A stretch of DNA of 44,067 bases from positions 1-44,067 of IMG/VR virus record IMGVR_UViG_2909303794_000010. One strand, written 5' to 3'. Below, piece after piece: positions 1 through 44,067 of this stretch (within the stretch, counting starts at the first letter, position 1; each line of letters begins with the position of its first letter). The DNA comes from a virus. Its lineage: Duplodnaviria > Heunggongvirae > Uroviricota > Caudoviricetes. Below the pieces are notes generated by a model. That model worked only from the letters and a program-made list of their open reading frames with translations. It searched no databases and was not told the origin of the DNA. The translations under genes were made by a program, and so were the position numbers.

Positions 1-1068
1 TCAATAAGTTGGAGTCATTACCCAAGCAGTATTAAAACCATTTTCATGGAGTATTGTTGATAATGTATGCCTAAATCCATGTCCTGTAAGTTTTCCCGCA
101 TAGCCTATGCGTTTGATAAGTTGATTAACACTTGCCTCACTCATAGGTTTGTTTGGATCATTCCGTCCCGGGAAAACATAACGATAATTTCCTGTCATAG
201 ATTTAAGTTCATTAAGAAAGCCTAATACCTGGGTCGATAAGGGTACTAGGTGCGGCCTACGCATTTTCATTCTTTCGGCAGGAATTTCCCAAATAGCGTT
301 GTCCAGATCAAACTCTTGCCATAATGCCGCTCGCAACTCGATAGTTCTAACCCCAGTAACCATCAATAATTTTGTGGCAATCTGAACAAGTCGGCTTCCT
401 GCATAACTATCTAAAGCACGCAGAAAATCAGGTATCTCATCTGATTTTAAGAAAGGAAAATGATTTGATTTGTGTACTTCGAGGGCACTGGACAGATCTG
501 CCGCAGGATTAAACTCTGCTCTTCCGGTAGCAATAGCATATCGAAAAACCTCTGAGCAACGTTGCCGCACTTTGCGCATTTTCTCCAATGCACCACGTTT
601 CTCAATTTTACGCAGCACATTTAGCAATTCTAGCGGTTTAATTTCCCCTACAGGCCTCGTCCCTACATACGGAAAAATATCATTTTGGAACGCCTCAATA
701 ATATCTGAGGCATACCCAGCAGACCATTTTGCCGACTTCATCTGATGCCACTCTCTGGCAATCTTTTCGAATGCGTTCTCAGATTGAATTCGTAATGCTA
801 ATTTTTGTTCTTTTCGAACCTCACTAGGATTTTTTCCCTCGGCCACTATTTTTCTGGCCTCATCACGGCGGGCGCGAGCTTCAGCAAGTGTGATCGTTGG
901 ATAAACACCAAGCGAGATCATTTTAGGTTTACCTGCATAGCGATAACGAAATCGCCAGCTTTTACTTCCATTTGGCTCTACAAGTAAAGACAACCCTTGC
1001 CCATCCCCAAGTGTATAGGCTTTAGCTTCAGGTTTAGCACGGCGAATCTGCATATCATTTAGGGGCAT
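1..1068 (-). CDS. P4-type tyrosine integrase, apparently C-terminally truncated (355 aa, stop at 3..1)
   Basis: N-terminus MPLNDMQIRRAKPEAKAYTLGDGQGLSLLVEP... is typical of P4-family integrases; HGFRH box present, but the ORF stops (..AWVMTPTY*) before where the second His and catalytic Tyr are expected. It lies immediately outside the left att repeat. Confidence 0.65.
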   Translation of the reverse strand: MPLNDMQIRRAKPEAKAYTLGDGQGLSLLVEPNGSKSWRFRYRYAGKPKMISLGVYPTITLAEARARRDEARKIVAEGKNPSEVRKEQKLALRIQSENAFEKIAREWHQMKSAKWSAGYASDIIEAFQNDIFPYVGTRPVGEIKPLELLNVLRKIEKRGALEKMRKVRQRCSEVFRYAIATGRAEFNPAADLSSALEVHKSNHFPFLKSDEIPDFLRALDSYAGSRLVQIATKLLMVTGVRTIELRAALWQEFDLDNAIWEIPAERMKMRRPHLVPLSTQVLGFLNELKSMTGNYRYVFPGRNDPNKPMSEASVNQLIKRIGYAGKLTGHGFRHTLSTILHENGFNTAWVMTPTY

Positions 1069-1231
1069 GTGTATAGAATTCCAAAATCGAACAGGAACAT
1101 ATACATAATCCTATACACATTTAGTACTGGATTCTACTGGAAGGTTATGGACTAACACGGACAACGATAACAAAAAATCTTTTATAAAACAGTATGCTTA
1201 TGGACAAATACGGACGTTTGAAGAAGTTGGG

Positions 1232-1278
1232 ATGGTGCCGATAATAGGAGTCGAACCTACGACCTTCGCATTACGAAT
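1232..1278. repeat. left att direct repeat: 47-bp copy of the tRNA-Thr 3' end
   Basis: Exact 47-bp identity with 42623-42669 (atggtgccgataataggagtcgaacctacgaccttcgcattacgaat); sequence diverges on both sides. Confidence 0.8.
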
Positions 1279-1854
1279 TATAAGAATCCGCTTCTAATTC
1301 AAAGCATTACCCCATCAACACTGCGCTCACACGTCCCACCACATCAAAACATGTAAAGCCTTGCAATCCATTGCGAGGCCTTATATGTCTCAGTTTTGTC
1401 CCACCTTGTATTACGACTTGCATAGCTAATGAAGATAAATGTGACGACAAACGGCGAAGCAGTCTTCTTTTCTTTCGCTGCTTCCCCACACCCAGCATGC
1501 ATACCTTTCCGTCATAACTGAAGTGAATGTCAGTTATGAGCGAGAAGCAGACATTTACTTAACTGGATAGCAAGAGACTTCATACTACAGCTCATACATC
1601 ATGGTTGAGCCAAGAGTTTTCAGTAATGGAAAGACATTGCCCACATGATCGTACCGTAACCACATTAGAAGCAGGTGCACTTTGCGAATTCTGATTGTTT
1701 CAACCTATCGGTTTTGAATTTTTTATAAAAAATATTCGCAAATTTGTGAATTATGAGAGACAAACGAGCATGGACAACCTATGTTACTTTCATACACAAT
1801 GAAGCAACATGATAAAAATACACTGACTTTAGTAAGTAAATTTAGGAGATTGCG

Positions 1855-3189
1855 ATGTTTAGCTTAATCATGGCCGGAGAACCGGACGTTTTTGACCGCT
1901 GGCCGTGTATGGATCCTAAGCTTAAAGAAGGCAAGGATAGCTTCTCGATGTCCCGCATGCTAGAAGGCACCCCAAGCGATATTTACAGTAAATTAACACC
2001 AATAAGACCTGATACCTTAAGAGAACTCGCCAAGCTACCGGTGTTGTTCATGACCGAAACTTATACAAAAGATGATGAATATGATACAAACAAGTACATC
2101 AGGATCAGGCTTGGGGAAATAAAAAATTTACATAAAGATGGTGGCGATATTTTATTTTCTTTCAAGATTAATCATGATTTTGGAGAAATAACAAACCCCC
2201 AAACGGCATTATATAAAGAAACCCTGGGACTAGGAGCTTTCGGGTTAAGTCGTACACATTGGGCAGTAAAAGATAAGGATTTGAATATTGTTCTGGAATG
2301 GCTTGGTTTAAACAAGAAAAATAACCATTCGAAAGGTACAATCAAATTAAAAAAACAAACATACCCAGTAGCCGAGAATATCATAGATTATCTTAATTTT
2401 ATTAAGAAATACCATCATGATGGTCTCATTACCTTTTATCGTGGACACTCTAAAAGCTCATATGAGCTTGTCCCCTCTCTTTACAGAAAAAATCAAAACG
2501 GGACGTACAGGCATCTTGCTTCAGAATCTGATTTAGTACGTGAAATACTCAGCGCAAGACCAAATGAATTTAAGGAGGATAAATTTACGATTGATAAACT
2601 TGTCCGCATGCAGCATTATGGCTTGCCTACGAGACTCCTAGATATTACATCTAACCCACTGATAGCATTATATTTTGCTTGCTGTTCGAACCCCGATGAA
2701 AACGGACAGGTGATTTCGTTTTCAACAAACAGAAAGAAAATTAAATATTTCGACTCAGATACAGTTAGCTGTATAGCAAACTTATCACTTTTATCTTACG
2801 ATGAGCTGGAAAAATTGTCATCCATTGATGCCAGAAAAGGTACTACAGAGGTATCTGAAATCACTGATAAACTTGCGGACCTTATACAGAATGAAAAATC
2901 ATATTTCAGAAGCAGAATAATTCCTGATGACTTAAAGAAAGTTGTTTTCCTTAAGGCTAAAATAAATAATGAACGCATACAGTCTCAGGCTGGCGCCTTT
3001 CTTCTGTTCGGACTTGATCCAATTTTGCCGGAAACAGATGCTGAGTTTCCTCTTAACAGACTCGAGATAACAAACAAAAATAAAATTCTGGAAGAGCTGG
3101 CGCAGCTTAATATATCCGAAAGCACTGTATACCCCAGCATGGAGAAAACGGCAGCGGAAATTACAAAAAAGTTTTTATCGGTATCATAA
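1855..3189 (+). CDS. FRG-domain protein (444 aa) with an unassigned N-terminal region of ~190 aa
   Basis: Motifs FYRGHS ... VRMQHYGLPTRLLDITSNPLIALYFAC match the FRG-domain signature as I recall it. RBS AGGAGA 6 nt upstream of the ATG. AT-rich. Confidence 0.6.
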   Translation: MFSLIMAGEPDVFDRWPCMDPKLKEGKDSFSMSRMLEGTPSDIYSKLTPIRPDTLRELAKLPVLFMTETYTKDDEYDTNKYIRIRLGEIKNLHKDGGDILFSFKINHDFGEITNPQTALYKETLGLGAFGLSRTHWAVKDKDLNIVLEWLGLNKKNNHSKGTIKLKKQTYPVAENIIDYLNFIKKYHHDGLITFYRGHSKSSYELVPSLYRKNQNGTYRHLASESDLVREILSARPNEFKEDKFTIDKLVRMQHYGLPTRLLDITSNPLIALYFACCSNPDENGQVISFSTNRKKIKYFDSDTVSCIANLSLLSYDELEKLSSIDARKGTTEVSEITDKLADLIQNEKSYFRSRIIPDDLKKVVFLKAKINNERIQSQAGAFLLFGLDPILPETDAEFPLNRLEITNKNKILEELAQLNISESTVYPSMEKTAAEITKKFLSVS

Positions 3190-3390
3190 AGGGATAAACT
3201 AAAGGCAACGAAAACCAAGACTGCACAGTCTTCAAGGTGGAACTACTCATCAGGGGGCGGTTTCAGACTCAGGGTGAAAAATCGGAAGCTTCAGTGGCCT
3301 TGAACCACCCCCTATAAATTAACATATCTCAATGTTATCAATGTCTGCTTTTAGCACTGAAAGGACAAGCTAACAGAGTGCAGGTCCGGT

Positions 3391-4881
3391 GTGAGTGAAA
3401 GCAATATAAATCATTTACAAACCTCAGAGGATAGAGAATTGTTTACACTATTGTCATTTAACATTACACACAAAGAAAATGAAATATATGATTGTATATT
3501 TACAGATAATCAAAGGCATATACGAAATCTTCCGTTGAGTAGTATTGTTATTGGCGAAAATGGTTCTGGTAAAAGTTATTTGCTATCTCAGATCGCAGAT
3601 TTCTTTAGATTTATTCAAAGAATCATAAGCAAAGAAAAGAAACCATATTACAAATATGAATCTGCATCAGTTTCATATTTGATTGATTCAAACTTAATCG
3701 TTATAAAAAAGGACAGAAATAAGGTTTTGTGTTTTGTTAATGATGTTCCATCTAATATATTCAATGTAATATTACCAACTAAAGTAATAGCTATGTCCTT
3801 TATGGTTAATGATAAGTTTTCTTTTTCGAGGTTCGAGGAAGACGATTTTTATGATTATCGTGGAGTTAGAGCGACGTCTAATGCTTCTTATACTAGTACA
3901 ATTAAAAGAATGATAACCAACTCATTAATATTGTCGATAGGCTATAGAGATAAACTAAAGGCGGTAAAAGATACTTTGCATTTTTTGGGCATGAGTGAAA
4001 AATTAGCTATTACTTACAATCTCAACAGGAAAACTTTATTAAAAAAACAACCACCACTTAACACCATACTAAAAAAAATAGATGCAATTTTGCGACGAAA
4101 GCAGTACGTTAATGAGAATGATCTTTATAAAATTAAAGAAAATCCAGAAGTCATACTTCATGATATAGCTGTTTTGAGCGAAGAATGCAAGGAGAAAAAT
4201 AGTAGAATACATCTTACCCTTGACCTTAGTGATGAAGGGGGAGTTGTTAAAAAATCATTATTCCAGTCTTTATCACGCTTGGAAAAATTAGAGTTTATTT
4301 CTAACCCTGACGTTGAATTCTACAAAAAAGATAATTTTTCATTTGAAGAAACTAGTTCTGGTGAAAAGAATATTATTTTTACCATTCTTAATTTAATTGC
4401 AAGCATCAAAAATAACTCATTGCTTTTAATTGATGAGCCAGAATTGAGCTTGCACCCTACCTGGCAAATGAAATACATAAATTTCATAAAGAAATCAATA
4501 GCTTATAATTTTGACTGTCACCTTATATTTGCATCACATTCACATTTTATGGTGTCGGATTTAGAATCAGAATCCTCATCACTAATATCTATAAATCAAT
4601 GTAATGGGAAAAGAATATGTGAGCACATTGAATATAGCACATATGCTTGGTCCGTAGAAAATATACTGTACAAGGTTTTTCATTTACGTACCATTAGAAA
4701 TGCTCAAGTCGAAATGGATCTTTATGAATTATCAGGTCTCATATCTCAAAAAAGCTCAGATATTAAGAGAATGGAGGAAATCCTTACGCATTTGGAAAGG
4801 ATAGTGTTAGATGTAAACGATCCCTTAAATATGATAATAGAACAAGCTAGAATCTATATTGGTGGCTACCATGATAAATAA
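3391..4881 (+). CDS. P-loop ATPase of the AAA_15/AAA_21 (OLD/ABC-like) type, Septu PtuA-like
   Basis: Walker A GENGSGKS and Walker B-like LLLIDEPELSLHP; ~496 aa; start is GTG at 3391 with a weak RBS. Confidence 0.65.
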   Translation: MSESNINHLQTSEDRELFTLLSFNITHKENEIYDCIFTDNQRHIRNLPLSSIVIGENGSGKSYLLSQIADFFRFIQRIISKEKKPYYKYESASVSYLIDSNLIVIKKDRNKVLCFVNDVPSNIFNVILPTKVIAMSFMVNDKFSFSRFEEDDFYDYRGVRATSNASYTSTIKRMITNSLILSIGYRDKLKAVKDTLHFLGMSEKLAITYNLNRKTLLKKQPPLNTILKKIDAILRRKQYVNENDLYKIKENPEVILHDIAVLSEECKEKNSRIHLTLDLSDEGGVVKKSLFQSLSRLEKLEFISNPDVEFYKKDNFSFEETSSGEKNIIFTILNLIASIKNNSLLLIDEPELSLHPTWQMKYINFIKKSIAYNFDCHLIFASHSHFMVSDLESESSSLISINQCNGKRICEHIEYSTYAWSVENILYKVFHLRTIRNAQVEMDLYELSGLISQKSSDIKRMEEILTHLERIVLDVNDPLNMIIEQARIYIGGYHDK

Positions 4882-5488
4882 AATCACTAATGACATCTAT
4901 ATGCCACCATTCATAATGAATAAGATAAACTCGTTTAAACCTTTTGTGGGTGGTAGCTGGGATAGAAAAGATAAAGCGATTATTATTTTTAAACGGTTAT
5001 TGAGAAAGCAGCTATTAACAGCACAGAATAATTGTTGTGCATACTGTGGATTACCATTAGGTGAAACAGGAAAAACAGAAATTGAACATTTGGTTGCAAA
5101 AGGTGGACCTAAAAGGCCAAAGCATATAGAATTTACTTTTGAAGTTGAAAATCTTTATTTATCATGCAATTTATGTAATAGCCCTTTGAAAAAAGGCACT
5201 AAAGAAACCCTTATTTATAAAGATCCCATCTCATACTCTAACTGTACTTTTAGTATTGTACATCCTAGATATGACACACCTAATTTGCATTATTCATGGG
5301 TTGTAAGCGCTGTAGAGGTTCTCATACAAGGAATTACCGACAAAGGTCGAGAGAGTATTAAAATGTTTAAACTTGACTCCCCCCCTCATAATGAAGCACG
5401 TGCTAGAATAGAAATGTTAAGGAGATATAAAATGCTCATTAACTCTCCACAAATTGATCAGATAAATGCAGCCCTTCGATATAATTAA
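4871..5488 (+). CDS. HNH endonuclease, Septu PtuB-like
   Basis: CCAYCG...EIEHLVAK...NLYLSCNLCN HNH/zinc-ribbon motif. The ATG at 4871 overlaps the upstream stop (ATGATAAATAA), implying translational coupling; the ORF track's 4859 start is a TTG. Confidence 0.65.
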   Translation: MINKITNDIYMPPFIMNKINSFKPFVGGSWDRKDKAIIIFKRLLRKQLLTAQNNCCAYCGLPLGETGKTEIEHLVAKGGPKRPKHIEFTFEVENLYLSCNLCNSPLKKGTKETLIYKDPISYSNCTFSIVHPRYDTPNLHYSWVVSAVEVLIQGITDKGRESIKMFKLDSPPHNEARARIEMLRRYKMLINSPQIDQINAALRYN

Positions 5489-5491
5489 CAA

Positions 5492-5519
5492 ATGAAGCCA
5501 CTGCAATAGGTGGCTTCAT
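5492..5519 (+). terminator. candidate intrinsic terminator after the HNH gene
   Basis: 10-bp inverted repeat atgaagccac / gtggcttcat with an 8-nt loop, followed by a short T-containing tract. Confidence 0.45.
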
Positions 5520-5822
5520 TTAAATTCATCAGGTAAATATTGTTATCCTAAATAAATCTGGCAGCTATCAATGTTGAATACATTGATAGGCAGGTTCAGT
5601 TGATTGTGTTAATTATGTTTTTTCAGTCAAACGTCCTCTCTTGGTACATAGCAATCCAAGAGACAGTGGCGTAAAGTCATAGATGGCCGGTGGGAGGTGG
5701 TGGAAATCCTCTCATGCAAAAAATACATAAAATCGATAACGGCTGGAAATCATTCAATACTCGCACTATCGGAAATTCACCAGCCAACCGTGGCACGTTC
5801 TTGCATACGACGTGCTACGGTT

Positions 5823-6377
5823 TCATTTATCTCCGTTCGGAAACTTCTTATACAGTGTCGATATACCAACATCATAGATGATCGCCACCTTCTGGCGAGG
5901 AACGCCTGATGCAATTAATCGCCCGGCCTGCGCCCATTGTTCTGGTGTAAGTTTGGGACGACGTCCACCAATTCGTCCCTGTGCGCGAGCAGCTTCCAGT
6001 CCAGCTTTTGTTCGTTCAACAATCAGTTCACGCTCCATTTCAGCCAGGGCCCCCATCACATGAAAGAAAAAGCGCCCCATTGGGGTACTGGTATCAATTG
6101 AATCCGTCAGACTACGAAAGTTAATGCCTCGTTCGCGCAACCCCTCCACCAGCACGACAAGATGCCGCATACTGCGCCCCAGTCGGTCCAGTTTCCAGAC
6201 CACCAGCGTGTCACCTGCCGATAATGTCCTGAGCAGTTTTTTCAGTCCTGGTCTGTCGGACTTAGTGCCACTGATCTTATCTTCAAAAATCAGCTCACAT
6301 CCTGCACACTCCAGCGCATTACGCTGCAATTCCGTATTCTGGTCATTTGTTGATACGCGGACATAGCCAATAAGCAT
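5823..6377 (-). CDS. serine DNA invertase of the Gin/Pin/Hin family
   Basis: MLIGYVRVSTNDQ...LVVWKLDRLGRSM...GRFFFHVMGALAEMERELI matches Mu Gin closely from memory. Start taken at the MLIGYV Met with AGGGGA RBS; the ORF track start at 6422 is probably too long. Confidence 0.9.
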   Translation of the reverse strand: MLIGYVRVSTNDQNTELQRNALECAGCELIFEDKISGTKSDRPGLKKLLRTLSAGDTLVVWKLDRLGRSMRHLVVLVEGLRERGINFRSLTDSIDTSTPMGRFFFHVMGALAEMERELIVERTKAGLEAARAQGRIGGRRPKLTPEQWAQAGRLIASGVPRQKVAIIYDVGISTLYKKFPNGDK

Positions 6378-6434
6378 GAGCATTCCCCTGAGTAAAAACC
6401 GGGGATGATGCCAGTTAGCCATAATCTCTGCATT

Positions 6435-6460
6435 TTCTTAAACGTTGGTTTGGGAGAAGG
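6435..6460. repeat. gix-like inversion crossover site (left)
   Basis: ttcttaaacgttggtttgggagaagg is an inverted copy of 8303-8328 (13-bp perfect core ggtttgggagaag); it sits ~60 bp from the invertase start and inside the tail-fibre reading frames. Confidence 0.7.
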
Positions 6461-6896
6461 CTCTGCATTACCTGTTGGTGTCCCTGTTCCGTGGCCTTCA
6501 GCTACGCCGCCAACAGGCTGGCTGAAATGCAATGGCGCTGCCTTTGATAAGGTTAAATATCCCCGTCTTGCTACAGCATATCCATCAGGGAAACTACCTG
6601 ATCTCCGCGGTGAGTTTATTCGTGGCTGGGATGATGGGCGCGGCATTGATACAGGGCGTGCTTTATTGAGTATTCAGAGTGATGAAGTCAGAAAGCTCGC
6701 ATTAAAATACTGGGGACCAGCTTCAAACAGTTCACCATCAAAAACATTTGCACTCAGCGACAGTGCCGGTGGCGGGTTGTACACGGATGGAATAAGTCAG
6801 GCAAGCGGTGGGATTATCAACGCTTTTCAGCTCCCTGGCGGTAACGAAACCCGCCCACGAAATGTTGCATTTAACTATATCGTGAGGGCTGCATAA
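6435..6896 (+). CDS. alternative tail-fibre C-terminal segment (silent orientation; needs inversion to fuse to the constant N-terminal part)
   Basis: Tail-collar-like motif LPVGVPVPWPSATPPTGWLKCNGAAF...LPDLRGEFIRGWD; shares the N(V/L)GLGE junction with the expressed fibre at the crossover site. Confidence 0.6.
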   Translation, partial: FLNVGLGEGSALPVGVPVPWPSATPPTGWLKCNGAAFDKVKYPRLATAYPSGKLPDLRGEFIRGWDDGRGIDTGRALLSIQSDEVRKLALKYWGPASNSSPSKTFALSDSAGGGLYTDGISQASGGIINAFQLPGGNETRPRNVAFNYIVRAA

Positions 6897-7498
6897 TGGA
6901 TAATGCTGTATTAAATAGCGAGTTTATTGCCACGAAGGCGGGGAATATTACCGTCTATAACTATGATAGTGAAACACGGGAATATATTTCCACATCAACT
7001 GAATATCTTGCTGTGGGGGTCGGTATTCCAGCATGTTCCTGTCTTGATGCACCTGGCATACATAAGGTTGGTTATGCAATCTGTCGTTCTGTGAATTTAA
7101 ATTCATGGGAATATGTGCCAGACCATCGCGGTGAAATCGTCTATAGCACAGAAACAGGAGAATCAAAAGAAATCACAGCTCCGGGTGATTACCCTGAAAA
7201 TACAACCACTATCGCCCCTTTATCTCCATACGATAAATGGGATGGTGAGAAATGGGTGACCGATACTGAGGCACAGCATAGCGCCGCAGTCGAAGCGGCA
7301 GAAGCACAGCGCCAGTCGCTGATTGATGCTGCTATGGCTTCCATCAGTCTGATTCAACTGAAATTGCAGGCCGGACGGAAACTGACGCAGGCAGAAACAA
7401 CCCGACTTAACGCCGTGCTGGATTACACTGACGCGGTGACGGCAACAGATACCAGCACCGCGCCGGATGTCATCTGGCCTGAACTGCCGGAGGCGTAG
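6896..7498 (+). CDS. tail fibre assembly chaperone (alternative copy)
   Basis: C-terminal ...TSTAPDVIWPELPEA typical of Tfa proteins; follows the alternative fibre segment. Confidence 0.7.
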   Translation: MDNAVLNSEFIATKAGNITVYNYDSETREYISTSTEYLAVGVGIPACSCLDAPGIHKVGYAICRSVNLNSWEYVPDHRGEIVYSTETGESKEITAPGDYPENTTTIAPLSPYDKWDGEKWVTDTEAQHSAAVEAAEAQRQSLIDAAMASISLIQLKLQAGRKLTQAETTRLNAVLDYTDAVTATDTSTAPDVIWPELPEA

Positions 7499-7913
7499 GC
7501 CATTCAATATCGGGGGCTGTTGAAGTATCAACACGCATCAGCAGCACACGGTATTTCTTCCATTGGGTGAGAGTTGAAGTTTCTTCATCAGTTGCAATGC
7601 CCGCATCAACAGCATCCTGACGCCAGGATATTTCACTGTCAGCTTTTGCACGAAATGTGGCTTTCATGTTTTCTGCATCTGATATTTTCTGTTCTGGTGA
7701 AAGCGGCGGCTCATCAACCCATGCAAGGGCCCCTGAAACCATTCCCAGCATTTTTCCTGTTGGCTTATTTCCCCCATTAAATCTGACAGCATCCTCATCG
7801 CTGATTTCAATACCATCCTGCGGCCATGTCCCCTCCTTGATATAACTTTCGTATAGCGCTGCGTTGTAGATTGCATTTTCGGAAGGGCTGTAAACACTTT
7901 TAACTTTATTCAT
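7470..7913 (-). CDS. tail fibre assembly chaperone
   Basis: C-terminal ...TSTAPDIEWPTPP; convergent with and overlapping the alternative copy, as in Mu/P1 invertible segments. Confidence 0.7.
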   Translation of the reverse strand: MNKVKSVYSPSENAIYNAALYESYIKEGTWPQDGIEISDEDAVRFNGGNKPTGKMLGMVSGALAWVDEPPLSPEQKISDAENMKATFRAKADSEISWRQDAVDAGIATDEETSTLTQWKKYRVLLMRVDTSTAPDIEWPTPPAVQAR

Positions 7914-7917
7914 TCTG

Positions 7918-8598
7918 TTATCTCCCTTTCGCTATATAGCAAAGATTAAACCCACCGCTACCTGACATACGGGCTGTAAAACCCGTTCTTGAAGTACCAG
8001 TTGAGTTAACTCCATAAGCAGGCATGGTTGTTGGAGAAAGCAGAGACTCCTGGATATCTGCCATTGTCAGTGTAATTGATTCGACCCGCGCGGGGAAAGG
8101 TAGCGGGAAAACAACATTCGTCCCTGTCTGTCCAACGGGGAAACCGAAAATACCCCATTGTGTAATTACCCCATCCGGCCCCTTACTCCATCCAGATTTA
8201 GGATTCGGCCAGTCTGCTGCTCCAGAGTGCCCCGTTGTAAAACTACTCATATCTGGTACTTGCCCGGTATCCGTTCCGACGTTCCTCGTTGCCGCTTCTC
8301 CCAAACCAAGGTTTTCGAGAGCCGTTTTCACCGTGCCGTCCGATTTGATATCGCCAAACGGATTCTTGCGGCTTAACAGCAGCGCACGAAGCGCGGTAAG
8401 CAGCTGGTCATGCCGCCCCTTCTCCAGGCTGGCACCGGACGCCTCCACCACGCTACAAAGTTCTTCCTGCAACATATCAAAATAGTCATCATCCAGATCG
8501 GTGGCAGGTGTGCCGGTCTGGGGGTTACCACGGGTAAAACCGTTCTTACCCGCGCCGAACTTATCCTTCTGCGCGGTTTTCGTGTCTATGCGATGCAT
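7918..8598 (-). CDS. tail fibre protein (constant N-terminal part plus currently joined variable C-terminal part)
   Basis: Position after the baseplate genes; the crossover site lies in frame at residues ~94-101 (LENLGLGE). Confidence 0.7.
8303..8328. repeat. gix-like inversion crossover site (right)
   Basis: Inverted copy of 6435-6460. Confidence 0.7.
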
Positions 8599-8601
8599 GG
8601 A

Positions 8602-9186
8602 TTACTCCGGATATTTAAAAATTACGTAGGTATGCGACGGACAGAGTTTGTTAAGCACACATTCGACGACGGTGTCGCCCCAGATACGCAGTGCGGAATC
8701 ACAGGGATCACCACATGTCATCCAGGTGGTGTTGGTGGCGGATGGCATGTTGACCTGCCAGTAATACCGCCATTCCGGCGCATTCACCGCGTCAGTACAG
8801 GCCGATGAGCAGGTGAACGTGCTTTTGTCGTATCGCGTGATGGTGGCGTCTGGTCTGCCCAGGGCAGCAAGCTGTGCAAGGTAAAAATCCTCATTGATGC
8901 CGCCCGCCAGGTTAACCTTCGCATCCAGCCGTTGCTGACGCTGGCGAAGGGTCTGCGTCCCTGCGGGAATACATTCATCCGGCAGGCCGCACAGACGCTC
9001 CCAGCGATTTATCAGTTCAGTGGTGGTACGCGGATCCAGCTCCCGCATCAGGGCATCCGCACGCTGATGAACACGGGTTAATGACGGTGCCGCACCGGCA
9101 ATCGCCGGATCGCTGGCTGACCATGCCGGACCGGGCGGCAACAGTGCCGATAACAGGCGGATGTAATCATCGTTTGTCACGTCCAT
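8602..9186 (-). CDS. baseplate/tail protein (P2 gpI-like, Mu gp48-like)
   Basis: Position between the baseplate J-like gene and the tail fibre; family assignment from memory. Confidence 0.55.
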
Positions 9187-10235
9187 GAAATCGTCCCCAG
9201 AACCGCCAGTTCATTTTTCGCAATGGAGATATTGTCTGCCGGTGCAAGCAACTGATGGCTGTATTCCCCGTTCGCACCGGAAATCGCTTCACTGATACGC
9301 GATACCTTCAGTTCTCCCTGCGGATAACCATCACGCAGCAGGAACGAACGCAACTCTGCGGTGATGGCAGCCCGTATTTCCGGTGTGTCCGGCGTCACGC
9401 GGATATGAAAATCCACCGTATGCGCCACCGGCCTGAACACATACAAATCAGAACCTGCCACCGGGGCCAGTGGCTCGATGTGTTGTCGTACTGCCGTTTT
9501 CGTTGACTCTTCCGGAATGGGATTAATCAGGTCACTGCCGGCAATCATCACACCGACAGTTCCCGTTCCCATCCAGTGGCGGTATGTCCATGCGCGGGTA
9601 ATGCCGGGCACTTCTTTAGCCCAGACGACATAGTCCCCGTCAGCCCCGCCCTGCGGCGTCCAGTAATACCGCTCAATGACGCGGGCGCGCCACGTTTCCA
9701 GCTCTTCAGTATCAAATCCGCCTGTCAGAGTGTCAGCCACACCGGAAGACGGCAGACCATTCACCGGCGTGACCAGGATTAATGCCGTACCGTCGTCAGC
9801 GTTACCGACCGCGCCTGCACTTGAGCAGGCGATCGGCACGCGCAGGACACCACCGGAGCTGGTTGCATCGGCAGTTGCCGTGTACTGAACCAGGTCATCG
9901 CGCTGAATAACACTCCCGGCAGTCACTTTCAGGCCATCGCTGACACCTTCCCAGCGCATATACCCGCTGGCAGCCGTGGCCCCCTTGCGCGGACACCGTT
10001 TCATCGCAGCATGTCGCGCCAGCCAGGACTCATCGCACAGGTCAGGAAGCATGTTCATTGCCAGATAATCGATGTAACCGTAAACCGTATGCAGCGCCGC
10101 CGCATACACCTTTGCCCGCACGTCTTCATCCATGCGCCGGAGCGTGTCGCTGACGTCCAGCCTGGCGAATAAATCGTTACGGAGCATACTGATATTTTCT
10201 GCCAGCGTCGGGCGCTGAAATTCACTGTCCGCCAT
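9177..10235 (-). CDS. baseplate J-like protein (Mu gp47-like)
   Basis: Size and position in a Mu-like baseplate gene order; overlaps neighbours by a few bp. Confidence 0.65.
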
Positions 10236-10650
10236 GCGTTATCGCACTCCACAGATCATCAAAAGAAATCATTACCGGTCCGTCACGACGCCAGAGAGTG
10301 ATACTGTTACCCAGTTCATTAATCCCGGTGCGGCGGATATCCAGATCAATACGGGACACCACGCCGTCATCAATCATCCATTGCAGGCATTCGCGGATAT
10401 ACCCCCTTACCGTCAGCACCAGCTGATTGGTCAGTTTGCTGCGCTGAAGCAGCCACAGCCGGGAGCCGTAACGGTCATTCTGTACCGCAGGCCAGGTATC
10501 CCCCCACCATCCCATCGGGACGTCGGCGTTGTCATCAGGCTCCGCCCGCCGCCAGGTAAACAGGGAAATCACCACGGCGCGGGTCAGCGGATCCAGCGGT
10601 GCGCTGGCGCAGGTGCGTTTACCGTTCACCGTCAGCCACAGTTCCATCAT
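10222..10650 (-). CDS. baseplate protein (Mu gp46-like)
   Basis: Position and size; overlapping starts and stops with neighbours. Confidence 0.5.
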   Translation of the reverse strand: MMELWLTVNGKRTCASAPLDPLTRAVVISLFTWRRAEPDDNADVPMGWWGDTWPAVQNDRYGSRLWLLQRSKLTNQLVLTVRGYIRECLQWMIDDGVVSRIDLDIRRTGINELGNSITLWRRDGPVMISFDDLWSAITHGGQ

Positions 10651-11195
10651 GCCTCCATCGCTTTATCAGGTTTGTCGGTGTTACTGCCCTGACCGTTCTC
10701 TCTGTGACGATGCCCGTTATAGGCAAGCCGCATCGCTGACATGGTGGTGCCGCTGGAGTCGCACAGGTCTTTCACCTGTCCTGTCACTTCCAGGTCCATT
10801 TCAAAACGTGCTTTAGGTGAATTGCGAAACGTAATCGTTTTACCTGCACCGTCCACCACGATCCCCTCCCGGGTCAGCGTCACGGACTGCCCCTGATCGT
10901 CATAGACAGCCACCTCACCCGTCTGCAGCCCTTTCAGGCGGTAGCGCCGGTCCGACACCGTAACAACCACCGCATGAGAACGGTCGCCATCCGGAAACAA
11001 CACCACCGCTTCCGCACCGCTGTTTGCCCTTGCGGTAAAACCGTAGGGTTCAAGATGTTCAACCCCGGCTTTGGGTTCACCGGCAATCAGGGACACATCC
11101 ACGGTCTGACATTTCGTGGCGGCACTGATGCTTTTCACCACGGCCCGCCCAATCAGGCCGAGGAGTTGTCGCTGCATGGCTTCAATCGTCCTCAT
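10647..11195 (-). CDS. baseplate assembly protein V-like (Mu gp45-like)
   Basis: Position and size consistent with a gpV-like baseplate spike. Confidence 0.55.
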   Translation of the reverse strand: MRTIEAMQRQLLGLIGRAVVKSISAATKCQTVDVSLIAGEPKAGVEHLEPYGFTARANSGAEAVVLFPDGDRSHAVVVTVSDRRYRLKGLQTGEVAVYDDQGQSVTLTREGIVVDGAGKTITFRNSPKARFEMDLEVTGQVKDLCDSSGTTMSAMRLAYNGHRHRENGQGSNTDKPDKAMEA

Positions 11196-12274
11196 CAGAA
11201 CGGGTCCTCCTGTACTCTGGCTTTTTTCTTTTTCCGCGCGCCGGGGGCTTCGGGTTCAGGCAGATAAGCATCAGGTGGGCCGACACGGATTTCCGTCAGG
11301 GTGCCGTTCTGGTCCTGAGTAAACGTGACTTCCGAGACAAGCAGTTCGGTATTGTCGAAACCACAGACCGGATCGAAGACAATCACCCGCTGGTTGGGCT
11401 GCCACAGCGTACCGTTACCCTGTCGCCAGCCCTGCACCACATAGGTGGTTTCATCCGTCCGCGCCGCCCGTTGTCGGGCTTCAAAGTCAGCACGCGCAAT
11501 ACAGCCTGCCCCCGTAGCCTGCCCTGTCTGCCTGATATACATCGGACGGTAACGGGCAATAAATGCGTCCTCTGTGCGGGCCCGCAGCGCAGTTGTGGTG
11601 GCCTCACCGAAATCATCGTCGTTTCCGGCACGCTGCCCCGCCACCTGGTAAACAGAAAACCGCTCCCGGATACTCTTCTCCGTATCGCAGGAAAGGATGT
11701 TTTCCCCGAGTACCAGCGCGGTATGTGCCCGCGTTGAGCCAATACCGCCAATCACCAGCCTGCCGTGCGGGTCGTCATAAGCCAGCGCCTGCTGCTGACC
11801 GAGTATTTTGTTAATCACCTCGATCACCGTTTCACCGTGATCAGGCTGGACATCAGGAATAACACCCGACGGCGCACCGCTGTTCACCACCTCAATGCCG
11901 AAGGGCGCAGCAAGCGCCTGCGCAATCTGTACCAGTGATCGTCCGTTAAACTGTGTCGGTTCGGCTGCACAATCAATCAGGTCAGCGGTCAGACTGCGTC
12001 CGGCAATACCGGTGCTGACCGAACGGGCATCGTAACGAACGGGCGTCGCCTCCACCCAGCCGGTGATCACCAGCTCATCACCAATCAGCACCTCCACTTT
12101 TGAACCGTTTTTAATGCGCGGCTGAAGCGTGGTGATACCCTCATCACCCGGCCACTGGCGGGTGATCTCCACACTGAAATCCCGCGCCAGTCGTTCAACA
12201 CCGGCACCGATGCGCACCGATGTCCAGCCATTCCACTCCCGGCCATTTACCCGTAGCGTGACATTGTCGTTCAT
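11195..12274 (-). CDS. tail protein (Mu gp44 / P2 gpD-like)
   Basis: Position between the DNA circularization protein and the baseplate genes. Confidence 0.55.
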   Translation of the reverse strand: MNDNVTLRVNGREWNGWTSVRIGAGVERLARDFSVEITRQWPGDEGITTLQPRIKNGSKVEVLIGDELVITGWVEATPVRYDARSVSTGIAGRSLTADLIDCAAEPTQFNGRSLVQIAQALAAPFGIEVVNSGAPSGVIPDVQPDHGETVIEVINKILGQQQALAYDDPHGRLVIGGIGSTRAHTALVLGENILSCDTEKSIRERFSVYQVAGQRAGNDDDFGEATTTALRARTEDAFIARYRPMYIRQTGQATGAGCIARADFEARQRAARTDETTYVVQGWRQGNGTLWQPNQRVIVFDPVCGFDNTELLVSEVTFTQDQNGTLTEIRVGPPDAYLPEPEAPGARKKKKARVQEDPF

Positions 12275-13641
12275 TGCACTGGCACCTTCAGAGGGATCAC
12301 CGGCACAAAGCCGGGATGCGTAATGGCATTACGCCGGATAATGTCCGCATCACGCGCCGCGTTATCAAACCAGGTCGCCGCCAGCACCAGCGCGGGTAAA
12401 ACCTCATCCGGTGTGCGCTGAATGATCCGTGCAGACTGTTCAAGGCGCGTGTTGATATCCGCATTCAGATCTGCTTTCACCCGGCGCAGTGCCAGAAACA
12501 GCGCATCACTGGTTGTACGGGACAACTCCTTATCAATTGCCGTATTCAGTGTGTCGCGAATGTCAGTCAGTTCTTCCCACGTTGGCAGGTCAACCGTGTT
12601 TTTCACCGCCGGTGCATTGTTCAGTGCCGGATGCGTGACGGAAGGCCAGCCAGTGCTCTGCGCAGGTGTTGTTGCCTGCCCCACTGCGGCATTCTGCATC
12701 ACCGCGGAAGTTGTTGGCGCAGGCAATCGGGTGACGGCATACGCCGCTTCGCTGATTGCGGTCGTACGAAGGGTGCTGGCAACCTCGTTACGCTGATGCG
12801 TCGCCGTGGCGGTGGTTTTACTGTCCGTTTTCCAGACGCCGCGCGGTTGCAGATCGCTGCCGAGGCTGACACCGGAAAGCGTTTTGATCATGGTGACCAG
12901 GTCGCTGGCGTTACCATAAAGGCGTTTCCCGGTACGCCACATTTTCTGCACCTGCTCAACGAAATTTTTGCCTGACGATGGTGGCGGCAGAAGTACCGAG
13001 ATATCCCCCTGCAACAGCCTGGCAGCATCCGATACGGCAGAATCCACCACTTTCATCGCATCAGAAACATACCCAAGCATTGTGCCGGCATTACCGACGA
13101 CGTCGTTCTGCACAAAATCCGCCACGCCATCGATACTGAAACCGCTGAAGCTGTCACTGATGCAGTCATCCAGTGCAGAACAGGATGACATCAGCGTCTG
13201 CGCCGTCGCCGCACCTGATGTGGGGTAAGAGAGTTCTCCCGCTTCGACAAACTTCAGGTCAAAGCGGACAATACGCCCTTCACTCTTCGATGTGCTGACC
13301 CGAACCTCTCCGTCAACACAGACTTTCAGCTCACCGTAAGTCGGATGGACAAGCGTGCCGGGACCGGGTTTATTCAGCGCGTCAATCAGGCGATCGCGCT
13401 GGTCAAAGCAGTCATCTCCCACCACATAAGCCGTGATGGACGGGCGGAAAGTGATTTTCCCCAGGTCTTCGGTATAGGGTTTGTCGCGGTTCGGGTATTC
13501 GTGCGTTTCCACACGACGACCGGTTCCCGCACTTTCTTCTTCAACCTTAAACGGCACACCGCGAAATGACGCGTCCTGAAGTCTGTCTTTCCACGTCATA
13601 TAAACTCCGTACATAAAAAATCCCACCGGAGTGGGACTCAT
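12271..13641 (-). CDS. DNA circularization protein N-like (Mu gp43-like)
   Basis: N-terminus WKDRLQDASFRGVPFKVEEESAGTGRRVETHEYPNRD resembles the Mu N family; immediately downstream of the tape measure. Confidence 0.6.
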   Translation of the reverse strand: MSPTPVGFFMYGVYMTWKDRLQDASFRGVPFKVEEESAGTGRRVETHEYPNRDKPYTEDLGKITFRPSITAYVVGDDCFDQRDRLIDALNKPGPGTLVHPTYGELKVCVDGEVRVSTSKSEGRIVRFDLKFVEAGELSYPTSGAATAQTLMSSCSALDDCISDSFSGFSIDGVADFVQNDVVGNAGTMLGYVSDAMKVVDSAVSDAARLLQGDISVLLPPPSSGKNFVEQVQKMWRTGKRLYGNASDLVTMIKTLSGVSLGSDLQPRGVWKTDSKTTATATHQRNEVASTLRTTAISEAAYAVTRLPAPTTSAVMQNAAVGQATTPAQSTGWPSVTHPALNNAPAVKNTVDLPTWEELTDIRDTLNTAIDKELSRTTSDALFLALRRVKADLNADINTRLEQSARIIQRTPDEVLPALVLAATWFDNAARDADIIRRNAITHPGFVPVIPLKVPVQ

Positions 13642-13659
13642 TAACAGATTAATTTTTCA

Positions 13660-15495
13660 TTACCTGCCAAAGCGCGTATAGCCAACATCATGGCTGACAT
13701 CAAAACCGCTGGATCGCGTTTCCATAACCCGCATACCCGGAGGCGAATTCACAAAAGAGACCTTGATCTCACCATCAACTTTTGGCGCAGAAGCTTTGTT
13801 AATCATGAAGGGATTCGGGCCTGTGGCACCGGAGGCGTTGTTTGACTGAGCCGGATCCACCGCCGGATAAGGTGTGTATCCCCGCGCCGGTATTCCCGTC
13901 CCATAAGCATCATAAGCACCCGCGCCCCACTGCGCCGAGTTAATGGCATCGACCGTGTCACCGGAACTGTCGGTAAACCACTCAATAATTGGCTTCAGCT
14001 TGTCCCACATATCCTGAAACCACTTAACAACCGGCCCCCAGTTATTGATCACCATCCCCAGCGGCGACCAGGCAAAAACTTTCTTAAGGAGTTCCCAGCC
14101 AGCCTCAAAATAAGGACCAATGGTTTCCCAGAGCTTCTTGAAATAAGGTCCGACAACATCCCAGTTAGTGATAATTAATCCCGCAGCCAGGGCTATCGCC
14201 GTCGCAATCATGCCAATCGGCGTCATCGACATGATCCTGCTGACAATACTGATGGCACTGCCCACGCCCATCAATCCCAGTTTCAGAATCGCAAGACCGG
14301 CAGCAAGCCCGACGACGCCGCGAATAACCCGGGGATTTTCATCCGCAAACTTCGTGAATTTTTCCCCCAACTCCCCCAGCCATTGCGTGATATTTTTGGC
14401 GTCACCAGAAAATGCGCCGCCAATAGCCGCAAGGCCGTTAGTTGCGGTCCCCGTCATTGCCTCCCACAAGTTGGACAGCGTACCAAGCTGGGCCTGAACA
14501 CGTTTATTCAGGCTGGCCTGTTTATTCATCTTCTGCTGGATCTGATCGTAGCCATCCTTTCCTTTATCGATCAGAGCATTGACCACCTGAAGGGTTTCGG
14601 CATCATCACCAAATATTGCCTTAAGTACACCTGTTCGCTTAACGTCGGTCAGTTTTCGCAGCTTTGCCAGTTGCTTAAACATGTTATCAAGACCGCCAAA
14701 ACTCCCTTTGCTGTCAGTAAAATCGAGCTGCACTCCGAGTTTCTGGCGGGCCATAACTTTATTAACGTCCCTGATTTTCTTAACGCTTAATCCGGACTGG
14801 ATAACTTTTCGCAGGGCATTACCTGCCGACTCCCCGTTCATCCCCATCTGATCCATCATGACGCTGATAGGGGCAAGGCTCTGTGCAGCCTGAAGACCGT
14901 CCTTGTTCACCATCTTCAGAACAGAACTGGTTTTAGTGAAGAAGGACAACATGTTGGTATCGTCAACGCCCAGATAAAACGCCTTCTGGATAGTGTCGAA
15001 CAGCCCCATCATGTCTTCTGACGCCGTTCCGGTAGCATCCTGCATCTTTGCAGCAAACTCAGCAGCCGCTTCCGGTGTTTTTTTCAGTTGTACCGCAAGA
15101 TAAGCTGTCGCTTTACCCACACCGCCCAGAATGTTTTCTGCCGGGATCCCCTGACGCACCAGCATCTGCATCATGTTCTGGAAATCAGCCGTTGTACCGG
15201 GTAGCTGGTTACCCAGGCCAATAGCCAGTTTATTGATGTCCTGAAAGCTCTTTCCAACCTCGCCGTTCGCATCCATCATGGCGACTTTCAGCCCGGTGGC
15301 GGCGTTTTCCTGATCGGCATAAGATTTCAGGGAAAGCGTCAGACCCGCAGCTAGTCCGCCACCAAGCGCCAGCCCACCCTGTGACGCTTCTTCCGCCTGG
15401 CGTTTAAATCCCCGGATTTTCTTTTGCATTTTCGACAGCGCGGGAGAAAGCCTGTCGACACCGGTGATCAACGCCTTAAGCTCAAATTCAGCCAT
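13660..15495 (-). CDS. tail tape measure protein
   Basis: 611 aa, Ala/Gly-rich and helical with hydrophobic segments; follows the tail chaperone pair. Confidence 0.8.
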   Translation of the reverse strand: MAEFELKALITGVDRLSPALSKMQKKIRGFKRQAEEASQGGLALGGGLAAGLTLSLKSYADQENAATGLKVAMMDANGEVGKSFQDINKLAIGLGNQLPGTTADFQNMMQMLVRQGIPAENILGGVGKATAYLAVQLKKTPEAAAEFAAKMQDATGTASEDMMGLFDTIQKAFYLGVDDTNMLSFFTKTSSVLKMVNKDGLQAAQSLAPISVMMDQMGMNGESAGNALRKVIQSGLSVKKIRDVNKVMARQKLGVQLDFTDSKGSFGGLDNMFKQLAKLRKLTDVKRTGVLKAIFGDDAETLQVVNALIDKGKDGYDQIQQKMNKQASLNKRVQAQLGTLSNLWEAMTGTATNGLAAIGGAFSGDAKNITQWLGELGEKFTKFADENPRVIRGVVGLAAGLAILKLGLMGVGSAISIVSRIMSMTPIGMIATAIALAAGLIITNWDVVGPYFKKLWETIGPYFEAGWELLKKVFAWSPLGMVINNWGPVVKWFQDMWDKLKPIIEWFTDSSGDTVDAINSAQWGAGAYDAYGTGIPARGYTPYPAVDPAQSNNASGATGPNPFMINKASAPKVDGEIKVSFVNSPPGMRVMETRSSGFDVSHDVGYTRFGR

Positions 15496-15906
15496 GTGTG
15501 CGTTTCTCCTGCTCTATCCTGTTTGCCTGACTGACCAGCAAGGGAATTTCACTGATCGGCATATTCAGCAATTCGAAGGGATTAATGCGCCAGTAACTGG
15601 CGCAGTCAAAGAAGCGATCAGTGAGGTATTCAGCCGTCAGGCCTGGAGGAAAAAACCGGCCACAAGCCACGCCGCTGCATTCAGGTCTGCCGGAGACATC
15701 TGGTCGACAGAGCTTTGCGGCACTTTCGCCAGCCGCACAATGTATTTCGACACCACATGCGCCAGAAGTCTGACGGACTCATCCTGATTCATCTGGTAGG
15801 GATACCCCAGCTCGCGGACATCTTTCCCGGTGGGTTCATCAAACTCCAGTACGGAGAGTGTCTCGCCATGAGCAATAATCGGTTTCTTTAACTCAAGCTC
15901 TTTCAT
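15488..15906 (-). CDS. tail assembly chaperone pair with predicted programmed -1 frameshift (short form 15637-15906; extension to 15488)
   Basis: Slippery TTTTTTC in codons GGT TTT TTC (revcomp of 15649-15655) near the end of the short ORF; the -1 frame ORF extends to just before the tape measure start. Confidence 0.55.
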
Positions 15907-16262
15907 TACTGGTAATCCCCTTCTTCACCGTGGAACTCAAGATCGACCGTGCCTTCTTCGGCATTATGGTTCGCTTCACCGTGCAGCCAGGCGGACGACA
16001 ATACATAGACCTGACCGTTCGCCAGCTCGGCAGTGATGGTCATCTCATCAGACGAGGTGATTTTGCTCACCGGAAAATTCTTCGGCACCTTGAAGGTCCC
16101 TTTGACATAAGGCGCACGGTGAGTTTCCTTGCGGTCCACTGAACCGTCCAGGCCGATGATGTCATCATTGACCGTCCTGTTCATGGGCACCTCAATGCCG
16201 CCGGTCAGCGATAGCTGCTGACCGTCAATTTTGAAATAACAGGTTCCCCCGATACGGGCCAT
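15906..16262 (-). CDS. contractile tail tube protein
   Basis: 118 aa, immediately downstream of the sheath gene. Confidence 0.65.
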   Translation of the reverse strand: MARIGGTCYFKIDGQQLSLTGGIEVPMNRTVNDDIIGLDGSVDRKETHRAPYVKGTFKVPKNFPVSKITSSDEMTITAELANGQVYVLSSAWLHGEANHNAEEGTVDLEFHGEEGDYQ

Positions 16263-17758
16263 TATGCAGACTCCTCTGAATACTGAAGACGGAACTGGTT
16301 AACCACGGCAAAGACACGCAACTGGTTAACATAGTCAGGTGGGAACAGCGTGTTCAGGCGGTTCGGATCGCTGGCATCACGCTCCACAACCAGGTACTGC
16401 TTGAACAGTTCGTAGTTTTCCACGATCCCCGCACGCTCGAGCTGACGGTAGGTTGCCAGCAGTTCCCCTTTGATCACTGCCGGGGTGACAATCGCCTGAC
16501 CGGGACCAAAGCGGGTACCGTCACTGGCAAGCTTGTGACGCCCGTACTTACTGGTAATGACGGATTTCAGTTTGCGCAGTACATACGCACTGGTATGCAG
16601 CGTCTCGCTGTCGAGGTAGCTGTTATCCGCAACCCCGTAAGCGTTTTTCCTGTACGTGGTGACATCACGCTGAATGCGCAGTACCCCGCTTTCGACATAC
16701 GCCGTTGCCACGCCATGAGACAGCAGGGTCTGTTGTTCGGTCATCGTGAACCGTTTCCCCTTCGGCGCAGGCAGCATACCCACCAGCTCACCGGTCTGCG
16801 TGGGACGTGCCGGATCGTTGCGGATAAACACTGCTGCGCGGGCGGTACGGCTTGCCGCCAGCTCGTCGGCAGGCGTCTGGGTCTCTTTTTCGTACCCCGC
16901 CAGGGTGATGTGCTGCTGGTTAAACTGGTCACCTGCGTTCACCAGTTCTGACAGTGTGCCGGTCTTTGCCGTATACACATGACCATACAGCTGACGCGCA
17001 TAGCTCCAGCGACCGCTGGTATCGTTCATCTCGGTCACCAGCGTGTTAACGGAGGCCGTGTCGTTGAACGGCAGGCCGATATAATCAAACGGCTCATCCG
17101 CCATTGCAGCCACCGCGCCAGTGAGAACAGGAGAGCCCGTTCCGGCGGTCCCCGTCGCCACGGCAATCTGTACGCCCGCAGGCAGCACTTCGCCCCCACC
17201 AAAGCCGTAGTAATTGAGGCTGACAGGAATTTCATTCCCGCAAAGCCCCTTATGACGCGCGGTCAGTGTGACCACGCCTGCCGAAGATGAGGCCGTAAAC
17301 GGCAGGGCCGGAACGGCATTGATGGCATCTTTGATACTGCTGGCAATCGTCGCGACGTTATCGCCATTGGTCACCGGTGCCTGCACGCGGGTACGTCCCA
17401 CATAAACATTCACCGTGCCGGTTTCGGTTGCCGCCCCGGTCACCGTCAGCGTAACTGTTGCTGCCGCGCCCGTGGATTCAGGAACGGCAATCACATACAG
17501 CTCACCAAACGGGTCGGTCTGGCGATAAGCCTCGACCATACGCGCCAGCTGACTTCCCGCACCACAAATCTGGCGTGCATAGTCTGCCGACGGCATCAGC
17601 ACCAGACTGTTGGCAACAATCTCTGCACCGTTATTGGCATGACCAATCAGCAGCGATGCTCCGCTGTCCTGTGCAGTATTCGCAGCCTGGTTATCCATTT
17701 CCGCATAAAACAGCGGAACCAGCGTATTCGACGGAATGGTGTTAAAGCTTATCGTCAT
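16262..17758 (-). CDS. contractile tail sheath protein
   Basis: 498 aa, upstream of the tube gene. Confidence 0.8.
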   Translation of the reverse strand: MTISFNTIPSNTLVPLFYAEMDNQAANTAQDSGASLLIGHANNGAEIVANSLVLMPSADYARQICGAGSQLARMVEAYRQTDPFGELYVIAVPESTGAAATVTLTVTGAATETGTVNVYVGRTRVQAPVTNGDNVATIASSIKDAINAVPALPFTASSSAGVVTLTARHKGLCGNEIPVSLNYYGFGGGEVLPAGVQIAVATGTAGTGSPVLTGAVAAMADEPFDYIGLPFNDTASVNTLVTEMNDTSGRWSYARQLYGHVYTAKTGTLSELVNAGDQFNQQHITLAGYEKETQTPADELAASRTARAAVFIRNDPARPTQTGELVGMLPAPKGKRFTMTEQQTLLSHGVATAYVESGVLRIQRDVTTYRKNAYGVADNSYLDSETLHTSAYVLRKLKSVITSKYGRHKLASDGTRFGPGQAIVTPAVIKGELLATYRQLERAGIVENYELFKQYLVVERDASDPNRLNTLFPPDYVNQLRVFAVVNQFRLQYSEESA

Positions 17759-17920
17759 CGGTGTTCACCTTTTTATTCACGCGCCGGATATCACCCGCTG
17801 CTTCACGGCGCAGCCAGTAGTTGTTCTCGTCAACATTTCGCCCTTCGGTGGGCAAAAGGTCACCGCGGGCAGGGTCAGGCACTGACCGCCCTTTAACAGG
17901 TTTCACAAACATGAAGATTC

Positions 17921-18481
17921 TCAGGAAGGAAGGGTTATTTCGGTGTGATGTTCGATATCGCCGTCAGGCCCGTTACCGGGCTCGAGATAATCAACATCAA
18001 TCGCCAGCGTTTGCAGTTCATCCAGACTGTTCAGATCATCCTGCTGGCGGGTATCGTCTTCAGTCAGCTCGCTGATGACCGAAAAATCGAACTGATAAAT
18101 CAGCTCATGACGATTCAGATCCAGCAGCGTGCCGCCGTCATAGGTAATCGGGTTACCGCACGCCTCCGGGTTCCAGCCCAGCAGAGCCTTAAAGAGCATC
18201 TGCCGGACATCGTCCACCACATCATACGAGGCAAACTGACCGCGCTCATCACGCCCGTTACTCAGTATGACAACCACGGAGAAACCCTCTTTCAGCTCCT
18301 GCCAGTAGTCGGTCTGGCTTTTGTTTTCTCCCGGAGAATCATCACCCGGTACAACATATGCCGCCGGGAGTTTCAGCTTTCCGACCTCCGGCAGATTTTT
18401 GAACTGGGCCGCGCCTGCAACCCGGTTTTCAAAATACGGACAGCGGGCACGCAGTGCAGCAATAACAGGCGTCAGTTTCAT
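17921..18481 (-). CDS. tail completion / neck protein (putative)
   Basis: Position between the head-tail joining genes and the sheath. Confidence 0.4.
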   Translation of the reverse strand: MKLTPVIAALRARCPYFENRVAGAAQFKNLPEVGKLKLPAAYVVPGDDSPGENKSQTDYWQELKEGFSVVVILSNGRDERGQFASYDVVDDVRQMLFKALLGWNPEACGNPITYDGGTLLDLNRHELIYQFDFSVISELTEDDTRQQDDLNSLDELQTLAIDVDYLEPGNGPDGDIEHHTEITLPS

Positions 18482-18984
18482 CTGTGTCGTCGCTCCGGCT
18501 TCAGTGATTTACGCAATTCCCGCGCCAGAAAATAGCGTGTCCAGCTGCGGTTCTTTTCAAGCGTTTCCACCATGAAGTTATTACGTGGAGCCAGTCGCCA
18601 GCCGCTGCCACCGGATGCACCACGATGATGGCTGCGACGACGCTTTGCCCCGCGCCTCACGCCATAGAACAAAAAAGCCGGATAAAAATCACCGGTGATA
18701 CGGCGGTTTCCCTCTCCATTACGCTGGTTAGGGGCTATACGTGCCATAAAACCAGGGCGATGTTTACTGGCTCTGGGTACCATGTAACCAATCGAACGAG
18801 CCAGGCGTCCGGTCTGATAACCGGGGTTTTCACCCGGTGCCGACCGCGCACGGCGCATCACCAGCCGACGGGCATCACGCATATGACGCTGACCAATCGT
18901 GACAAACGCCCGCCGGACACGGGCGCGGTTAAAGCGCATCTCCGCGGGCTGCTGAAAATCAACGTGCAAAAAGGAAGTCGTCAT
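18478..18984 (-). CDS. head-tail joining protein (putative)
   Basis: Position; basic protein; 4-bp overlap with neighbour. Confidence 0.4.
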   Translation of the reverse strand: MTTSFLHVDFQQPAEMRFNRARVRRAFVTIGQRHMRDARRLVMRRARSAPGENPGYQTGRLARSIGYMVPRASKHRPGFMARIAPNQRNGEGNRRITGDFYPAFLFYGVRRGAKRRRSHHRGASGGSGWRLAPRNNFMVETLEKNRSWTRYFLARELRKSLKPERRHR

Positions 18985-19369
18985 TGTTGCCTCCGTGACT
19001 CTGCCTACATTCGCCCAGCTCCGTACACTCCAGCAGCAGAAAGCGCCGCGCCCCGTTCAGATCGCGCTGACGTTTCACCCGGTACACACTGTCACCGCAG
19101 ACCACCTCATAATCAGCGGTGATCCCCCGGCGATAACGAATGGTGATGTAATGGGTGATGGCGTCCCCGGTCTGCGCGGTTTCCTGCCAGGTGGTGGCAC
19201 TGGTCTGGACAACCTTCGCCCATGTCCGGAACGCAACCGGGTATTGAGGCTCCACGCCAAAGTTATCCGCGGGCATATCCACCCGCAGGCGGATCAGGAC
19301 GCGTTTATTCAGTTCACCGGGGTCCGGCAGAATGTAGGTTGCGCTGGTCTGCGCCTGACGAATTTTCAT
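18959..19369 (-). CDS. head closure / head-tail adaptor protein (putative)
   Basis: Position after the connector-like gene. Confidence 0.45.
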   Translation of the reverse strand: MKIRQAQTSATYILPDPGELNKRVLIRLRVDMPADNFGVEPQYPVAFRTWAKVVQTSATTWQETAQTGDAITHYITIRYRRGITADYEVVCGDSVYRVKRQRDLNGARRFLLLECTELGECRQSHGGNNDDFLFAR

Positions 19370-19689
19370 TGCGGAAAGTACCTGTACGGGCCGACAAGCC
19401 AGCCAAAACTCTGCGGCATGTCGAGTTTCTCCACTTCCGTAACCGACGAGCGGTTTTCGTAAAAATGGCTGATAAGCATCAGCATCCCCAGACGAATATC
19501 ATCCGGCAGGTGCAGCCCGTCCGGATCGCTGTCCGGAATGGATTCATCCGGAGCATAGAGCTTCCGGTTCAGATACGTTTCCGTCCGCTTTTGCGCCGCA
19601 CAGGCCAGCAGTTGCAGATGGCGGTCATCAGCATCGAAATACTCATCCAGCCGGAGTTGGGCTTTAATCTCTTCCATTGTCAGAAGCAT
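19366..19689 (-). CDS. head-tail connector (gp6-like, putative)
   Basis: Position after the major capsid gene; small. Confidence 0.45.
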   Translation of the reverse strand: MLLTMEEIKAQLRLDEYFDADDRHLQLLACAAQKRTETYLNRKLYAPDESIPDSDPDGLHLPDDIRLGMLMLISHFYENRSSVTEVEKLDMPQSFGWLVGPYRYFPQ

Positions 19690-19691
19690 AC

Positions 19692-19892
19692 TCAGCCCTC
19701 TTTACTGGTCGTGGCTTTTTTCTCTTTTGTCGCTTTACTGCTTTTTGCACTGGTTCCGCGCTCTGCTAACCCGGCCTGAAGTGCAATCTCCTGCACCCGG
19801 GCAGGAAGCGCCCCGTCGTCATACTCACCGGCCCGAATGACCTCAACACGCATACCGTCCGGTGACCATTTCAGATCTTGTTTCAGGATCAT
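19692..19892 (-). CDS. small head-associated protein (hypothetical)
   Basis: 66 aa with a Lys/Ser-rich tail; between capsid and connector genes. Confidence 0.3.
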   Translation of the reverse strand: MILKQDLKWSPDGMRVEVIRAGEYDDGALPARVQEIALQAGLAERGTSAKSSKATKEKKATTSKEG

Positions 19893-19940
19893 GATTCTTC
19901 ACCCGTCAGAACAGGGGCGCGGTTCCGCGCCCCTGAGTGA

Positions 19941-21146
19941 TTACGCCGCTGCAATCTTCAGCAGTTTGATGGCCTGCGAATCGACCAGCATGCCGCCGGT
20001 GCGCTTGGTGGTATAAAAACCGACAAACGGTTTATTGGTGTACGGATCGCGAAGAATGCGGGTACCGATACGGTCAACGATGGTGTAACCCCGTTTGAAG
20101 TTACCAAATGCAATGGCTTTCGCATCCGCGGCAATATCCGGCATCTGCTCGTTTTCAGCGATACCGTAACCCGCCAGAGAGGATGGCTGCCCCAGTTCCA
20201 GCCCAGGACGCCACAGATAGTTACCCTCGGTGTCTTTCAGCAGACGGATGGCAAACAGGCTGTTGTTGTTCATCATGAACTTCGCGCCAGTGCGGTGTGC
20301 CTTACGCAGCGTGTAAATCAGTTTGATAATGGCGTCTGCGGTCACCGCGGTCGCTTCGCCGGATACAATATGCTGAAGTTTGCCGAACGCCCGGACCTTG
20401 TCGGTTTCATCAGTGGATTCATACGCCAGGAACCCTTTCGGCTTCTTGGTGCCATCGCCTGAGGTAAAGGCAATTTCTTCCTGTTCGGCAAATTCGGTTG
20501 CCAGCTCGCTGTTGATCCAGGCCTCCACGTTGAAGAAGGCATCGTCCAGCATTTTCTGGGTAGCCTGTGGGTTGCCGTAAATTTCCCCCATGAGAGGTTC
20601 AATCAGCTCCAGTCTGGAGGTGGCAGTCTGGGATCGCGTATCCGTTTCCCCCACCCATCCGGAAGCCGTACCGCCCAGATTCACCAGTTTTTTGTAGTCG
20701 GAACCGCCAACGGTGATCACCGTGGCTTCCTGACGCATCACCACTTCATCTTTCAGCAGGTTAAGAATGTTGCGATCCAGTTCTTCCGGCACGGCGTAGC
20801 CACCGTCTTCATCGGTACCCACCTGCAATGCCTTACGCTCCAGATCGCGAAGACCGTCTTCACGGCCTTTACGCAGGAAGCCCACAAACGCCTCTTTATG
20901 CTCGGTGGCCAGTTTATTTTGCGCACCACCTGCCGGACGTTTCAGCTCAAGCAGCTCTTTTTCAAGGTCGCTTTTAAGATTTTCCAGCTCGCTGAGTTTC
21001 CCGTTCAGGGTTTCCACCTGCCCGGCAAGCTTGCCTTTTTCCTGCTCAATCGCATCCACGCGCTTGTCGTTCTTTGCTTTGAAGTCGTCAAACTTCTGCT
21101 GCAGCTCCTGCGCGACCTGTTCGACATCTTTAATATCAACCGCCAT
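19941..21146 (-). CDS. major capsid protein, HK97 fold
   Basis: 401 aa with an N-terminal coiled-coil scaffold-like region (..LNGKLSELENLKSDLEKELLELK..); follows the prohead protease. Confidence 0.85.
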   Translation of the reverse strand: MAVDIKDVEQVAQELQQKFDDFKAKNDKRVDAIEQEKGKLAGQVETLNGKLSELENLKSDLEKELLELKRPAGGAQNKLATEHKEAFVGFLRKGREDGLRDLERKALQVGTDEDGGYAVPEELDRNILNLLKDEVVMRQEATVITVGGSDYKKLVNLGGTASGWVGETDTRSQTATSRLELIEPLMGEIYGNPQATQKMLDDAFFNVEAWINSELATEFAEQEEIAFTSGDGTKKPKGFLAYESTDETDKVRAFGKLQHIVSGEATAVTADAIIKLIYTLRKAHRTGAKFMMNNNSLFAIRLLKDTEGNYLWRPGLELGQPSSLAGYGIAENEQMPDIAADAKAIAFGNFKRGYTIVDRIGTRILRDPYTNKPFVGFYTTKRTGGMLVDSQAIKLLKIAAA

Positions 21147-21160
21147 CGTATTTCTCCTGA

Positions 21161-21847
21161 TTAGAAGTTCAGATTTTTCAGTGCATTCAGTGCAGAGCCC
21201 ACATCCTCAGCGTCGCGCAGGGACAGTGCGCCATAGCCCCCGGCCATGAATGCTTTGGCCTGGGTACGGGAGAGTCCGACATCACGCAGGACTCTTTCGA
21301 TTTTTTTCTGTTCGGGGATTTCCCCGCGGGCCAGTGCGTTCTTGACGTCGCTGATCCGCGCCTCGTCGTTAGACGGGAACGTCACCAGGCTGACTTCCCA
21401 GAGGTCGATTTCTTTCAGCAGAAAGGCTTCTTTGCTCCGGTCGTATTCCCAGTCTTTCAGGACGTACCCAATAGAAAGGCCGGTTAACGAACCGGCCTTC
21501 ATGTGTGCATGTGCGCGTTTTGCGAGGGGATCATCATCAATAAGCAACCGTCCCCTGACGTAAAGCCCGACATCGTCTTCCTTCATTTCGGTGTAAACAC
21601 CGATGGGTTCATCCATGCGGTGCTGCCAGAGCAGCGCAGGTAACGCTTTTCTGTCACTCCACGCCCGCAGGGAAGCAGCAAATGCCCCGGACATCACCAC
21701 ATCATCGTGGCTGTCCTTTACACCAAAGACGGAGCCATACCCTTCAAACTCACCGGAGTCACTGACAGATTTCAGACTCAGCGGTACATCAAGACGTTGT
21801 TTCGTCTGCATTGGCGTTATCCTTCTGCTTACCGGCTTTACTGCCAT
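21161..21847 (-). CDS. prohead maturation protease (HK97 family)
   Basis: Size and position between portal and capsid. Confidence 0.75.
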   Translation of the reverse strand: MAVKPVSRRITPMQTKQRLDVPLSLKSVSDSGEFEGYGSVFGVKDSHDDVVMSGAFAASLRAWSDRKALPALLWQHRMDEPIGVYTEMKEDDVGLYVRGRLLIDDDPLAKRAHAHMKAGSLTGLSIGYVLKDWEYDRSKEAFLLKEIDLWEVSLVTFPSNDEARISDVKNALARGEIPEQKKIERVLRDVGLSRTQAKAFMAGGYGALSLRDAEDVGSALNALKNLNF

Positions 21848-23030
21848 CGGAGGGTTTCGTGGTCATGTTCATCGGTGTGAGATAGACATCACCACCGGGA
21901 CGCGGATTCATATCTTCCAGGTCGCGGCAGTCATTGGGAGAGTAAATTCCCCAGTTGATCCCGGTGGCGTAGGCTTCAAAACGGGACTTCATATCCCCGC
22001 GCAGTAACGCCCCGGCGTTAAATTTGGCGTAATAAACGCCCTGCTTACTTTTTCGTACCAGTCCGGTGTTGATCCGCTGTTCGATGCGGGTCAGATACGG
22101 CACCAGTGAATAGTTGATAAATCCCAGCCCCAGCTCTTCGATATTGTTGAAGGTGGCGCGATCGGTGTTCTGCACCATGTGCAACGGCACCCGGAACAGA
22201 CGACAGATTTCTTCAAGCTGAAACTTGCGGGTTTCCAGGAACTGGCTGTCCTCGGCGTTCAGCGCCATCGACTTCCAGTCCAGCCCCATCTCAAGGATCA
22301 TCGGGCGGTGAGCATTGCCAAGCCCGGTGTGACGCTCCTCAAAATCTTTCTTCAGGCGCTCATAAGCCTGATCTGACAGCGTCTGCTCTGTACGCAACAC
22401 ACCCGACGTCACCGCGCCATTGCTGAACAGTCTGGCCCCGTGCTCTTCGGTCGCTGCCGCCAGCGATATTGCCTCGCGGGCATAGGCGATGGGATTCAGC
22501 CCCACCAGTCCGTCCAGCGTCAGCGTGCGCACATGCCAGATATCCTCCTGGCTCAGTACATCCGTGGAGCCATCCGGGAATGTGACCTGATAGACCGGCT
22601 CCCAGCTACTGTTAAGCTTCGGTACCACACAGCCGGGATCGACGGGCAGCAGTTCAGCCACTTCGCCAAATGCTTTCACTTTGTAGGCGTAAAAGTTTCC
22701 CCGCAGGCACAGACAGGTGACCACCAGCTCCCAGAACTCCTGCGGCGTCATATAGCCATTGGGATGCGTGGAGATCAGCTTATGCAGACGTTCGCCAGTG
22801 GCTCTCTGCTTCAGGCTGCCGTTCAGGTGATACAGGTTGCAGGGCAACATCCCGACCGACTCCGCCAGCACCCTGACGCAGGAAAAAACCGCCGTCAGTC
22901 GCATGGCCCTCTGGCTGCTGATCTGCTTTCCGGTATAGGTGTCGTATGACAGCCCGATAGCATCCGCCAGCTCTGCTGGCGTGGTCACCGGTGCGTCACT
23001 TTTTCGTTGAAATAATCCCGAAAAGAACAC
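21789..23030 (-). CDS. portal protein
   Basis: 413 aa, directly downstream of the terminase large subunit. Confidence 0.85.
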   Translation of the reverse strand: MFFSGLFQRKSDAPVTTPAELADAIGLSYDTYTGKQISSQRAMRLTAVFSCVRVLAESVGMLPCNLYHLNGSLKQRATGERLHKLISTHPNGYMTPQEFWELVVTCLCLRGNFYAYKVKAFGEVAELLPVDPGCVVPKLNSSWEPVYQVTFPDGSTDVLSQEDIWHVRTLTLDGLVGLNPIAYAREAISLAAATEEHGARLFSNGAVTSGVLRTEQTLSDQAYERLKKDFEERHTGLGNAHRPMILEMGLDWKSMALNAEDSQFLETRKFQLEEICRLFRVPLHMVQNTDRATFNNIEELGLGFINYSLVPYLTRIEQRINTGLVRKSKQGVYYAKFNAGALLRGDMKSRFEAYATGINWGIYSPNDCRDLEDMNPRPGGDVYLTPMNMTTKPSDGSKAGKQKDNANADETTS

Positions 23031-23212
23031 TATTTACCTCCACCAACAGACATCTGTGTACGGTCGAGATATCGCGCCACCAGCCACGACCAGAACAGGC
23101 ACAACGCCCCGGCAACAACAAACCCCGCAGGGGGATAAATCAGCCAGGCACCATACGCCAGCAAAAGCACCCCCAGCACGCCCACCAGAGGCGCGAGAAT
23201 CAGCATGATCAT
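23030..23212 (-). CDS. small membrane protein (hypothetical)
   Basis: 60 aa with two hydrophobic helices; tightly packed between terminase and portal. Confidence 0.35.
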
Positions 23213-23223
23213 AATTACCTCAG

Positions 23224-24957
23224 TTAAAGCGAGCGGATCCCGTAGGACTCAATGTGATCAGACAGCGTGTCTTCTTTCTCGTACAGCATGGCTCTGCCAA
23301 CCGCCATAATCAGCGCAACTGCACCGTCAATTTTGTTTTCCGCCTGCTCTTTGACGGGTTTCACCACATCATCGTTACCCGGCATGTTTTTGCCGACCAC
23401 GTTGCCGATACACCAGGTCATGATGGGATTGCCGTCATGATGAAAACGTCCCGATTCAATGGCTGCTTCCAGCTCTTTCATCGGATCGGACATATTGGTG
23501 AAGTTCTGGAAGATAGTGACGGGATTCAGGTCTTCATCAGCAAGGTCATGTGACAGCCCGGTCGCCCCGAAGGGGTCGATGGGTGACTCGCTGACCGGGC
23601 TGATTTTGTTCGCCGCTTTGGCCTCTTCGAGGATGTAGCGATAATCCACCTCTGCACCATCGGTAACGGTCAGGACGCCCATTTCCACCCATTTCTGAAA
23701 GCGTTCGGCTGTCCGGCGATCTTCATTTTTCTCGACGCTGTACACCGTGTCATACGGTACCCAGAAACGCGGGGCCACACTGTAGTAATGCGTTTTACCG
23801 TCAATCTCGCGGGTATAAAGTCGCGCCATGCTGTTCATATCCAGCTTACGCGCCAGGTCAAAGGCCAGAATGCACGGCTGCCCCTCGAACTGCTCAAGAG
23901 TCAGTGATTTATCCTCGCAGCTCTGCCAGCTCACCAGGTTGAAATACGCCGAACGCGCCGACACCCAGATATTGAGGTGTTTTGTTTTAAAGACGTTTGC
24001 CAGACGGGCGTTATTTTTCGCACGCTGCTGCTGACTTAACAAAAATTCGCGATAAACCGACACGCCAATATTTGGATTGGCTTTTTCCAGCACCTGCGGG
24101 TCGGTCCAGTCGTCACCTTCATCAACGGTATAGATGATCCCGAACAGTTCATCGTTAGGCACCGAGCCGTTGAGCATCTCGATGACTTCCCGCCGTTTGT
24201 CGTAGCACGGCCCCTCAATGTTGTACCCGGCGGTGGTGATGGCCCACATCAGTGGCTGACGTCGCGCCCCCATCCCGGTAAGCATTGTGGTATAAAGCGC
24301 ATCGGTGGCATGCTCGTGATATTCATCAACCACGGCACAGTGGGGTGATGAACCATCACCTGGGTTGCCGATCAGCGGTTCAAACCGCGCGCCATCCTCC
24401 GGACGGTTCATGTTTGAGGCGTTAACCTCAATCCCGAACGCTTCCGTCAGCATGGGTGTGCGTTTACACATCAGTCGCGCCGGGCGAAAGACTTCCCACG
24501 CCTGTTTCTCTGTCGTGGCACCGGAATACACTTCCGCGCCAAACTCGTTATCACAGGCAAAACAATACAGGGCAACACCGGCAGAGATTGCTGATTTGCC
24601 GTTCTTACGGGGGATTTCGGTATACACCTCCCTGAAGCGGCGCAGCCGGGAGCCTTTATTGACCCAGCCAAACGCACAGCAGATCACAAAGAGCTGCCAC
24701 GGTTCCAGCGTGATGGGCATCCTCTTGAATGCCCACTCCCCCTTGGTGTGCGGCAACAGCTGAATAAATTTCGCGGCCCGTTCAGCCAGGTCCTTGTCGA
24801 AGCGGTAACGAAACGACTTACTTTTTTCCGCCATCAGGTCATCAAGATGGCGCTGGCAGGCCTGAATCACAAACTGGCAGGCCACAATCTTTCCGCGCAC
24901 GACATCACGGGCATACTGATTGGCAGCATTTACGTTGGGGTAAGATTTCCGGCTCAT
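23224..24957 (-). CDS. terminase large subunit
   Basis: 577 aa; ATPase and nuclease-type motifs; 4-bp overlap with the small subunit. Confidence 0.9.
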
Positions 24958-25457
24958 GATTCGATGATTTTCAGAAACGGGTTAGTGGCTTTCTTCTGCC
25001 CCGCCAGGCCAATCAGACGCTGGCGGCTGCTGGGGTCGAGTCCGAGCATTGCCCCCGTACTGCTCATCTCGGACTCCTGTTCTTTTTTGGCGGTCAGCTC
25101 CGGATTTTTGACCATACCGCCCATTGCACCGGTGATGGTGTTGCCCTGTCTGGCAATATTTTTCACGGCACGTCGCCAGAACTCGTAGGCCACGCACCAC
25201 CGCTCAAGCACCGCGAGGTCAGTCACGCACAGCAGGCCCTGACCGCAGAGTTCTTTAGTTGTCAGTTGCCACATGATCGTAGCGAGAGGGAGATCTTCTT
25301 CAGCGAACCACTCCGGTGGCTCAACACCTTTGATGGGCGTAAAAACAGGTTCATCTTTATTCAGGGCTCGCTTGCCGGGGTTTCCGGCCAGCGCCTTGCG
25401 CGCCGTTGGCTTGGGGCGACGCCCGGAACGCCCCGCCGTTCCAGCCATATGCGGCAC
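24954..25457 (-). CDS. terminase small subunit
   Basis: 167 aa, basic N-terminus, directly upstream of the large subunit. Confidence 0.75.
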
Positions 25458-25573
25458 TCCTGGTTAAATTTCATTTTTCGCGGGTATAAAAAAACGATGG
25501 GGCGGGCAGTCCGGAAGACGTCAGGTCACAGGGATTTGACCCGCCCCTCCCCTCAGACAGTTGAGAGTTATTA

Positions 25574-25924
25574 TCACTTAAGCCGTTCACGGGCCGTCTT
25601 CGCCTTATGACACGGCCAGCACAGACTCTGCAGATTACTGTCGGCATCAGTGCCGCCATGTGCTTTAGGGATGATGTGATCAACGGTTTTCGCCTCACGC
25701 GCCACACCAGCACGCAGACATAACTGACACAGGCCTTTGTCACGTTGCAGCACACGCACACGGATAACATCCCACTTAGAACCATAACCGCGCTGATGAC
25801 GGGATTGTCCTGACTTGTATTGCTTCCAGCCTTCGCTTTTGTGGCTTTCGCAATAGCCTGATGAGTCAGTGGTGGTATGGGGGCAGCCGCGAACGCGGCA
25901 GGCTTTTGGGGTTCGTGGTGGCAT
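25574..25924 (-). CDS. HNH endonuclease (terminase-associated)
   Basis: CxxC...DHIIPKAHGG...N...CWPCH motif; start chosen at MPPRTPKA with RBS AAGAGGA; the ORF track start at 25987 is probably too long. Confidence 0.8.
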   Translation of the reverse strand: MPPRTPKACRVRGCPHTTTDSSGYCESHKSEGWKQYKSGQSRHQRGYGSKWDVIRVRVLQRDKGLCQLCLRAGVAREAKTVDHIIPKAHGGTDADSNLQSLCWPCHKAKTARERLK

Positions 25925-26074
25925 TGCATAATCCTCTTGGATGGTTCGCGTGCGATACGTGGCATCCTTCTCAGAATCGAATCGCACTCCACTCCGGTTT
26001 TGCCATAAACGATCTTTTATGCTTCGCTGGATGTAGTTGATAGTTGTTGAAACTCAATGAACAGGAGTTCACAA

Positions 26075-26410
26075 ATGAATAGTTATGAATGGGAATGGCT
26101 TTTAAACAAAGATGACACCCTATGCTTTTTCCCCGTAGGCCATTCTGTAGAAGGTAATTACAAAATTCACTTTGAGTTGAGCGGTAGTTGTAACCTTAGA
26201 GTCTCAGATGCTGAATGGCATGGTAAACCTGTACTGCTGTTCGAATACTTCGATGAAGATGATGACCGCCCTGCAATAATCGAAATATTAGAAACAACCA
26301 CTACAACTGTGGAGGCGATGATCGCACATCTGAATAGTATCGATAGTATTTACCATGAACCGATTTACAAAGCGGTTTACGAGTGGGCCGTAAAGTTTTT
26401 CTATCGATGA
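26075..26410 (+). CDS. hypothetical acidic protein (111 aa)
   Basis: RBS AGGAG 7 nt upstream of the ATG at 26075; acidic stretch EYFDEDDDRPAIIEILE; antisense to the late operon; AT-rich. Confidence 0.5.
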   Translation: MNSYEWEWLLNKDDTLCFFPVGHSVEGNYKIHFELSGSCNLRVSDAEWHGKPVLLFEYFDEDDDRPAIIEILETTTTTVEAMIAHLNSIDSIYHEPIYKAVYEWAVKFFYR

Positions 26411-26453
26411 TAGTTCGTTATCTTGCTGGCATTCACAATACCTTTACATACTA

Positions 26454-27080
26454 ATGACATGCCAGCACAATACTGTCACTTACAACCGTTCGGATTACCT
26501 AGAGAAAAGTATGATTCAGGATTTACTGATCGAAGCAATTAGTCACGATAGGATGCATAAAAAGTTAAATGAACTGAATTGCTACTTCTACAATCGCAAA
26601 CATGAAACTCAAATACGTGATGAGTTAGTTGTTATTCTCAATCAAATCAGCACACTAACTGCTTTAAGTGAGCATCCAAAACTCGGTATCGGCGCTGTTG
26701 ACATATCACTTTATAACCAGTCGATATTAACGTCTGAACATAATGGCAATGTTGCAACCATCGAGATTAAACACCATTACCCAAAGGATTTACTTTATCG
26801 GCAAGTTCAAGAAGACATCATTTCCGATATTTCAAGAGTAATAGTTTCACCAACTACACACTTTATCCATATAATCCAGCAAAGAACCAAGATTAAAACT
26901 CCTTCTTTTGGTCAAGTGAAATTCCTTGAACGTGATGCAAGTGATATCAGCACTTATGTGCAATGTCTTGAGGAGCTAAGTTCATTTCCCAGTAATTTTC
27001 ATAAAAAAAGTGTATGTATTGAGGTACTTGGTGAAATTATGTCGACATATACCTTTAACGTATATTCATTTGACAACTGA
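26454..27080 (+). CDS. hypothetical protein (208 aa; alternative start 26511)
   Basis: Long ORF co-oriented with the preceding gene; no recognisable motifs. Confidence 0.45.
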   Translation: MTCQHNTVTYNRSDYLEKSMIQDLLIEAISHDRMHKKLNELNCYFYNRKHETQIRDELVVILNQISTLTALSEHPKLGIGAVDISLYNQSILTSEHNGNVATIEIKHHYPKDLLYRQVQEDIISDISRVIVSPTTHFIHIIQQRTKIKTPSFGQVKFLERDASDISTYVQCLEELSSFPSNFHKKSVCIEVLGEIMSTYTFNVYSFDN

Positions 27081-27101
27081 TTAATTTGACAATTTTATTG
27101 C

Positions 27102-27359
27102 TTAATGGTTAGTTCTCTCTGCATCTATTTTACGAATATCAGCTTTATCCCGATTGCAGTTAGCCAGCGCAGACAACAGACTCACATTCAGCTCCAGACT
27201 GGCACCATACGTCAGCGGATTAGGTATAAACGGTACAGGAGTATCAGAAGTCAGGCTGGGTGGCAGTGGTGCCACCGGAACGCTCACGTAAACTGTCCGC
27301 GTACTTCCGCAACCGGTCAGCAGCGGCAGCAGGCACAGCACGTGAAGCACAATCATCAT
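27102..27359 (-). CDS. Rz1-like outer-membrane spanin
   Basis: Lipobox LLTGC after a signal-like MIVLHVLCLLP, Pro-rich mature part; +1-frame overlap with the 3' end of the Rz gene. Confidence 0.6.
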   Translation of the reverse strand: MMIVLHVLCLLPLLTGCGSTRTVYVSVPVAPLPPSLTSDTPVPFIPNPLTYGASLELNVSLLSALANCNRDKADIRKIDAERTNH

Positions 27360-27636
27360 CCGCAACAGCCATTTTGATATCTTCCTGGGTTCTCTGTGAC
27401 TCCAGTGCGATCTGCTGTTTTGCATGCTGGTTAGCCTCCAGTACTGTATTGACGATTTGCAGTGATTGCAGGACGTTATTGGTAATGGCAGTTGCCGATT
27501 TGGCATTTTGTACAGCCTCATCAGCACGTTTCTTTTCGTGCTGATATTTGCTGTAGTAGTGATTCGCTGACCAGATGAAAGAGCCAATAACAGTAAAGAA
27601 GAAAGCAGAGATAGTCAGCTTATAACTCAACTTCAT
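27244..27636 (-). CDS. Rz-like inner-membrane spanin
   Basis: N-terminal TM helix then a charged coiled-coil region; immediately downstream of the endolysin. Confidence 0.7.
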   Translation of the reverse strand: MKLSYKLTISAFFFTVIGSFIWSANHYYSKYQHEKKRADEAVQNAKSATAITNNVLQSLQIVNTVLEANQHAKQQIALESQRTQEDIKMAVADDDCASRAVPAAAADRLRKYADSLRERSGGTTATQPDF

Positions 27637-28096
27637 TTACCACCCCACCAGCCTCTTTAAATCGGGCAATCAGGTCACCGATTTTATGTTCATACTGACC
27701 GTAACCTGCACCGGGTAATGAAGCCCATATATTGCTGCAACGGTCGATTGCCTGACGAATATCGCCGCTATCAATCATAGGTAAAGCGCCACGCTCTTTA
27801 ATCTGCTGCAATGCCACTGCGTCCTGGCTTTTGGGGGAGAAGTCTTTCAAACCAAGCTGTTTACGGTAAGCATCCCACCAACGGGAAAGAAGCTGGTAAC
27901 GTCCGGCGGCTGTTGATTTGAGTTTGGAGTTTAGCTTGACAAGTTTGCGAGGGTGATCGGAGTAATCAGTGAACAGTTCGCCACCAACAATAACATCATA
28001 ACCGTGGTTACGTGTCGGTTGTCGCCCGTTATCCGTTCCTTCTGACCATGCCACCATATCAAGGAAAGCTTTACGCTGGGGATTTAGTGCCTGCAT
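27620..28096 (-). CDS. endolysin, lambda R-like lytic transglycosylase
   Basis: NPQRKAFLDMVAWSEGTDNGRQPTRNHGYDVIVGGELFTDYSDHPRKLV... is near-identical to lambda R as I recall it. Confidence 0.9.
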   Translation of the reverse strand: MQALNPQRKAFLDMVAWSEGTDNGRQPTRNHGYDVIVGGELFTDYSDHPRKLVKLNSKLKSTAAGRYQLLSRWWDAYRKQLGLKDFSPKSQDAVALQQIKERGALPMIDSGDIRQAIDRCSNIWASLPGAGYGQYEHKIGDLIARFKEAGGVVNEVEL

Positions 28097-28099
28097 AAA

Positions 28100-28507
28100 T
28101 TACTCCTTAGAATTACCAAATTTGTTACCGATTACTCGCATTGCAGCCCCACGAATAGCATCGACACCGATCAGCCCAACGCCGCCACCAATGGCAACAG
28201 AAAGCGATTTAGGCCATCCGACATACTCAAGAGCGGATGCAAAGGTCAGCGTCAGAGCACCACAGAGCAAGATCTCGAGCGTTTTTCGCTTCCAGCCACC
28301 ACCACTGCCAAAATAGGCAATGCGCAAGCCAGCCATAACGATCGACATAATCACTGCGCCCAGTGGCGTATCTCCACGCCACCAGCTCTGAAACAACTCC
28401 AGCCAGTCTGGCCAGGTATTTGGGTTATGAGGCATTTCGTCATCTCTCACCTCGCGATTATTTGCGGGTGCTGTGTTGGAAATAAAAAGGCCACGCAACG
28501 TGGCCAC
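28100..28507 (-). CDS. holin (putative, three TM segments; probable start near 28435)
   Basis: Directly upstream of the endolysin; three hydrophobic helices and a charged C-terminus; not lambda S-like. Confidence 0.55.
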   Translation of the reverse strand: MATLRGLFISNTAPANNREVRDDEMPHNPNTWPDWLELFQSWWRGDTPLGAVIMSIVMAGLRIAYFGSGGGWKRKTLEILLCGALTLTFASALEYVGWPKSLSVAIGGGVGLIGVDAIRGAAMRVIGNKFGNSKE

Positions 28508-28512
28508 CAGAA

Positions 28513-29565
28513 TTATTTCCCCACCAGTTCACTTACCTCTTTCACCGTCTGATTAAACCGCTCTGACTCAAGTTCAACACCTAACGCCCGACGTCCCAGC
28601 GCCATTGCTGCTTTTATTGTGGAACCGGATCCCATAAAAAAATCAGCAACCAGATCACCTGGTCGACTACTGGCATTGATTATTTGCCGGAGCATATCCG
28701 CAGGCTTCTCACACGGATGTTTACCCGGGTAGAACTGAACGGGTTTATGCGTCCAGACGTCGGTATAAGGCACGGAAACTGATACGGAGAAATAGCGCCG
28801 GAGAGATTTAAACTCATCCAGCAATTCAGAATATTTGCGATTCAGTGAATCATAAGATGCCACCAGCTGGTGGTGTGGTTGTTCCAGTTGTTGTTCCTGA
28901 AACTTCTCTGCCGCTATACGGGAAAACAGTGCCTGTAACTTCCGATAGTCAGCCTCATTCGGCAACTGCCACTGACTGGCACCAAACCAGTGGGAAACCA
29001 TATTTTTCTTACCTGTGGCTTCGGCAATTTGTTTTGCCGTTATACCCAGTTCGGCACGAGCATCCCTGAAATACGATATCAGCGGTGCCATTATGTGCTG
29101 TTTGAGTTCCCTTTCTTTTGCCGCATAGCCGTCACTTTTGCCGCGATATGGCCCCTGGTAATGTTCAGCAAACAGAACGCGCTCTGTGGCAGGAAAATAT
29201 GCGCGCAGACTTTCTTTATTACACCCATTCCAACGTCCGGACGGCTTCGCCCAGATGATATGGTTAAGCACGTTGAAACGTTCACGCATCATGATCTCAA
29301 TATCAGATGCCAGGCGATGCCCACAGAACAGGTAAAGGCTTCCGGCAGGTTTTAACACCCGCCAGAACTGGGCCAGACAGTGGTCCAGCCACTTAAGGTA
29401 ATCTTCGTCCCCTTTCCACTGATTGTCCCAGCCGTTGGGTTTCACCTTGAAGTAAGGCGGATCGGTAACAATCAGGTCAATGGAATCATCAGGCAGGGAC
29501 TGAATAAAATGCAGGCAATCAGCGTTGATTAAATCAACACTGTTTATTTTTACAGTATTTTTCAT
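28513..29565 (-). CDS. DNA methyltransferase (N6-adenine or N4-cytosine, beta-class)
   Basis: N-terminal DPPY motif (LIVTDPPYFKV); 350 aa; no adjacent restriction endonuclease. Confidence 0.85.
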   Translation of the reverse strand: MKNTVKINSVDLINADCLHFIQSLPDDSIDLIVTDPPYFKVKPNGWDNQWKGDEDYLKWLDHCLAQFWRVLKPAGSLYLFCGHRLASDIEIMMRERFNVLNHIIWAKPSGRWNGCNKESLRAYFPATERVLFAEHYQGPYRGKSDGYAAKERELKQHIMAPLISYFRDARAELGITAKQIAEATGKKNMVSHWFGASQWQLPNEADYRKLQALFSRIAAEKFQEQQLEQPHHQLVASYDSLNRKYSELLDEFKSLRRYFSVSVSVPYTDVWTHKPVQFYPGKHPCEKPADMLRQIINASSRPGDLVADFFMGSGSTIKAAMALGRRALGVELESERFNQTVKEVSELVGK

Positions 29566-29715
29566 GGATCAGTAAGCGTAACTCTGGTAGGCTCACTCTG
29601 CTTTTGCGCTAAAGCAGTGGGCCGTGGTTCGCTTGTGACCAGTAGGCATGAGCGAATGGCTGGCAGGTGCTACCAACACCCACCAGCCGCCCATTTTCAC
29701 AGCAGGAAACCGCCA

Positions 29716-29943
29716 TTACTGGCAGCGTCTGAATTTATTCCCGTACCCGCCGTTATCCTTCGCCAGACCCGCCAGAACTAACTGAGTCAGTATTAACTGG
29801 CACCGGGCTTCGCTTACTCCGGTAGTTCTCGTCATCATGCGTGGCGTTACCCACTTGTCAGCAGGTAAGAAATGAAGGACTGCGGCGGCGGTTTCTGTCA
29901 TATCTTGCTGTTTTAGCATGTCTTTTTCCCTTCTGGTTAACAT
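29716..29943 (-). CDS. hypothetical small protein, possibly DNA-binding
   Basis: 75 aa; first ORF of the late-gene strand after the Q-proximal intergenic region. Confidence 0.35.
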   Translation of the reverse strand: MLTRREKDMLKQQDMTETAAAVLHFLPADKWVTPRMMTRTTGVSEARCQLILTQLVLAGLAKDNGGYGNKFRRCQ

Positions 29944-30041
29944 GACATACCAATAACTCTTGTCTAAAAAGCCAGCAAGATAAAAAGTCAGTATTCACGA
30001 CCACCAGCGTGTTTACTGTACTGCACCAAGTTTACAGGTAC

Positions 30042-30066
30042 AAAAAAACCGCTCAGCGGCGGGTTT
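30042..30066 (-). terminator. candidate short intrinsic terminator (possible tR'-like site of the late promoter region)
   Basis: Short GC hairpin ccgc-NNN-gcgg followed by seven T on the minus strand. Confidence 0.3.
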
Positions 30067-30111
30067 AAGTTGTGTGGCGAAGTAACCACTCTTAACACGA
30101 TACAATAGTTT

Positions 30112-30140
30112 TTGCGTACGCGTTAGTGGTTATGTAAACT
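30112..30140 (+). promoter_or_regulatory. candidate sigma70 promoter for the antisense two-gene unit
   Basis: TTGCGT - 17 nt - TAAACT about 40 nt upstream of the ATG at 30180. Confidence 0.3.
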
Positions 30141-30179
30141 TTCTCCATATAAAAACAGCAAAGAAGCGGATATTTTGAA

Positions 30180-31208
30180 ATGGCTACACTGGACGCATTC
30201 AGTAGAGTAATAACTCATCATACTATTACGATCGATACACAATACCGTACACAGAAAATTGATGATAGCATCAGATCGAACTGTGTTTGCCCGGTACCAA
30301 CAATGCGTGAACTTGCTTCTAAAATAGTACGTTGTAAAGCAATGATGCACAGTTATGAAAAAGGAGACTTAGTTTTAACTTTGCAAGATGTAATCTTCTT
30401 ATCAAACAGAGCCGATAAAAAACCCAGCCATCTTGGTCTTTTAATTAATGCTGTAGATAAAAATGGAAGCACTACTGTGTTAAAAAACATTAATACAGAT
30501 GTTCGTACCGAAATATCACCAAAACATGAGGAAGGTGAAGGTTACGAAGTTTCTTCTCATATGATTATTTCTCTAGACGGAAATATGCGAACCTATGACA
30601 TGAGTTTTATGCCAATACCAGGAGTTTCCACAGCAAAAATAAATGGTTTCCTGAATAAAGTTCTCTTTAACGTAGCCAAAGATAATGAAGATATCTTTTC
30701 ATGTAACACTTTAACAAATGAAGTATCAAGTTTAACAAAGAAAAAAATAAAAGTATTATACAAGCCAGTCTTTGATATATCTGGAAAGTTAGATGAAGAT
30801 TTGTTCAATAAAATAAATAAAGAAGGACTTTCTGATGTCGTTTTGGTAAAGAATGAATACAGAACTATTAATGCGCCAGATGTTAACGCGGCTATTATTC
30901 CTAAAGAAAGTACTTTACGCTTAGTACCAAACCATGGCCCCAACAATGTCCTTGGATGGATAAAATCTGTCTCAAACTTCTTTAAAGAAGATAAAAATGG
31001 AGGTTATGACTTAATAAAAATAAAATTCAAAGAGCCAGAGACAGGATTCACAAGACAAGTTGACCTTCAAACTTCAAATGTAAGGCTCGATGGGCTGGAA
31101 AAAACATTTATCAAAAAGAGTGTAATAAATGGTTTTTCTTCGCGCTTAAAGGATTCTTATGATAGTATTAACATGGAGTTTGTGAATAAGATTATCGAGG
31201 TCATGTGA
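30180..31208 (+). CDS. hypothetical protein (342 aa), no recognisable family
   Basis: Long AT-rich ORF antisense to the flanking phage genes; Lys/Asn-rich; no catalytic motif identified by eye. Confidence 0.55.
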   Translation: MATLDAFSRVITHHTITIDTQYRTQKIDDSIRSNCVCPVPTMRELASKIVRCKAMMHSYEKGDLVLTLQDVIFLSNRADKKPSHLGLLINAVDKNGSTTVLKNINTDVRTEISPKHEEGEGYEVSSHMIISLDGNMRTYDMSFMPIPGVSTAKINGFLNKVLFNVAKDNEDIFSCNTLTNEVSSLTKKKIKVLYKPVFDISGKLDEDLFNKINKEGLSDVVLVKNEYRTINAPDVNAAIIPKESTLRLVPNHGPNNVLGWIKSVSNFFKEDKNGGYDLIKIKFKEPETGFTRQVDLQTSNVRLDGLEKTFIKKSVINGFSSRLKDSYDSINMEFVNKIIEVM

Positions 31209-31215
31209 GGCTAAT

Positions 31216-31791
31216 ATGATTAGTATATTTTCACATTTATTTAGACCGTTTGGTTACCTTTTCATTAAGGGAATTAGTGGTAAGTGCGCATACGATTTTT
31301 ATGCACCTGCCGGGCTTGCTGTGATTTCTTTTTTTTACTTTTATTTATTTAAAATACCCACATCAGACCTACTAAAAGATGGCGGCTTTATTAAGTCTAT
31401 ATCTGGATTTGTATCAAATCTGCCAGGTTTTTATATAGCAGCTCTTGCAGCAATAGCCACTTTCAACAGAGAACAAATTGACTACCCTCTGATAGGAACT
31501 AATGGCACGCCTTTTATTAAAATTACACGAACAAAAGAAAATGGTAGAATTGTTGACACTCAAGAGAAACTTACCAGAAGATTATTTCTGTGCATGTTAT
31601 TTTCATTTTTAACTGCCCTCAGCATATGCATAGTGATTTTCAACGCTTTTATCACACCACTAATAAACATACTGAATAATGATATAGCAAACTGGTGCTA
31701 TATCATTATCTTTTTATTCCTTACATGGCAAATGCTTGTTTCAACATTTTTTGGACTATACTATCTTGGTGATAGGATTCACATTAATTAA
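31216..31791 (+). CDS. integral membrane protein (191 aa, ~4 TM helices)
   Basis: Four hydrophobic stretches (e.g. GLAVISFFYFYLF, LFLCMLFSFLTALSICIVIF, WCYIIIFLFLTWQMLV); starts 7 bp after the upstream gene. Confidence 0.6.
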   Translation: MISIFSHLFRPFGYLFIKGISGKCAYDFYAPAGLAVISFFYFYLFKIPTSDLLKDGGFIKSISGFVSNLPGFYIAALAAIATFNREQIDYPLIGTNGTPFIKITRTKENGRIVDTQEKLTRRLFLCMLFSFLTALSICIVIFNAFITPLINILNNDIANWCYIIIFLFLTWQMLVSTFFGLYYLGDRIHIN

Positions 31792-32146
31792 CTACCATAA
31801 TGGGGTTTATAGTTATTATTACACCGCTGATAAACCCCATGGCAGTCTGCAATTCCTTCCTAATTGTGCCATCTGAACATCTTCTCTTCTTGGCAATAGT
31901 GCGTAATGAGATACCAATAACAAAGTGAGCTATGATCAGCTCATATTCCTCTGGTTTATACTTTCGCAACCGAGCCACACAACCGTCTATCATGATGCCT
32001 TCATCATCATCACACTGGAGACGTGACTTTTTACCGTGTGGTAAAAGTCCCTTGAAACCAGCCGCTATCGGCTGCCAGTCCACACCACTATTTTCTGCTG
32101 CAGCCCATGCTCCCCAGCGGTCCAATACTTCATACATATCACGCAT
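31784..32146 (-). CDS. Q-type late antiterminator (QuuD-like)
   Basis: MRDMYEVLDRWGAWAA...IAAGFKGLL...RCSDGTIRKELQ matches E. coli QuuD as I recall it; start taken at MRDM with GGAGA RBS; the ORF track start at 32161 is probably too long. Confidence 0.8.
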   Translation of the reverse strand: MRDMYEVLDRWGAWAAAENSGVDWQPIAAGFKGLLPHGKKSRLQCDDDEGIMIDGCVARLRKYKPEEYELIIAHFVIGISLRTIAKKRRCSDGTIRKELQTAMGFISGVIITINPIMVVN

Positions 32147-32163
32147 CAACTTTCTCCACAAAA

Positions 32164-33159
32164 TCAGGCCAGCACGCCAATTGCCAGCGCACGATCGATA
32201 AAACGAAATATCAGCTCCAGCTGGGAGCCATACTTCTCTTCAAATGCCACGGTATCCGCATGCAGCTCGTCGTGATGCTTTCTGCACAAAGGCAACACAA
32301 AGAGGTCATGCGCTTTTGTACCCATCCCGCCCTGACCGTGGCCTATCAGGTGGTGGGGATCATCAGCAGGCTTTCCACAACATGCACACGGCTGCGTCTT
32401 AACCCAGCGCGTGTACTTTTCGTTAACCCAGCGGCGACGTTTTGGGCGTAACATAAAAGACTCCGGCGACTCCGGATCCACTTTCAGCGCCAGCACCTTT
32501 TTCGCTTTATCCTGGATGATGCTGGTGGCAGGAACCGAAGGCACAAGGTCACTTTCCCGGGTGACAGACGGCACAACAGGCTTCGGTAATCTCAGTGCCT
32601 TACGGGCTGCACTTTCCGGTAAGGCATCCGCCAGGTCATTACGAATCAGCCACCAGCACAGTTCCGGCATTGTCACAACGTGACTGTCATCAAAACCGAG
32701 ATCCCGACGCACAACAGACAACACCCAGCGGGCACAGTTATCCGTTGCCATTGATTCCAGCCGTTCCGTGAACTGATCGCGCAGCTGGTTATCGCAGTGC
32801 CAGCACAGACGGATTGCGCCCGGCGCGTGTCGCATTGTTGTCATGTTCTCGCTGTGCCAGTCGGAATGAGGCCACTGGCAGCCTTTTTCACGAAGTAACC
32901 AGCTTTCAAGACATTCCACGCCACCAGCACGACGGATCACTGCCTCATTGCGGAACACGGCCCGAACGACAGGATCATCCGCCAGCGGTTGTGATGCCGC
33001 CGGAACGGCACCACTGGCAAAAGATGAATAACGTTCCGGCTCAGGCTCCAGCAGGACACGCCCCTGCATAAACAGGGGCATCAGCTCTGAACCAGGTCTG
33101 AACAATACGATCCCCATACGCGGGGCAATTTCAGGGGTCAGTAGTGCTCTCACAGTCAC
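32164..33159 (-). CDS. zinc-ribbon/HNH-like protein, DUF968-like (YdfU-like)
   Basis: CWHCDN and CACCGKP...HHLIGHG...C motifs; position in the nin-like region upstream of Q. Family name from memory, unverified. Confidence 0.5.
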   Translation of the reverse strand: MTVRALLTPEIAPRMGIVLFRPGSELMPLFMQGRVLLEPEPERYSSFASGAVPAASQPLADDPVVRAVFRNEAVIRRAGGVECLESWLLREKGCQWPHSDWHSENMTTMRHAPGAIRLCWHCDNQLRDQFTERLESMATDNCARWVLSVVRRDLGFDDSHVVTMPELCWWLIRNDLADALPESAARKALRLPKPVVPSVTRESDLVPSVPATSIIQDKAKKVLALKVDPESPESFMLRPKRRRWVNEKYTRWVKTQPCACCGKPADDPHHLIGHGQGGMGTKAHDLFVLPLCRKHHDELHADTVAFEEKYGSQLELIFRFIDRALAIGVLA

Positions 33160-33160
33160 C

Positions 33161-33970
33161 TCAATGAACGGTATCGAGCAGCTTTAACAGCTCAGGGAAT
33201 CGGGATTCGAAGAAATGCGGCTGCGTCTCGCGCGGATTTGCAGGACTGGTGATGTTCTTGCCGAACATGCAGCCTTTCGCTGTCAGCGACCAGAATTTTT
33301 TGATGTTGTTAATCGCGGTACGGCTGTATCGTTCGCGCTGCTCGACGATCCCCAGCTTCACCATCTGGTGATATGCCTGATTAGCCGTAAGGCGGATACC
33401 ATACTGTTTCAGCAGTGCACTCAGCGACAGCGTGGGGCGACTTGAGCCATCAGGCGCGTCAGCTGGAGCATCAATGGCATAGCGCGGTGCCAGATTCGGT
33501 AAGCCAACAGCCTCCTGGAGTTTCTGACAGGCACCAAGCACTGAAGAGTTAGACAGGTTTAACTCCCGGCGCATAAAGTCCAGCAGAATCACGCCAGCCT
33601 GCATCTTGTCAGCAGCCTGCCCGGATAATTTTTCCGGTGTGCTGGTTACCATATCGAAAGTACGGATCACCTTCAGATGGAATGACGGGCTGATCCACAT
33701 TGCATAGGCATACACCAGTTCCTTGCAGACATACGTTCCCCGTTCATTTCCCCCATGAATCACACTCACCGGGTCAACACCCAAATTCTGGGTGTTGGTC
33801 AATTCATGAACAAGCTCAACAGTTTGTTGGCTGGAAAGAAACTTTCCTGGCTCCTTGGTTCTGGCATTTGCACCAGATGCTACTGCTGCGCGATGCAGAT
33901 CGTTCAGGCTGTAACGCCCATAAGCATCACGACGAACTTCAATACCATCAATGACCATCAGATTATTCAT
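33161..33970 (-). CDS. KilA-N domain protein
   Basis: N-terminal VIDGIEVRRDAYGRYSLNDLHRAA...TYVCKELVYAYAMWISPSFHLKV fits the KilA-N/APSES pattern. Confidence 0.75.
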   Translation of the reverse strand: MNNLMVIDGIEVRRDAYGRYSLNDLHRAAVASGANARTKEPGKFLSSQQTVELVHELTNTQNLGVDPVSVIHGGNERGTYVCKELVYAYAMWISPSFHLKVIRTFDMVTSTPEKLSGQAADKMQAGVILLDFMRRELNLSNSSVLGACQKLQEAVGLPNLAPRYAIDAPADAPDGSSRPTLSLSALLKQYGIRLTANQAYHQMVKLGIVEQRERYSRTAINNIKKFWSLTAKGCMFGKNITSPANPRETQPHFFESRFPELLKLLDTVH

Positions 33971-33989
33971 ACTTCGTTTCTCCTCTTAA

Positions 33990-34379
33990 TCAGGCGGCTG
34001 CACCCGCCGTTTTCTCGTACTTACTGATAGTGATCTCGACCTTCCCTTTCGGGATAACCGGTCCCCACTCCACCAGCATTCTTTTCACCTGTCTGTCGTC
34101 TTCCCACACACCCGCGTGGGTCAGGGCGTCAAACAGCGCCTTGTTATAGTTGTCCAGATCACGGATCCGGTTATCCGGCGGAAACAACACGATCTCCACT
34201 GAAGCAGGTGCCGACGTTGGTTTCGGCAGACGACGTAACTGCTCAACTATTGCTGCGCACGCCGCGCTCTGAAATTTTCGCCCCGCCGCGCTTATCAGGC
34301 TCTTACCAGCAAATGCCCCTTTGTTGGGGTGTCGCCAGTACGTGTTCACGCTGGGCGGAAAAGGCAGGATCAGCTTCAT
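33990..34379 (-). CDS. rusA: RusA Holliday junction resolvase
   Basis: MKLILPFPPSVNTYWRHP...DLDNYNKALFDALTHAGVWEDDRQV is typical RusA. Confidence 0.85.
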   Translation of the reverse strand: MKLILPFPPSVNTYWRHPNKGAFAGKSLISAAGRKFQSAACAAIVEQLRRLPKPTSAPASVEIVLFPPDNRIRDLDNYNKALFDALTHAGVWEDDRQVKRMLVEWGPVIPKGKVEITISKYEKTAGAAA

Positions 34380-34702
34380 ACTTTCAGGCCCCTCTCATGT
34401 AACCAGTGGGTTGCACGCAGCCTTGCGTTTTCCTCACCGGCAAGCAGTGAGCGGATAATCCCGACCGCCTCGCTGTCGTCGTCCTTCACCGCGGTATGAA
34501 GCGTGATGCCCCGGGCCACGCCACGCTTTATCGTGATGACGCCTTTTTTCTCCAGTGCGCGAAGATGCTCCACCGCTGCATTCACTGAACGGTATCCCAG
34601 CATGGTTGCCACCTCCTGATTGGTTGGCGGGAAGCCACGTTCTTTCTGATAAGAAATCAGCATATCCAGCACCTGCTGCTGGCATTGAGTTAACGTCGTC
34701 AT
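34376..34702 (-). CDS. winged-helix protein with LexA-type DNA-binding domain
   Basis: LTQCQQQVLDMLISYQKERGFPPTNQEVATMLGYRSVNAAVEHLRALEKKGVI resembles the LexA N-terminal domain; no peptidase domain. Confidence 0.55.
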   Translation of the reverse strand: MTTLTQCQQQVLDMLISYQKERGFPPTNQEVATMLGYRSVNAAVEHLRALEKKGVITIKRGVARGITLHTAVKDDDSEAVGIIRSLLAGEENARLRATHWLHERGLKV

Positions 34703-35352
34703 GCCGCCATCTCCCTGACCAGTTTTTCTGCCTGCTGGCGAACCTGCGCCAGAAAAGCCTCACCACATGCCTCAAGTTCATCGCGCCCGATGTAGCTGAT
34801 TGCCGGTCCCTTCCAGGTCTTGTCGAAAACAGCAATAGCACCAGCGAAGAAAGCGCCTGTCGGCACCTGTTTCTCATCCTTCGGGATAAACCAGGCAGGC
34901 AGTTCAAAACCAATACGCCCGCGAATAAAAGCAATATGATCTGCATCTTCCGGCCACCACACTTCGCTGGTGGCAGCTTTGATCAGGAAAACATAGCGCC
35001 CGCCTTTATCACGCATGGCACTGGCATGCTTCATGATGTAACGCATGCCGGTGATGTATTGCCCCTCATGCTGACTGGCGCGGCTGTATGGGGGATTACC
35101 AAAGGCAGCACCTTTAAGCTCCGCAAGGCGTTCTGACCAGTCATGCGCCAGCGCGTTGTCTTCCGCCGTGTAATACGCAGCACATTTGGCGTTATCACCG
35201 TCAGTAAACAGATCCAGAACAAACGGGCCAAACAGAGTGTTAATTCCCCAGAAAATGTTGTCCGGCGTGCGCCACTGATCGCCCACTTCCTTCAGTTCAT
35301 GGGCTGGTTTGTTCCGCAGTTCCGCCAGCGCCCGGCAATATTTATTACTCAT
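34699..35352 (-). CDS. phage N6-adenine DNA methyltransferase (Dam-like)
   Basis: NPPY motif (AFGNPPYS); start taken at the ATG overlapping the upstream stop (TAATG); the ORF track start at 35385 is probably too long. Confidence 0.75.
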   Translation of the reverse strand: MSNKYCRALAELRNKPAHELKEVGDQWRTPDNIFWGINTLFGPFVLDLFTDGDNAKCAAYYTAEDNALAHDWSERLAELKGAAFGNPPYSRASQHEGQYITGMRYIMKHASAMRDKGGRYVFLIKAATSEVWWPEDADHIAFIRGRIGFELPAWFIPKDEKQVPTGAFFAGAIAVFDKTWKGPAISYIGRDELEACGEAFLAQVRQQAEKLVREMAA

Positions 35353-35846
35353 TAAGCCCCCACGTAATTCCCTGAGAGATACCACTCTTCACCTGATGCA
35401 GCCCGCTTACTGCTTTTCCGTAAACACCGTTCACGACGCGCCAGAAAATTGTTTCGTTCTGGCTGGGAGTGGCTTTCACGGAATGCCTCCATCCACACCG
35501 TTGCAGCACGACGGTATAAGCCCCTGGACTCCAGTTCTTCCGCCTGGCGGGTCAGGCACAAAATCACACGGGGATCGTTAGTGCCGACATAGAAATTGCG
35601 CACAGGTCTGGTTTCACGAACTGGTTGTGGTTCCGGTTCCTGCGCTCTCTCAGTCAGGCGCGGGAAATGTCTGCGTGTATCTCCTTCACAACGGTGAGCC
35701 ACACGCCCACTCTGACGTAACTTGCTTGCTGACTGCAGAACGCGCTGCCGTGAGTAACCGGCAAAAGCATCCGCAATATCTCCGGAAGTACAGCCCGGAT
35801 GGGCTTCAATGAATTTCTGAACGTCATTCAAAAGACTCATGCTCAC
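35352..35846 (-). CDS. protein with PerC-like C-terminal domain (transcriptional activator family)
   Basis: AEELESRGLYRRAATVWMEAF...ERNNFLARRERCL resembles the PerC/Pch motif as I recall it. Confidence 0.5.
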   Translation of the reverse strand: MSMSLLNDVQKFIEAHPGCTSGDIADAFAGYSRQRVLQSASKLRQSGRVAHRCEGDTRRHFPRLTERAQEPEPQPVRETRPVRNFYVGTNDPRVILCLTRQAEELESRGLYRRAATVWMEAFRESHSQPERNNFLARRERCLRKSSKRAASGEEWYLSGNYVGA

Positions 35847-36784
35847 CCCCTGAATCCTGCCGGGATCTGGCTGTAGTCCACGTTGTCGTAACTGGCTTTG
35901 AAGTACGGGTCTTCGCGTTTTTCGGTGTACGTGCTGACGGACGGCGATAAGCGCAGGGAAAGCTCATCCCATTTTTCCCGCAGCTTCGACGGGCTGAGCA
36001 CGTTACGGCACCAGAACGGATCGCGACTGACGCGGCTGTACATCTCGCAGATTTGTTTATGAGTACGACCATCCTGCACACACATCAGGCGAATTTCGTT
36101 TGCCCAGGCTGTCCAGTTCGGTTCTTTGGGACGAACCACCTCGCCGTCACATTCGGCGGCCTGCTCGTACAGGGCGATGATTTTTTTCCAGAGCCACTGT
36201 GCGCAGGTCAAATCATCCTGCGTTCCCCACTGGCGCTTTTTAGGGCTGAATACAACCGCATCAGGATGGCGAGTTAAAAACTCCTGTTCAGCCGTCTGCG
36301 TGTCCGGTTGCGAAGCGTCCGGACGAGAAGTTTTTTTATCTGACGGATCATGTTTTGATTTTACTGACGGATCCCCGCCAGATTCTGACGGGTGAAAAAC
36401 CGCTTTTTTGCCAGATTTCGACGCATCAAATTTTGACGGGTCAGATTTTGATGCGTCAGATTTTGACGGGTCAGAATCTGACAGTTGAGAAAATGCCGCT
36501 GCCTGAAGCTTCGCAACGTTAAGCTGATAAACATTCGACGCATTGCGGTTACCCTGGCGACGCGCCTTACGCGTTAACCAGCCTTCTGCTTCCAGCCGTG
36601 CGATAGCCGTTCTGACGGTACTCATTCCCGCGCCAATCTGGCGGGCAATGGTTTCAATTGATGGCCAGCACACACCTTCGTCATTACTGAAATCAGCCAG
36701 GCGGGCCATAATTGCCACGCTGGATAATTTCATGCCTGATGCAGCGCAACCATCCCATACATAGCCGGTTAATTTAGTGCTCAT
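35843..36784 (-). CDS. replication initiator, lambda O-like, with in-gene iterons
   Basis: N-terminal HTH-like region, central repeat linker DPSKSDASKSDPSKFDASKS encoded by DNA iterons, C-terminal replication-type domain. Confidence 0.65.
   Translation of the reverse strand: MSTKLTGYVWDGCAASGMKLSSVAIMARLADFSNDEGVCWPSIETIARQIGAGMSTVRTAIARLEAEGWLTRKARRQGNRNASNVYQLNVAKLQAAAFSQLSDSDPSKSDASKSDPSKFDASKSGKKAVFHPSESGGDPSVKSKHDPSDKKTSRPDASQPDTQTAEQEFLTRHPDAVVFSPKKRQWGTQDDLTCAQWLWKKIIALYEQAAECDGEVVRPKEPNWTAWANEIRLMCVQDGRTHKQICEMYSRVSRDPFWCRNVLSPSKLREKWDELSLRLSPSVSTYTEKREDPYFKASYDNVDYSQIPAGFRG
36340..36482. repeat. iteron array (candidate phage replication origin) inside the O-like gene
   Basis: About 7 tandem ~15-16-bp units with consensus ATTTTGACGGGTCAG (attttgacgggtcag x2, attttgatgcgtcag, atttcgacgcatcaa, attctgacgggtgaa ...). 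Confidence 0.7.
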
Positions 36785-36793
36785 GACCGACCT

Positions 36794-37132
36794 CTATTTC
36801 CCTGAATTTACGACGAAACTGTTCGAGCGGGCTGAAGCACTCATGCTCATAGCCTTCGCGGAGGTAGATAACACGTTGTGTTTCCGGCTCCCAACGAATG
36901 ACTCTGACGGGCACTCCGTAGTGATCTTTGAACCAGCGGTTAACTTGTCGCAAAGGACTGTCTCCTTCTGCCGGTTGAAATCACCCACAGCCCACTCTGC
37001 AAAGCTGTGGGTTACAATTTCCCTGTCACCTGGTACATTTACTGCATAGCAATACTCCACCTTCGCTTTTCCACCCGGTACAGGAAGCGCAATCAGTTGC
37101 GAGCGATGGTAGTGTGTTGTTAAACTGTTCAT
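36794..37132 (-). CDS. hypothetical protein
   Basis: ORF in the early-right operon with a 4-bp overlap to the upstream gene; no motif recognised. Confidence 0.4.
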
Positions 37133-37692
37133 GCGTTAGTTTCTCCACAGTCACGACACGCCACGGCGCCCGGAGCTGCACACTCGCGGGCGTCACTACT
37201 TTCTGAAATGCAAAAGATTTTGTAGACCAGAGCTGCATGCTCCTGCAGCTTCGAAATTGAGAGATATAGCTCGTCGTTAATTGCTGTTTTCTCATGCGGT
37301 TCCACTACACCGTCTTCGATTGCTGAACGAATCTGTTTTGAATAACTGCCGATCTGTTCAATGACTTCCAGCAGACGCTGGTTAATATCGGCGTTGTCCA
37401 CATCCTCGACGTCAGGAAGAGACACAAATACGCCATTTGCAGACTGCGCCACAGCATCAGCAATGAAGTGAGTGCCACCAGCACGCTGTAAAACCATTGC
37501 CCATCCCAGCGGAAAAATCTGATCGCCATCTGCACGAAGGCGGTTGAATAAAGCGTTCTCTGTTACATCCAGCCAGTCAGCCGCTTCAGCGTAACCACCC
37601 GGCAACGCCGCGATAGTTTTTCTGACAGCTTTCACGTACCACTCAGGCTGTTTTTCTATTTTCCAGTGATGCTTACCCACGATTAGCCTCAT
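37129..37692 (-). CDS. YdaT-like (CII-like) early regulator
   Basis: Immediately downstream of the Cro-like gene, as in Rac-type prophages; family assignment from memory. Confidence 0.5.
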
Positions 37693-37723
37693 CGTTCTGT
37701 GGTTAAAAATTGAAAGTGTTCTG

Positions 37724-37924
37724 CTAATCTTTCGGATAGATATCCGGTCTTAAGTCAGATTTCGTAATTGCACCTGACGTGCATTGCTCAAGTTTTTTAG
37801 CCAGCACAAAACTGGCTTTTTTATAGCCATTGAAAACCAGCCGTAAGTAGCCAGGTGTTGAGCCAACTTTTCCGGCCAACTCGCCCTGCTGTTCTTTGGT
37901 TAAAGAGTCCCAATACGCTTTCAT
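37724..37924 (-). CDS. Cro-like / YdaS-like HTH regulator (66 aa)
   Basis: MKAYWDSLTKEQQGELAGKVGSTPGYLRLVFNG...; RBS GGAGGT upstream of the ATG at 37924; divergent from the repressor gene. The 167-aa ORF in the track over-extends. Confidence 0.7.
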   Translation of the reverse strand: MKAYWDSLTKEQQGELAGKVGSTPGYLRLVFNGYKKASFVLAKKLEQCTSGAITKSDLRPDIYPKD

Positions 37925-38014
37925 ACAATATGTACCTCCGGTGTACATATTACATGATTGAAATGAACCTTCAAGATACTTGTACCTTAACGGTACAAGG
38001 GTTTTAATTTCGTT
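37925..38014. promoter_or_regulatory. divergent repressor/cro control region with operator palindrome
   Basis: Perfect palindrome cttgtacc-ttaac-ggtacaag at 37979-37999 plus a further TGTACC-containing imperfect repeat at 37931-37947, between the divergent genes. Confidence 0.65.
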
Positions 38015-38689
38015 ATGAAAACAATCCATGACATCCGGCGGTCTAACGCCAGAAAACTGAGAGATGGTGTTGGCGGGAATTCTTCCTTTGCCACTATGAT
38101 TGATCGCGAGCCAACCCAGACCAGCAGGTTTATGGGAGATGGTGCTACTAAAAATATCGGTGACAGCATGGCACGACACATCGAAAAATGTTTCGACCTG
38201 CCTGTCGGATGGCTCGATCAAGAACACCAGACAACCAACATCACAAAAAAACCTGATGTTTCAATCACTAATAAACAAATCACATTAGTCCCTGTCATAT
38301 CATGGGTACAGGCCGGAGCATGGAAAGAAGTTGGATATTCTGAGGTTGATTTGAGCACAGCAGAAACGTATCCCTGCCCTGTACCCTGTGGGGAAATGAC
38401 TTATATCTTGCGGGTGATAGGTGATTCAATGATTGATGAGTACCGCCCGGGAGACATGATTTTTGTCGATCCTGAAGTACCTGCCTGCCACGGTGACGAC
38501 GTTATTGCATTGATGCACGATACAGGTGAAACCACCTTCAAAAGGTTGATAGAAGATGGGACACAGCGTTATCTCAAAGCGTTAAACCCAAACTGGCCTG
38601 AGCCTTACATTAAGATCAACGGTAATTGCTCTATAATTGGAACTGTGATTTTCTCAGGAAAACCAAGAAGATACAAAATCAAAGCCTAA
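38015..38689 (+). CDS. CI-like prophage repressor (HTH plus S24 LexA-like peptidase domain)
   Basis: C-terminal ...RVIGDSMIDEY...FKRLIEDGTQRYLKALNPNWPEPYIKINGNCSIIG resembles P22 C2 / lambda CI. Confidence 0.85.
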   Translation: MKTIHDIRRSNARKLRDGVGGNSSFATMIDREPTQTSRFMGDGATKNIGDSMARHIEKCFDLPVGWLDQEHQTTNITKKPDVSITNKQITLVPVISWVQAGAWKEVGYSEVDLSTAETYPCPVPCGEMTYILRVIGDSMIDEYRPGDMIFVDPEVPACHGDDVIALMHDTGETTFKRLIEDGTQRYLKALNPNWPEPYIKINGNCSIIGTVIFSGKPRRYKIKA

Positions 38690-38701
38690 TCAATGTTTAT
38701 G

Positions 38702-38724
38702 AACCTGCTTCGGCAGGTTTTTTT
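38702..38724 (+). terminator. intrinsic terminator after the repressor gene
   Basis: aacctgc-ttcg-gcaggtt hairpin followed by a T tract. Confidence 0.7.
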
Positions 38725-38728
38725 ATAC

Positions 38729-38762
38729 TTGACAATGTACCTTTGAGATACATAATGTACCC
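38729..38762 (+). promoter_or_regulatory. pL-like early promoter with operator half-sites
   Basis: TTGACA - 16 nt - CATAAT, with ATGTACC repeats overlapping both hexamers (same half-site as the cro-side operator). Confidence 0.6.
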
Positions 38763-38860
38763 AAGAGAAACAACAAACAGGCAGGACGCCCACGAAGTAG
38801 CCGCCGGTGGCGTATGAATGACCGGATGATTCGTTAAATACTATGTGTAAGAGAGCGCAA

Positions 38861-39064
38861 ATGAACCGTTATTTCACATGCTCGTTTTGTGGCGCAAACG
38901 AGCTGCAGGCAAAAAAAATCATCGCCAAAGGCGGAAAAGATGAAGTTGCTATCTGCTCTGAGTGCGTAGTCTTGTGTGTCGGGGCATTAATCAATATCAG
39001 CACAACTATTCAGTTCACACCAAATGAGAATGCGCCTTTAGATGCGCGGAAATCTGGAGGTTAA
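38861..39064 (+). CDS. small zinc-ribbon protein resembling the ClpX N-terminal zinc-binding domain
   Basis: FTCSFCGANELQAKKIIAKGGKDEVAICSECVVLC parallels the ClpX C4 motif (CSFCG...ICDEC) as I recall it; start taken at MNRYF with RBS AAGAGAG. Confidence 0.55.
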   Translation: MNRYFTCSFCGANELQAKKIIAKGGKDEVAICSECVVLCVGALINISTTIQFTPNENAPLDARKSGG

Positions 39065-39072
39065 AGAACAAA

Positions 39073-39348
39073 ATGAAAGTCCAGATTTTAAACAATAGTG
39101 GTGAAGTCGTTTGGTCATACGACATAGCCGCTCCTGTAGATCAGAGCGGCGATAGCTGGACCAATGGGAAACATCAGATTATGGCTGGAGTTGTGTTCTC
39201 TTTACGCCGTGCTTTAGAACAGGCTGAAGTCTTTCCATCAGACCCTGAATGGAAATGGCCTTTTTCTATTTGTCCAAATTCGGAGAGTACATTTCAGAAA
39301 ATTGGTCAGAAAGTCGCACTCGAAGAGCATCAGCCAACTGTTTCCTGA
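39073..39348 (+). CDS. hypothetical protein (91 aa)
   Basis: ORF 9 bp after the preceding gene in the pL-like operon. Confidence 0.45.
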   Translation: MKVQILNNSGEVVWSYDIAAPVDQSGDSWTNGKHQIMAGVVFSLRRALEQAEVFPSDPEWKWPFSICPNSESTFQKIGQKVALEEHQPTVS

Positions 39349-39511
39349 TTTTTTCAGGTAACTCGTCGGCATCGCAGAAACAACAACGCTCGATCATGTT
39401 GAAAGCCGATTCGTAGAACTGTTTCTGCTGAGTGTCGCTGAGACAGGAAAAGAGCGACGTTACGATGATTTTATTAATTGCATTATCAAGTTCTTTTTCA
39501 TCAAAAGTCAT
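39266..39511 (-). CDS. hypothetical protein (81 aa)
   Basis: RBS AAGGAAAA upstream of the ATG at 39511; convergent with and overlapping the 3' end of the preceding plus-strand ORF. Confidence 0.4.
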   Translation of the reverse strand: MTFDEKELDNAINKIIVTSLFSCLSDTQQKQFYESAFNMIERCCFCDADELPEKIRKQLADALRVRLSDQFSEMYSPNLDK

Positions 39512-40024
39512 TTGATTTTCCTTTTATGTATACGGGCTTAAAAGGATACCACCGAGCCTGAAGTGGTGAAAAGACAGGCACATAACAGCTAAGTATTTTC
39601 AACCAAAGAGAATCCTTAGCGTTGTGGTGAATGCGGCTCAGCGCACGCGGGTTAAGGTTGAGGCTGACAGTCGACCTTCTGTGGATACCCACCCGCCTGG
39701 TGTGCAACCTTCGCCAGGCACCGGGAGGCACCCGGCACCACAACTTTATGCTGTGTGTAGTCTTGGCGGTACCAGTTTGTACCCTTGCTTCCGGCTGGTA
39801 TCGCCCTTTTTACAAAACAGAGAAGAGCATCACCGGACGACGGGCTTATAACCCAATCCATCCGGGCGGCTGCTACCGCAGGTGTTCTTCTCTGTTTTGT
39901 GGAGAAACTAACCGCCCCTGCGGGGGCATTTATGGAAATGTAATTGACTCAATAATCGCCGGACGGTGAGGGCTTCCTTTTACCCGAATTCAGCGCGGTG
40001 CAGCGCATATACGTGGAGAACAAA

Positions 40025-40561
40025 ATGTCATTTATTAAAACTTTTTCCGGGAAGCATTTTTATTATGACAGGATAAATAAAGACGACATCGTTATTAACG
40101 ATATCGCGGTTTCCCTTTCAAATATCTGTCGCTTTGCAGGACATCTTTCACACTTCTACAGTGTCGCCCAACATGCGGTGCTTTGCAGCCAGCTGGTGCC
40201 ACAGGAATTTGCTTTTGAAGCTTTAATGCATGATGCAACAGAAGCATATTGCCAGGACATCCCCGCACCACTGAAACGACTTCTTCCTGACTATAAACGG
40301 ATGGAAGAAAAAATAGACGCCGTAATCCGTGAGAAATACGGGTTACCTCCTGTTATGAGCACGCCAGTGAAATATGCCGATCTCATTATGCTGGCAACCG
40401 AACGCCGCGATCTCGGGCTTGATGATGGCTCTTTCTGGCCTGTACTGGAAGGTATCCCGGCAACAGAGATGTTCAAAGTGATTCCACAGGCACCGGGCCA
40501 TGCCTACGGGATGTTTATGGAACGTTTTAACGAGTTATCGGAGTTACGCAAATGCGCATGA
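40025..40561 (+). CDS. HD-domain phosphohydrolase
   Basis: H...HD motif (LMHDATEAY) and conserved downstream acidic residues; start at ATG 40025 with GGAGA RBS; the track start at 39998 is a GTG. Confidence 0.7.
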   Translation: MSFIKTFSGKHFYYDRINKDDIVINDIAVSLSNICRFAGHLSHFYSVAQHAVLCSQLVPQEFAFEALMHDATEAYCQDIPAPLKRLLPDYKRMEEKIDAVIREKYGLPPVMSTPVKYADLIMLATERRDLGLDDGSFWPVLEGIPATEMFKVIPQAPGHAYGMFMERFNELSELRKCA

Positions 40562-40914
40562 ATGTTTTCGAAATGGAAGGGTTTCTTCGTGGGAGATGTG
40601 TACCGCGAGATCTGAAAGTGAATGAAACAGATGCTGAATACCTGGTGCGTAAATTCGATGCGCTTGAAGCTAAATGTGCAGCACAGGAAAACAAAGTAAT
40701 ACCAGTGTCAACTGAACTGCCACCAGCAAATGAAAGTGTTTTGTTATTCGATGCTAACGGAGAAGGCTGGCTAATTGGCTGGCGTTCTCTCTGGTACACC
40801 TGGGGACAAAAAGAAACCGGAGAATGGCAGTGGACATTTCAGGTCGGGGACCTTGAAAACGTCAATATCACTCACTGGGCAGTAATGCCAAAAGCACCGG
40901 AGGCTGGAGCATAA
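40552..40914 (+). CDS. DUF551-like protein
   Basis: C-terminal ...NITHWAVMPKAPE resembles the DUF551 terminal motif from memory. Confidence 0.55.
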   Translation: MRMNVFEMEGFLRGRCVPRDLKVNETDAEYLVRKFDALEAKCAAQENKVIPVSTELPPANESVLLFDANGEGWLIGWRSLWYTWGQKETGEWQWTFQVGDLENVNITHWAVMPKAPEAGA

Positions 40915-41219
40915 TGACCACTTTTACCGACAAAGAACTGATTAAAGAAATTAAAGAGCGTATCAGCAGCCTTGACGTGCGAGACGATATTGAGCGCCGT
41001 GCTTATGAAATCGCACTCCTATCTCTGGAAGTAGAACCAGATGAACGCGAAGCTTATGAATTATTCATGGAAAAGCGTTTCGGTGACTTAGTAGATCGTC
41101 GGAGAGCAAAAAACGGCGATAACGAATACATGGCATGGGATATGACTCTCGGTTGGATCGTCTGGCAGCAACGAGCAGGTATCCATTTTTCAACAATGTC
41201 ACAACAAGAGGTGAAATAA
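40914..41219 (+). CDS. hypothetical protein (101 aa)
   Basis: Overlapping stop/start with neighbours in the pL-like operon. Confidence 0.4.
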   Translation: MTTFTDKELIKEIKERISSLDVRDDIERRAYEIALLSLEVEPDEREAYELFMEKRFGDLVDRRRAKNGDNEYMAWDMTLGWIVWQQRAGIHFSTMSQQEVK

Positions 41220-41569
41220 TGGAGCCATACAGCCTCACACTCGATGAGGCCTGTCATTTTCTCAAGATATCCAGACCGACTGCCATTAACTGGATACGCA
41301 CAGGGCGTCTTCAGGCAACACGCAAAGATCCCACTAAGAATAAATCTCCTTACCTCACAACACGACAAGCCTGCATTGCGGCTCTTCAGTCTCCGCTGCA
41401 TACTGTCCAGGTGAGCGCGGGTGATGGCATAACAGAGGAAAGAAAATGTCACTCTTCCGCAGAGGTGAAATATGGTACGCCAGTTTCACATTGCCGAACG
41501 GTAAAAGATTTAAACAGTCTCTTGGAACAAAGGACAAAAGGCAGGCGACAGAACTCCATGACAAGCTAA
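41219..41569 (+). CDS. excisionase-like HTH protein (end uncertain; overlaps the integrase start)
   Basis: [30 protein letters not shown] is an AlpA/Xis-type HTH; RBS AGGTGA before the ATG at 41219. Confidence 0.55.
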
Positions 41570-42609
41570 AGGCTGAAGCATGGCGGGTCAGCAAACTTGG
41601 TGAAATACCTGATATAACGTTCGAGGAAGCGTGTGTCAGGTGGCTTGAAGAGAAAGCACATAAAAAATCACTGGACGATGACAAAAGCCGGATCGGATTC
41701 TGGCTTCAACATTTCGCAGGAATGCAACTAAGAGACATTACTGAATCAAAAATTTATTCAGCAATGCAGAAAATGACGAACCGGCGTCATGAGGAAAACT
41801 GGAAACTCAGGGCAGAAGCATGCAGAAAAAAAGGGAAACCTGTTCCAGAATACACGCCAAAACCAGCGTCCGTTGCAACGAAGGCTACGCATCTTTCATT
41901 TATAAAGGCCCTACTAAGAGCCGCAGAGCGTGAATGGAAAATGCTGGATAAGGCACCAATTATTAAAGTGCCTCAACCAAAGAATAAACGGATCCGCTGG
42001 CTGGAGCCCCATGAAGCACAAAGGCTGATTGATGAATGTCCGGAGCCATTAAAGTCTGTTGTTGAATTTGCACTGGCAACAGGTTTAAGACGCTCGAACA
42101 TCATCAACCTTGAATGGCAACAAATAGATATGCAGCGCCGGGTGGCATGGATAAACCCGGAAGAGAGTAAATCAAACCGCGCAATTGGCGTTGCGCTGAA
42201 TGATACTGCATGTCGCGTATTGAAAAAACAAATCGGGAATCATCACCGTTGGGTATTTGTGTACAAGGAAAGCTGTACCAAACCAGACGGAACGAAAGCG
42301 CCAACAGTAAGGAAGATGCGGTATGACGCAAACACAGCCTGGAAAGCGGCGCTGAGACGGGCTGGTATTGATGATTTCAGATTTCACGACTTGAGACACA
42401 CCTGGGCAAGTTGGCTGGTTCAAGCCGGAGTCCCGTTGTCAGTGTTACAGGAAATGGGAGGCTGGGAGTCTATCGAAATGGTTCGTCGATATGCTCACCT
42501 TGCACCTAATCACCTTACCGAACACGCACGGCAAATAGACTCGATCCTGAACCCATCGGTCCCAAATTTGTCCCAGTCAAAAAATAAGGAAGGTACTAAT
42601 GATGTGTAA
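41446..42609 (+). CDS. tyrosine integrase (prophage integrase)
   Basis: 387 aa with [10 protein letters not shown]...Y-type C-terminal catalytic region; adjacent to the tRNA attachment site. Confidence 0.9.
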
Positions 42610-42622
42610 CTTATTGATTTAA

Positions 42623-42669
42623 ATGGTGCCGATAATAGGAGTCGAACCTACGACCTTCGCATTACGAAT
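42623..42669. repeat. right att direct repeat (within the tRNA 3' end)
   Basis: Identical to 1232-1278. Confidence 0.8.
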
Positions 42670-42699
42670 GCGCTGCTCTACCAACTGAGCTATATCGGC
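42624..42699 (-). tRNA. thrW: tRNA-Thr (anticodon CGU)
   Basis: Reverse complement reads GCCGATATAGCTCAGTTGGTAGAGCAGCGCATTCGTAATGCGAAGGTCGTAGGTTCGACTCCTATTATCGGCACCA: cloverleaf-compatible, anticodon loop TT-CGT-AA, T-loop GGTTCGACTCC, encoded CCA. Confidence 0.9.
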
Positions 42700-42813
42700 C
42701 CTGAAAGGACATGTTCACGAACGTGAATCACGGTGGACAAGGTTAAAACTAACCGGGCGATGCGTCAATGGCCTTGTGAATCAAATGGCTACTTTTGCAT
42801 CACCCGGTTTTAT

Positions 42814-44067
42814 TTACGCACGAATGGTGTAATCACCAATGCCGATCCACTTGTAAGTGGTCAGTGCTTCCAGCCCCATTGGGCCACGCGCGTGGAGTTT
42901 TTGTGTGCTTACCGCCACTTCCGCACCCAGTCCAAACTGGCCGCCGTCGGTAAAACGCGTAGAGGCGTTAACGTAAACAGCGGACGAATCCACTTCGTTA
43001 ACAAAACGCTGGGCGTTGCGCATATCGCGGGTCAGGATCGCATCGGAGTGTTGTGTGCCGTGTTCACGAATATGGGCGATGGCATCGTCAAGATCACTGA
43101 CGATTTTGACGTTCAAATCTAATGACAGAAACTCATCGTCATACTCTTCCGCTTTAACAGCCACCACCTTCGCGGGGCCTGTCTGCAACTGCGCCAGCGC
43201 AGCTGCATCTGCGTGTAATGCCACGCCGCTTTCCTCCATTTGTTTGCTTAATGCGGGCAGGAAGCTATCGGCGATGTTTTTATTCACCAGCAACGTTTCT
43301 ACCGTATTACATGTGCTCGGACGCTGAGTTTTCGCGTTGACGATCACTTTTAATGCTTCAGCAATCTCTACACTTTCATCAACATAAATATGGCATACGC
43401 CTATACCACCTGTGATCACCGGGATCGTCGACTGTTCGCGGCACAGTTTATGCAAACCAGCGCCACCACGCGGGATCAGCATGTCGATGTATTTATCCAT
43501 ACGCAGCATTTCACTGACCAGCGCACGGTCAGGATTATCAATCGCCTGCACGGCACCCGCCGGTAAGCCGCAGGATTTCAGGGCGTCCTGAATCACCGCC
43601 ACCGTTGCAGCGTTAGTGCGACACGTTTCTTTGCCACCGCGCAGGATCACCGCATTACCGGTTTTCAGGCACAGCGAAGCGACATCAACCGTCACGTTCG
43701 GGCGCGCTTCATAAATCACGCCAATAACCCCCAGCGGTACGCGACGACGCTCAAGACGCAGGCCGCTGTCCAGTACGCCGCCATCGATTACCTGCCCCAC
43801 CGGATCGGCGAGGTTGCACACCTGACGTACATCGTCGGCAATGCCTTTCAGCCGTGCGGGCGTCAGTGCCAGACGGTCAAGCATCGCTTCGCTAAGGCCA
43901 TTGGCTCGCGCGTCAGCAACATCCTGGGCGTTAGCGTTGAGGATGATTTCGCTTTGTGCTTCCAGTTCATCGGCGATTTTTTCCAGCACGCGATTTTTTT
44001 CGCGGCTGGAGAGTTGCGCTAATTTATACGAGGCTTGCTTCGCGGCAATGCCCATTTGTTCCAGCAT
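42814..44067 (-). CDS. proA: gamma-glutamyl phosphate reductase
   Basis: 417-aa protein [38 protein letters not shown]... recognised as enterobacterial ProA; proA-thrW adjacency matches E. coli. Confidence 0.9.

Follow-up and report, generated by a model that had tools for sequence, protein, structure and literature searches.

At one end of the prophage contained in a stretch of 44,067 nucleotides, referred to below as the window, three AT-rich genes lie in the same orientation between a 47-nt thrW att repeat (1232-1278) and a pin invertase. The question raised by this locus is whether the three genes constitute one anti-phage system or several. A preliminary description had read them as a single accessory cluster, an FRG-domain gene ahead of a Septu-like ATPase/HNH pair, and had regarded the first gene either as a third component of a variant Septu or as an independent defence gene. 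All of the sequence features described there are present, namely the three open reading frames, the quoted motifs, the overlap of genes 2 and 3, and the hairpin. The present analysis indicates that the slot probably carries two unrelated, independently acquired anti-phage cassettes head to tail, a type I Septu and a single-gene FRG candidate, in place of gtr genes.

Positions 1232-5560 are the cargo (moron) slot of an SfII/SfV-type E. coli prophage integrated at thrW. The att repeat (minus strand) is an exact copy of the 3' end of thrW, tRNA-Thr(CGU), and lies at the end of the prophage away from the integrase. A second exact copy is located at 42623-42669, where the tRNA-Thr gene occupies 42624-42699 on the minus strand, and none of 100 shuffles gave a match. 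The SfII-like attP arm (1232-1403) is 96% identical to positions 9211-9382 of SfII (L027), and a hairpin within it (1358-1379) resembles a terminator and has that annotation in SfII. On the other side, the slot is bounded by the pin-type DNA invertase (5823-6422, minus strand). The morphogenesis genes and backbone of the window are 98% identical to SfII, in which an acyltransferase gene, an IS, gtrII, gtrB, and gtrA are found between the tail-fibre genes and attP/int. Compared with the serotype-converting gtr cassettes of SfII, SfV, and SfI, the locus is alike in its backbone (98% identity), its thrW att site, its slot between the tail-fibre genes and attP, and its orientation away from att. 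The difference is in the cargo, as the window has no gtr or acyltransferase genes and carries defence genes and the pin invertase instead. The relative vB_EcoM-689R6 likewise carries an invertase and an McrA-like enzyme as cargo. The suggestion that a lysogenic-conversion slot was filled here with defence cargo therefore holds, since SfII keeps gtrA-gtrB-gtrII and the acyltransferase in the same slot.

Gene 1 (1855-3189, plus strand) encodes a two-part protein of 444 aa and is already listed by PADLOC as the single-gene candidate PDC-S15 (phrog_4962); because of this listing, the novelty proposed for it is largely gone. Both of the quoted motifs, FYRGHS and QHYGLPTRLLDITSNPLIALYFA, exist in its translation. 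Its assignment as an FRG-domain protein was confirmed by a significant match to Pfam FRG (PF08867; 2.6e-22, 80 bits against a cut-off of 25), with the core at aa 193-282 and the FYRG motif at 194-197. According to Pfam, PADLOC, and a structure model, the FRG effector region comprises aa 165-444 (2347-3186, plus strand). Residues 165-440 match 14 PDC-S15 models, the best at 1.6e-98, and the phrog_4962 match spans the full length of the protein. Gene 1 thus resembles PDC-S15 in its FRG region and in occurring as a stand-alone gene on mobile elements; it differs in that the PDC-S15 models cover the FRG part only, whereas gene 1 adds a conserved N-terminal domain of about 150 aa. Invariant polar residues of the FRG region include R196, R211, E224, D242, H254, R260, D263, N267, S301, R374, and Q378. 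Frg has been assigned to the ADP-ribosyltransferase (ART) superfamily as a predicted NADase (Iyer et al. 2022, PMC9503650). A Foldseek search with the model of the FRG region (pLDDT 87.7) returned 39 matches, all weak but enriched in the ART fold: 10 of them belong to it (NatT, PltA, PltC, Arr, and the pseudo-PARP of TASOR), none individually significant with all E values above 0.6. No PDB sequence matched a profile of the FRG family.

The N-terminal domain of gene 1 (about aa 1-150; 1855-2304, plus strand) displays invariant columns and has a predicted role in sensing or regulation. Its conserved residues are S33-R34-x-x-E37-x-T39, E68, and R133-T-H-W-A-V-K139, and its structure model reaches a pLDDT of 82-94 over aa 21-150. 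No Pfam family was found at E <= 10 for 16 sequences of the domain, which occurs in 895 representative clusters. Among its best 150 matches there are 72 longer proteins (at least 250 aa), in which it is fused to a CAP12/Pycsar TIR (21), FRG (19), Abi_C (6), or a protein kinase (4), more rarely to TIR_2 (3) or TIR (3), and in single cases to a KAP NTPase, PNP, Schlafen, or CD-NTase. The 21 relatives with a CAP12/Pycsar-type TIR among these 72 also match PDC-S35. One singleton metagenome protein consists of CD-NTase, N-terminal domain, and FRG. A connection to a validated system through PD-T4-6 was rejected, as those matches come from the kinase domain only.

This architecture suggests that gene 1 is a sensor-effector protein, and the same hypothesis is offered for the FRG family because the N-terminal domain swaps among TIR, Abi_C, and kinase effectors. 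Single-chain defence proteins with NAD+-targeting effectors of the PycTIR/Cap12 type (PDC-S35) are alike in having a sensor followed by an NAD-directed effector, and in relatives the N-terminal domain stands directly upstream of TIR. They differ in that the effector of gene 1 is FRG and not TIR, and in that the window encodes no cyclase (tblastn with the cyclase part of P0303). No CD-NTase or pyrimidine cyclase gene, as would be expected next to a CBASS/Pycsar effector, adjoins FRG in the FRG contexts seen. Our tentative proposal, one rather more apt to fail than to hold, is that the N-terminal domain is an undescribed, widespread immunity sensor or regulatory domain, interchangeable before effectors (FRG, Abi_C, Schlafen, PNP, KAP NTPase, Ser/Thr kinase, and TIR of the CAP12/Pycsar type), which would unite PDC-S15 and PDC-S35 in one sensor-defined family. 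As part of this proposal, what the domain binds may be a signal derived from a nucleotide and not a phage protein, because the domain takes the place of the sensor in effectors of the CBASS/Pycsar type and is fused to CD-NTase in one protein.

Genes 2 and 3 encode the two components of Septu. Gene 2 (ptuA; 3439-4881, plus strand) encodes an ABC-type ATPase of 480 aa from a TTG at 3439; the initial open reading frame and RefSeq begin at a GTG at 3391 (496 aa). The TTG is more probably the start, judging from the Shine-Dalgarno sequence GAGGA at 3427-3431, from homologues of 480 aa beginning with MFTL, and from a PADLOC alignment that begins at residue 18. In the 496-aa numbering, the motifs are Walker A (G55-S62), signature SSGEK (322-326), Walker B LLLIDE (344-349), and H383/H385; GENGSGKS, SSGEK, LLLIDEPE, and the quoted LLLIDEPELSLHP were all located in the translations. 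AAA_21 (8.3e-16) and AAA_15 (6.6e-12) both match above cut-off, and the PADLOC model PtuA1 (PDLC00265) matches at 9.6e-171 over model positions 2-477 of 479. Gene 3 (ptuB; 4871-5488, plus strand) encodes an HNH nuclease of 205 aa with C55/C56-x2-C59, H73, N94, and C99-x2-C102-N103. Its ATG at 4871, identical to the RefSeq start, overlaps the ptuA stop by 11 nt (ATGATAAATAA at 4871-4881). PtuB1 (PDLC00312) matches at 7.6e-33, with the CxxC...H...N...CxxCN motif in place, while Pfam HNH (16.1 bits against 21.4) and TIGR02646 (37.5 against 52.15) remain below their cut-offs. A hairpin at 5490-5521 (plus strand) has a stem of 13 bp and folds at -19.3 kcal/mol (z = -5.3 against shuffles); behind it comes a short T-rich run with interruptions (AAATTCAT). 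It likely terminates ptuAB and is assigned to the Septu module.

The full-length type I PtuA and PtuB matches in PADLOC bear out the identification of the pair as Septu. PARIS, Gabija, and AbiL identities were rejected, the PADLOC value being 9.6e-171 for PtuA and about 1e-17 for AriA. Type I Septu (PtuA/PtuB) reportedly goes back to Doron in 2018. The window pair is like type I Septu (EcSeptu 8EE4/8EE7; Septu Ec-B88) in having an AAA_15/AAA_21 ATPase gene followed by an overlapping HNH gene, full-length PtuA1/PtuB1 matches, no retron partner, and carriage on a mobile element. It differs from EcSeptu in belonging to a divergent clade: PtuA aligns to the PtuA of 8EE4 at E 2e-6 over only about 135 residues, and a phmmer search of PtuB against PDB gave no match. 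The PtuA and PtuB folds are also homologous to those of Retron-Eco7/Eco4 (type II Septu, PtuAB with RT-msDNA), but the locus is without an RT gene or retron RNA. Neither an RT reading frame in 1-8000 nor an Rfam retron RNA at E <= 1 was found, and with Rfam on 1-7000 the intergenic gaps yielded neither retron RNA nor any other, the only match (CssrB) being sub-threshold. The retron-type equivalogs NF041760/NF041761 were ruled out as well (PtuA 49.3 bits against 500; PtuB 46.2 against 150).

The boundaries of the two modules can be seen from their relatives. The FRG module (1529-3368, plus strand) is a self-contained cassette of 326 bp upstream, the gene, and 179 bp downstream. Over 1840 bp it shares 94% identity with phage Tritos and the LF82 prophage of E. 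coli, lambdoid prophages in which the cassette stands alone between hokD and the replication genes. The Septu module (3398-5560, plus strand) consists of ptuA, ptuB, and the terminator and is 84% identical over 2174 bp to a P4-like satellite (L012/L013), with 70-74% identity to other mobile elements. Their GC contents are 0.379 and 0.312 respectively, against 0.51 for the prophage backbone. Between them lies a joint of roughly 29 bp (3369-3397, GC 0.59) that matches neither donor. The gap from the FRG gene to ptuA is about 249 nt with the TTG start, compared to 201 nt with the earlier one, and upstream of ptuA only about 41 bp are common to other Septu loci. No convincing intrinsic terminator follows the FRG gene (fold z = -0.7), and an inverted repeat at 3190-3345, considered as a terminator or sRNA, was rejected as folding no better than shuffles. 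As arranged here, transcription from the FRG promoter may extend into ptuAB.

The distribution of the two cassettes bears directly on whether the three genes are one variant Septu, with the FRG protein as an obligatory third component (sensor or second effector) of PtuAB. The genes lie side by side in one orientation, no clear terminator separates FRG from ptuA, the Septu allele adjoins FRG in 10 of 10 E. coli genomes, and Septu is able to take extra partners, as the third, sensing partner of PtuAB in Retron-Eco7/Eco4 demonstrates (RT/msDNA in type II; PMC12640716). However, these 10 genomes, the only ones with the Septu DNA among the E. coli genomes searched, represent a single prophage lineage of at least 99.8% identity. 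The FRG cassette was found in 40 of 5426 complete E. coli genomes, and 30 of the 40 are without Septu; in these the cassette is part of lambdoid prophages, flanked by hokD and the replication genes. PtuAB is likewise absent from 55 of 56 FRG loci in IMG/VR, the one exception being identical to the window. FRG relatives at 60, 50, and 44% identity occupy accessory-gene gaps in P2-like prophages and an island of Sinorhizobium that also has a CAP12-type TIR gene, with varying neighbours, and FRG alone exists at 10 further loci. No FRG lies within 8 kb of the PtuAB relatives at 84, 72, 71, and 58% identity. These are two genes each with nothing added, and their hosts are a P4-like satellite, an island that has an integrase together with TraI_2_C and DnaB-like genes, the end of a Proteus prophage, and an ICE of Salmonella. 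By exact-protein look-ups of PtuA neighbourhoods, PtuAB alone was found at 8 loci from 4 PtuA relatives, and the viral contig L087 has a complete, 69% identical pair without FRG. Scans with the PtuA alignment gave at least 5 distant loci in genome contigs and at least 7 in viral contigs, with patterns (Walker A and similar) too generic in both.

The co-occurrence survey called for in the preliminary description thus gave a negative answer: FRG and PtuAB stand together in one lineage only (10 near-identical E. coli prophages and one identical IMG/VR contig) and apart elsewhere, so that co-occurrence across unrelated genomes is not conserved. Together with the different donors and GC contents, the sharp joint, and the PADLOC model of the FRG family as a single-gene candidate, the distribution data already largely refute the view of one system, which we consider highly improbable. 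The reading of the three genes as one cluster and of gene 1 as a third Septu component was not upheld, and distribution and module evidence favour the alternative that gene 1 is an independent defence gene.

For the two separate cassettes, the data show which genes they contain, where the modules begin and end, that their distributions are independent, and that the slot is equivalent to that of SfII; both the biochemical mechanisms and the defence phenotype are what we infer. In the Septu cassette, PtuA oligomers would hold the PtuB nuclease in an ATP-inhibited complex; infection would release or activate the nuclease, which would cut DNA or tRNA-Tyr and abort phage replication. The scheme derives from characterised, distant homologues (PMC12640716, PMC12819146, PMC13096335), in which phage resistance needs the ATPase and HNH motifs, a PtuA6:PtuB2 complex is inhibited by ATP (PMC13096335, PMC12640716), and binding of ATP reportedly suppresses the nuclease activity of PtuAB (PMC12640716). 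Its transfer to the window pair is an extrapolation because the pair is only remotely similar to the solved EcSeptu. In gene 1, the N-terminal domain would detect an infection cue and switch on the FRG domain, a putative ART-superfamily enzyme whose predicted activity is NAD+ destruction or ADP-ribosylation of a target, and infection would be aborted. From these schemes, cassettes of independent origin could also cooperate, either through read-through from the FRG promoter driving ptuAB or through NAD+ depletion by FRG that lowers ATP and relieves the inhibition of PtuAB. The lack of a strong terminator after FRG, the short conserved stretch upstream of ptuA, the inhibition by ATP (PMC12640716), and the predicted NADase activity (PMC9503650) are consistent with cooperation. 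It is purely inferential, however; the pairing in one lineage only gives no evolutionary signal of selection, and since each cassette is found alone elsewhere, neither depends on the other. Cooperation is therefore regarded as unlikely.

The defence role of gene 1 has to be weighed separately. ART-fold enzymes act as toxins and phage host-takeover factors, and gene 1 could instead encode a toxin of the prophage, a factor acting against defence, or an ADP-ribosyltransferase-like protein that modifies the host; its residence in moron slots would then be incidental. Such roles are on record for ART-fold enzymes (PMC9503650), and no experimental anti-phage report or assay of any FRG-domain protein or PDC-S15 was found in the literature library searched. 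Against this, gene 1 is a PADLOC defence candidate, a relative of it is found in an island with TIR and radical-SAM genes, and its N-terminal domain is common to TIR, Abi_C, kinase, KAP, and CD-NTase proteins, a typical abortive-infection repertoire. Gene 1 also recurs in P2-like accessory gaps, including the right-end region of phage P2_2H1, the position of old/tin in P2. A non-defence role consequently appears improbable, and an anti-phage function of gene 1 is preferred.

The locus adds one more temperate phage in which lysogenic-conversion cargo has been exchanged for anti-phage genes, a pattern well documented for P2/P4 hotspots and lambdoid morons. It also provides a compact natural locus of about 4 kb in an SfII-like inducible prophage, in which a divergent Septu clade and the FRG/PDC-S15 candidate are open to assay apart or together. 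For the FRG family, it offers the hypothesis that a sensor at the N-terminus precedes an ART-like effector directed at NAD+. If the N-terminal domain is indeed a new sensor, this would help to annotate hundreds of protein clusters that are at present without an assigned function.

Three open reading frames on the plus strand, at 1855-3189 (gene 1), at 3391-4881 (gene 2, ptuA) and with an end at 5488 (gene 3, ptuB), were recovered where a preliminary description had placed an FRG-domain gene and a Septu-like pair, and all the motifs quoted there were found in the translations. The overlap of gene 3 with gene 2 is real: the ATG at 4871, also chosen by RefSeq for an identical locus of E. coli, overlaps the ptuA stop (ATGATAAATAA). 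For ptuA, TTG 3439 is a likelier start than the RefSeq GTG 3391, which is probably mis-set, because the Shine-Dalgarno sequence GAGGA (3427-3431) precedes TTG 3439 at the right spacing, ptuA homologues are 480 aa long and start with MFTL at this position, and the PADLOC PtuA model aligns to gene 2 only from residue 18. The hairpin described after gene 3 lies at 5490-5521 (13-bp stem, -19.3 kcal/mol, z = -5.3 against shuffles), and the att repeat, at 1232-1278 and 42623-42669, is an exact 47-nt copy of the tRNA-Thr(CGU) thrW 3' end. The genes are AT-rich, as had been noticed, with GC of 0.38 then 0.31 across them against 0.51 in the remaining prophage.

The identities proposed for these genes also hold. 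The Pfam FRG model matches gene 1 at aa 193-282 with 80 bits (cut-off 25), and aa 165-440 match 14 models of PDC-S15, a single-gene PADLOC candidate (best 1.6e-98); the full length of gene 1 is matched by phrog_4962, a family of unknown function. Septu is recognized in the ATPase/HNH pair, with PADLOC PtuA1 (PDLC00265) matching gene 2 end to end at 9.6e-171 and PtuB1 matching gene 3 at 7.6e-33. The related ATPases AriA, PDC-M01A and AbiLi were rejected for gene 2, having scored about 1e-15 to 1e-21, far poorer than PtuA1. Retron-type PtuA/PtuB was likewise rejected, the NCBIfam equivalogs scoring far under cut-off, and neither an RT ORF nor a retron RNA was found at the locus by ORF and RNA searches. 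On these sequence matches the pair is classified as a type I stand-alone Septu. Against gene 2, the solved EcSeptu PtuA (8EE4) gives an E of only 2e-6, confined to the C-terminal ATPase part, and no PDB sequence matches PtuB; by sequence similarity, the PtuAB of the window is placed in a divergent clade. The Septu pair is a further member of a known system, and the FRG gene falls in an already catalogued candidate family of predicted defence function. If the pair works like characterized Septu systems (PMC12640716, PMC12819146, PMC13096335), PtuA oligomers would scaffold PtuB in an ATP-inhibited complex, infection would unleash the HNH nuclease against DNA or tRNA-Tyr, and growth would be arrested.

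Gene 1 had been regarded as either an independent defence gene or a third component of a variant Septu system. The evidence points clearly to two separate modules. The FRG module (1529-3368) shares 94% identity with a cassette that stands alone in the lambdoid LF82 prophage and phage Tritos, and the Septu module (3398-5560) shares 84% with a P4-like satellite. Between them lies a joint of about 29 bp, and they differ in GC (0.379 vs 0.312). The FRG cassette was found in 40 of 5426 complete E. coli genomes: 10 carry this prophage at an identity of at least 99.8%, and the other 30 have the cassette alone, at 93-94.5% identity, on the opposite strand in the lambdoid interval between hokD and the replication genes. 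Septu DNA was present among the 5426 genomes only in the 10 with this prophage. In IMG/VR, 1 of 56 FRG-encoding viral contigs also encodes PtuAB, namely the one identical to the window. In the co-occurrence survey that had been suggested, FRG and PtuAB were found together in this prophage lineage only, among the genomes, viral contigs and relatives covered.

PtuA relatives at 84, 72, 71 and 58% identity each have their own PtuB, and no FRG was found by tblastn within 8 kb of these four. Their contexts comprise a P4-like satellite encoding a primase, Ash, AlpA and Ogr/Delta, an island in which TraI_2_C and DnaB-like genes accompany an integrase, the inside of the transfer genes of a Salmonella ICE, and a Proteus terrae contig (L011, 5880-10050) in which a 71% identical PtuAB occupies a prophage end, between the tail genes and an icd fragment. 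This last prophage is a different one, and thus unrelated phages carry such cargo at a similar prophage-end position. FRG relatives at 60, 50 and 44% identity are located in P2-like prophages, in gaps separating conserved gene blocks, one of them bounded by the portal gene and the replication region and another adjoining tail-fibre genes. Phage P2_2H1 has an FRG relative at its right end, past the replication gene, a position that corresponds to the old/tin region of P2, and a Sinorhizobium island has one accompanied by genes for radical-SAM and CAP12-TIR proteins. The neighbours of FRG relatives change from locus to locus, and PtuAB was never found beside those examined in the P2-like prophages, P2_2H1 and the island. 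In Klebsiella P2-like prophages (L021-L024, 5432-6829), the gap with the FRG homologue also contains, directly upstream of it, a co-oriented gene that encodes 439-465 aa, lacks a Pfam match and may represent a partner or a further defence gene.

With separate origins, GC and distributions, the FRG gene was not upheld as a Septu partner. No convincing terminator was found after gene 1, and only about 41 bp upstream of ptuA are common to other Septu loci; therefore, read-through from the FRG promoter into ptuAB is possible in this arrangement. Such read-through would be a by-product of juxtaposition and no sign of a three-part system. Transcription is the sole residual link between the two modules.

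The prophage of the window is of the SfII/SfI/SfV type, sharing 97-98% identity with those phages in its morphogenesis genes, and its integrase (41446-42609) adjoins thrW. In SfII, the interval from the tail-fibre assembly gene to attP/int contains an IS element together with acyltransferase and gtrII-gtrB-gtrA genes, with transcription directed away from attP. The equivalent interval of the window contains, in equivalent orientation, FRG-ptuA-ptuB followed by the pin invertase, and the attP arm (1232-1403) is 96% identical to SfII. Therefore, the stated equivalence of this slot with that of the gtr genes was correct. The related phage vB_EcoM-689R6 has an invertase and a McrA-like enzyme in the same region, and prophage moron slots with defence genes as cargo are an already familiar theme. 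The pin-type invertase (5823-6422, minus strand) adjoins a 1.8-kb segment, absent from SfII, that is bounded by 20-nt inverted repeats (6440-6459 and 8295-8314) and contains alternative tail-fibre and tail-fibre-assembly genes, which therefore indicates a host-range switch. Positions 5718-5834, a "capsid protein" pseudogene fragment in RefSeq, are 84-94% identical to the lambdoid phages HK97, HK106, HK75, phiP27 and Stx phages, where the counterpart lies in the side tail fibre, attP-proximal region; an overlapping Rfam CssrB match is sub-threshold (31.8 bits vs 76). A P4-type integrase with Arm-DNA-bind_3, Phage_int_M and Phage_integrase domains (1-1068, minus strand), truncated at the window edge, lies just past the thrW 3' end copied at att, and behind the SfII-like prophage a second integrative element therefore occupies thrW in tandem.

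Frg has been described as a clade of the ADP-ribosyltransferase (ART) superfamily that probably acts as an NADase effector in prokaryotic immunity (Iyer, Burroughs, Aravind et al., PMC9503650). A second model of the FRG region (aa 165-444), made with a deeper alignment, reached a pLDDT of 87.7. Foldseek gave no significant match to it in the PDB, and 10 of the 39 weak matches are ART-fold proteins, namely NatT (a RES-type NADase toxin), PltA and PltC (pertussis-like toxin subunits), Arr (rifampin ADP-ribosyltransferase) and the TASOR pseudo-PARP. These weak structural matches are consistent with the published assignment, short of proof. R196, an invariant residue at a strand end, may together with an ITS(266)NP motif and Q378 ahead of a strand resemble an R-S-E/Q arrangement.

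The N-terminal domain of gene 1 (1855-2304, about 150 aa; N-domain) is kept in full-length homologues whose sources range from Enterobacterales to Rhizobiales and Sphingomonas; R34, E37, T39, E68, R133, H135, W136 and K139 are invariant. It is modelled at pLDDT 82-94 over aa 21-150; no Pfam model matched it, and its structure had no significant match in the PDB or BFVD. Among 1.84 billion proteins, a profile of this domain alone retrieved 895 representative clusters (E <= 0.001), in proteins of varied lengths. Of the 150 best hits, the 72 proteins of at least 250 aa (within P0241-P0388) were scanned with Pfam, and an N-domain HMM that was built independently also recovers all 72, at E <= 1e-18. 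The N-domain is fused to a CAP12/Pycsar-type TIR in 21 of the 72, FRG in 19, Abi_C in 6, a protein kinase (Pkinase) in 4, and TIR_2 and TIR in 3 each; KAP NTPase, PNP-type nucleoside phosphorylase, Schlafen/AlbA_2, AbiJ_NTD3, EAD2 and FGE-sulfatase occur in single cases. The PNP-type fusion matches a CBASS effector model, and those with TIR match PDC-S35, another PADLOC candidate; by homology, the N-domain links PDC-S15 and PDC-S35. In one 760-aa protein from an ENA metagenome contig (P0303), a CD-NTase (aa 1-307) is followed by the N-domain (313-444) and FRG (481-747), an order hinting at a CBASS-type effector role for N-domain-FRG proteins; this protein is a singleton cluster and a possible gene-calling artefact, and therefore caution is needed.

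From the observed domain architecture and family assignment of the FRG protein, we infer its trigger, activity and phenotype: the N-domain would sense an infection cue, the FRG domain would be switched on, NAD+ would be consumed or a target ADP-ribosylated, and infection would abort. The mobile N-domain is the newest outcome and goes beyond the original claim. Its fusion pattern would place FRG in the effector position, and a domain standing before interchangeable toxic effectors would look like the sensor or regulatory domain of single-chain abortive-infection proteins.

Follow-up and report, generated by a model that had tools for sequence, protein, structure and literature searches.

Our analysis indicates, with a probability of about 0.93, that positions 5823–8598 of the window (the whole 44,067-nt stretch of DNA that was analysed) form a functional P segment of the e14 type, in which Pin, a DNA invertase of the Din family, works an inversion switch for the phage tail fibre. 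The locus has the anatomy of such a switch, yields an in-frame fibre fusion in both states and belongs to this family. Sequence comparison places the locus closest, among described systems, to the E. coli e14 P segment and its invertase PinE, rather than to the Mu G segment or the P1 C segment: identity of the invertase is 95% to K-12 PinE and 79% to Mu Gin, and the crossover sites match K-12 pix. The initial annotation had read the locus as the switch of Mu G and P1 C. Its proposal that an invertase of the Gin/Pin family swaps a fibre C-terminus together with its chaperone holds, but the assignment shifts to the e14 P segment. The type of switch is already known, invertible tail-fibre segments having been textbook material since the 1980s, and the locus is an ordinary working copy of a long-known phage switch.

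Results

One fibre head and two opposed tip cassettes

The locus belongs to a complete-looking 41-kb SfI/SfII-like myovirus prophage that lies in thrW of E. coli and has genes for integrase, terminase, sheath and tape measure. Its structural and tail module is 97–98% identical to those of the Shigella phages SfI, SfII, SfIV and SfV. The prophage ends are 47-bp att repeats at thrW; the repeat is the 3' end of tRNA-Thr(CGT), and proA is the flanking gene. The att repeat in tRNA-Thr(CGT) and the proA flank rule out e14 itself, which lies in icd. Defence cargo, Septu and PDC-S15, adjoins pin. The features of the locus are as follows.

5823..6377, minus strand: pin, Din-family serine DNA invertase, 184 aa (Pfam, PHROG, identity to PinE and Gin)
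6293..6356, minus strand: putative Fis-dependent recombinational enhancer, 5' end of pin (positional homology)
6405..6896, plus strand: pin-proximal ORF, an 18-aa leader MMPVSHNLCIFLNVGLGE across the left site and then Sv' (ORF, Pfam, PHROG)
6433..6458, minus strand: left, pin-proximal 26-bp crossover site (repeat and pattern search, comparison with K-12 and MEI2B-1023)
6445..8309, no strand: invertible segment, 1865 bp including both central dinucleotides (in-silico flip, comparison of the MEI isolates)
6459..6896, plus strand: Sv', parked tail-collar fibre tip (Pfam Collar 9.3e-15; PHROG tail collar fibre 6.2e-70)
6896..7498, plus strand: tfa', TfaE-like chaperone paired with Sv', 200 aa (Caudo_TAP 1.2e-32)
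7470..7913, minus strand: tfa, chaperone of the currently fused cassette, 147 aa (Caudo_TAP 7.1e-33; PHROG tail fibre assembly 2.6e-52)
7918..8295, minus strand: Sv, variable fibre C-terminus now in the expressed position (Pfam Gp53-like_C 2.2e-10, aa 141–226)
8296..8321, plus strand: right, fibre-proximal 26-bp crossover site (repeat and pattern search, comparison with K-12 and L001/L004/L005)
8296..8598, minus strand: Sc, constant fibre head, 101 aa, ending in ENLGLGE (K-12 StfP N-terminus, PHROG)

The Mu gp48/YmfQ-like and baseplate J genes are followed directly by the constant head Sc. All but one of its 101 residues agree with the K-12 StfP N-terminus, and it matches the PHROG tail fibre N-terminus family at 5.7e-79. 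The minus-strand ORF from 8598 to 7918 fuses Sc and Sv in frame and is the present 226-aa fibre. Sv has diverged from the K-12 StfP C-terminus, and the resemblance of tfa to K-12 TfaP is confined to the C-terminal end. On the opposite strand, the Sv' ORF is 55% identical to K-12 StfE, its DNA is 99.2% identical to the fibre tip of a P2-like phage, and tfa' is 91% identical to K-12 TfaE. The two cassettes converge inside the segment, and each consists of a fibre C-terminus and a Tfa chaperone; the two opposed pairs described in the initial annotation are recognised by the Pfam families Gp53-like_C, Collar and Caudo_TAP. When the segment is flipped in silico, an uninterrupted 246-aa fibre replaces the 226-aa one, so that the fusion is in frame in both states. 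An StfP-type head downstream of ymfQ, followed by alternative in-frame Stf C-termini with their Tfa proteins, is the arrangement that defines a P segment. All four cassette ORFs are open.

The plus-strand copy is probably silent as the DNA now stands, as had been proposed from its orientation. It has indeed no connection to the constant fibre head, but an ATG of its own at 6405 opens a 163-aa ORF. This ORF bears on another view of the locus, in which the switch mainly serves the lysogen: the product of the 6405 ORF would mask outer-membrane receptors, and inversion would be a phase-variable defence beside defence genes. The ORF from 6405 is intact in both orientations (163 aa now, 143 aa when flipped), and equivalent ORFs in relatives are annotated as CDS by RefSeq. 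In K-12, inversion of the e14 P segment is reported to create StfE2, a pin-proximal chimera that is made and blocks adsorption of T2 (PMC12529663), and the neighbourhood of Septu and PDC-S15 to pin would fit such a role. However, there is little similarity between the gp53-like tip and the K-12 StfP C-terminus, which is a component of StfE2, and the search upstream of 6405 gave neither a promoter-like site nor a good ribosome-binding site. The classical host-range role would have an obvious beneficiary, because the prophage seems complete and has a tail module like those of isolated phages (97–98%). We consider it unlikely that defence of the lysogen is the main function. The two roles are not mutually exclusive, and with the same low probability the unused tip may act in the lysogen as a free receptor-masking fragment, a second output besides host range. 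Inversion would then amount to phase-variable superinfection exclusion, co-located with Septu and PDC-S15 in a prophage defence slot.

The crossover sites are inverted 26-bp dyads

The left site reads TTTTCTTAAACG TT GGTTTGGGAGAA on the plus strand and TTCTCCCAAACC AA CGTTTAAGAAAA on the minus strand, with its central dinucleotide at 6445–6446. The right site reads TTCTCCCAAACC AA GGTTTTCGAGAG, with its central dinucleotide at 8308–8309. In inverted orientation the two agree at 21 of 26 positions, and the repeat finder reported a 20-nt arm at 95% for the pair. Each is an imperfect dyad of 12-2-12 layout (internal symmetry 8/12 and 9/12) centred on TT and AA, respectively; two inverted 26-bp dyad sites with matching central dinucleotides are the configuration of the Din family. 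A 19-nt pattern common to both sites has exactly two matches in the 44-kb window and none in 100 dinucleotide-preserving shuffles (chance expectation 0.00). No third crossover site was found in the 44-kb window with up to 7 mismatches allowed, which rules out a multi-site system like Min of p15B or a shufflon.

The left site is identical to the pin-proximal site of K-12 e14 at 25 of 26 positions and to that of MEI2B-1023 at all 26. Over the 19 nt compared, the right site does not differ from that of K-12 e14; it is also identical in MEI2B-1023 and is the same at all 26 nt in the relatives L001, L004 and L005. When the sites were aligned to known crossover sites, as suggested at the outset, they lined up with K-12 pix and Mu gix; the core shared with gix is AAACC-NN-GGTTT. 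Inversion of the e14 P segment by PinE takes place at TTGGTTTGGGAGAAGG repeats (PMC12529663), and here this repeat occurs exactly at 6445–6460 and as its complement, with 15 of 16 positions, at 8294–8309. The sites had earlier been placed at 6435–6460 and 8303–8328. The left one needs only a small correction to 6433–6458, but the right one had been set about 7 nt too far to the right. The core quoted at that time, ggtttgggagaag, lies at 6447–6459, with its complement at 8295–8307.

Both sites are in frame within the fibre ORFs, and the plus-strand junction reads ...LNVGLGEGSALPVG. The repeats encode the junction motif N(L/V)GLGE; translation of the junctions bears out the earlier statement that the sites lie in both fibre reading frames at this shared motif. 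Being coding sequence for a conserved peptide, the repeats could in principle be a GLGE motif inherited by paralogous fibre genes and not recombination sites. However, the match goes past the shared peptide, the 12-2-12 dyad layout is that of hix, gix and pix, and the mosaic boundaries of the cassettes, at 6459 and 8295, are the inner edges of the repeats. The probability that we give to a mere coding motif is close to nil, and the exact inversion between two isolates described below already refutes it.

The invertase gene and a putative enhancer

The invertase gene pin begins at the ATG at 6377; the ORF called at 5823–6422 on the minus strand extends beyond this real start only mechanically, up to 6422. 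Its product has the two parts of a small serine recombinase of the Din family, an N-terminal resolvase domain with the nucleophilic serine (Pfam Resolvase 1.8e-51, aa 4–136) and a C-terminal helix-turn-helix (HTH_7 3.6e-13, aa 139–181), and it matches the PHROG family "DNA invertase" at 9e-97. The N-terminus MLIGYVRVS(9)TNDQ places Ser9 within the catalytic motif, and the protein aligns without gaps to PinE and Gin. These domain and PHROG matches, together with the 79% identity to Gin, confirm the Gin-like serine invertase of the initial annotation. The gene is 100% identical to pinE of E. coli MEI2B-1023 and also to the gene of MEI1-1023.

In a promoter and terminator scan of 5400–9300, sites were no more numerous than in shuffled sequence, and this simple scan gave no sigma-70-like promoter upstream of pin. 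It might be argued from this that the locus is a frozen relic, which has kept the architecture of the switch but has stopped inverting, for example with pin unexpressed, so that the fibre is fixed in its gp53-like form. Decayed relatives do exist: SfIV lacks pin, and its opposing chaperone is interrupted by ISEhe3. Here, in contrast, every part is intact with the four cassette ORFs open, and isolates that occur in both orientations have exactly the same pin gene and sites. We regard a frozen locus as very improbable and keep to a functional switch.

We infer a Fis-dependent recombinational enhancer in the 5' end of pin from positional homology. Two 15-mers of the form G-N13-C, GTATCAACAAATGAC (6356–6342) and GTGCAGGATGTGAGC (6307–6293), span 64 bp, with 96.5 bp between the centre of the first and the crossover centre. 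K-12 pinE and Mu gin both have the first 15-mer unchanged, and each departs from the second by 1 nt. The starts of the two putative Fis cores are 49 nt apart, compared with a spacing of 48 bp for enhancer cores in the literature. The putative enhancer fits the published layout of Hin, with a 65-bp enhancer that has a Fis site at each end and a hix site about 100 bp away (PMC3798978). The literature found on the hin, gin and pin enhancers gave this layout without the sequences of the Fis cores. Both putative cores overlap a highly conserved coding motif. In comparison with Mu gin, synonymous sites were conserved at 11 of 19 positions in pin codons 8–29 and at 46 of 111 in the rest, a difference that is not significant (Fisher p=0.14); the putative enhancer is therefore assigned by position only.

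Both orientations occur in relatives

The E. coli isolates MEI1-1023 and MEI2B-1023 have chromosomes of equal length, and the flanks compared are 100% identical. Between these flanks, a 1878-nt interior is the exact reverse complement in one of the two. The breakpoints lie within the repeats, and a model that sets them at the central dinucleotides accounts for all of the 7.7 kb compared without a mismatch. This pair is the strongest evidence for inversion, because MEI1-1023 and MEI2B-1023 both carry the pin gene and the two sites of the window at 100% identity. Window positions 2600–6459, which include pin and the left site, are 99.92% identical to MEI2B-1023, and all 3 mismatches are in cargo genes.

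Among E. coli genomes at a coverage of at least 80%, 13 have the orientation of the window and 6 are flipped, and both orientations are present inside the single assemblies MS 69-1 and SX12. In relatives, therefore, the DNA between the sites is found both ways, as in other members of the Din family. Both states of the P segment have also been reported to coexist in cultures (PMC12529663; PMC4272514). The initial annotation had named missing isomers and unconserved repeats as the outcome that would count against its proposal; both isomers are found in public assemblies, and K-12 e14 and other E. coli relatives have kept the sites. From sequence identity, we predict that the segment also inverts in the strain of the window itself.

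Discussion

The anatomy suggests how the switch would work. The late operon on the minus strand runs through the baseplate genes into the 101-aa Sc (8598 to 8296), and the reading frame crosses the 26-bp site into whichever cassette faces it, at present the gp53-like tip with its chaperone, which gives the 226-aa fibre. Pin dimers would bind both inverted 26-bp sites and, assisted by host Fis on the putative enhancer at the start of pin, cleave the central AA/TT dinucleotides, rotate and rejoin the ends; the dependence on Fis and the enhancer is presumed from sequence. The 1865-bp segment would thus be turned around, and Sc would be joined to the tail-collar tip as the 246-aa fibre, with the TfaE-like chaperone after it. 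In this way the virions released by a lysogen population may carry two different receptor-binding tips. The tips differ in fold or family (Gp53-like_C and Collar), and because of this they are likely to differ in receptor specificity.

The locus is an allele of the e14 P segment, whose pinE, tfaE and YmfQ are already annotated by RefSeq across thousands of E. coli genomes. It is a place where assemblies of one strain may legitimately differ, or may be mis-assembled into spurious contigs. In phage-host prediction, one orientation in an assembly understates the receptor repertoire of the prophage. The locus also shows the intact ancestor form of the decayed fibre regions of e14 and SfIV.

The e14 P segment and PinE were described by Plasterk and van de Putte (1985, as cited in PMC4272514) and by Kirigo et al. 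(2025, PMC12529663). The gene order is the same as in K-12 e14, ymfQ-stfP-tfaP-tfaE-stfE-pinE (head, cassette, chaperone, opposing chaperone, cassette, pin), and in both a cargo gene follows pin, although the cargo is mcrA in e14 and Septu with PDC-S15 here. The segment is 1865 bp here and 1797 bp in e14 (PMC12529663). The e14 element is a defective 15-kb remnant in icd, whereas the prophage here is a complete-looking 41 kb in thrW. The cassettes have also diverged: the gp53-like tip is weakly similar to the StfP C-terminus, the collar tip differs from StfE in its distal half, and the second chaperone is alike at its C-terminal end only.

The Mu G segment has the same order of Sc, site, Sv and U, U' and Sv', site and invertase. 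The baseplate genes are of the Mu type (gp44–48), and gin has the same sequence as the first putative Fis core at the homologous position. However, the Mu segment measures about 3 kb, its Sc is 169 aa long and its fibre about 500 aa, compared with 1.9 kb, 101 aa and 226 or 246 aa here. The gix sites have GA as their central dinucleotide instead of AA, and they also differ from the sites here in their outer halves. In its other parts the phage does not resemble Mu, and it uses an integrase and att sites instead of transposition.

The P2-like phage KC618326 from E. coli O157:H43 T22, in which the tip of the H gene is invertible, carries the same Sv' and tfa' cassette (99.2% DNA identity over window positions 6442–7511). 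Its invertase gene is 87.6% identical over the 453 nt of DNA aligned by BLAST and 86.5% in the translated comparison, and its sites read TTCTCCCAAACC AA GGTATGCGAGAA. Unlike here, the cassette of this different phage family is joined to a long fibre shaft of the P2 H type. The mosaic boundaries that fall exactly at the sites illustrate the movement of receptor-binding cassettes between unrelated phage families. The Hin/hix system of Salmonella has an invertase of the same family, 26-bp sites and an enhancer in the invertase gene about 100 bp from a site (PMC3798978). Hin flips a promoter, whereas here coding C-termini are exchanged and the promoter need not move.

Organization of the invertible segment

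The ORF listing together with family searches gave the following order, left to right on the plus strand, with the two crossover sites added.

5823-6377, minus strand: serine recombinase (pin), 184 aa, real start at ATG 6377 (Pfam Resolvase, 1.8e-51; HTH_7, 3.6e-13; PHROG DNA invertase, 9e-97)
6433-6458: left crossover site, TTTTCTTAAACG TT GGTTTGGGAGAA
6459-6896, plus strand: tail-collar fibre C-terminus, Sv' (Pfam Collar)
6896-7498, plus strand: fibre-assembly chaperone, tfa' (Caudo_TAP)
7913-7470, minus strand: converging chaperone, tfa (Caudo_TAP)
8296-8321: right crossover site, TTCTCCCAAACC AA GGTTTTCGAGAG
8598-7918, minus strand: 226-aa fibre ORF, with Gp53-like_C in its C-terminal part and a match to phage fibre N-termini in its first ~100 aa (PHROG, 5.7e-79)

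Upstream of the fibre, the minus strand carries Mu gp48/YmfQ-like, baseplate J, gp46, gpV-like and gp44-like genes. A repeat finder returned a single outstanding inverted pair, 6440-6459 and 8295-8314 (20 nt, 95%), and this pair was extended into 26-bp sites according to the 12-2-12 arrangement known from the Din family. Compared in inverted orientation, the sites agree at 21 of 26 positions; they have internal dyad symmetries of 8/12 and 9/12. A 19-nt pattern shared by the two has exactly two matches in the 44 kb and none in any of 100 shuffled sequences, and no third crossover site was found in the window at up to seven mismatches. Both sites are in frame; the minus-strand junction reads ENLGLGE and the plus-strand junction LNVGLGE. 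The initial annotation had described a Gin/Pin-type invertible fibre segment, and these results confirm the observation and, with minor corrections, support the interpretation. Its left site (6435-6460) was correct to within 2 nt; the right site, placed at 8303-8328, was about 7 nt off.

When 6445-8309 was inverted in silico, the 226-aa fibre gave way to one of 246 aa that is uninterrupted and has the collar tip at its end, and the pin-proximal ORF (start ATG 6405) shortened from 163 to 143 aa. The switch acts through an exchange of coding C-termini, as in the Mu G segment and unlike Hin, which moves a promoter. Because transcription and translation arrive through the minus-strand constant head, the cassette currently expressed is that of the minus strand, with the plus-strand cassette presently uncoupled from the fibre head. 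The initial annotation called the plus-strand copy silent. Its detachment from the head makes this reasonable. It is not certain, since the copy starts at an ATG of its own (6405) and activity has been reported for the equivalent chimera in K-12 (PMC12529663).

Inversion in related genomes

The predicted flipped isomer was built and used as a search query, and at a coverage of at least 80% the flipped form was present in 6 genomes and the native form in 13. The chromosomes of MEI1-1023 and MEI2B-1023 are each exactly 4,839,683 bp. Their flanks are 100% identical over the 2,846 nt on the left and 2,977 nt on the right that were compared, and the 1,878-nt stretch between the central dinucleotides in one strain is the exact reverse complement of that in the other. 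The MEI2B-1023 locus matches window 2600-6459 at 99.92% identity, with only three mismatches, all in cargo genes, and has the same Pin protein and the same two 26-bp sites. Therefore, the recombinase gene, sites and putative enhancer of the window are the sequences behind an observed inversion. As regards the inversion machinery, the difference from the MEI locus is limited to the interior cassettes.

In the assembly of E. coli MS 69-1 the region occurs twice, flipped on the chromosome and in the window-like orientation on the 64-kb 'plasmid unnamed3', and the flanking proteins of the copies are identical. A culture of mixed orientation is expected to give this assembler output, and the duplicate is probably an assembly artefact of inversion heterogeneity in the sequenced culture. 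The plasmid is circular and carries a second copy of the chromosomal region, AraC and integrase fragments included, with its P segment turned the other way. Strain SX12 shows the same pattern.

A putative enhancer in pin

In the published layout for Hin, one of the hix sites is about 100 bp away from a 65-bp enhancer that has a Fis site at either end (PMC3798978); in Mu, a stimulating site within the invertase gene is attributed there to Kahmann 1985. The window pin gene contains two G-N13-C 15-mers, putative Fis cores, at 6356-6342 and 6307-6293, which together span 64 bp; the first is centred 96.5 bp away from the crossover centre. K-12 pinE and Mu gin both contain the first 15-mer unchanged, and each differs from the second by one base. 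The cores overlap with conserved coding motifs (VSTNDQ and CAGCE) and synonymous-site conservation shows no significant excess there (p=0.14), so that a recombinational enhancer at 6356-6293 is considered likely by homology, not demonstrated.

The host prophage and its variable modules

The prophage extends from about 1232 to 42669, between perfect 47-bp direct repeats (1232-1278 and 42623-42669) that correspond to the 3' end of the tRNA-Thr(CGT) gene thrW (42624-42699). The adjoining proA is 100% identical to that of several E. coli strains. The prophage encodes an integrase, large terminase, sheath, tape-measure protein and Mu-type baseplate, and Shigella phages SfI, SfII, SfIV and SfV and coliphage vB_EcoM-689R6 share 97-98% identity with its structural half. 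Just outside attL, at 1-1068 on the minus strand, lies a further integrase with the domains Arm-DNA-bind_3, Phage_int_M and Phage_integrase, which suggests another island in tandem at thrW. Four tandem 15-bp CAGATTTTGACGGGT-like units at 36412-36486, within ORF 35843-36784, look like origin iterons inside a replication-initiator gene.

Between pin and attL lies low-GC (0.35) cargo at 1855-5488, which encodes the Septu pair PtuA (9.6e-171) and PtuB/HNH (7.6e-33) along with a protein that has an FRG domain and matches PADLOC PDC-S15 (1.6e-98). In K-12 e14 this position is occupied by mcrA; SfIV has gtr O-antigen genes there, and other E. coli relatives carry LEM-3-like GIY-YIG or DUF4145 genes. 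Therefore, the slot beside the invertase behaves as variable, mostly for defence genes. A strong 13-pair hairpin flanked by T and A runs (5489-5522), between the ptuB end and the pin 3' end, is likely a bidirectional terminator separating cargo from invertase.

The alignment with MEI2B-1023 shows 99.9% identity as far as 6459 and 97.6% from 8295 on, with a collapse between these positions. By this alignment the interior cassettes have been exchanged, and the mosaic boundaries (6459 and 8295) coincide with the inner ends of the inverted repeats. The parked Sv' and tfa' (6442-7511) are 99.2% identical to positions 3001-4070 of the P2-like phage KC618326 locus, where the cassette is joined to a long P2 H-type fibre, with the phage's own invertase and sites on its flanks. 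The stretch of identity starts inside the crossover site, and the comparison points to unrelated phage families having recently exchanged cassettes. In SfIV (locus positions 3491-5061) the P segment has decayed: the fibre and its own chaperone are intact, ISEhe3 truncates the opposing chaperone, and the second tip and pin are absent, with gtr genes instead. The window therefore displays the intact arrangement.

Comparison with the e14 P segment

When 5600-8700 was compared with complete E. coli genomes by megablast, 4,548 of 5,426 gave matches, and the matched features are annotated as pinE, tfaE, YmfQ family, gp53-like and phage tail protein. The order in K-12 e14, ymfQ-stfP-tfaP-tfaE-stfE-pinE-mcrA, is that of the window.

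Similarity of window features to known systems
Invertase to K-12 PinE: 95% identical
Invertase to Mu Gin: 79% identical
Constant head (101 aa) to K-12 StfP N-terminus: one difference
tfa' chaperone to K-12 TfaE: 91% identical
Two tips and second chaperone to K-12 StfP, StfE and TfaP: diverged mosaics
Fibre-proximal site to K-12 pix: identical over 19 nt
Pin-proximal site to K-12 pix: one mismatch in 26

The 1797-bp e14 P segment is inverted by PinE, and also by PinQ in trans, at TTGGTTTGGGAGAAGG repeats, and was inverted in a third of 562 deposited genomes (PMC12529663); the 16-mer TTGGTTTGGGAGAAGG is present at window 6445-6460. Clonal K-12 cultures contain both P-segment states side by side, as shown by PCR and whole-genome sequencing (PMC4272514). 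The inversion system of the window is a locus already described in the literature.

What the first reader, a model, noticed from the sequence alone, without database searches (positions are those of the whole stretch)
15488..15906. Programmed -1 frameshift in the tail assembly chaperone pair
Seen in sequence: slippery heptamer T-TTT-TTC in the zero frame near the end of the 89-aa chaperone ORF, with the -1 frame extending ~50 codons to the start of the tape measure gene. Established knowledge: this is the conserved G/GT-type chaperone arrangement of long-tailed phages. It confirms the module assignment and is not novel.
Basis: partly seen in the sequence, partly recalled or inferred. Interest (0 to 1): 0.2.

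Follow-up and report, generated by a model that had tools for sequence, protein, structure and literature searches.

The report
Tail chaperone -1 frameshift, P2-type
An SfV-like E. coli prophage makes a short and a long tail-assembly chaperone from one start codon, most likely by a -1 ribosomal slip on U UUU UUC, which is an ordinary, well-known phage device that public annotations of this phage group leave out.

Summary
On the minus strand, the 89-aa chaperone ORF (15906..15637) carries an in-phase T TTT TTC at 15655..15649. The -1 frame then runs 53 more codons to a stop at 15490..15488, overlapping the tape-measure start (15495) by 8 nt. The predicted fusion is 139 aa.

The heptamer alone is weak evidence (about 1 in-phase heptamer per 226 codons here). 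The comparative evidence is strong:
- Twelve sequences from nine diverged lineages keep NNT TTT TTN in phase, although the preceding amino acid varies.
- All keep the -1 frame open to the tape-measure start.
- The extension is under purifying selection only in the -1 frame (dN/dS 0.05-0.31).
- It has no conserved start codon.

This is a contractile, Mu-like tail module. The chaperone is PF10109, the family of P2 gpE, whose E/E+E' -1 shift at TTTTTTG sits at the homologous position. It is a functional analogue of lambda G/GT, not a sequence relative. Mu itself is reported to use -2.

No stimulatory RNA structure was found. None of the 14 records of this chaperone type inspected annotates the shift, and the region occurs in 917 of 5,426 complete E. 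coli genomes. Low interest: an ordinary, unannotated member of a known kind.

The parts
15637..15906 (-). Zero-frame tail assembly chaperone (short product, 89 aa, gpE-like)
   Evidence: ORF. PF10109 Phage_TAC_7 at E 2.4e-15, 56.7 bits against a cutoff of 25. phrog_166 'tail protein' at E 4e-23. PGAP names it 'phage tail assembly protein'.
15649..15655 (-). Slippery heptamer T TTT TTC (U UUU UUC in the mRNA), in phase; P-site codon UUU, A-site codon UUC
   Evidence: The homologous in-phase T TTT TTN is present in 12 of 12 compared sequences from nine diverged lineages. The preceding codon always ends in T although its amino acid varies (G, R, N, S, P, D). 78 of 80 closely related IMG/VR loci have an identical T6 run.
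15488..15649 (-). -1-frame extension: 53 codons plus TGA. Base 15649 is read twice. It has no usable start codon of its own.
   Evidence: phrog_32181 (unknown function) at E 4e-40. dN/dS is 0.05-0.31 in this frame against about 1-3, with stops, in the other two. No conserved start codon or SD. Only 11 protein clusters in 5.8 billion contain it, all named 'hypothetical'.
15488..15906 (-). Predicted frameshift fusion product, 139 aa: join(15906..15649, 15649..15488) on the minus strand; junction ...WLVAGFF|PPGLTAEY...
   Evidence: tblastn finds both halves in two frames in phages down to about 40% identity. Two contigs with a 1-nt insertion encode exactly this protein as a single ORF.
13660..15495 (-). 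Tape measure protein gene (611 aa); its ATG overlaps the stop of the -1 extension by 8 nt (ATGGCTGA)
   Evidence: PF10145 at E 3.5e-27. phrog_28 and phrog_17727 'tail length tape measure'. The same overlap is present in all enterobacterial relatives.
15906..16262 (-). Tail tube protein gene (118 aa), immediately upstream; context
   Evidence: PF10618 at E 2.4e-33; phrog_185.
16262..17758 (-). Tail sheath gene (498 aa); context, shows the tail is contractile
   Evidence: PF04984, PF17482 and PF17481; phrog_165 at E 3e-232.

Best explanation
This is a programmed -1 ribosomal frameshift in the tail assembly chaperone gene of an SfV-like temperate myovirus, which has an HK97-type head and a Mu-type contractile tail. 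Most ribosomes read the 89-aa chaperone to its TGA at 15639..15637. A minority slip while tRNA-Phe occupies both the P site (UUU) and the A site (UUC) on G GU UUU UUC. Both tRNAs re-pair one base back on UUU UUU, and translation continues in the -1 frame for 53 codons. The result is a 139-aa protein with the same N-terminal 86 residues plus a new C-terminal domain. By analogy with lambda gpG/gpGT and P2 gpE/gpE+E', the shared N-terminal domain is inferred to coat the tape measure protein. The frameshift-only domain is inferred to recruit the tube protein so that the tube, and then the sheath, polymerise around the tape measure. The slip frequency would fix the many-to-one ratio of short to long form, and neither form would end up in the virion. 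Shown here: the sequence anatomy, family membership of the N-terminal domain, conservation of the slip site at the nucleotide level, coding selection on the extension, and the absence of an independent start. Inferred: that the slip occurs, its efficiency (probably a few percent or less, because no stimulator was found), and the binding partners.
For: The anatomy is exact. The module is sheath, tube, PF10109 chaperone, tape measure. P2 gpE hits the same Pfam model, and the P2 record annotates a -1 shift in GGT TTT TTG at the homologous position, with 91-aa and 142-aa products against 89 and 139 aa here (PMC3091744, citing Christie 2002 and Xu 2004). Twelve sequences compared (window, SfV, EPP-1, AH07, SfIV, F1055, phiP27, BgVeeders33, DVM-2008, PG1, PBb002, P2; ST64B and As1 carry the same site as F1055) all have in-phase NNT TTT TTN and a -1 frame open to the tape-measure start, whereas the zero-frame tail after the site varies from 5 to 23 codons. 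Taking nine of these as independent lineages, the synonymous choices inside the heptamer are fixed with a naive P of about 6e-8. The extension has dN/dS 0.05-0.31 in the -1 frame only. No start codon is conserved; SfIV, F1055 and phiP27 have none before codon +31 to +50. Without the shift a 141-nt gap would remain in an otherwise overlapping operon. UUN A-site codons and all-pyrimidine heptamers are among the more shift-prone in E. coli (PMC4066793).
Against: There is no direct evidence that the fusion protein is made in this phage. No significant or conserved downstream stem-loop was found (z = -1.4; folds differ between lineages). No SD-like stimulator was seen in the 30 nt upstream displayed for each lineage (judged by eye, not scanned), and no Rfam element was detected. 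In reporter assays, heptamers without stimulators shift at well under 1% (PMC4066793), so the efficiency may be very low. Sequence homology of the extension to P2 E' (PF06528) could not be demonstrated. The lineages compared are related, so the P-value overstates independence.
Confidence: 0.9

Rival explanations
1. The downstream ORF is a separate small gene, translated from its own start (GTG at 15670) as a 60-aa protein, as annotated in GenBank ON470584.
For: the ORF listing reports a 60-aa GTG-initiated ORF at 15488..15670. ON470584 annotates it as a separate 'hypothetical protein'. A few database entries call it likewise.
Against: There is no SD-like sequence upstream of the GTG. The start is not conserved: AH07 has no start before codon +10, and SfIV, F1055 and phiP27 have none before +31 to +50, which is downstream of the conserved (F/Y)W(R/K)(I/L/V)(N/D)P motif. 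The conserved feature is instead the in-phase heptamer. Gene callers find this ORF in only 11 clusters of 5.8 billion proteins.
Confidence: 0.03
2. The long form arises by transcriptional slippage. RNA polymerase adds one extra U in the T6 run, giving an mRNA subpopulation in which the extension is in frame. The protein would be identical to the ribosomal-shift product.
For: The site is a homopolymer of 6 T (7 in the SfIV/ST64B/phiP27 lineage). A +1-nt mRNA gives the same ...GFFPPGL... protein, as the 1-nt-insertion contigs L014 and L015 show.
Against: From my own knowledge, efficient slippage by bacterial RNA polymerase generally needs runs of about 8-9 or more, and this run is 6. The run is always held in the X XXY YYZ phase and bounded as NNT TTT TTN, as tandem tRNA slippage requires. 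The homologous P2 site is described as a translational frameshift (title of Christie 2002, cited in PMC3091744; annotation). I could not test this directly.
Confidence: 0.05
3. There is no recoding. The heptamer and the open -1 frame are coincidental, and the 141 nt between the chaperone and tape-measure genes are non-coding.
For: In-phase heptamers are frequent, about 1 per 226 codons. No stimulatory structure was found. No record annotates a shift.
Against: There is protein-level conservation and purifying selection specific to the -1 frame across lineages whose synonymous sites are saturated. The heptamer is conserved in position and phase despite changes in the neighbouring amino acids. 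The -1 frame always ends at the tape-measure start.
Confidence: 0.01

Closest known systems
Phage P2 gpE / gpE+E' (FETUD tail operon), -1 frameshift at T TTT TTG
   Same: The N-terminal Pfam family is the same: PF10109, 56.7 bits for the window and 47.8 bits for P2 gpE. Both lie between the tube and tape-measure genes of a contractile tail. Both have an in-phase GGT TTT TTN at the aligned ...GF(F/L) position. Product sizes are nearly identical (89/139 aa against 91/142 aa). In both, the -1 ORF ends overlapping the tape-measure start, and no downstream hairpin is found (PMC3091744).
   Different: The A-site codon is UUC (Phe) rather than UUG (Leu). The fusions are only 22% identical. The extension does not reach PF06528 (Phage_P2_GpE) and the profile comparison is not significant. 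The rest of the tail module is Mu-like (PF10618 tube, DNA_circ_N protein), not P2-like.
Phage lambda gpG / gpGT, -1 frameshift at G GGA AAG
   Same: The gene order is the same (tube-forming major tail protein, chaperone, tape measure). Both shift -1 near the 3' end of a small ORF to give a C-terminally extended minor product. Lambda makes the two forms in about a 30:1 ratio, and neither is in the virion (PMC5009743).
   Different: No sequence relationship was detected; only PF10109 was hit. The heptamer differs. Lambda has a non-contractile tail, whereas here a sheath gene is present. This is an analogue, not a family member.
Phage Mu gp41 (Mup41) tail assembly chaperone, reported -2 frameshift
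   Same: The tail module is homologous: sheath L, tube M (PF10618), chaperone, tape measure, DNA_circ_N. Mu gp41 hits PF10109 just below its gathering cutoff (24.7 bits against 25, E 2.5e-5).
   Different: Mu gp41 is 144 aa and belongs primarily to PF23746. It has no in-phase X XXY YYZ heptamer, and only its +1/-2 frame stays open to the tape-measure gene. Reviews state that Mu uses -2 (PMC5009743, PMC2628397). In the window the +1 frame closes after 2 codons.

Membership tests
PF10109 tail assembly chaperones (P2 gpE / 'E, 41 or 14' family) | N-terminal domain matches the family model above its curated cutoff | tested here: met
   56.7 bits against a cutoff of 25, E 2.4e-15, covering profile positions 2-78 of 79. 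P2 gpE scores 47.8 bits on the same model.
PF10109 tail assembly chaperones (P2 gpE / 'E, 41 or 14' family) | Gene lies between the tail tube and tape-measure genes of a contractile tail module | tested here: met
   Sheath 16262-17758, tube 15906-16262, chaperone 15637-15906, tape measure 13660-15495, all on the minus strand.
P2 E/E+E'-type recoded chaperone pair | [quoted passage not shown] | tested here: met
   T TTT TTC at 15655..15649, aligned with P2 T TTT TTG at the invariant F85/F86 columns.
P2 E/E+E'-type recoded chaperone pair | -1 ORF of about 50 codons without its own start, ending at or overlapping the tape-measure start | tested here: met
   53 codons, stop at 15490..15488 against tape-measure ATG at 15495. 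No conserved start or SD.
P2 E/E+E'-type recoded chaperone pair | Extension homologous to P2 E' (PF06528 Phage_P2_GpE) | tested here: inconclusive
   The window extension gives no PF06528 hit even at E up to 10. hhalign gives probability 2.6% and E 0.017. An HMM of SfV-type extensions scores about 0 bits on P2 E'. However, the aromatic-W-x-x-P-x-E-L motif aligns in register, and the Bordetella PBb002 extension links to P2 E' (BLAST E 7e-7 in a small set; PF06528 at E 0.0098, below cutoff).
P2 E/E+E'-type recoded chaperone pair | Both the short and the frameshifted long protein are made, and both are needed for tail assembly | not testable with these tools
   This needs proteomics or genetics. 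The only indirect support is purifying selection on the extension.
Lambda gpG/gpGT family | Sequence membership in a lambda-type chaperone family, within a non-contractile tail | tested here: not met
   The Pfam scan returns only PF10109, and a sheath gene is present. Only the gene order and the recoding logic are shared.
Mu gp41 type (PF23746, -2 shift) | Match to PF23746, and a +1/-2 frame open to the tape-measure gene | tested here: not met
   The window chaperone does not hit PF23746. Its +1 frame closes 2 codons after the stop. Mu gp41 shows the opposite pattern.

The most novel reading that the evidence does not exclude
The frameshift-only C-terminal domain of SfV-type chaperones (phrog_32181, motif (F/Y)W(R/K)(I/L/V)(N/D)P..E..ANRI) may be a protein family of its own. 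It is not detectably related to P2 E' or lambda T, can be expressed only by recoding, and is therefore absent from essentially all annotations (11 clusters in 5.8 billion proteins; unannotated in about 900 complete E. coli genomes). One homologous Mu-like tail module would then contain lineages that reach their extension by -1 on U6N and, according to reviews, by -2 in Mu, making it a natural system for studying how recoding signals are exchanged during evolution.
Probability: 0.3. Interest if true: 0.3.

Novelty: new member of a known kind. Interest (0 to 1): 0.12.

Why it matters
Scientifically this changes little. It is another instance of the textbook tail-chaperone frameshift, homologous to the experimentally characterised P2 E/E+E' case.

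The practical value is for annotation. The long product is missing from every record of this chaperone type that I inspected, including SfV, SfIV, ST64B and phiP27 in RefSeq and a PGAP-annotated E. coli genome. The locus occurs in about 17% of complete E. coli genomes. In one record the extension is mis-called as an independent hypothetical gene. A join(15906..15649, 15649..15488) feature with ribosomal_slippage would correct this.

It also shows that 'G/GT-type' should be read as an analogy. Within Mu-like contractile tails the recoding solution differs between lineages: -1 here, and -2 reported for Mu.

Tried and rejected
(1) Downstream stimulator. Folding 89 nt after the heptamer gave z = -1.4, and 101 nt spanning it gave z = +1.8. 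Predicted folds of the 60 nt downstream differ between lineages. The Rfam gathering scan found only the tRNA. I conclude there is no detectable stimulator.

(2) Upstream SD-like stimulator. None is evident in the 30 nt upstream shown. This was an inspection by eye, not a formal scan.

(3) Homology of the extension to P2 E'. hmmscan, hhalign and a custom HMM were all non-significant, so this is left as inconclusive.

(4) The search for related loci with the 8-sequence alignment failed because no sufficiently conserved stretch was available. The single-protein scan returned only near-identical loci, so diversity came from tblastn against phage records instead.

(5) Structure. The single-sequence AlphaFold model had pLDDT 59 and pTM 0.37, too poor for a fold search, so none was run.

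(6) The PDB sequence search with the fusion profile found nothing meaningful; the best hit had E 0.074 to an unrelated HNH protein.

(7) NCBIfam has no model hitting the short form, the fusion, or P2 E+E'.

(8) The experimental P2 paper (PMC135442) is not held. I could not consult Xu et al. 2004 (not in the searched library and no PMC id available), so I could not check whether SfV is listed there. No searchable paper links SfV or ST64B to this frameshift.

(9) The ST64B 'frameshift in the tail assembly gene' in PMC7067206 is reported as an inactivating mutation. The paper gives only locus tags, and I did not map them to this chaperone gene.

Full report
**What is there**

All genes in this part of the window are on the minus strand. 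Reading 5' to 3' on that strand:
- tail sheath, 17758..16262, 498 aa (PF04984, PF17482, PF17481)
- tail tube, 16262..15906, 118 aa (PF10618)
- an 89-aa ORF, 15906..15637 (PF10109 'Phage tail assembly chaperone proteins, E, or 41 or 14', 56.7 bits against a cutoff of 25)
- a 141-nt stretch with no annotated gene
- the tape measure gene, 15495..13660, 611 aa (PF10145)
- a DNA_circ_N hub protein, 13641..12271

This is a Mu-type contractile tail module. At the DNA level the region is 98-99% identical to Shigella/E. coli phages SfV, SfI, SfII and vB_EcoM-689R6. It is present in 917 of 5,426 complete E. coli genomes.

**Check of the observation**

The minus-strand sequence around the end of the 89-aa ORF is GCC GGT TTT TTC CTC CAG GCC TGA. 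TTTTTTC occupies 15655..15649. Its first T is the third base of the Gly84 codon, followed by TTT (Phe85) and TTC (Phe86). It is therefore an X XXY YYZ heptamer in the zero frame, five codons before the stop.

The frame that ends at 15488 is the -1 frame relative to the chaperone. After a -1 slip the ribosome would read CCT CCA GGC CTG ACG and so on, for 53 codons (PPGLTAEYLTDRFFDCASYWRINPFELLNMPISEIPLLVSQANRIEQEKRTHG) to TGA at 15490..15488. This overlaps the tape-measure ATG (15495) in the sequence ATGGCTGA. The predicted fusion is 139 aa. The +1 frame closes two codons after the zero-frame stop.

**Is it more than chance?**

The motif alone is not. In-phase heptamers occur 80 times in 18,075 codons of ORFs of at least 100 aa in this window. 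By my estimate, a heptamer in the last 10 codons together with a 53-codon open -1 frame has a joint probability of about 0.003.

The decisive evidence is comparative. tblastn with the predicted fusion finds both halves, in two different frames, in 30 phage records from ten genera, down to about 40% identity. I examined these relatives:
- SfV, Edwardsiella EPP-1 and Pantoea AH07 (TTTTTTC, 5 codons before the stop)
- SfIV, Salmonella F1055, ST64B and As1, and phiP27 (TTTTTTT, 23 codons before the stop)
- Burkholderia BgVeeders33 and Pseudomonas DVM-2008 (TTTTTTC, 12 codons before the stop)
- Pseudomonas PG1 and Bordetella PBb002 (TTTTTTG)
- P2 (TTTTTTG)

In every case the heptamer is in phase at the aligned position, and the -1 frame stays open to within 20 nt of the tape-measure start, overlapping it in the enterobacterial phages, PG1 and P2.

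The codon before the run encodes G, R, N, S, P or D in different lineages but always ends in T, and the first Phe codon is always TTT. Taking nine of these as independent lineages, the naive probability is about 6e-8. This is overstated because the lineages are related, but synonymous sites between them are saturated.

In the 141 nt downstream of the zero-frame stop, dN/dS is 0.05-0.31 in the -1 frame and differences concentrate at third positions. The other two frames give about 1-3 and contain stops. In the SfIV/ST64B/phiP27 lineage the zero frame continues for 23 codons over the extension, yet the selection signature is still in the -1 frame.

**Rivals**

Independent initiation of the downstream ORF is how ON470584 annotates it, but the evidence is against it. 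The window's GTG at 15670 has no SD. AH07 has no start codon before codon +10. SfIV, F1055 and phiP27 have none before +31 to +50, which is beyond the conserved (F/Y)W(R/K)(I/L/V)(N/D)P motif. In 5.8 billion predicted proteins the extension appears in only 11 clusters, all named 'hypothetical', as expected for an ORF without a start.

Transcriptional slippage would give the same protein and cannot be excluded computationally. However, the run is only 6-7 T and is always held in the tandem-slippage phase, and the homologous P2 event is described as translational (PMC3091744).

**Mechanism**

The most likely mechanism is tandem -1 slippage of the P-site and A-site tRNA-Phe from UUU UUC to U UUU UU. 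In E. coli, UUN A-site codons and all-pyrimidine heptamers are among the more shift-prone motifs, but without a stimulator the rates are low (PMC4066793).

I found no significant or conserved downstream structure, no evident upstream SD-like element (by eye) and no Rfam element. The same is reported for P2 and its relatives (PMC3091744). A low efficiency, giving a large excess of the short form, is therefore expected but not shown.

The functional roles are inferred from lambda G/GT (PMC5009743): the shared domain on the tape measure protein, the extension recruiting the tube protein, and neither protein in the virion. Consistent with this, Mu gp41 was not resolved in the Mu virion structure (PMC11915804).

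**Comparison with known systems**

The closest relative with an experimentally supported shift is P2 gpE/gpE+E'. It shares the same Pfam family for the N-terminal part, the same GGT TTT TTN context, the same product sizes (91/142 aa against 89/139 aa) and the same overlap with the tape-measure start.

The extension could not be shown to be homologous to P2 E' (PF06528), although a shared aromatic-W-x-x-P-x-E-L motif aligns and the Bordetella phage sequence is intermediate.

Lambda G/GT is a functional and positional analogue only.

Mu is the prototype of this tail module, but it differs. Its gp41 is PF23746, it lacks an in-phase heptamer, only its +1/-2 frame is open, and it is reported to use a -2 shift (PMC5009743, PMC2628397).

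**Novelty and verdict**

The only new point concerns annotation. None of the 14 records of this chaperone type that I inspected marks the slippage or the long product; a further record, Paraburkholderia phage IPK, carries no annotation at all, while the P2 record does mark its own shift. I found no searchable paper describing the shift for the SfV group. I could not consult Xu et al. 2004 to see whether SfV is listed there. I classify the finding as an unannotated member of a known kind, with interest about 0.1.

**Dead ends**

The alignment-based locus search failed. The single-sequence model was too poor to use, at pLDDT 59. The PDB and NCBIfam searches were empty.

Noticed in passing
L014:1495-1925 and L015:1495-1925 (IMGVR_UViG_2585427747_000001 and IMGVR_UViG_2585427730_000011), homologous to window 15488-15906: Two of 80 closely related viral contigs carry one extra G just 5' of the T-run (GCT GGG TTT TTT CCT). 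This fuses the chaperone and the extension into one 139-aa ORF that reads ...AGFFPPGL..., exactly the predicted frameshift product. The two contigs differ from each other by several SNPs. They could be sequencing errors, or defective prophages that make only the long form.
   Followed up: partly
window 15488-15906; L001-L010 and L094-L097: None of the 14 public records of this chaperone type that I inspected annotates the slippage or the long product: SfV, SfIV, ST64B and phiP27 in RefSeq, a PGAP-annotated E. coli genome, and nine GenBank phage records. ON470584 calls the -1 ORF a separate 'hypothetical protein'. The locus is in 917 of 5,426 complete E. coli genomes, so the annotation gap is systematic.
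   Followed up: yes
window 15488-15495 and the homologous positions in L001, L004-L009 and L097: The stop of the -1 extension and the tape-measure start overlap in the same octamer, ATGGCTGA, in all enterobacterial relatives. This suggests translational coupling of tape-measure initiation to ribosomes terminating there, or simply a conserved N-terminus (MAE/MAD).
   Followed up: no
L006-L009 and L097 (SfIV, F1055, ST64B, phiP27, As1), about locus 1446-1524: In this lineage the zero frame continues 23 codons past the heptamer as an acidic, Ser/Gly-rich tail (for example TGLETEESSGSDSTMSRGSGN) that overlaps the -1 extension. Read in the zero frame, the downstream stretch analysed (which covers most of this overlap) shows dN/dS above 1, so the C-terminal tail of the short form appears unconstrained.
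   Followed up: partly
L012:2553-3132 (phage Mu Mup41 to Mup42): Mu gp41 (144 aa, PF23746) has no in-phase X XXY YYZ heptamer. Only its +1/-2 frame is open (43 codons) towards the tape-measure gene, next to a CGG GGG CGA run, which fits the -2 shift reported in reviews. So the frameshift direction differs within one homologous tail module.
   Followed up: partly
window 5823-8320: A Gin/Hin-type serine invertase (5823-6422, minus strand; PF00239 plus HTH_7) sits beside 20-nt inverted repeats at 6440-6459 and 8295-8314 (95% complementary). These enclose oppositely oriented tail-fibre and fibre-assembly ORFs (for example 6896-7498 on the plus strand, PF02413). It looks like a Mu G-segment-type invertible host-range switch.
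   Followed up: partly
window 1-5500: A low-GC block (31-42%) beyond the tail genes contains several items. There is a second tyrosine integrase (1-1068, minus strand, possibly cut by the window edge). There is an FRG-domain protein matching PADLOC candidate system PDC-S15 (1855-3189, E 1.6e-98). There is also a Septu defence pair, PtuA (3391-4881, E 1e-170) and PtuB (4859-5488, E 8e-33). It is probably a separate integrative defence island abutting the prophage.
   Followed up: partly
window 41446-42699: tRNA-Thr(CGU) at 42624-42699 (minus strand) lies directly next to a tyrosine integrase (41446-42609, plus strand). This matches the threonine-tRNA integration site reported for SfV (PMC3091744). 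An aldehyde-dehydrogenase-family host gene follows at 42814-44067.
   Followed up: no
window 26000-27000 and 30000-32000: Two further low-GC patches (35-38% GC against about 55% in the structural genes) lie inside the prophage and carry plus-strand ORFs (26454-27080, 30180-31208, 31216-31791). They are possible moron or accessory genes and were not examined.
   Followed up: no
L008:1189-1524 (ST64B sb15, NC_004313): The RefSeq CDS for the ST64B chaperone starts at an ATT codon 9 nt upstream of the GTG used in the near-identical F1055 record. This is probably a mis-set start.
   Followed up: no

Follow-up and report, generated by a model that had tools for sequence, protein, structure and literature searches.

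What are two small, AT-rich genes doing on the strand opposite to their neighbours, between the lysis and packaging genes of a prophage, and do they work together? The question is raised by a 44,067-nt stretch of Caudoviricetes DNA (IMG/VR record IMGVR_UViG_2909303794_000010; "the window" in what follows), which represents an Escherichia coli lambdoid prophage integrated beside tRNA-Thr. The original prediction, made from the letters of this DNA, described two plus-strand ORFs of 111 and 208 amino acids inserted between Rz/Rz1 and an HNH endonuclease gene, saw no recognisable motifs in either product, and proposed a defence or anti-defence pair in which the first, acidic protein might be a DNA mimic or anti-restriction factor. 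We refer to the two genes as A and B.

The layout itself was confirmed: two AT-rich plus-strand ORFs (35-40% GC) lie between Rz/Rz1 and the HNH gene, antisense to their neighbours (Table 1). The GC content is 0.40 in A and 0.35 in B, compared with ~0.55 in the terminase/HNH flank, and the spacer between the two genes is 100 nt long. The good AGGAG ribosome-binding site claimed for the 111-aa ORF is in place, with an AGG/GGA-rich element at the equivalent position in homologous loci, and the acidic stretch noted in its product, EYFDEDDDRPAIIEILE, comprises residues 57-73 of A. In L001, an E. coli locus with 99.7% identity, PGAP also annotates this 111-aa protein, and the PGAP start of the HNH gene was transferred from there to the window. 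The length given for the second ORF had to be revised. The longest ORF over gene B (26454-27080) does encode 208 aa, but the start conserved in all homologs, in PHROG 12494 and in the PGAP annotation is Met20 of that ORF (MIQDLL...), at position 26511, which yields a protein of 189 aa.

Table 1. Positions, in the window, of genes A and B, their flanking genes and the other features discussed in the text.
Feature	Position	Strand	Remark
FRG-domain protein, PADLOC candidate PDC-S15	1855-3189	+	1.6e-98
Septu PtuA / PtuB	3391-4881 / 4859-5488	+	PADLOC 9.6e-171 / 7.6e-33
Large terminase	23224-24957	-	
Small terminase, P27-family (Terminase_4)	24954-25457	-	
HNH endonuclease, packaging module, left flank	25574-25924	-	Pfam HNH 8e-16
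Small-terminase start remnant, left edge of imported block	25974-26006	-	MAKPEWSAIRF*, 11 codons, 33 nt
AGGAG ribosome-binding site of gene A	26063-26067	+	Direct reading, 7 nt before ATG
Gene A, 111-aa acidic protein, PHROG 14397	26075-26410	+	
Conserved acidic loop codons of A	26243-26266	+	E57-Y-F-D60-E-D62-D63-D64
Promoter-like site in the A-B spacer, upstream of B start	26443-26471	+	TTTACA-17-CACAAT; prediction only, 9/12 matches
Gene B, 189-aa solitary PD-(D/E)xK-type nuclease candidate, PHROG 12494	26511-27080	+	
Putative catalytic core codons of B	26700-26771	+	D64 26700-26702, E85-I-K87 26763-26771
Rz1 (LysC-like) nested in Rz (DUF2570), spanins, right flank	27102-27636	-	
Endolysin	27620-28096	-	
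Holin	28100-28507	-	
N6_N4 DNA methyltransferase, late operon, upstream of holin	28513-29565	-	1.3e-42
PADLOC candidate PDC-M53 A (342 aa) / B (191 aa)	30180-31791	+	1.3e-31 / 1.7e-54
387-aa ORF, corresponds to L001 integrase	41446-42609	+	Window's right end
tRNA-Thr (CGT)	42624-42699	-	Adjoins 387-aa ORF

Sequence divergence indicates that both A and B are under purifying selection and are not chance ORFs, because dN between genera is only ~0.2 despite saturated synonymous sites, and dN/dS is 0.05-0.24 where dS is estimable. Of 5,426 complete E. coli genomes, 79 contain the 1.1-kb block that carries both genes, with identities of 95-99.7%; E. coli UMNK88 (NC_017641) is an example of a natural lysogen. 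Homologs of B at 59-73% identity occur in Yersinia, Pectobacterium, Citrobacter, Enterobacter and Klebsiella, and those of A, with identities down to 36%, in Hafnia, Serratia, Pantoea, Citrobacter and Pectobacterium; database entries for both proteins are always named "hypothetical protein". Neither gene was found by DNA or protein search in 50,697 records of isolated phages. The B family is small, since only 42 relatives at E ≤0.001 were recovered when 1.84 billion representative proteins were searched exhaustively with an HMM; the A family comprises 38 members. Two distant relatives of B lie in non-phage chromosomal contexts and one is co-oriented with a terminase gene; therefore, the family is not strictly an antisense prophage moron. 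One distant relative (P0047, 182 aa) is encoded on a non-phage metagenomic contig (L021) with a second 182-aa gene directly upstream (616-1164 and 1219-1767), and these two genes may be a tandem duplicate.

The slot between Rz/Rz1 and the packaging genes is the position of bor in phage lambda. A and B share with lambda bor and E. coli iss this position, an orientation opposite to the late operon and variable presence among relatives. They are not homologous to Bor/Iss, having no match to the Bor/Iss Pfam family, and no lipoprotein features were seen on reading the two sequences. Lambda bor is expressed in lysogens. When the HNH/terminase and Rz/endolysin flanks were joined as a search query, the slot proved to be empty in one locus (L025, with 26 nt from HNH to Rz1) and otherwise to hold an 83-aa antisense ORF (L026), a 169-aa co-oriented ORF (L027), a DUF2441 gene (L028), iss/bor with an IS element, or A+B; iss occupies it in related E. 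coli prophages. The idea of antisense cargo in a variable slot is thus borne out by this junction, which in relatives is empty or holds iss/bor, DUF2441 or other small ORFs. A and B, each singly, also occupy the same slot in unrelated lambdoid or P22-like prophages, and the view that they are horizontally acquired cargo is supported.

The left edge of the imported block carries a short remnant of a small-terminase start (Table 1). Its translation matches MAKPDWG(V/E)LQQRF, the small-terminase start that the cassette abuts in A-only and B-only loci (L012 and L006, respectively), and DNA alignment of homologous loci also supports a scar at this place. The remnant indicates that the block was imported from a phage with another small terminase into the HNH/P27-type backbone.

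Although B had been described as free of recognisable motifs, it bears the signature of the restriction-endonuclease fold. The E. coli protein has no match in Pfam, NCBIfam or PADLOC; it matches PHROG 12494 ("unknown function") over its full length and near-identically (2.5e-127), and a sequence-profile search of the PDB returned nothing. Its AlphaFold2 model is confident (pLDDT 84, pTM 0.85) and has the helix-strand-strand-strand-helix-strand order of the restriction-endonuclease fold, i.e., the alpha-beta-beta-beta-alpha-beta core of the PD-(D/E)xK superfamily is present in the predicted structure. Five residues, K30, E32, D64, E85 and K87, are the same in all 32 family members aligned, with identities down to 19%; E54, P56, D93 and D106 come close to invariance, with conservation of at least 90% for E54 and P56. 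The model places D64 ahead of the second strand (65-68) and E85 and K87 within the third (80-89), and the catalytic D...(D/E)-x-K arrangement on strands 2 and 3, together with an acidic residue of the first helix, can be recognised. No Foldseek match to the PDB was below E 0.2; among the top 60 matches for B, ~24 were restriction enzymes, Hjc resolvases, Cas4, NucC and CdiA nuclease toxins. Distant members of the family have weak Pfam matches to HSDR_N (1.4e-4, two members), PDDEXK_9, DpnII-MboI and Tox-REase-7, families that belong to the Pfam PD-(D/E)xK clan. From the model and the conserved residues, B is probably a member of the PD-(D/E)xK nuclease superfamily, with nuclease activity as a prediction.

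B is not half of a classical restriction-modification (R-M) system, because no methyltransferase is linked to it, neither the adjacent nor the strictly co-occurring cognate enzyme of type II systems. None adjoins B in the Enterobacter, Klebsiella and metagenomic loci examined; in the Yersinia B locus, a D12-class methyltransferase lies 3.3 kb away, across the lysis genes. The N6_N4 DNA methyltransferase of the window was rejected as the partner of B in a split R-M system, as only 29 of the ~1,300 E. coli genomes (out of 5,426) that carry this gene have it joined to A+B; the L001 locus lacks it. Compared with EcoRV-like type II enzymes (R.SwaI, 5tgq; BglI, 1dmu; EcoRV, 1eo3), to which it has 14-16% identity and no sequence-profile match, B is smaller and prophage-borne, and none of its loci encodes a cognate methyltransferase.

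The absence of a methyltransferase fits a comparison of B with type IV systems, and no domain for reading modified bases was detected in Pfam or in the AlphaFold2 model, in which the N-terminal helices (2-23) and the C-terminal hairpin (163-187) have no domain assignment. McrA of prophage e14, a type IV enzyme of the HNH kind, has a reader domain for DNA modification. Like other solitary prophage nucleases of the McrA sort, B is a lone nuclease gene in the cargo of a prophage, unaccompanied by a methyltransferase; it differs from McrA in its predicted PD-(D/E)xK core and in having no recognisable reader domain. A McrA-like solitary mode would explain host tolerance of B.

Gene A also lacks matches in Pfam, NCBIfam and PADLOC, and its product matches PHROG 14397 ("unknown function") over the full length and near-identically (5.6e-79). 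The AlphaFold2 model is poor (pLDDT 53). The protein has a pI of 4.56 and a net charge of -12, with an unremarkable 18% of acidic residues. An alignment of 22 members, with identities down to 36%, shows conservation of at least 90% for E57, D60, D62, D63 and D64 in the acidic loop, and the other most conserved residues in the same set are P20, D45, H94 and W104. A PDB search with both A profiles had as its top match CPR-C4 (7ob6; E 0.1-0.2, 65 residues), a vasohibin-like cysteine protease, which shares the pattern Y-x-[ED]-P-I-Y-K-x-V-x-E-x-A with residues 45-109 of A (26207-26401). A lacks the N-terminal part bearing the catalytic Cys of CPR-C4, and opposite the catalytic His, A has a variable K/R/E position, provided that the numbering of the paper and that of the chain agree. 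A was therefore rejected as a member of the CPR-C4 family; on its sequence, it may be a degenerate relative, or the match may be due to chance.

Do A and B belong together? Among the 5,426 complete E. coli genomes, A occurs in 78 and B in 79, in the same order and nearly always together. Because the E. coli-type block is at least 95% identical throughout, this co-occurrence reflects shared descent of one recent block. Outside the near-clonal E. coli block, no B homolog at ≤72% identity has a neighbouring A, and no A homolog has a neighbouring B. Homologs of B (61-72% identity) stand alone, antisense, between the lysis and small-terminase genes in Enterobacter (L002-L005), Klebsiella electrica (L006-L007) and Yersinia (L008), loci in which tblastn found no A. 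Homologs of A (56-73% identity) stand alone in the same slot and orientation in Escherichia sp. ESNIH1 (L009-L011), Serratia (L030) and metagenomic enterobacterial prophages (L012-L015, L017-L019); in Pectobacterium and Pantoea, A resides in prophage remnants. In IMG/VR, A is absent from the flanks of all 24 B loci at ≤71% identity, and B is absent at all 5 A loci at ≤71% identity. A 72-75-aa ORF upstream of B in Enterobacter was rejected as an A-like partner, having no similarity to A and being also antisense within the region where the small-terminase gene begins.

Either gene may also be lost or broken with the other left in place. In strain J31 (L029) A is frameshifted and B intact, and in L050 and L051 an unrelated 151-aa minus-strand gene replaces A, with B present; A is intact and B shortened to 38 aa in L084-L086, and several complete E. 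coli genomes carry a full-length A with a split or truncated B. The promoter-like element in the A-B spacer is retained in the E. coli B-only locus L050, and B-only loci of other genera have a TATAAT box ~45 nt upstream of the B start codon. In promoter and terminator scans, sites in the region were not enriched over shuffled sequence. A hairpin at 26372-26391 was rejected as a terminator, being inside the coding end of A, and Rfam returned nothing in the A/B region. The functional pair, which the original prediction had made depend on conservation of the two ORFs as a pair, does not hold, as they are not conserved together beyond the E. coli block. Judged from these distributions, A and B are independent cargo genes, each found alone in diverged loci, and not a working pair.

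The same data bear on a two-component system, toxin-antitoxin or a nuclease with its inhibitor or sensor, in which acidic A would neutralise or regulate B. The numbers of E. coli genomes with A (78) and B (79), the constant gene order and the 100-nt spacer would suit such a system, and a small acidic protein beside a nuclease recalls immunity/toxin pairs. However, common descent of a block with at least 95% identity accounts for the E. coli pattern, the two genes co-occur in no other genus, and the co-occurrence across lineages that marks toxin-antitoxin or two-gene defence pairs was not seen; B is intact in loci with a frameshifted or replaced A, as is A in those with a truncated B, and the spacer has a promoter-like site of its own, which a B-only locus retains as well. 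We consider a two-component system very improbable. Only slightly better placed is the proposal that A is a DNA mimic of the Ocr/ArdA kind, protecting phage DNA or disarming a host system. Ocr, ArdA and A are alike in being small and acidic, and the pI of 4.56, the net charge of -12 and the nearly invariant DEDDD loop speak for mimicry. Against it, the charge of A is modest and local, the acidity being that of one short conserved loop instead of a negative charge across the surface; A has no homology or fold likeness to Ocr, ArdA or another mimic, the fold comparison having been made on a low-confidence model, and no match to a family of known function in Pfam or PHROGs. Its position and orientation are also unlike those of an early gene, since A is antisense to the late operon at the far genome end, which would suit lysogen rather than early expression. 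The anti-restriction role that had been proposed for A is thus quite unlikely.

B, for its part, could be a selfish free-standing homing-type endonuclease, cutting B-less relatives near the terminase gene and spreading its cassette by recombinational repair. Its invariable position, immediately next to the 5' end of the packaging genes in phages whose terminases are unrelated, would agree with this, as would its AT-richness and patchy distribution, and the terminase fragment carried along points to recombination at this junction. Yet unrelated A, iss/bor and other cargo use the same slot, so the position of B is explained by a permissive module boundary, and its neighbours vary (HNH, Terminase_2, Sf6_terminase, ParB_N/Mom), so that no common target sequence is evident; moreover, antisense orientation is atypical of phage homing endonuclease genes. 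Homing is unlikely on balance, and a role for B in the phage's own DNA metabolism, as a junction resolvase or as a recombination or host-DNA-degrading nuclease, appears somewhat less likely still. B is antisense to the late operon and deviates in composition in all enterobacterial prophages examined, the slot is empty in otherwise similar prophages, which indicates that B is dispensable, and the gene is absent from the 50,697 records of isolated phages.

Other cargo in the window includes loci that PADLOC-DB v2.0.0 does match: Septu, the FRG-domain candidate PDC-S15 and the PDC-M53 candidate. The Septu and PDC-S15 loci are AT-rich cargo past the tail-fibre end of the prophage, and the PDC-M53 pair, whose two ORFs have no Pfam match, is presumably what the original prediction had counted as its first antisense cargo pair. 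In an IMG/VR prophage (L076), a gene for a 369-aa protein with a Cap4 dsDNA endonuclease domain (1501-2610, minus strand; 1.4e-47) lies in the slot after Rz together with a B homolog of 51% identity (~3001-3540). Given Septu, PDC-S15 and PDC-M53 as the other cargo, and the Cap4-domain gene beside one B homolog, the setting fits a defence role by analogy. Prophage hotspots are main reservoirs of E. coli defence systems (PMC9519451; PMC13092281). A and B themselves had no match at E up to 1 in PADLOC-DB v2.0.0, which holds systems described to 2023, and an exact-string search found their peptide strings absent from the searched part of the DefensePredictor supplements. At the right end of the window, tRNA-Thr and the 387-aa ORF mark the prophage attachment site, with proA beyond.

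The explanation that we propose, and hold to be about as probable as its negation, is that A and B are two independent morons stacked in the bor slot, with B a candidate single-gene exclusion nuclease. The backbone would be a lambdoid prophage with an HK97-type packaging module, in which recombination with a phage that had another type of small terminase placed the A+B block between the lysis cassette and the packaging genes and left the 33-nt scar. Both genes would be transcribed in the lysogen from their own promoters, B against late transcription, and once this prophage itself enters the lytic cycle, late transcription running towards A and B would lower their expression. In B, Mg2+ binding and DNA cleavage would fall to D64 and E85-x-K87, with assistance from E32 and E54, and the protein may thereby act as a single-gene exclusion system by cleaving foreign or phage DNA that enters the cell. 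Since no methyltransferase accompanies B, it would have to spare the host in another way, by depending on modification, by preferring some DNA structure or by responding to a trigger that gates it. A would act apart from B, as a small cytoplasmic protein with a conserved DEDDD loop; with this loop it would most likely bind a metal or a basic partner protein, a suggestion little better than a guess. A defence function is conceivable for B acting alone and not for the pair. A more far-reaching version, which we offer tentatively and regard as doubtful, is that the B family comprises single-protein anti-phage nucleases, with a minimal 189-aa restriction fold and methyltransferase-free discrimination of self from foreign DNA, and the A family independent cargo that blocks competing phages or host defence by means of the DEDDD loop.

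Both proteins are already catalogued, as PHROG 12494 and PHROG 14397 of unknown function, and a literature search found no paper naming either PHROG or their RefSeq accessions. B is a new small family in what is, by prediction, a well-known enzyme superfamily, A is an orphan small-protein family, and the locus is of a well-known kind; what we describe are two ordinary, uncharacterised cargo genes rather than a system of a new type.

In enterobacterial prophages the lambda bor slot hosts a wide range of single-gene cassettes that are interchangeable, and it could be mined systematically for new defence or counter-defence genes, because the other AT-rich cargo of this prophage is Septu, PDC-S15 and PDC-M53. 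If the doubtful reading of B as an anti-phage nuclease and A as a blocking factor were true, lambdoid prophages would have, at the boundary between lysis and terminase genes, a defence hotspot on a par with the P2 and P4 hotspots. If B is active, a very small, methyltransferase-free nuclease of the restriction fold would join the prophage-borne exclusion genes, and how so small a protein avoids cutting the DNA of its host would become a clear question.

Follow-up and report, generated by a model that had tools for sequence, protein, structure and literature searches.

Two genes of a lambdoid prophage lie antisense between the gene for the antiterminator Q and the late genes, and the question is what function they have and whether they form a kind of system that had not been described. 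The window, by which the whole analysed stretch of 44,067 nucleotides is meant, contains them as gene A and gene B. Their products are the RefSeq hypothetical proteins WP_001433853 and WP_000623433, found in an identical E. coli prophage. An earlier note, made from the sequence alone, had described two plus-strand ORFs between Q and the late and lysis genes, both of which run on the minus strand, and had put the pair forward as its top candidate for an undescribed defence or superinfection-exclusion system. The ORFs, their strands and the gap of 7 nt between them were confirmed. The features of the region are, from left to right:

27620-28096, minus strand, GH24 endolysin gene
from 28100, minus strand, holin gene, left of the cassette
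28513-29565, N6/N4 DNA methyltransferase gene, between the cassette and the holin gene
29990-30140, non-coding block that precedes the antisense cargo and holds a candidate promoter and a terminator-like hairpin (the "slot" block)
30048-30062, minus strand, GC-rich hairpin and a run of seven T, from a terminator scan
30112-30140, plus strand, candidate sigma-70 promoter (-35 TTGCGT at 30112-30117, N17, -10 TAAACT at 30135-30140)
30114-30121, palindrome GCGTACGC, invariant, overlapping the -35 element and the spacer
30180-31208, plus strand, gene A, start codon ATG, 342 aa
31216-31791, plus strand, gene B, start codon ATG, 191 aa
31676-31709, both strands, perfect 14-bp hairpin within gene B at about codons 154-165, terminator-like in the terminator scan
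31784-32146/32161, minus strand, Q antiterminator gene (RefSeq annotation; Pfam PF06530, 2.8e-45), convergent with B

The cassette has a GC content of 0.335 (33.5%) against 0.494 for the whole window. Over intervals of 300 nt the values are 0.30-0.36 inside the cassette and 0.48-0.58 in the flanks, and the segment is thus more AT-rich than its surroundings, as had been seen by eye. An SD-like GAGG is found 5 nt upstream of the ATG of B. At the other end of B the unit runs convergently into Q, also in agreement with the first description, and the stops of Q and B overlap by 8 nt. Holin, endolysin and spanin genes are situated on the minus strand to the left of the cassette, separated from it in the window by the methyltransferase gene and a 75-aa ORF. 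In one carrier (H30) both of these are absent and the cassette directly adjoins the holin gene.

Family membership and the relation to RexABpp

Neither Pfam nor NCBIfam gave a family for A, which agrees with the earlier description of a 342-aa protein of no recognisable family, and PHROGs assigned both A and B to families of unknown function. A PADLOC search of the window, suggested in the earlier note, matched both proteins. In PADLOC-DB v2 A and B are full-length members of the candidate system PDC-M53, adjacent and in the expected order, and the 7-nt gap in the window agrees with the adjacency on one strand that defines the system. A matches model PDLC04696 (PDC-M53A) at 1.3e-31 over residues 8-340 of 342, in addition to three further PDC-M53A models, and B matches PDLC04699 (PDC-M53B) at 1.7e-54 over residues 4-190 of 191. 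To our knowledge PDC-M53 is a computational candidate label only. A literature search gave no paper naming PDC-M53 and none on WP_001433853.

A characterised pair was found in the same family. The genes PP_5643/PP_5644 of the Pseudomonas putida prophage P1 constitute a "RexAB-type" defence (Rosendahl et al., Sci Rep 2026, PMC12894663), in which RexApp and RexBpp are both required against two phage genera, heterologous phages. RexApp is a dimer with non-specific DNA binding, and an excess of it causes growth arrest and membrane permeabilisation that depend on RexBpp, the membrane being permeabilised without measurable depolarisation (PMC12894663). An interaction between RexApp and RexBpp was not seen in a two-hybrid assay, and the genes did not complement in trans; the process responds to changes in stoichiometry, and the channel model is a hypothesis (PMC12894663).

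One of the loci found with the B alignment (L080) has the published neighbourhood, that is a cI-like repressor gene, two small genes, an A of 330 aa, a B of 188 aa and then HicB and HicA. Of the seven published RexBpp mutation sites, six have the same residue in the B protein of this locus (chance about 1e-9), the remaining site being displaced by one position, and the A protein of the locus with a His6 tag has a mass of 37.5 kDa, equal to the published value. Judged from its sequence, L080 is the RexABpp locus of prophage P1. The L080 proteins match PDC-M53A at 8.4e-157 and PDC-M53B at 2.8e-72. The window B protein is 38% identical to RexBpp over the full length (E 2e-29), and the window A protein is 22% identical to RexApp over residues 81-342 (E 6e-4) and shares PADLOC models with it. 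Both proteins of the window are thus homologous to those of RexABpp. The loss-of-function site Y181 of RexBpp corresponds to Y183 of window B, a tyrosine that all family members (38 of 38) have. The locations differ: RexABpp follows the cI-like repressor gene, and the window cassette faces Q convergently and has a different promoter.

By these matches PDC-M53 is the RexABpp family. This equivalence was found in the present analysis and is new here because neither PADLOC nor PDC-M53 is mentioned in PMC12894663. The idea of an undescribed system that matches nothing with a name is therefore not upheld, since the pair was already PDC-M53 in PADLOC-DB v2 (2023) and validation of a homologous pair followed in 2026. 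Confident homology of the 342-aa protein to a characterised family, for example DUF4868/KwaB, had been named beforehand as evidence against that idea; such homology was essentially found, to RexABpp, and the family is not DUF4868/KwaB.

The two genes are seldom found apart. An A-family ORF is located directly 5' of B on the same strand in 84 of 85 loci, mostly on viral contigs, the exception being cut by a contig end, and the gaps at the 85 B loci are mostly 1-15 nt. Among species-representative genomes of Gamma-, Beta- and Alphaproteobacteria the pair is present in 49 of 55; the six unpaired loci comprise two that are cut or fragmentary, one with a fragmented A, one with an IS30 insertion and two with an orphan B. 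As hundreds of genomes have the conserved gene pair, the observation is far beyond chance. A profile search with A in 1.84 billion representatives gave 308 clusters, nearly all of 310-340 aa, and close relatives of A are restricted to Enterobacterales. The B family is broader and better conserved than the A family, with 609 matches that include Vibrio, Shewanella, Halomonas and methanotrophs. Mean identity is 30.5% for A against 44.8% for B, and B is the more similar of the two in 95% of 1,596 pairs. The faster divergence of A would fit a variable sensor and a conserved effector.

The same divergence bears on the reading that the pair acts by superinfection exclusion at the membrane or as an addiction module, so that B blocks DNA entry or is a toxin checked by A, without abortive sensing. 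In its favour, B resembles several Sie proteins in being a small membrane protein that is polytopic. Leaky expression of both rexABpp genes together proved toxic to E. coli, and the Rex-like proteins of phage Butters have exchanged roles (PMC12894663). This reading is nevertheless unlikely. Toxicity in P. putida takes an excess of A and depends on B, defence takes both genes, and the whole P. putida prophage is readily lost, which argues against strong addiction (PMC12894663); the rate of change in A is also what an arms-race sensor would be expected to have.

The contexts in which the family occurs are lambdoid prophages, a PM2-like element, a filamentous prophage, a restriction-modification island and lone chromosomal islands, and some Pseudomonas-type members sit downstream of a cI-like gene. 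The cultured Shigella phage SfII has a diverged PDC-M53 cassette (SfII_50 + SfII_49) in the Q-proximal slot. The GC content of the cassette is below that of the flanks in 57 of 57 and in 45 of 45 loci. That the cassette does nothing in E. coli at present, as inert or decaying cargo, is very unlikely. Such a state would suit the rarity of the cassette (15 of 5,426 complete genomes), the shortening of A to 135 aa in some copies (L011 and L022) and the AT-rich DNA, which is likely to be silenced by H-NS, but all 15 carriers have both ORFs intact, at an identity of at least 98.9%, and the conservation of motifs, gene order and promoter block throughout the family points to purifying selection.

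Protein architecture and comparison with other systems

A is a soluble protein of the PDC-M53A/RexApp family with an RdgC/RexA-like fold. Its fold matches RdgC/RexA, with the two domains of that fold, and RdgC, CHL4 and IML3 are structural relatives that it has in common with the published RexA (PMC11077077). A single residue of A, H127, is invariant. B is a membrane protein of the PDC-M53B/RexBpp family. Hydropathy gave four hydrophobic segments, at about residues 28-48, 64-84, 121-153 and 157-180, which match the helices of the AF2 model and bear out the four hydrophobic helices first seen in this protein. The central loop is charged and conserved and comprises 38 residues (83-120). The model (pLDDT 87.5) has amphipathic helices at its N-terminus; the four hydrophobic helices are long, and the central loop contains a beta-hairpin. 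The conserved motifs of the family are LPGFYIAALAAIATFNR, LTRR and GLYYLGDRIH. A Foldseek search of the B model against viral predicted structures (BFVD) gave no significant match; the best full-length superposition was obtained with the 165-aa mycobacteriophage Sbash protein A0A0A7RXT6 (TM 0.41/0.45, at a non-significant E of 1.3). From their relatives, a DNA-binding sensor that triggers B is proposed as the role of A, and that of an effector as the role of B.

The earlier note had called the architecture loosely Kiwa-like. The likeness is confined to the general pattern of one four-segment membrane protein and one soluble protein. There is no match to KwaA, KwaB or DUF4868 in Pfam or PADLOC, the soluble gene comes first, which is the opposite order, and the fold of A is that of RdgC/RexA. 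Membership in Kiwa was rejected on these grounds, and it is extremely improbable that the pair works as a membrane sensor with a DUF4868 DNA-binding effector. The broader suggestion of a soluble sensor with a membrane effector, as in abortive infection, has fared better than its Kiwa part, as the architecture was borne out and the P. putida member of the family defends against phages (PMC12894663).

The apt comparison is RexA/RexB of lambda (PF15969/PF15968; PDB 8TWQ), with which the fold class of A is common while sequence homology is undetectable here. A four-TM partner encoded downstream, with a cytoplasmic central loop, is characteristic of lambda RexB, and B has the four segments and the charged loop of 38 aa. 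The lambda RexA model gave no Pfam or PADLOC match at E<1 for window A, and the lambda RexB model gave no Pfam or PADLOC match for B, while the lambda proteins themselves, as a positive control, matched PADLOC RexA at 1.3e-108 and RexB at 8.6e-61. With hhalign, A against lambda RexA gave an E of 0.056, and B against lambda RexB an E of 0.12 over a TM segment of 20 residues. Profile-profile comparisons of A with lambda RexA in several modes and cross-HMM comparisons were non-significant, and phmmer and hmmsearch of A against PDB sequences gave no link to lambda RexA. Since no model matches while the lambda proteins match strongly, membership in the lambda RexA/RexB families by sequence was rejected. 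In length, window A exceeds RexA by 63 aa and window B exceeds RexB by 47 aa. The lambda genes are part of the immunity region and co-transcribed with cI, whereas the window cassette is outside the immunity region.

Rex-like pairs that act in abortive-infection defence are also known from actinophages, namely Sbash gp30/gp31 and CarolAnn gp44/gp43 (PMC6426596). Their architecture is similar, with a soluble protein of about 340-370 aa and a four-TM protein in which the central cytoplasmic loop is essential (PMC6426596). The actinophage proteins carry DUF4747, whereas Pfam gave a RexA or DUF4747 match in none of the 114 A-family members (0/114).

A further candidate relative is Sucellos (SclA/SclB), a validated two-gene abortive-infection system in cassette 68 of the Vibrio cholerae superintegron (bioRxiv 10.1101/2024.07.02.601686). 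It is described as RexAB-like in structure, a likeness that Pfam does not detect. SclB is predicted to form a pore, the system has its own promoter, and its homologues are reported "often in Salmonella prophages" and in a phage of an ammonia oxidiser (bioRxiv 10.1101/2024.07.02.601686). Compared by description, both Sucellos and PDC-M53 are Rex-like and have two genes, and PDC-M53 likewise includes Vibrio, Salmonella and Nitrosomonas members. In the genome scan the V. cholerae representative genome was unmatched, and none of the Vibrio B homologues examined are in integrons. From the circumstantial agreement of the descriptions it is plausible that Sucellos and PDC-M53 are the same.

The Q-proximal slot

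In every enterobacterial viral contig with the cassette, Q is convergent with B at a distance of -7 to +78 nt, even where the proteins are only about 58-65% identical. The comparison of this position across related phages, which had been recommended, thus places the cassette next to Q in all enterobacterial contigs. Homology of Q to the Q of other phages begins at about 31830-31848 (query positions 331-349), so the AT-rich cargo segment supplies the last 15-20 codons of Q.

The non-coding block at 29990-30140 is far better conserved than the cassette proteins in 11 diverged PDC-M53 cassettes, and it has megablast matches in many lambdoid and Stx phages. A search of 29400-32500 with Rfam gave nothing significant and therefore no known sRNA in the block. 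The candidate promoter has 7 of 12 consensus positions and is below the scan threshold. It had been pointed out in the earlier note and is present; in the 11 cassettes, the proteins of which are about 45-65% identical, TTGCGT, TTTGCGTACGC and three positions of the -10 element (T, A and the final T) are invariant, with fixed spacing. From this conservation we infer that 30112-30140 may be the promoter of the cassette. In phage Ayreon (H13) the sequence of the hairpin at 30048-30062 bears the annotation "terminator"; by fold energy alone the hairpin is unexceptional (z -0.95). It looks like an intrinsic terminator and is a candidate for tR' of the late operon. For the late promoter PR' the conserved block gave no convincing sigma-70 match on the minus strand. 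The block probably also carries control signals of the late operon.

Other phages have unrelated antisense cargo behind the same block. In mEp460_4F5 it is a gene of 308 aa and in Stx2a_1447 a pair of 343 aa and 179 aa, and in both the homology stops right after the -10 element, at about 30141. Four hydrophobic segments with a charged loop in the middle give the 179-aa protein a predicted Rex-like architecture. The pair in Stx2a_1447 matches neither PDC-M53 nor any known defence model, and neither hhalign nor PADLOC relates the cargo of the two phages to PDC-M53; these are therefore different systems. In the earlier note the interval from Q to the lysis genes had been called a classic hotspot for lysogen-expressed cargo, and the analysis supports the view that the cassette is horizontally acquired cargo of lysogen type in such a hotspot.

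The 14-bp hairpin within gene B lies where transcription of Q and of the cassette would converge. It is far more stable than shuffled sequences (z -5.5 and -5.8) and is kept in 79%-identical cassettes with a compensatory change from T.A to C.G. Other cassette variants have a different hairpin of 13 bp instead. That the overlap with Q and this stable hairpin couple expression of the cassette to the lytic switch is speculative.

The arrangement at Q raises the alternative that the cassette chiefly serves the development of the prophage, with defence secondary or absent. A would then bias the switch between lysogeny and lysis like lambda RexA, which modulates a bistable switch without need of RexB (PMC11077077), or antisense transcription into Q would damp leaky late expression. 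The convergent overlap with Q, which persists in cassettes that are only about 58% identical, the conserved hairpin in the convergent zone and the candidate late-operon terminator in the shared upstream block are all in agreement with such a role. It is a rather unlikely explanation all the same, as the family also occurs behind cI, on lone islands and in prophages of filamentous and PM2-like type, so that linkage to Q is unnecessary for function, the same slot is used by unrelated cargo, and the P. putida member protects its host from heterologous phages (PMC12894663).

Taken together, the interval from the 3' end of Q to the conserved block could tentatively be regarded as a slot dedicated to exchange in the lambdoid phages of enterobacteria, Stx and SfII-type phages among them, where one conserved promoter would drive interchangeable antisense cargo and where at least two unrelated pairs of a soluble protein of about 340 aa and a four-segment protein are found. 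The overlap with Q and the bidirectional hairpin might then couple defence to the late-gene switch, with the cassette on in the lysogen and silenced by antiterminated early transcription at induction, which would spare the prophage's own lytic growth. This combined picture is possible but doubtful as a whole.

Proposed function of the cassette

The cassette is probably a RexAB-type two-component abortive-infection or exclusion module of PDC-M53, carried as lysogen-expressed cargo of a lambdoid prophage, the E. coli copy being assigned by homology. The assignment is made because of the membership in PDC-M53, the presence of RexABpp in the same family, the fold of A, the topology of B, the pairing of the two genes and the faster evolution of A. 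In the mechanism suggested by RexABpp and lambda, a dimer of A would act as DNA-binding sensor. On infection, activated A would trigger oligomeric B in the inner membrane, and B would compromise membrane integrity so that growth stops and the cycle of the infecting phage is not completed. In the lysogen the module would be expressed from the conserved promoter at 30112-30140. At prophage induction the antiterminated early transcription would pass through Q, continue in the antisense direction across the cassette and could lower cassette expression.

By homology the E. coli cassette joins a known RexAB-type family and is no new kind of immunity. A functional assignment to RexAB-type abortive infection would thereby be given to two "hypothetical" genes of E. 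coli, Shigella (SfII) and other enterobacterial prophages. The result links the computational PDC-M53 to the validated RexABpp and possibly to Sucellos, and if this is true three labels become one widespread proteobacterial family. The Q-proximal slot is a place to seek more defence cargo, for example the uncharacterised pair of the same architecture in the Stx2a phages of O157:H7.

Borders of the slot

The final 15-20 codons of Q (window 31784-31848) sit within the AT-rich cargo segment and are non-homologous to other alleles of the same Q family. This places the mosaic junction within Q itself, and the C-terminus of the antiterminator differs with the cargo. On the holin side the following features are found.

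Features between the holin and the PDC-M53 cassette (window coordinates)
28513-29943, late strand: N6/N4 DNA methyltransferase and a 75-aa ORF, between the slot and the holin
30011-30021 and 30030-30041: GTTTAC(N)G(N)TAC, present twice within the conserved block, immediately past the terminator hairpin

The methyltransferase matches PF01555 (1.3e-42) and is probably an orphan methylase; the adjacent ORF is phrog_331. Both are also found in Escherichia virus mEp460_4F5 and the Stx2-converting phage Stx2a_1447 and are missing from NZ_CP035498, another cassette carrier; they are therefore a separate optional module. The repeated motif could be a protein-binding site. In the Shigella phage SfII, the distance from the start of gene A to holin S is only ~285 nt.

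Variation within the cassette family

Features of PDC-M53 cassettes
Window 31676-31709: perfect 14-bp hairpin within gene B, resembling a terminator on either strand (z about -5.5)
L011:1664-2233 and L022:2966-3535: cassettes with a shortened gene A, in E. coli viral contigs

The hairpin is kept in the comparison loci L019/L021, where a compensatory substitution has turned T.A into C.G, and the L026, L027 and L037 variants have another perfect hairpin, of 13 bp, about 64 nt upstream. It could be a bidirectional insulator that separates the convergent transcripts of Q and the cassette, or an attenuator that determines how much A is made relative to B.

The cassettes of L011 and L022 are decaying copies, in which gene A is reduced to a 135-aa C-terminal fragment (matching phrog_30139) and gene B is intact or shortened. 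The family is also carried by a filamentous (Zot/secretin) prophage and by a PM2-like element in Vibrio. B occurs with no recognisable A in two species genomes, and in one species genome an IS30-type transposase is found at the position expected for A (loci for these contexts, orphan B genes and the IS30 case: L090:4009-5552, L003:4992-6558, L124, L138 and L120).

Other cargo

Cargo and possible cargo other than the PDC-M53 cassette
Window 26075-26410 and 26511-27080 (L001 5076-5411 and 5512-6081), plus strand: two hypothetical genes
L007:1748-2674 (LR595868.1 38147-39073), antisense: single gene of mEp460_4F5, 308-aa protein (phrog_2802)
L008:1171-2734 (AP012536.1 13770-15333), antisense: two-gene pair of Stx2a_1447

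The two hypothetical genes are antisense to their neighbours, with the spanin genes on one side and the HNH/terminase genes on the other. Another cargo site in the same prophage is possibly marked by this pair.

The mEp460_4F5 gene is a third cargo type at the slot, and its product has no match in Pfam or PADLOC. The Stx2a_1447 pair, which occupies the slot equivalent to window 30141-31840, is unrelated in sequence to the PDC-M53 cassette but alike in architecture. The first gene encodes a soluble protein of 343 aa (phrog_3482) and the second one of 179 aa (phrog_16807), which has four hydrophobic segments and, at its centre, the charged loop SRNEQRRLTRLIKEKSR; neither protein has a match in PADLOC or Pfam. 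The pair, found in 13-14 of 5,426 E. coli genomes, O157:H7 among them, may be a further Rex-like defence variant of Stx2a phages.

Follow-up and report, generated by a model that had tools for sequence, protein, structure and literature searches.

A free-standing homologue of the ClpX zinc-binding domain in an SfV-like prophage of Escherichia coli and its possible action on ClpXP

We describe a 67-aa phage protein that is a specific homologue of the N-terminal zinc-binding domain (ZBD) of ClpX. It is encoded in a viral sequence of 44,067 nucleotides (IMGVR_UViG_2909303794_000010; this whole stretch is referred to below as the window), where its gene, which is real and under purifying selection, is predicted to be the first in a repressor-controlled leftward early operon (Table 1). 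Unlike ClpX, in which the domain is followed by a linker and an AAA+ module, the phage protein is free-standing, lacks both, and is encoded by a phage behind what appears to be a lytic promoter. As to its function, we put forward, tentatively and as something short of probable, that it may act in trans as a decoy for the ligands of the ClpX ZBD and so selectively damp the N-domain-dependent part of ClpXP proteolysis. The domain assignment is already present in RefSeq and in PHROGs.

Table 1. Features in and around the ZBD gene, with coordinates counted from the first nucleotide of the window
Feature	Coordinates	Strand	Basis
cI-like repressor gene (LexA/UmuD-type), transcribed toward the ZBD gene	38015..38689	+	Pfam PF00717 (Peptidase_S24), 92.8 bits
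Intrinsic (rho-independent-type) terminator-like hairpin and T-run, predicted to end the repressor transcript	38701..38720	+	Sequence
Predicted pL-like sigma-70 promoter, TTGACA-16-CATAAT	38729..38756	+	11 of 12 consensus matches; identical in SfV
Operator-like dyad ATGTACC-N5-GATACAT, ATGTACCTTTGAGATACAT	38735..38753	+	Overlaps the -10 hexamer and the spacer of the promoter
Single-gene cassette (own ribosome-binding site and ORF), boundaries approximate	38836..39070	+	SfV alignment
Gene for the stand-alone ClpX-type ZBD protein, 67 aa	38861..39064	+	RefSeq WP_001083098.1; dN/dS
ZBD core, residues 4-46	38870..38998	+	HMMER against 2ds5; AlphaFold2; Foldseek
Homologue of SfV orf33, the gene that follows in the operon (phrog_3195, "unknown function")	39073..39348	+	SfV alignment; PHROG
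STnc100-like small-RNA element, same leftward operon	39599..39814	+	Rfam RF02076, full model length

Specific homology to the ClpX zinc-binding domain

The ORF comprises 67 codons (204 nt), from an ATG at 38861 to a TAA at 39062-39064. It is present as described in the first-pass annotation of the window, which had listed an ORF of ~67 aa and whose peptide, FTCSFCGANELQAKKIIAKGGKDEVAICSECVVLC, exactly matches the translation. A second in-frame ATG is located upstream, at 38843, and would yield a protein of 73 aa. The start at 38861 is preferred because all homologues begin with MN.Y(F/Y)TCSFCG, a purine-rich AAGAGAG is found 5 nt 5' of this ATG, and the CDS called by PGAP and RefSeq, where it is named "ClpX C4-type zinc finger protein" (WP_001083098.1), consists of the same 204 nt.

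Selection was analyzed over codons 2-46 in seven lineages (the window and loci L042, L045, L049, L064, L067, and L085). Saturation is reached at synonymous sites (pS of 0.6-1.0), with pN of ~0.2, and dN/dS is 0.05-0.30 wherever dS could be calculated. At least 14 positions are invariant in the alignment of the clade, among them four Cys residues. The last ~20 residues at the C-terminus vary and are predicted to be disordered, and this short tail probably is. A short ORF with a variable C-terminus, of which frameshifted variants (P0004 and P0008) occur, could be spurious or decaying and without function. However, residues 1-46 are under strong purifying selection, the Cys residues and further positions have stayed invariant despite the saturated synonymous sites, the Pfam match is significant, and the fold prediction is confident. 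For practical purposes, the invariance and selection analyses refute the idea of a spurious ORF and leave it a negligible probability.

The protein matches the zf-C4_ClpX domain (Pfam ID PF06689) with 41.4 bits (cut-off 27; E value of 1.3e-10) over positions 2-34 of the 39-position profile. No second Pfam family was found at E<0.1, and an Ogr/Delta-type or other zinc-finger regulator was rejected, as no such family appeared at that threshold. The NCBIfam models for ClpX, TIGR00382 and PRK05342, score 22.7 and 25.8 bits versus cut-offs of 370 and 359, respectively, and their matches are confined to profile positions ~6-48, which is what an isolated N-domain would give. Given its length of 67 aa, the absence of an AAA+ module, and scores below the equivalog cut-offs, the protein is not a ClpX. 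Its best sequence matches in the PDB are the entries for the E. coli ClpX ZBD (2ds5, 2ds6, and 2ds8, as well as 1ovx; the HMMER alignment is to 2ds5). BLASTP against residues 11-44 of E. coli ClpX, whose sequence was checked against 8e91_A, shows 16 identical residues out of 37 (43%) with one 3-residue gap.

The predicted zinc ligands C7 (38879-38881), C10 (38888-38890), C32 (38954-38956), and C35 (38963-38965) form a CxxC...CxxC arrangement that is invariant in all members of the clade. In the AlphaFold2 model (pLDDT of 82-96 for residues 11-50; mean of 77), a zinc knuckle is followed by a β-hairpin with strands at residues 20-22 and 30-32 and by a long helix that starts at residue 33, in the manner of a treble-clef-like fold. 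A Foldseek search of the PDB with this model returns only ClpX ZBD entries (2ds5, 2ds6, and 2ds8) at a probability of 1.0, with target-normalised TM scores of 0.83-0.88, rmsd of 1.2-2.0 Å, and 36-37% identity; the remaining zinc domains all have probabilities below 0.4. Both comparisons that the first-pass annotation had called for, alignment with ClpX N-domains and structure prediction, thus place the protein with the E. coli ClpX ZBD. The similarity goes beyond that of a generic C4 ribbon, as residues other than the zinc ligands are shared and the structural match is specific to the ClpX ZBD. By this relationship, the phage protein would be expected to bind zinc and to dimerise.

In addition to the fold and the four Cys residues of CxxC...CxxC, the phage protein has in common with the E. 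coli ClpX ZBD (1OVX and 2DS5-2DS8) the CSFCG knuckle; a Phe (F9) that is the equivalent of ClpX F16 and is invariant in the phage clade; a strand that reads KKIIA (K-K/R-I-I/V-A across the clade) where ClpX has RKLIA; and the ICxECVxLC motif, including the non-ligand Cys43. However, the two CxxC pairs are separated by 21 residues in the phage protein and by 18 in E. coli ClpX, owing to a conserved 3-residue insertion in the phage β-hairpin. The inserted hairpin reads KGGKDE in this protein, and the nearly invariant KGG(K/R)DE of the clade suggests that these proteins may have a binding specificity of their own. The parallel to the ClpX zinc ribbon that had been drawn earlier for both flanking residues and spacing therefore stands for the former (CSFCG and ICxECVxLC) and fails for the latter. 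Other changes affect the surface of the domain. ClpX Tyr34 is replaced in the phage clade by an invariant Ala, and ClpX I46 corresponds to A42 in the phage protein and to A, T, V, I, K, or L across the clade. One of the two documented ligand-patch residues is kept, F16 but not I46. The residues D41, N44, D45, R48, and E49 on the acidic helix face of ClpX are replaced by V, V, G, I, and N, making the phage helix hydrophobic or neutral where that of ClpX is acidic.

These helix changes bear on whether the phage protein might pair with the ClpX N-domain itself, either forming a heterodimer or docking onto the dimer of ZBDs. It would then serve as a dominant-negative or retargeting subunit that blocks or alters the substrate choice of ClpX and would not titrate its ligands. 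ZBDs are constitutive dimers (PMC7226468), and a helix more hydrophobic than that of ClpX could favour avid pairing. On the other hand, the interface residues differ between the phage protein and ClpX. The ZBD dimer is formed via the helix and the hairpin, according to its Pfam description; in ClpX, this dimer is said to be highly stable, and the hexamer tethers the partner domain at a high local concentration. We consider such pairing unlikely.

Position of the gene behind a phage repressor

Sequence comparison shows the window to be a myovirus prophage of E. coli that is SfI/SfII/SfV-like, of the SfV/e14-like type. Its structural genes are 97-98% identical to those of Shigella phages SfII and SfI, and its immunity region is 97% identical to that of SfV and bears the e14-type gene names ymfK, ymfT, and ymfL in RefSeq. 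The repressor, terminator, promoter, leader, and orf33 are common to the window and SfV in the alignment of the two.

The repressor gene occupies the same place as SfV cI and as the gene that PGAP annotates as "LexA family protein ymfK," and the equivalent of the terminator-like hairpin behind it carries the annotation of a putative rho-independent terminator in SfV. Next to the dyad that overlaps the predicted promoter, an additional half-site, ATGTACC, is found at 38755-38761. Three similar dyads (37930-37948, 37963-37981, and 37979-37999) are located between cI and the divergent cro-like gene. We infer from this that the dyad is an operator, and the earlier description of the promoter as operator controlled agrees with the overlap of the two elements. 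The promoter and the ZBD ORF, which are on the same strand, are separated by a leader of ~100 nt with no intervening gene. Because of the overlapping dyad and its likeness to the dyads between cI and cro, the arrangement appears to be that of a lambdoid pL with the ZBD ORF in the first position, and transcription of the gene as the first in a repressor-controlled leftward early operon is predicted on these grounds. The same place in a pL-like operon had been assigned to it before, and the position behind the promoter bears this out, as do the homologues, which keep that position behind varied repressors. A gene so placed would be silent in the lysogen, and its product would be among the earliest proteins made upon induction or infection.

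The identity with SfV stops at ~38836 and restarts at ~39071, immediately ahead of the start codon (ATG) of the orf33 homologue. The ~235 bp in between are specific to the window, versus ~45 nt of unrelated sequence in SfV. As the window has this cassette and SfV does not, the ZBD gene is a discrete accessory and not a core regulator of this type of phage. Likewise, the orf33 homologue is part of the context and no partner of the ZBD gene, since SfV carries orf33 without it.

The exact allele is found in 97 of the 5,426 complete E. coli genomes (about 2%) and in about 40 IMG/VR contigs. Homologues with 45-75% identity are encoded by the Salmonella phages 118970_sal3 and F1055 and by further prophage contigs in IMG/VR. 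A scan of species-representative genomes yielded one locus only, in Enterobacter (L085), which indicates that the clade is sporadic and phage-borne and does not represent a core gene. In 118970_sal3, F1055, and the IMG/VR loci L042 to L067, with two exceptions, the homologue is the first ORF after a co-oriented repressor. At least seven different repressors occupy this place (HTH-type proteins of 224, 231, 228, 217, 239, 210, and 208 aa), in addition to a 133-aa regulator in 118970_sal3. One of the exceptions, L066, has no adjoining repressor. In the other, L049, the repressor gene and the ZBD gene with its pL are separated by an opposite-strand ORF of 293 aa (2906-3787, minus strand), in the position of rexAB in lambda; this ORF might be an accessory or defence gene that is expressed in the lysogen. 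No conserved downstream or neighboring partner gene was found across the ZBD loci compared, and this, together with the absence of the cassette from SfV, argues that the ZBD gene acts alone. The conservation of its position with interchangeable immunity modules suggests that being first from pL matters and that the target is something that the hosts, or these phages in general, have in common.

The ZBD gene adjoins a repressor gene at almost every locus, which might point to a regulator of the lysis-lysogeny decision, a protein that binds the upstream S24-type repressor as an anti-repressor or protects or exposes its fragments. In line with this, the ClpX ZBD binds UmuD, a relative of the S24-type (LexA/UmuD-like) repressor; Neher et al. 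are said to have reported in 2003 that UmuD docks on the ClpX N-domain by an SspB-like motif. However, the adjoining repressors are very unlike one another, and one of the adjoining regulators, gp053 of 118970_sal3, is at 133 aa too short for an S24 domain. Further, L066 lacks an adjoining repressor, and SfV has the same cI and operators without the ZBD gene. The adjacency is explained more simply by the pL position, and repressor binding seems to us very improbable.

Relatives of the domain and its possible action on ClpXP

When the domains are compared by their global BLOSUM62 scores, other stand-alone small ZBD proteins reach up to 119, the ZBDs of phage-encoded full-length ClpX proteins 85-100, and tandem-ZBD proteins up to 97, whereas E. 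coli ClpX, with 71, scores lowest of the groups compared. For this reason, a recent capture of the host clpX gene was rejected. The designation of the protein as a phage-encoded mimic of the ClpX ZBD accordingly survives in part: it is a genuine, free-standing homologue of that domain, and it is not a recent copy of the domain of its host. Nearly all of the best 150 relatives in a library of 1.8 billion proteins are small, carrying 1-4 ZBDs without an AAA+ module, and only a few of them are of ClpX length. The ranking of scores and the nature of these relatives indicate that the ZBD gene belongs to an old and diverse population of free ZBDs. Among the PHROG families, it matches phrog_5259 (108 bits) and phrog_20296 (93 bits), both labelled "unknown function." The stand-alone and tandem PF06689 proteins of bacteria and phages share the Pfam family and the PGAP name with the phage protein, and other small single-ZBD proteins share with it the signature AIC(D/S)ECV.LCV, whereas two features set the enterobacterial clade apart, the KGG(K/R)DE hairpin and the constant place of the gene behind a phage repressor. 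The phage-encoded full-length ClpX proteins (IMG/VR loci L068 to L084) have the same Ala in place of Tyr34, in the signature VAICSEC. In contrast to the protein described here, they are complete unfoldases of ~400 aa, encoded by unrelated phages outside their immunity regions.

As PF06689 domains are common outside ClpX, membership in the family implies by itself no action on ClpXP. The phage protein could be an interaction module with the ZBD fold whose target, such as a defence, replication, or division factor, is unrelated to ClpXP, and its resemblance to ClpX would then reflect common ancestry only. The makeup of the best 150 relatives, most of them small proteins of 1-4 ZBDs without AAA+ modules, is consistent with this, as are the comparatively distant relationship to E. 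coli ClpX and the features that are invariant in, and proper to, the clade (KGG(K/R)DE, Ala for Tyr34, and the hydrophobic helix). In addition, early leftward genes of lambdoid phages typically hit diverse host functions, with Gam, Kil, Ral, and cIII of lambda as examples. Yet the likeness to ClpX exceeds the zinc ligands, as it extends to the F16 equivalent, the RKLIA-like strand, and ICxECVxLC, and the only documented ligands of the fold are ClpX adaptors and substrates. The protein does not resemble known defence proteins either: it had no match among the PADLOC-DB defence profiles at E<=0.01, and a component of a defence system was rejected on this basis. Overall, a target unrelated to ClpXP is possible, if doubtful.

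To our knowledge, the docking of ClpX adaptors and of N-domain-dependent substrates is the sole documented function of the ZBD fold. The isolated E. coli ZBD dimerises and, added in trans, inhibits the breakdown of sigma-S by ClpXP via RssB in vitro (PMC7226468), and this inhibition of adaptor-dependent degradation makes an anti-ClpXP decoy plausible. Trigger-factor stimulation depends on the hydrophobic F16/I46 pocket of the ZBD, where the sites for trigger factor and lambda O overlap, SspB and RssB are stated to bind the F16/I46 region, and the ZBD is required for the degradation of lambda O (PMC7804408). With a documented docking role and documented inhibition in trans, a competitor for ligands is the most economical hypothesis. 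In the mechanism that we propose, the phage protein would fold like the ClpX N-domain and dimerise, probably via its C-terminal helix. The free domain would bind the short peptides by which ligands dock on the ClpX N-domain, for example, adaptor tails of the SspB, RssB, and UmuD type and degrons of the lambda O and MuA type. Its competition in trans for ZBD ligands would damp the N-domain-dependent degradation by ClpXP while sparing the N-domain-independent substrates, and one or more phage or host proteins would be stabilised early in lytic growth.

The fold match, the purifying selection, the ClpX-like surface elements, the early position, and the lone action of the gene count in favor of such a decoy. 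Its distance from the host ClpX, the changes at I46 and Y34 and in the helix, and the insertion in the hairpin count against it, as does the wide occurrence of PF06689 in non-ClpX proteins, which makes the fold a general interaction module. That enterobacterial temperate phages use this first leftward early product in trans, whether it is a decoy or poisons the ClpX N-domain by pairing with it, to switch off the N-domain-dependent branch of ClpXP altogether (adaptor-delivered and lambda O/MuA-type substrates) and spare the other substrates is a possibility that we regard with some doubt. The gene at 35843..36784, which had been taken for an O-like initiator that might be protected in this way, gives Pfam matches of the HTH_36/DnaD_N type and none to a lambda O family. 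We find no support for its protection. In the full-text literature, we found no study of the function of any phage stand-alone ZBD or of any member of the clade, and the RefSeq product name occurs there in a single incidental remark on contig filtering.

Several small phage proteins are known to modulate host AAA+ proteases. Lambda cIII, a small protein made from pL, inhibits FtsH, a protease of the host; other examples are lambda RexB (ClpXP, lambda O), T4 PinA and T7 gp4.5 (both Lon), and SPO1 Gp53 (ClpCP). The logic proposed here, in which a small early phage protein alters host proteolysis, would be common to all of them, and cIII is likewise a gene of the pL operon. The phage ZBD would differ from all these proteins, as none of them is known to copy the substrate-docking domain of the protease itself. 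Among the key phage and host regulators whose stability is set by ClpXP are lambda O, MuA, the repressor of Mu, the antitoxin Phd of P1, sigma-S, LexA fragments, UmuD', and FtsZ. If the protein does selectively inhibit the N-domain-dependent branch, the phage ZBD would represent a new class of viral protease modulator that relies on mimicry of the receptor domain of the protease. Phages would then have a previously undescribed route to tune host proteolysis, by copying the receptor domain instead of the substrate, and the protein would provide a simple tool for separating the adaptor-dependent from the adaptor-independent functions of ClpXP in vivo. As the gene is short, appears to act alone, and occurs both in Salmonella prophages and in ~2% of the complete genomes of E. 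coli, these predictions are cheaply testable. If the protein turns out to have no action on ClpXP, it would still offer a compact entry to the many ZBD proteins, stand-alone or tandem, that are uncharacterised.

Additional features of the prophage and of ZBD-containing proteins

Downstream of the ZBD gene, the match to the STnc100 model scores 41.7 bits versus a gathering score of 47 (E value of 1.3e-7), and the ORF-poor conserved block around it is wider, about 39534-39912. Blocks from the STnc100 region are 76-95% identical at most other ZBD loci, including those of Salmonella phages. The segment 39599-39814 is probably a prophage sRNA gene and not a decayed ORF. A weak DicF-like match is seen at 39752-39806, and PGAP annotates 39624-39943 as a frameshifted pseudogene. 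An RNA on the minus strand (fold z score of -4.15) was considered and rejected, as the Rfam near-match, to STnc100, lies on the plus strand.

The ORFs 39073..39348 (plus strand) and 39266..39511 (minus strand) are convergent and overlap by 83 nt. The former matches phrog_3195 with 213 bits, and the latter matches phrog_3311 with 185 bits. PGAP and the SfV annotation retain only the plus-strand ORF, and one of these two families may be built on spurious antisense calls. At the end of the prophage, a gene for tRNA-Thr(CGT) (42624-42699, minus strand) abuts the integrase gene (41446..42609, plus strand) and is likely the attachment site of the prophage.

The genes for full-length ClpX in the IMG/VR loci L068 to L084, for example, those at 3989-5191 in L076 and at 3989-5212 in L079, come from phages that are probably environmental. 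They form a conserved cluster with a gene for a membrane protein of ~500 aa upstream and genes for two small proteins downstream, which by eye we take to resemble ribosomal protein S21 (...KALRKFKKK...) and a small heat-shock protein of the Hsp20/IbpA type. Two to four tandem ZBDs with no AAA+ module are found in hundreds of small bacterial proteins, and one protein of 2,505 aa in the library set P0016 and P0018-P0160 contains 22 ZBD-like stretches. Together, these proteins amount to a large further use of the ClpX zinc domain.

The tails of the homologues differ as well. A docking in cis of a tail that vaguely resembles the XB tails of adaptors was considered and rejected, as the AlphaFold2 model of the longer homologue P0010 leaves the tail unstructured (pLDDT of <50) and without a strand. 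The C-terminal motif of such tails is absent from the protein of the window, whose tail diverges right after NENAPL, where the junction of the cassette lies. The longer homologues P0009, P0010, P0013, and P0022 have the C-terminal motif G-x-(I/L)-x-(I/V)-x-F-x-x-(A/S)-P, and the proteins of L066 and L067 end, at the extreme C-terminus, in GGEITKISL.
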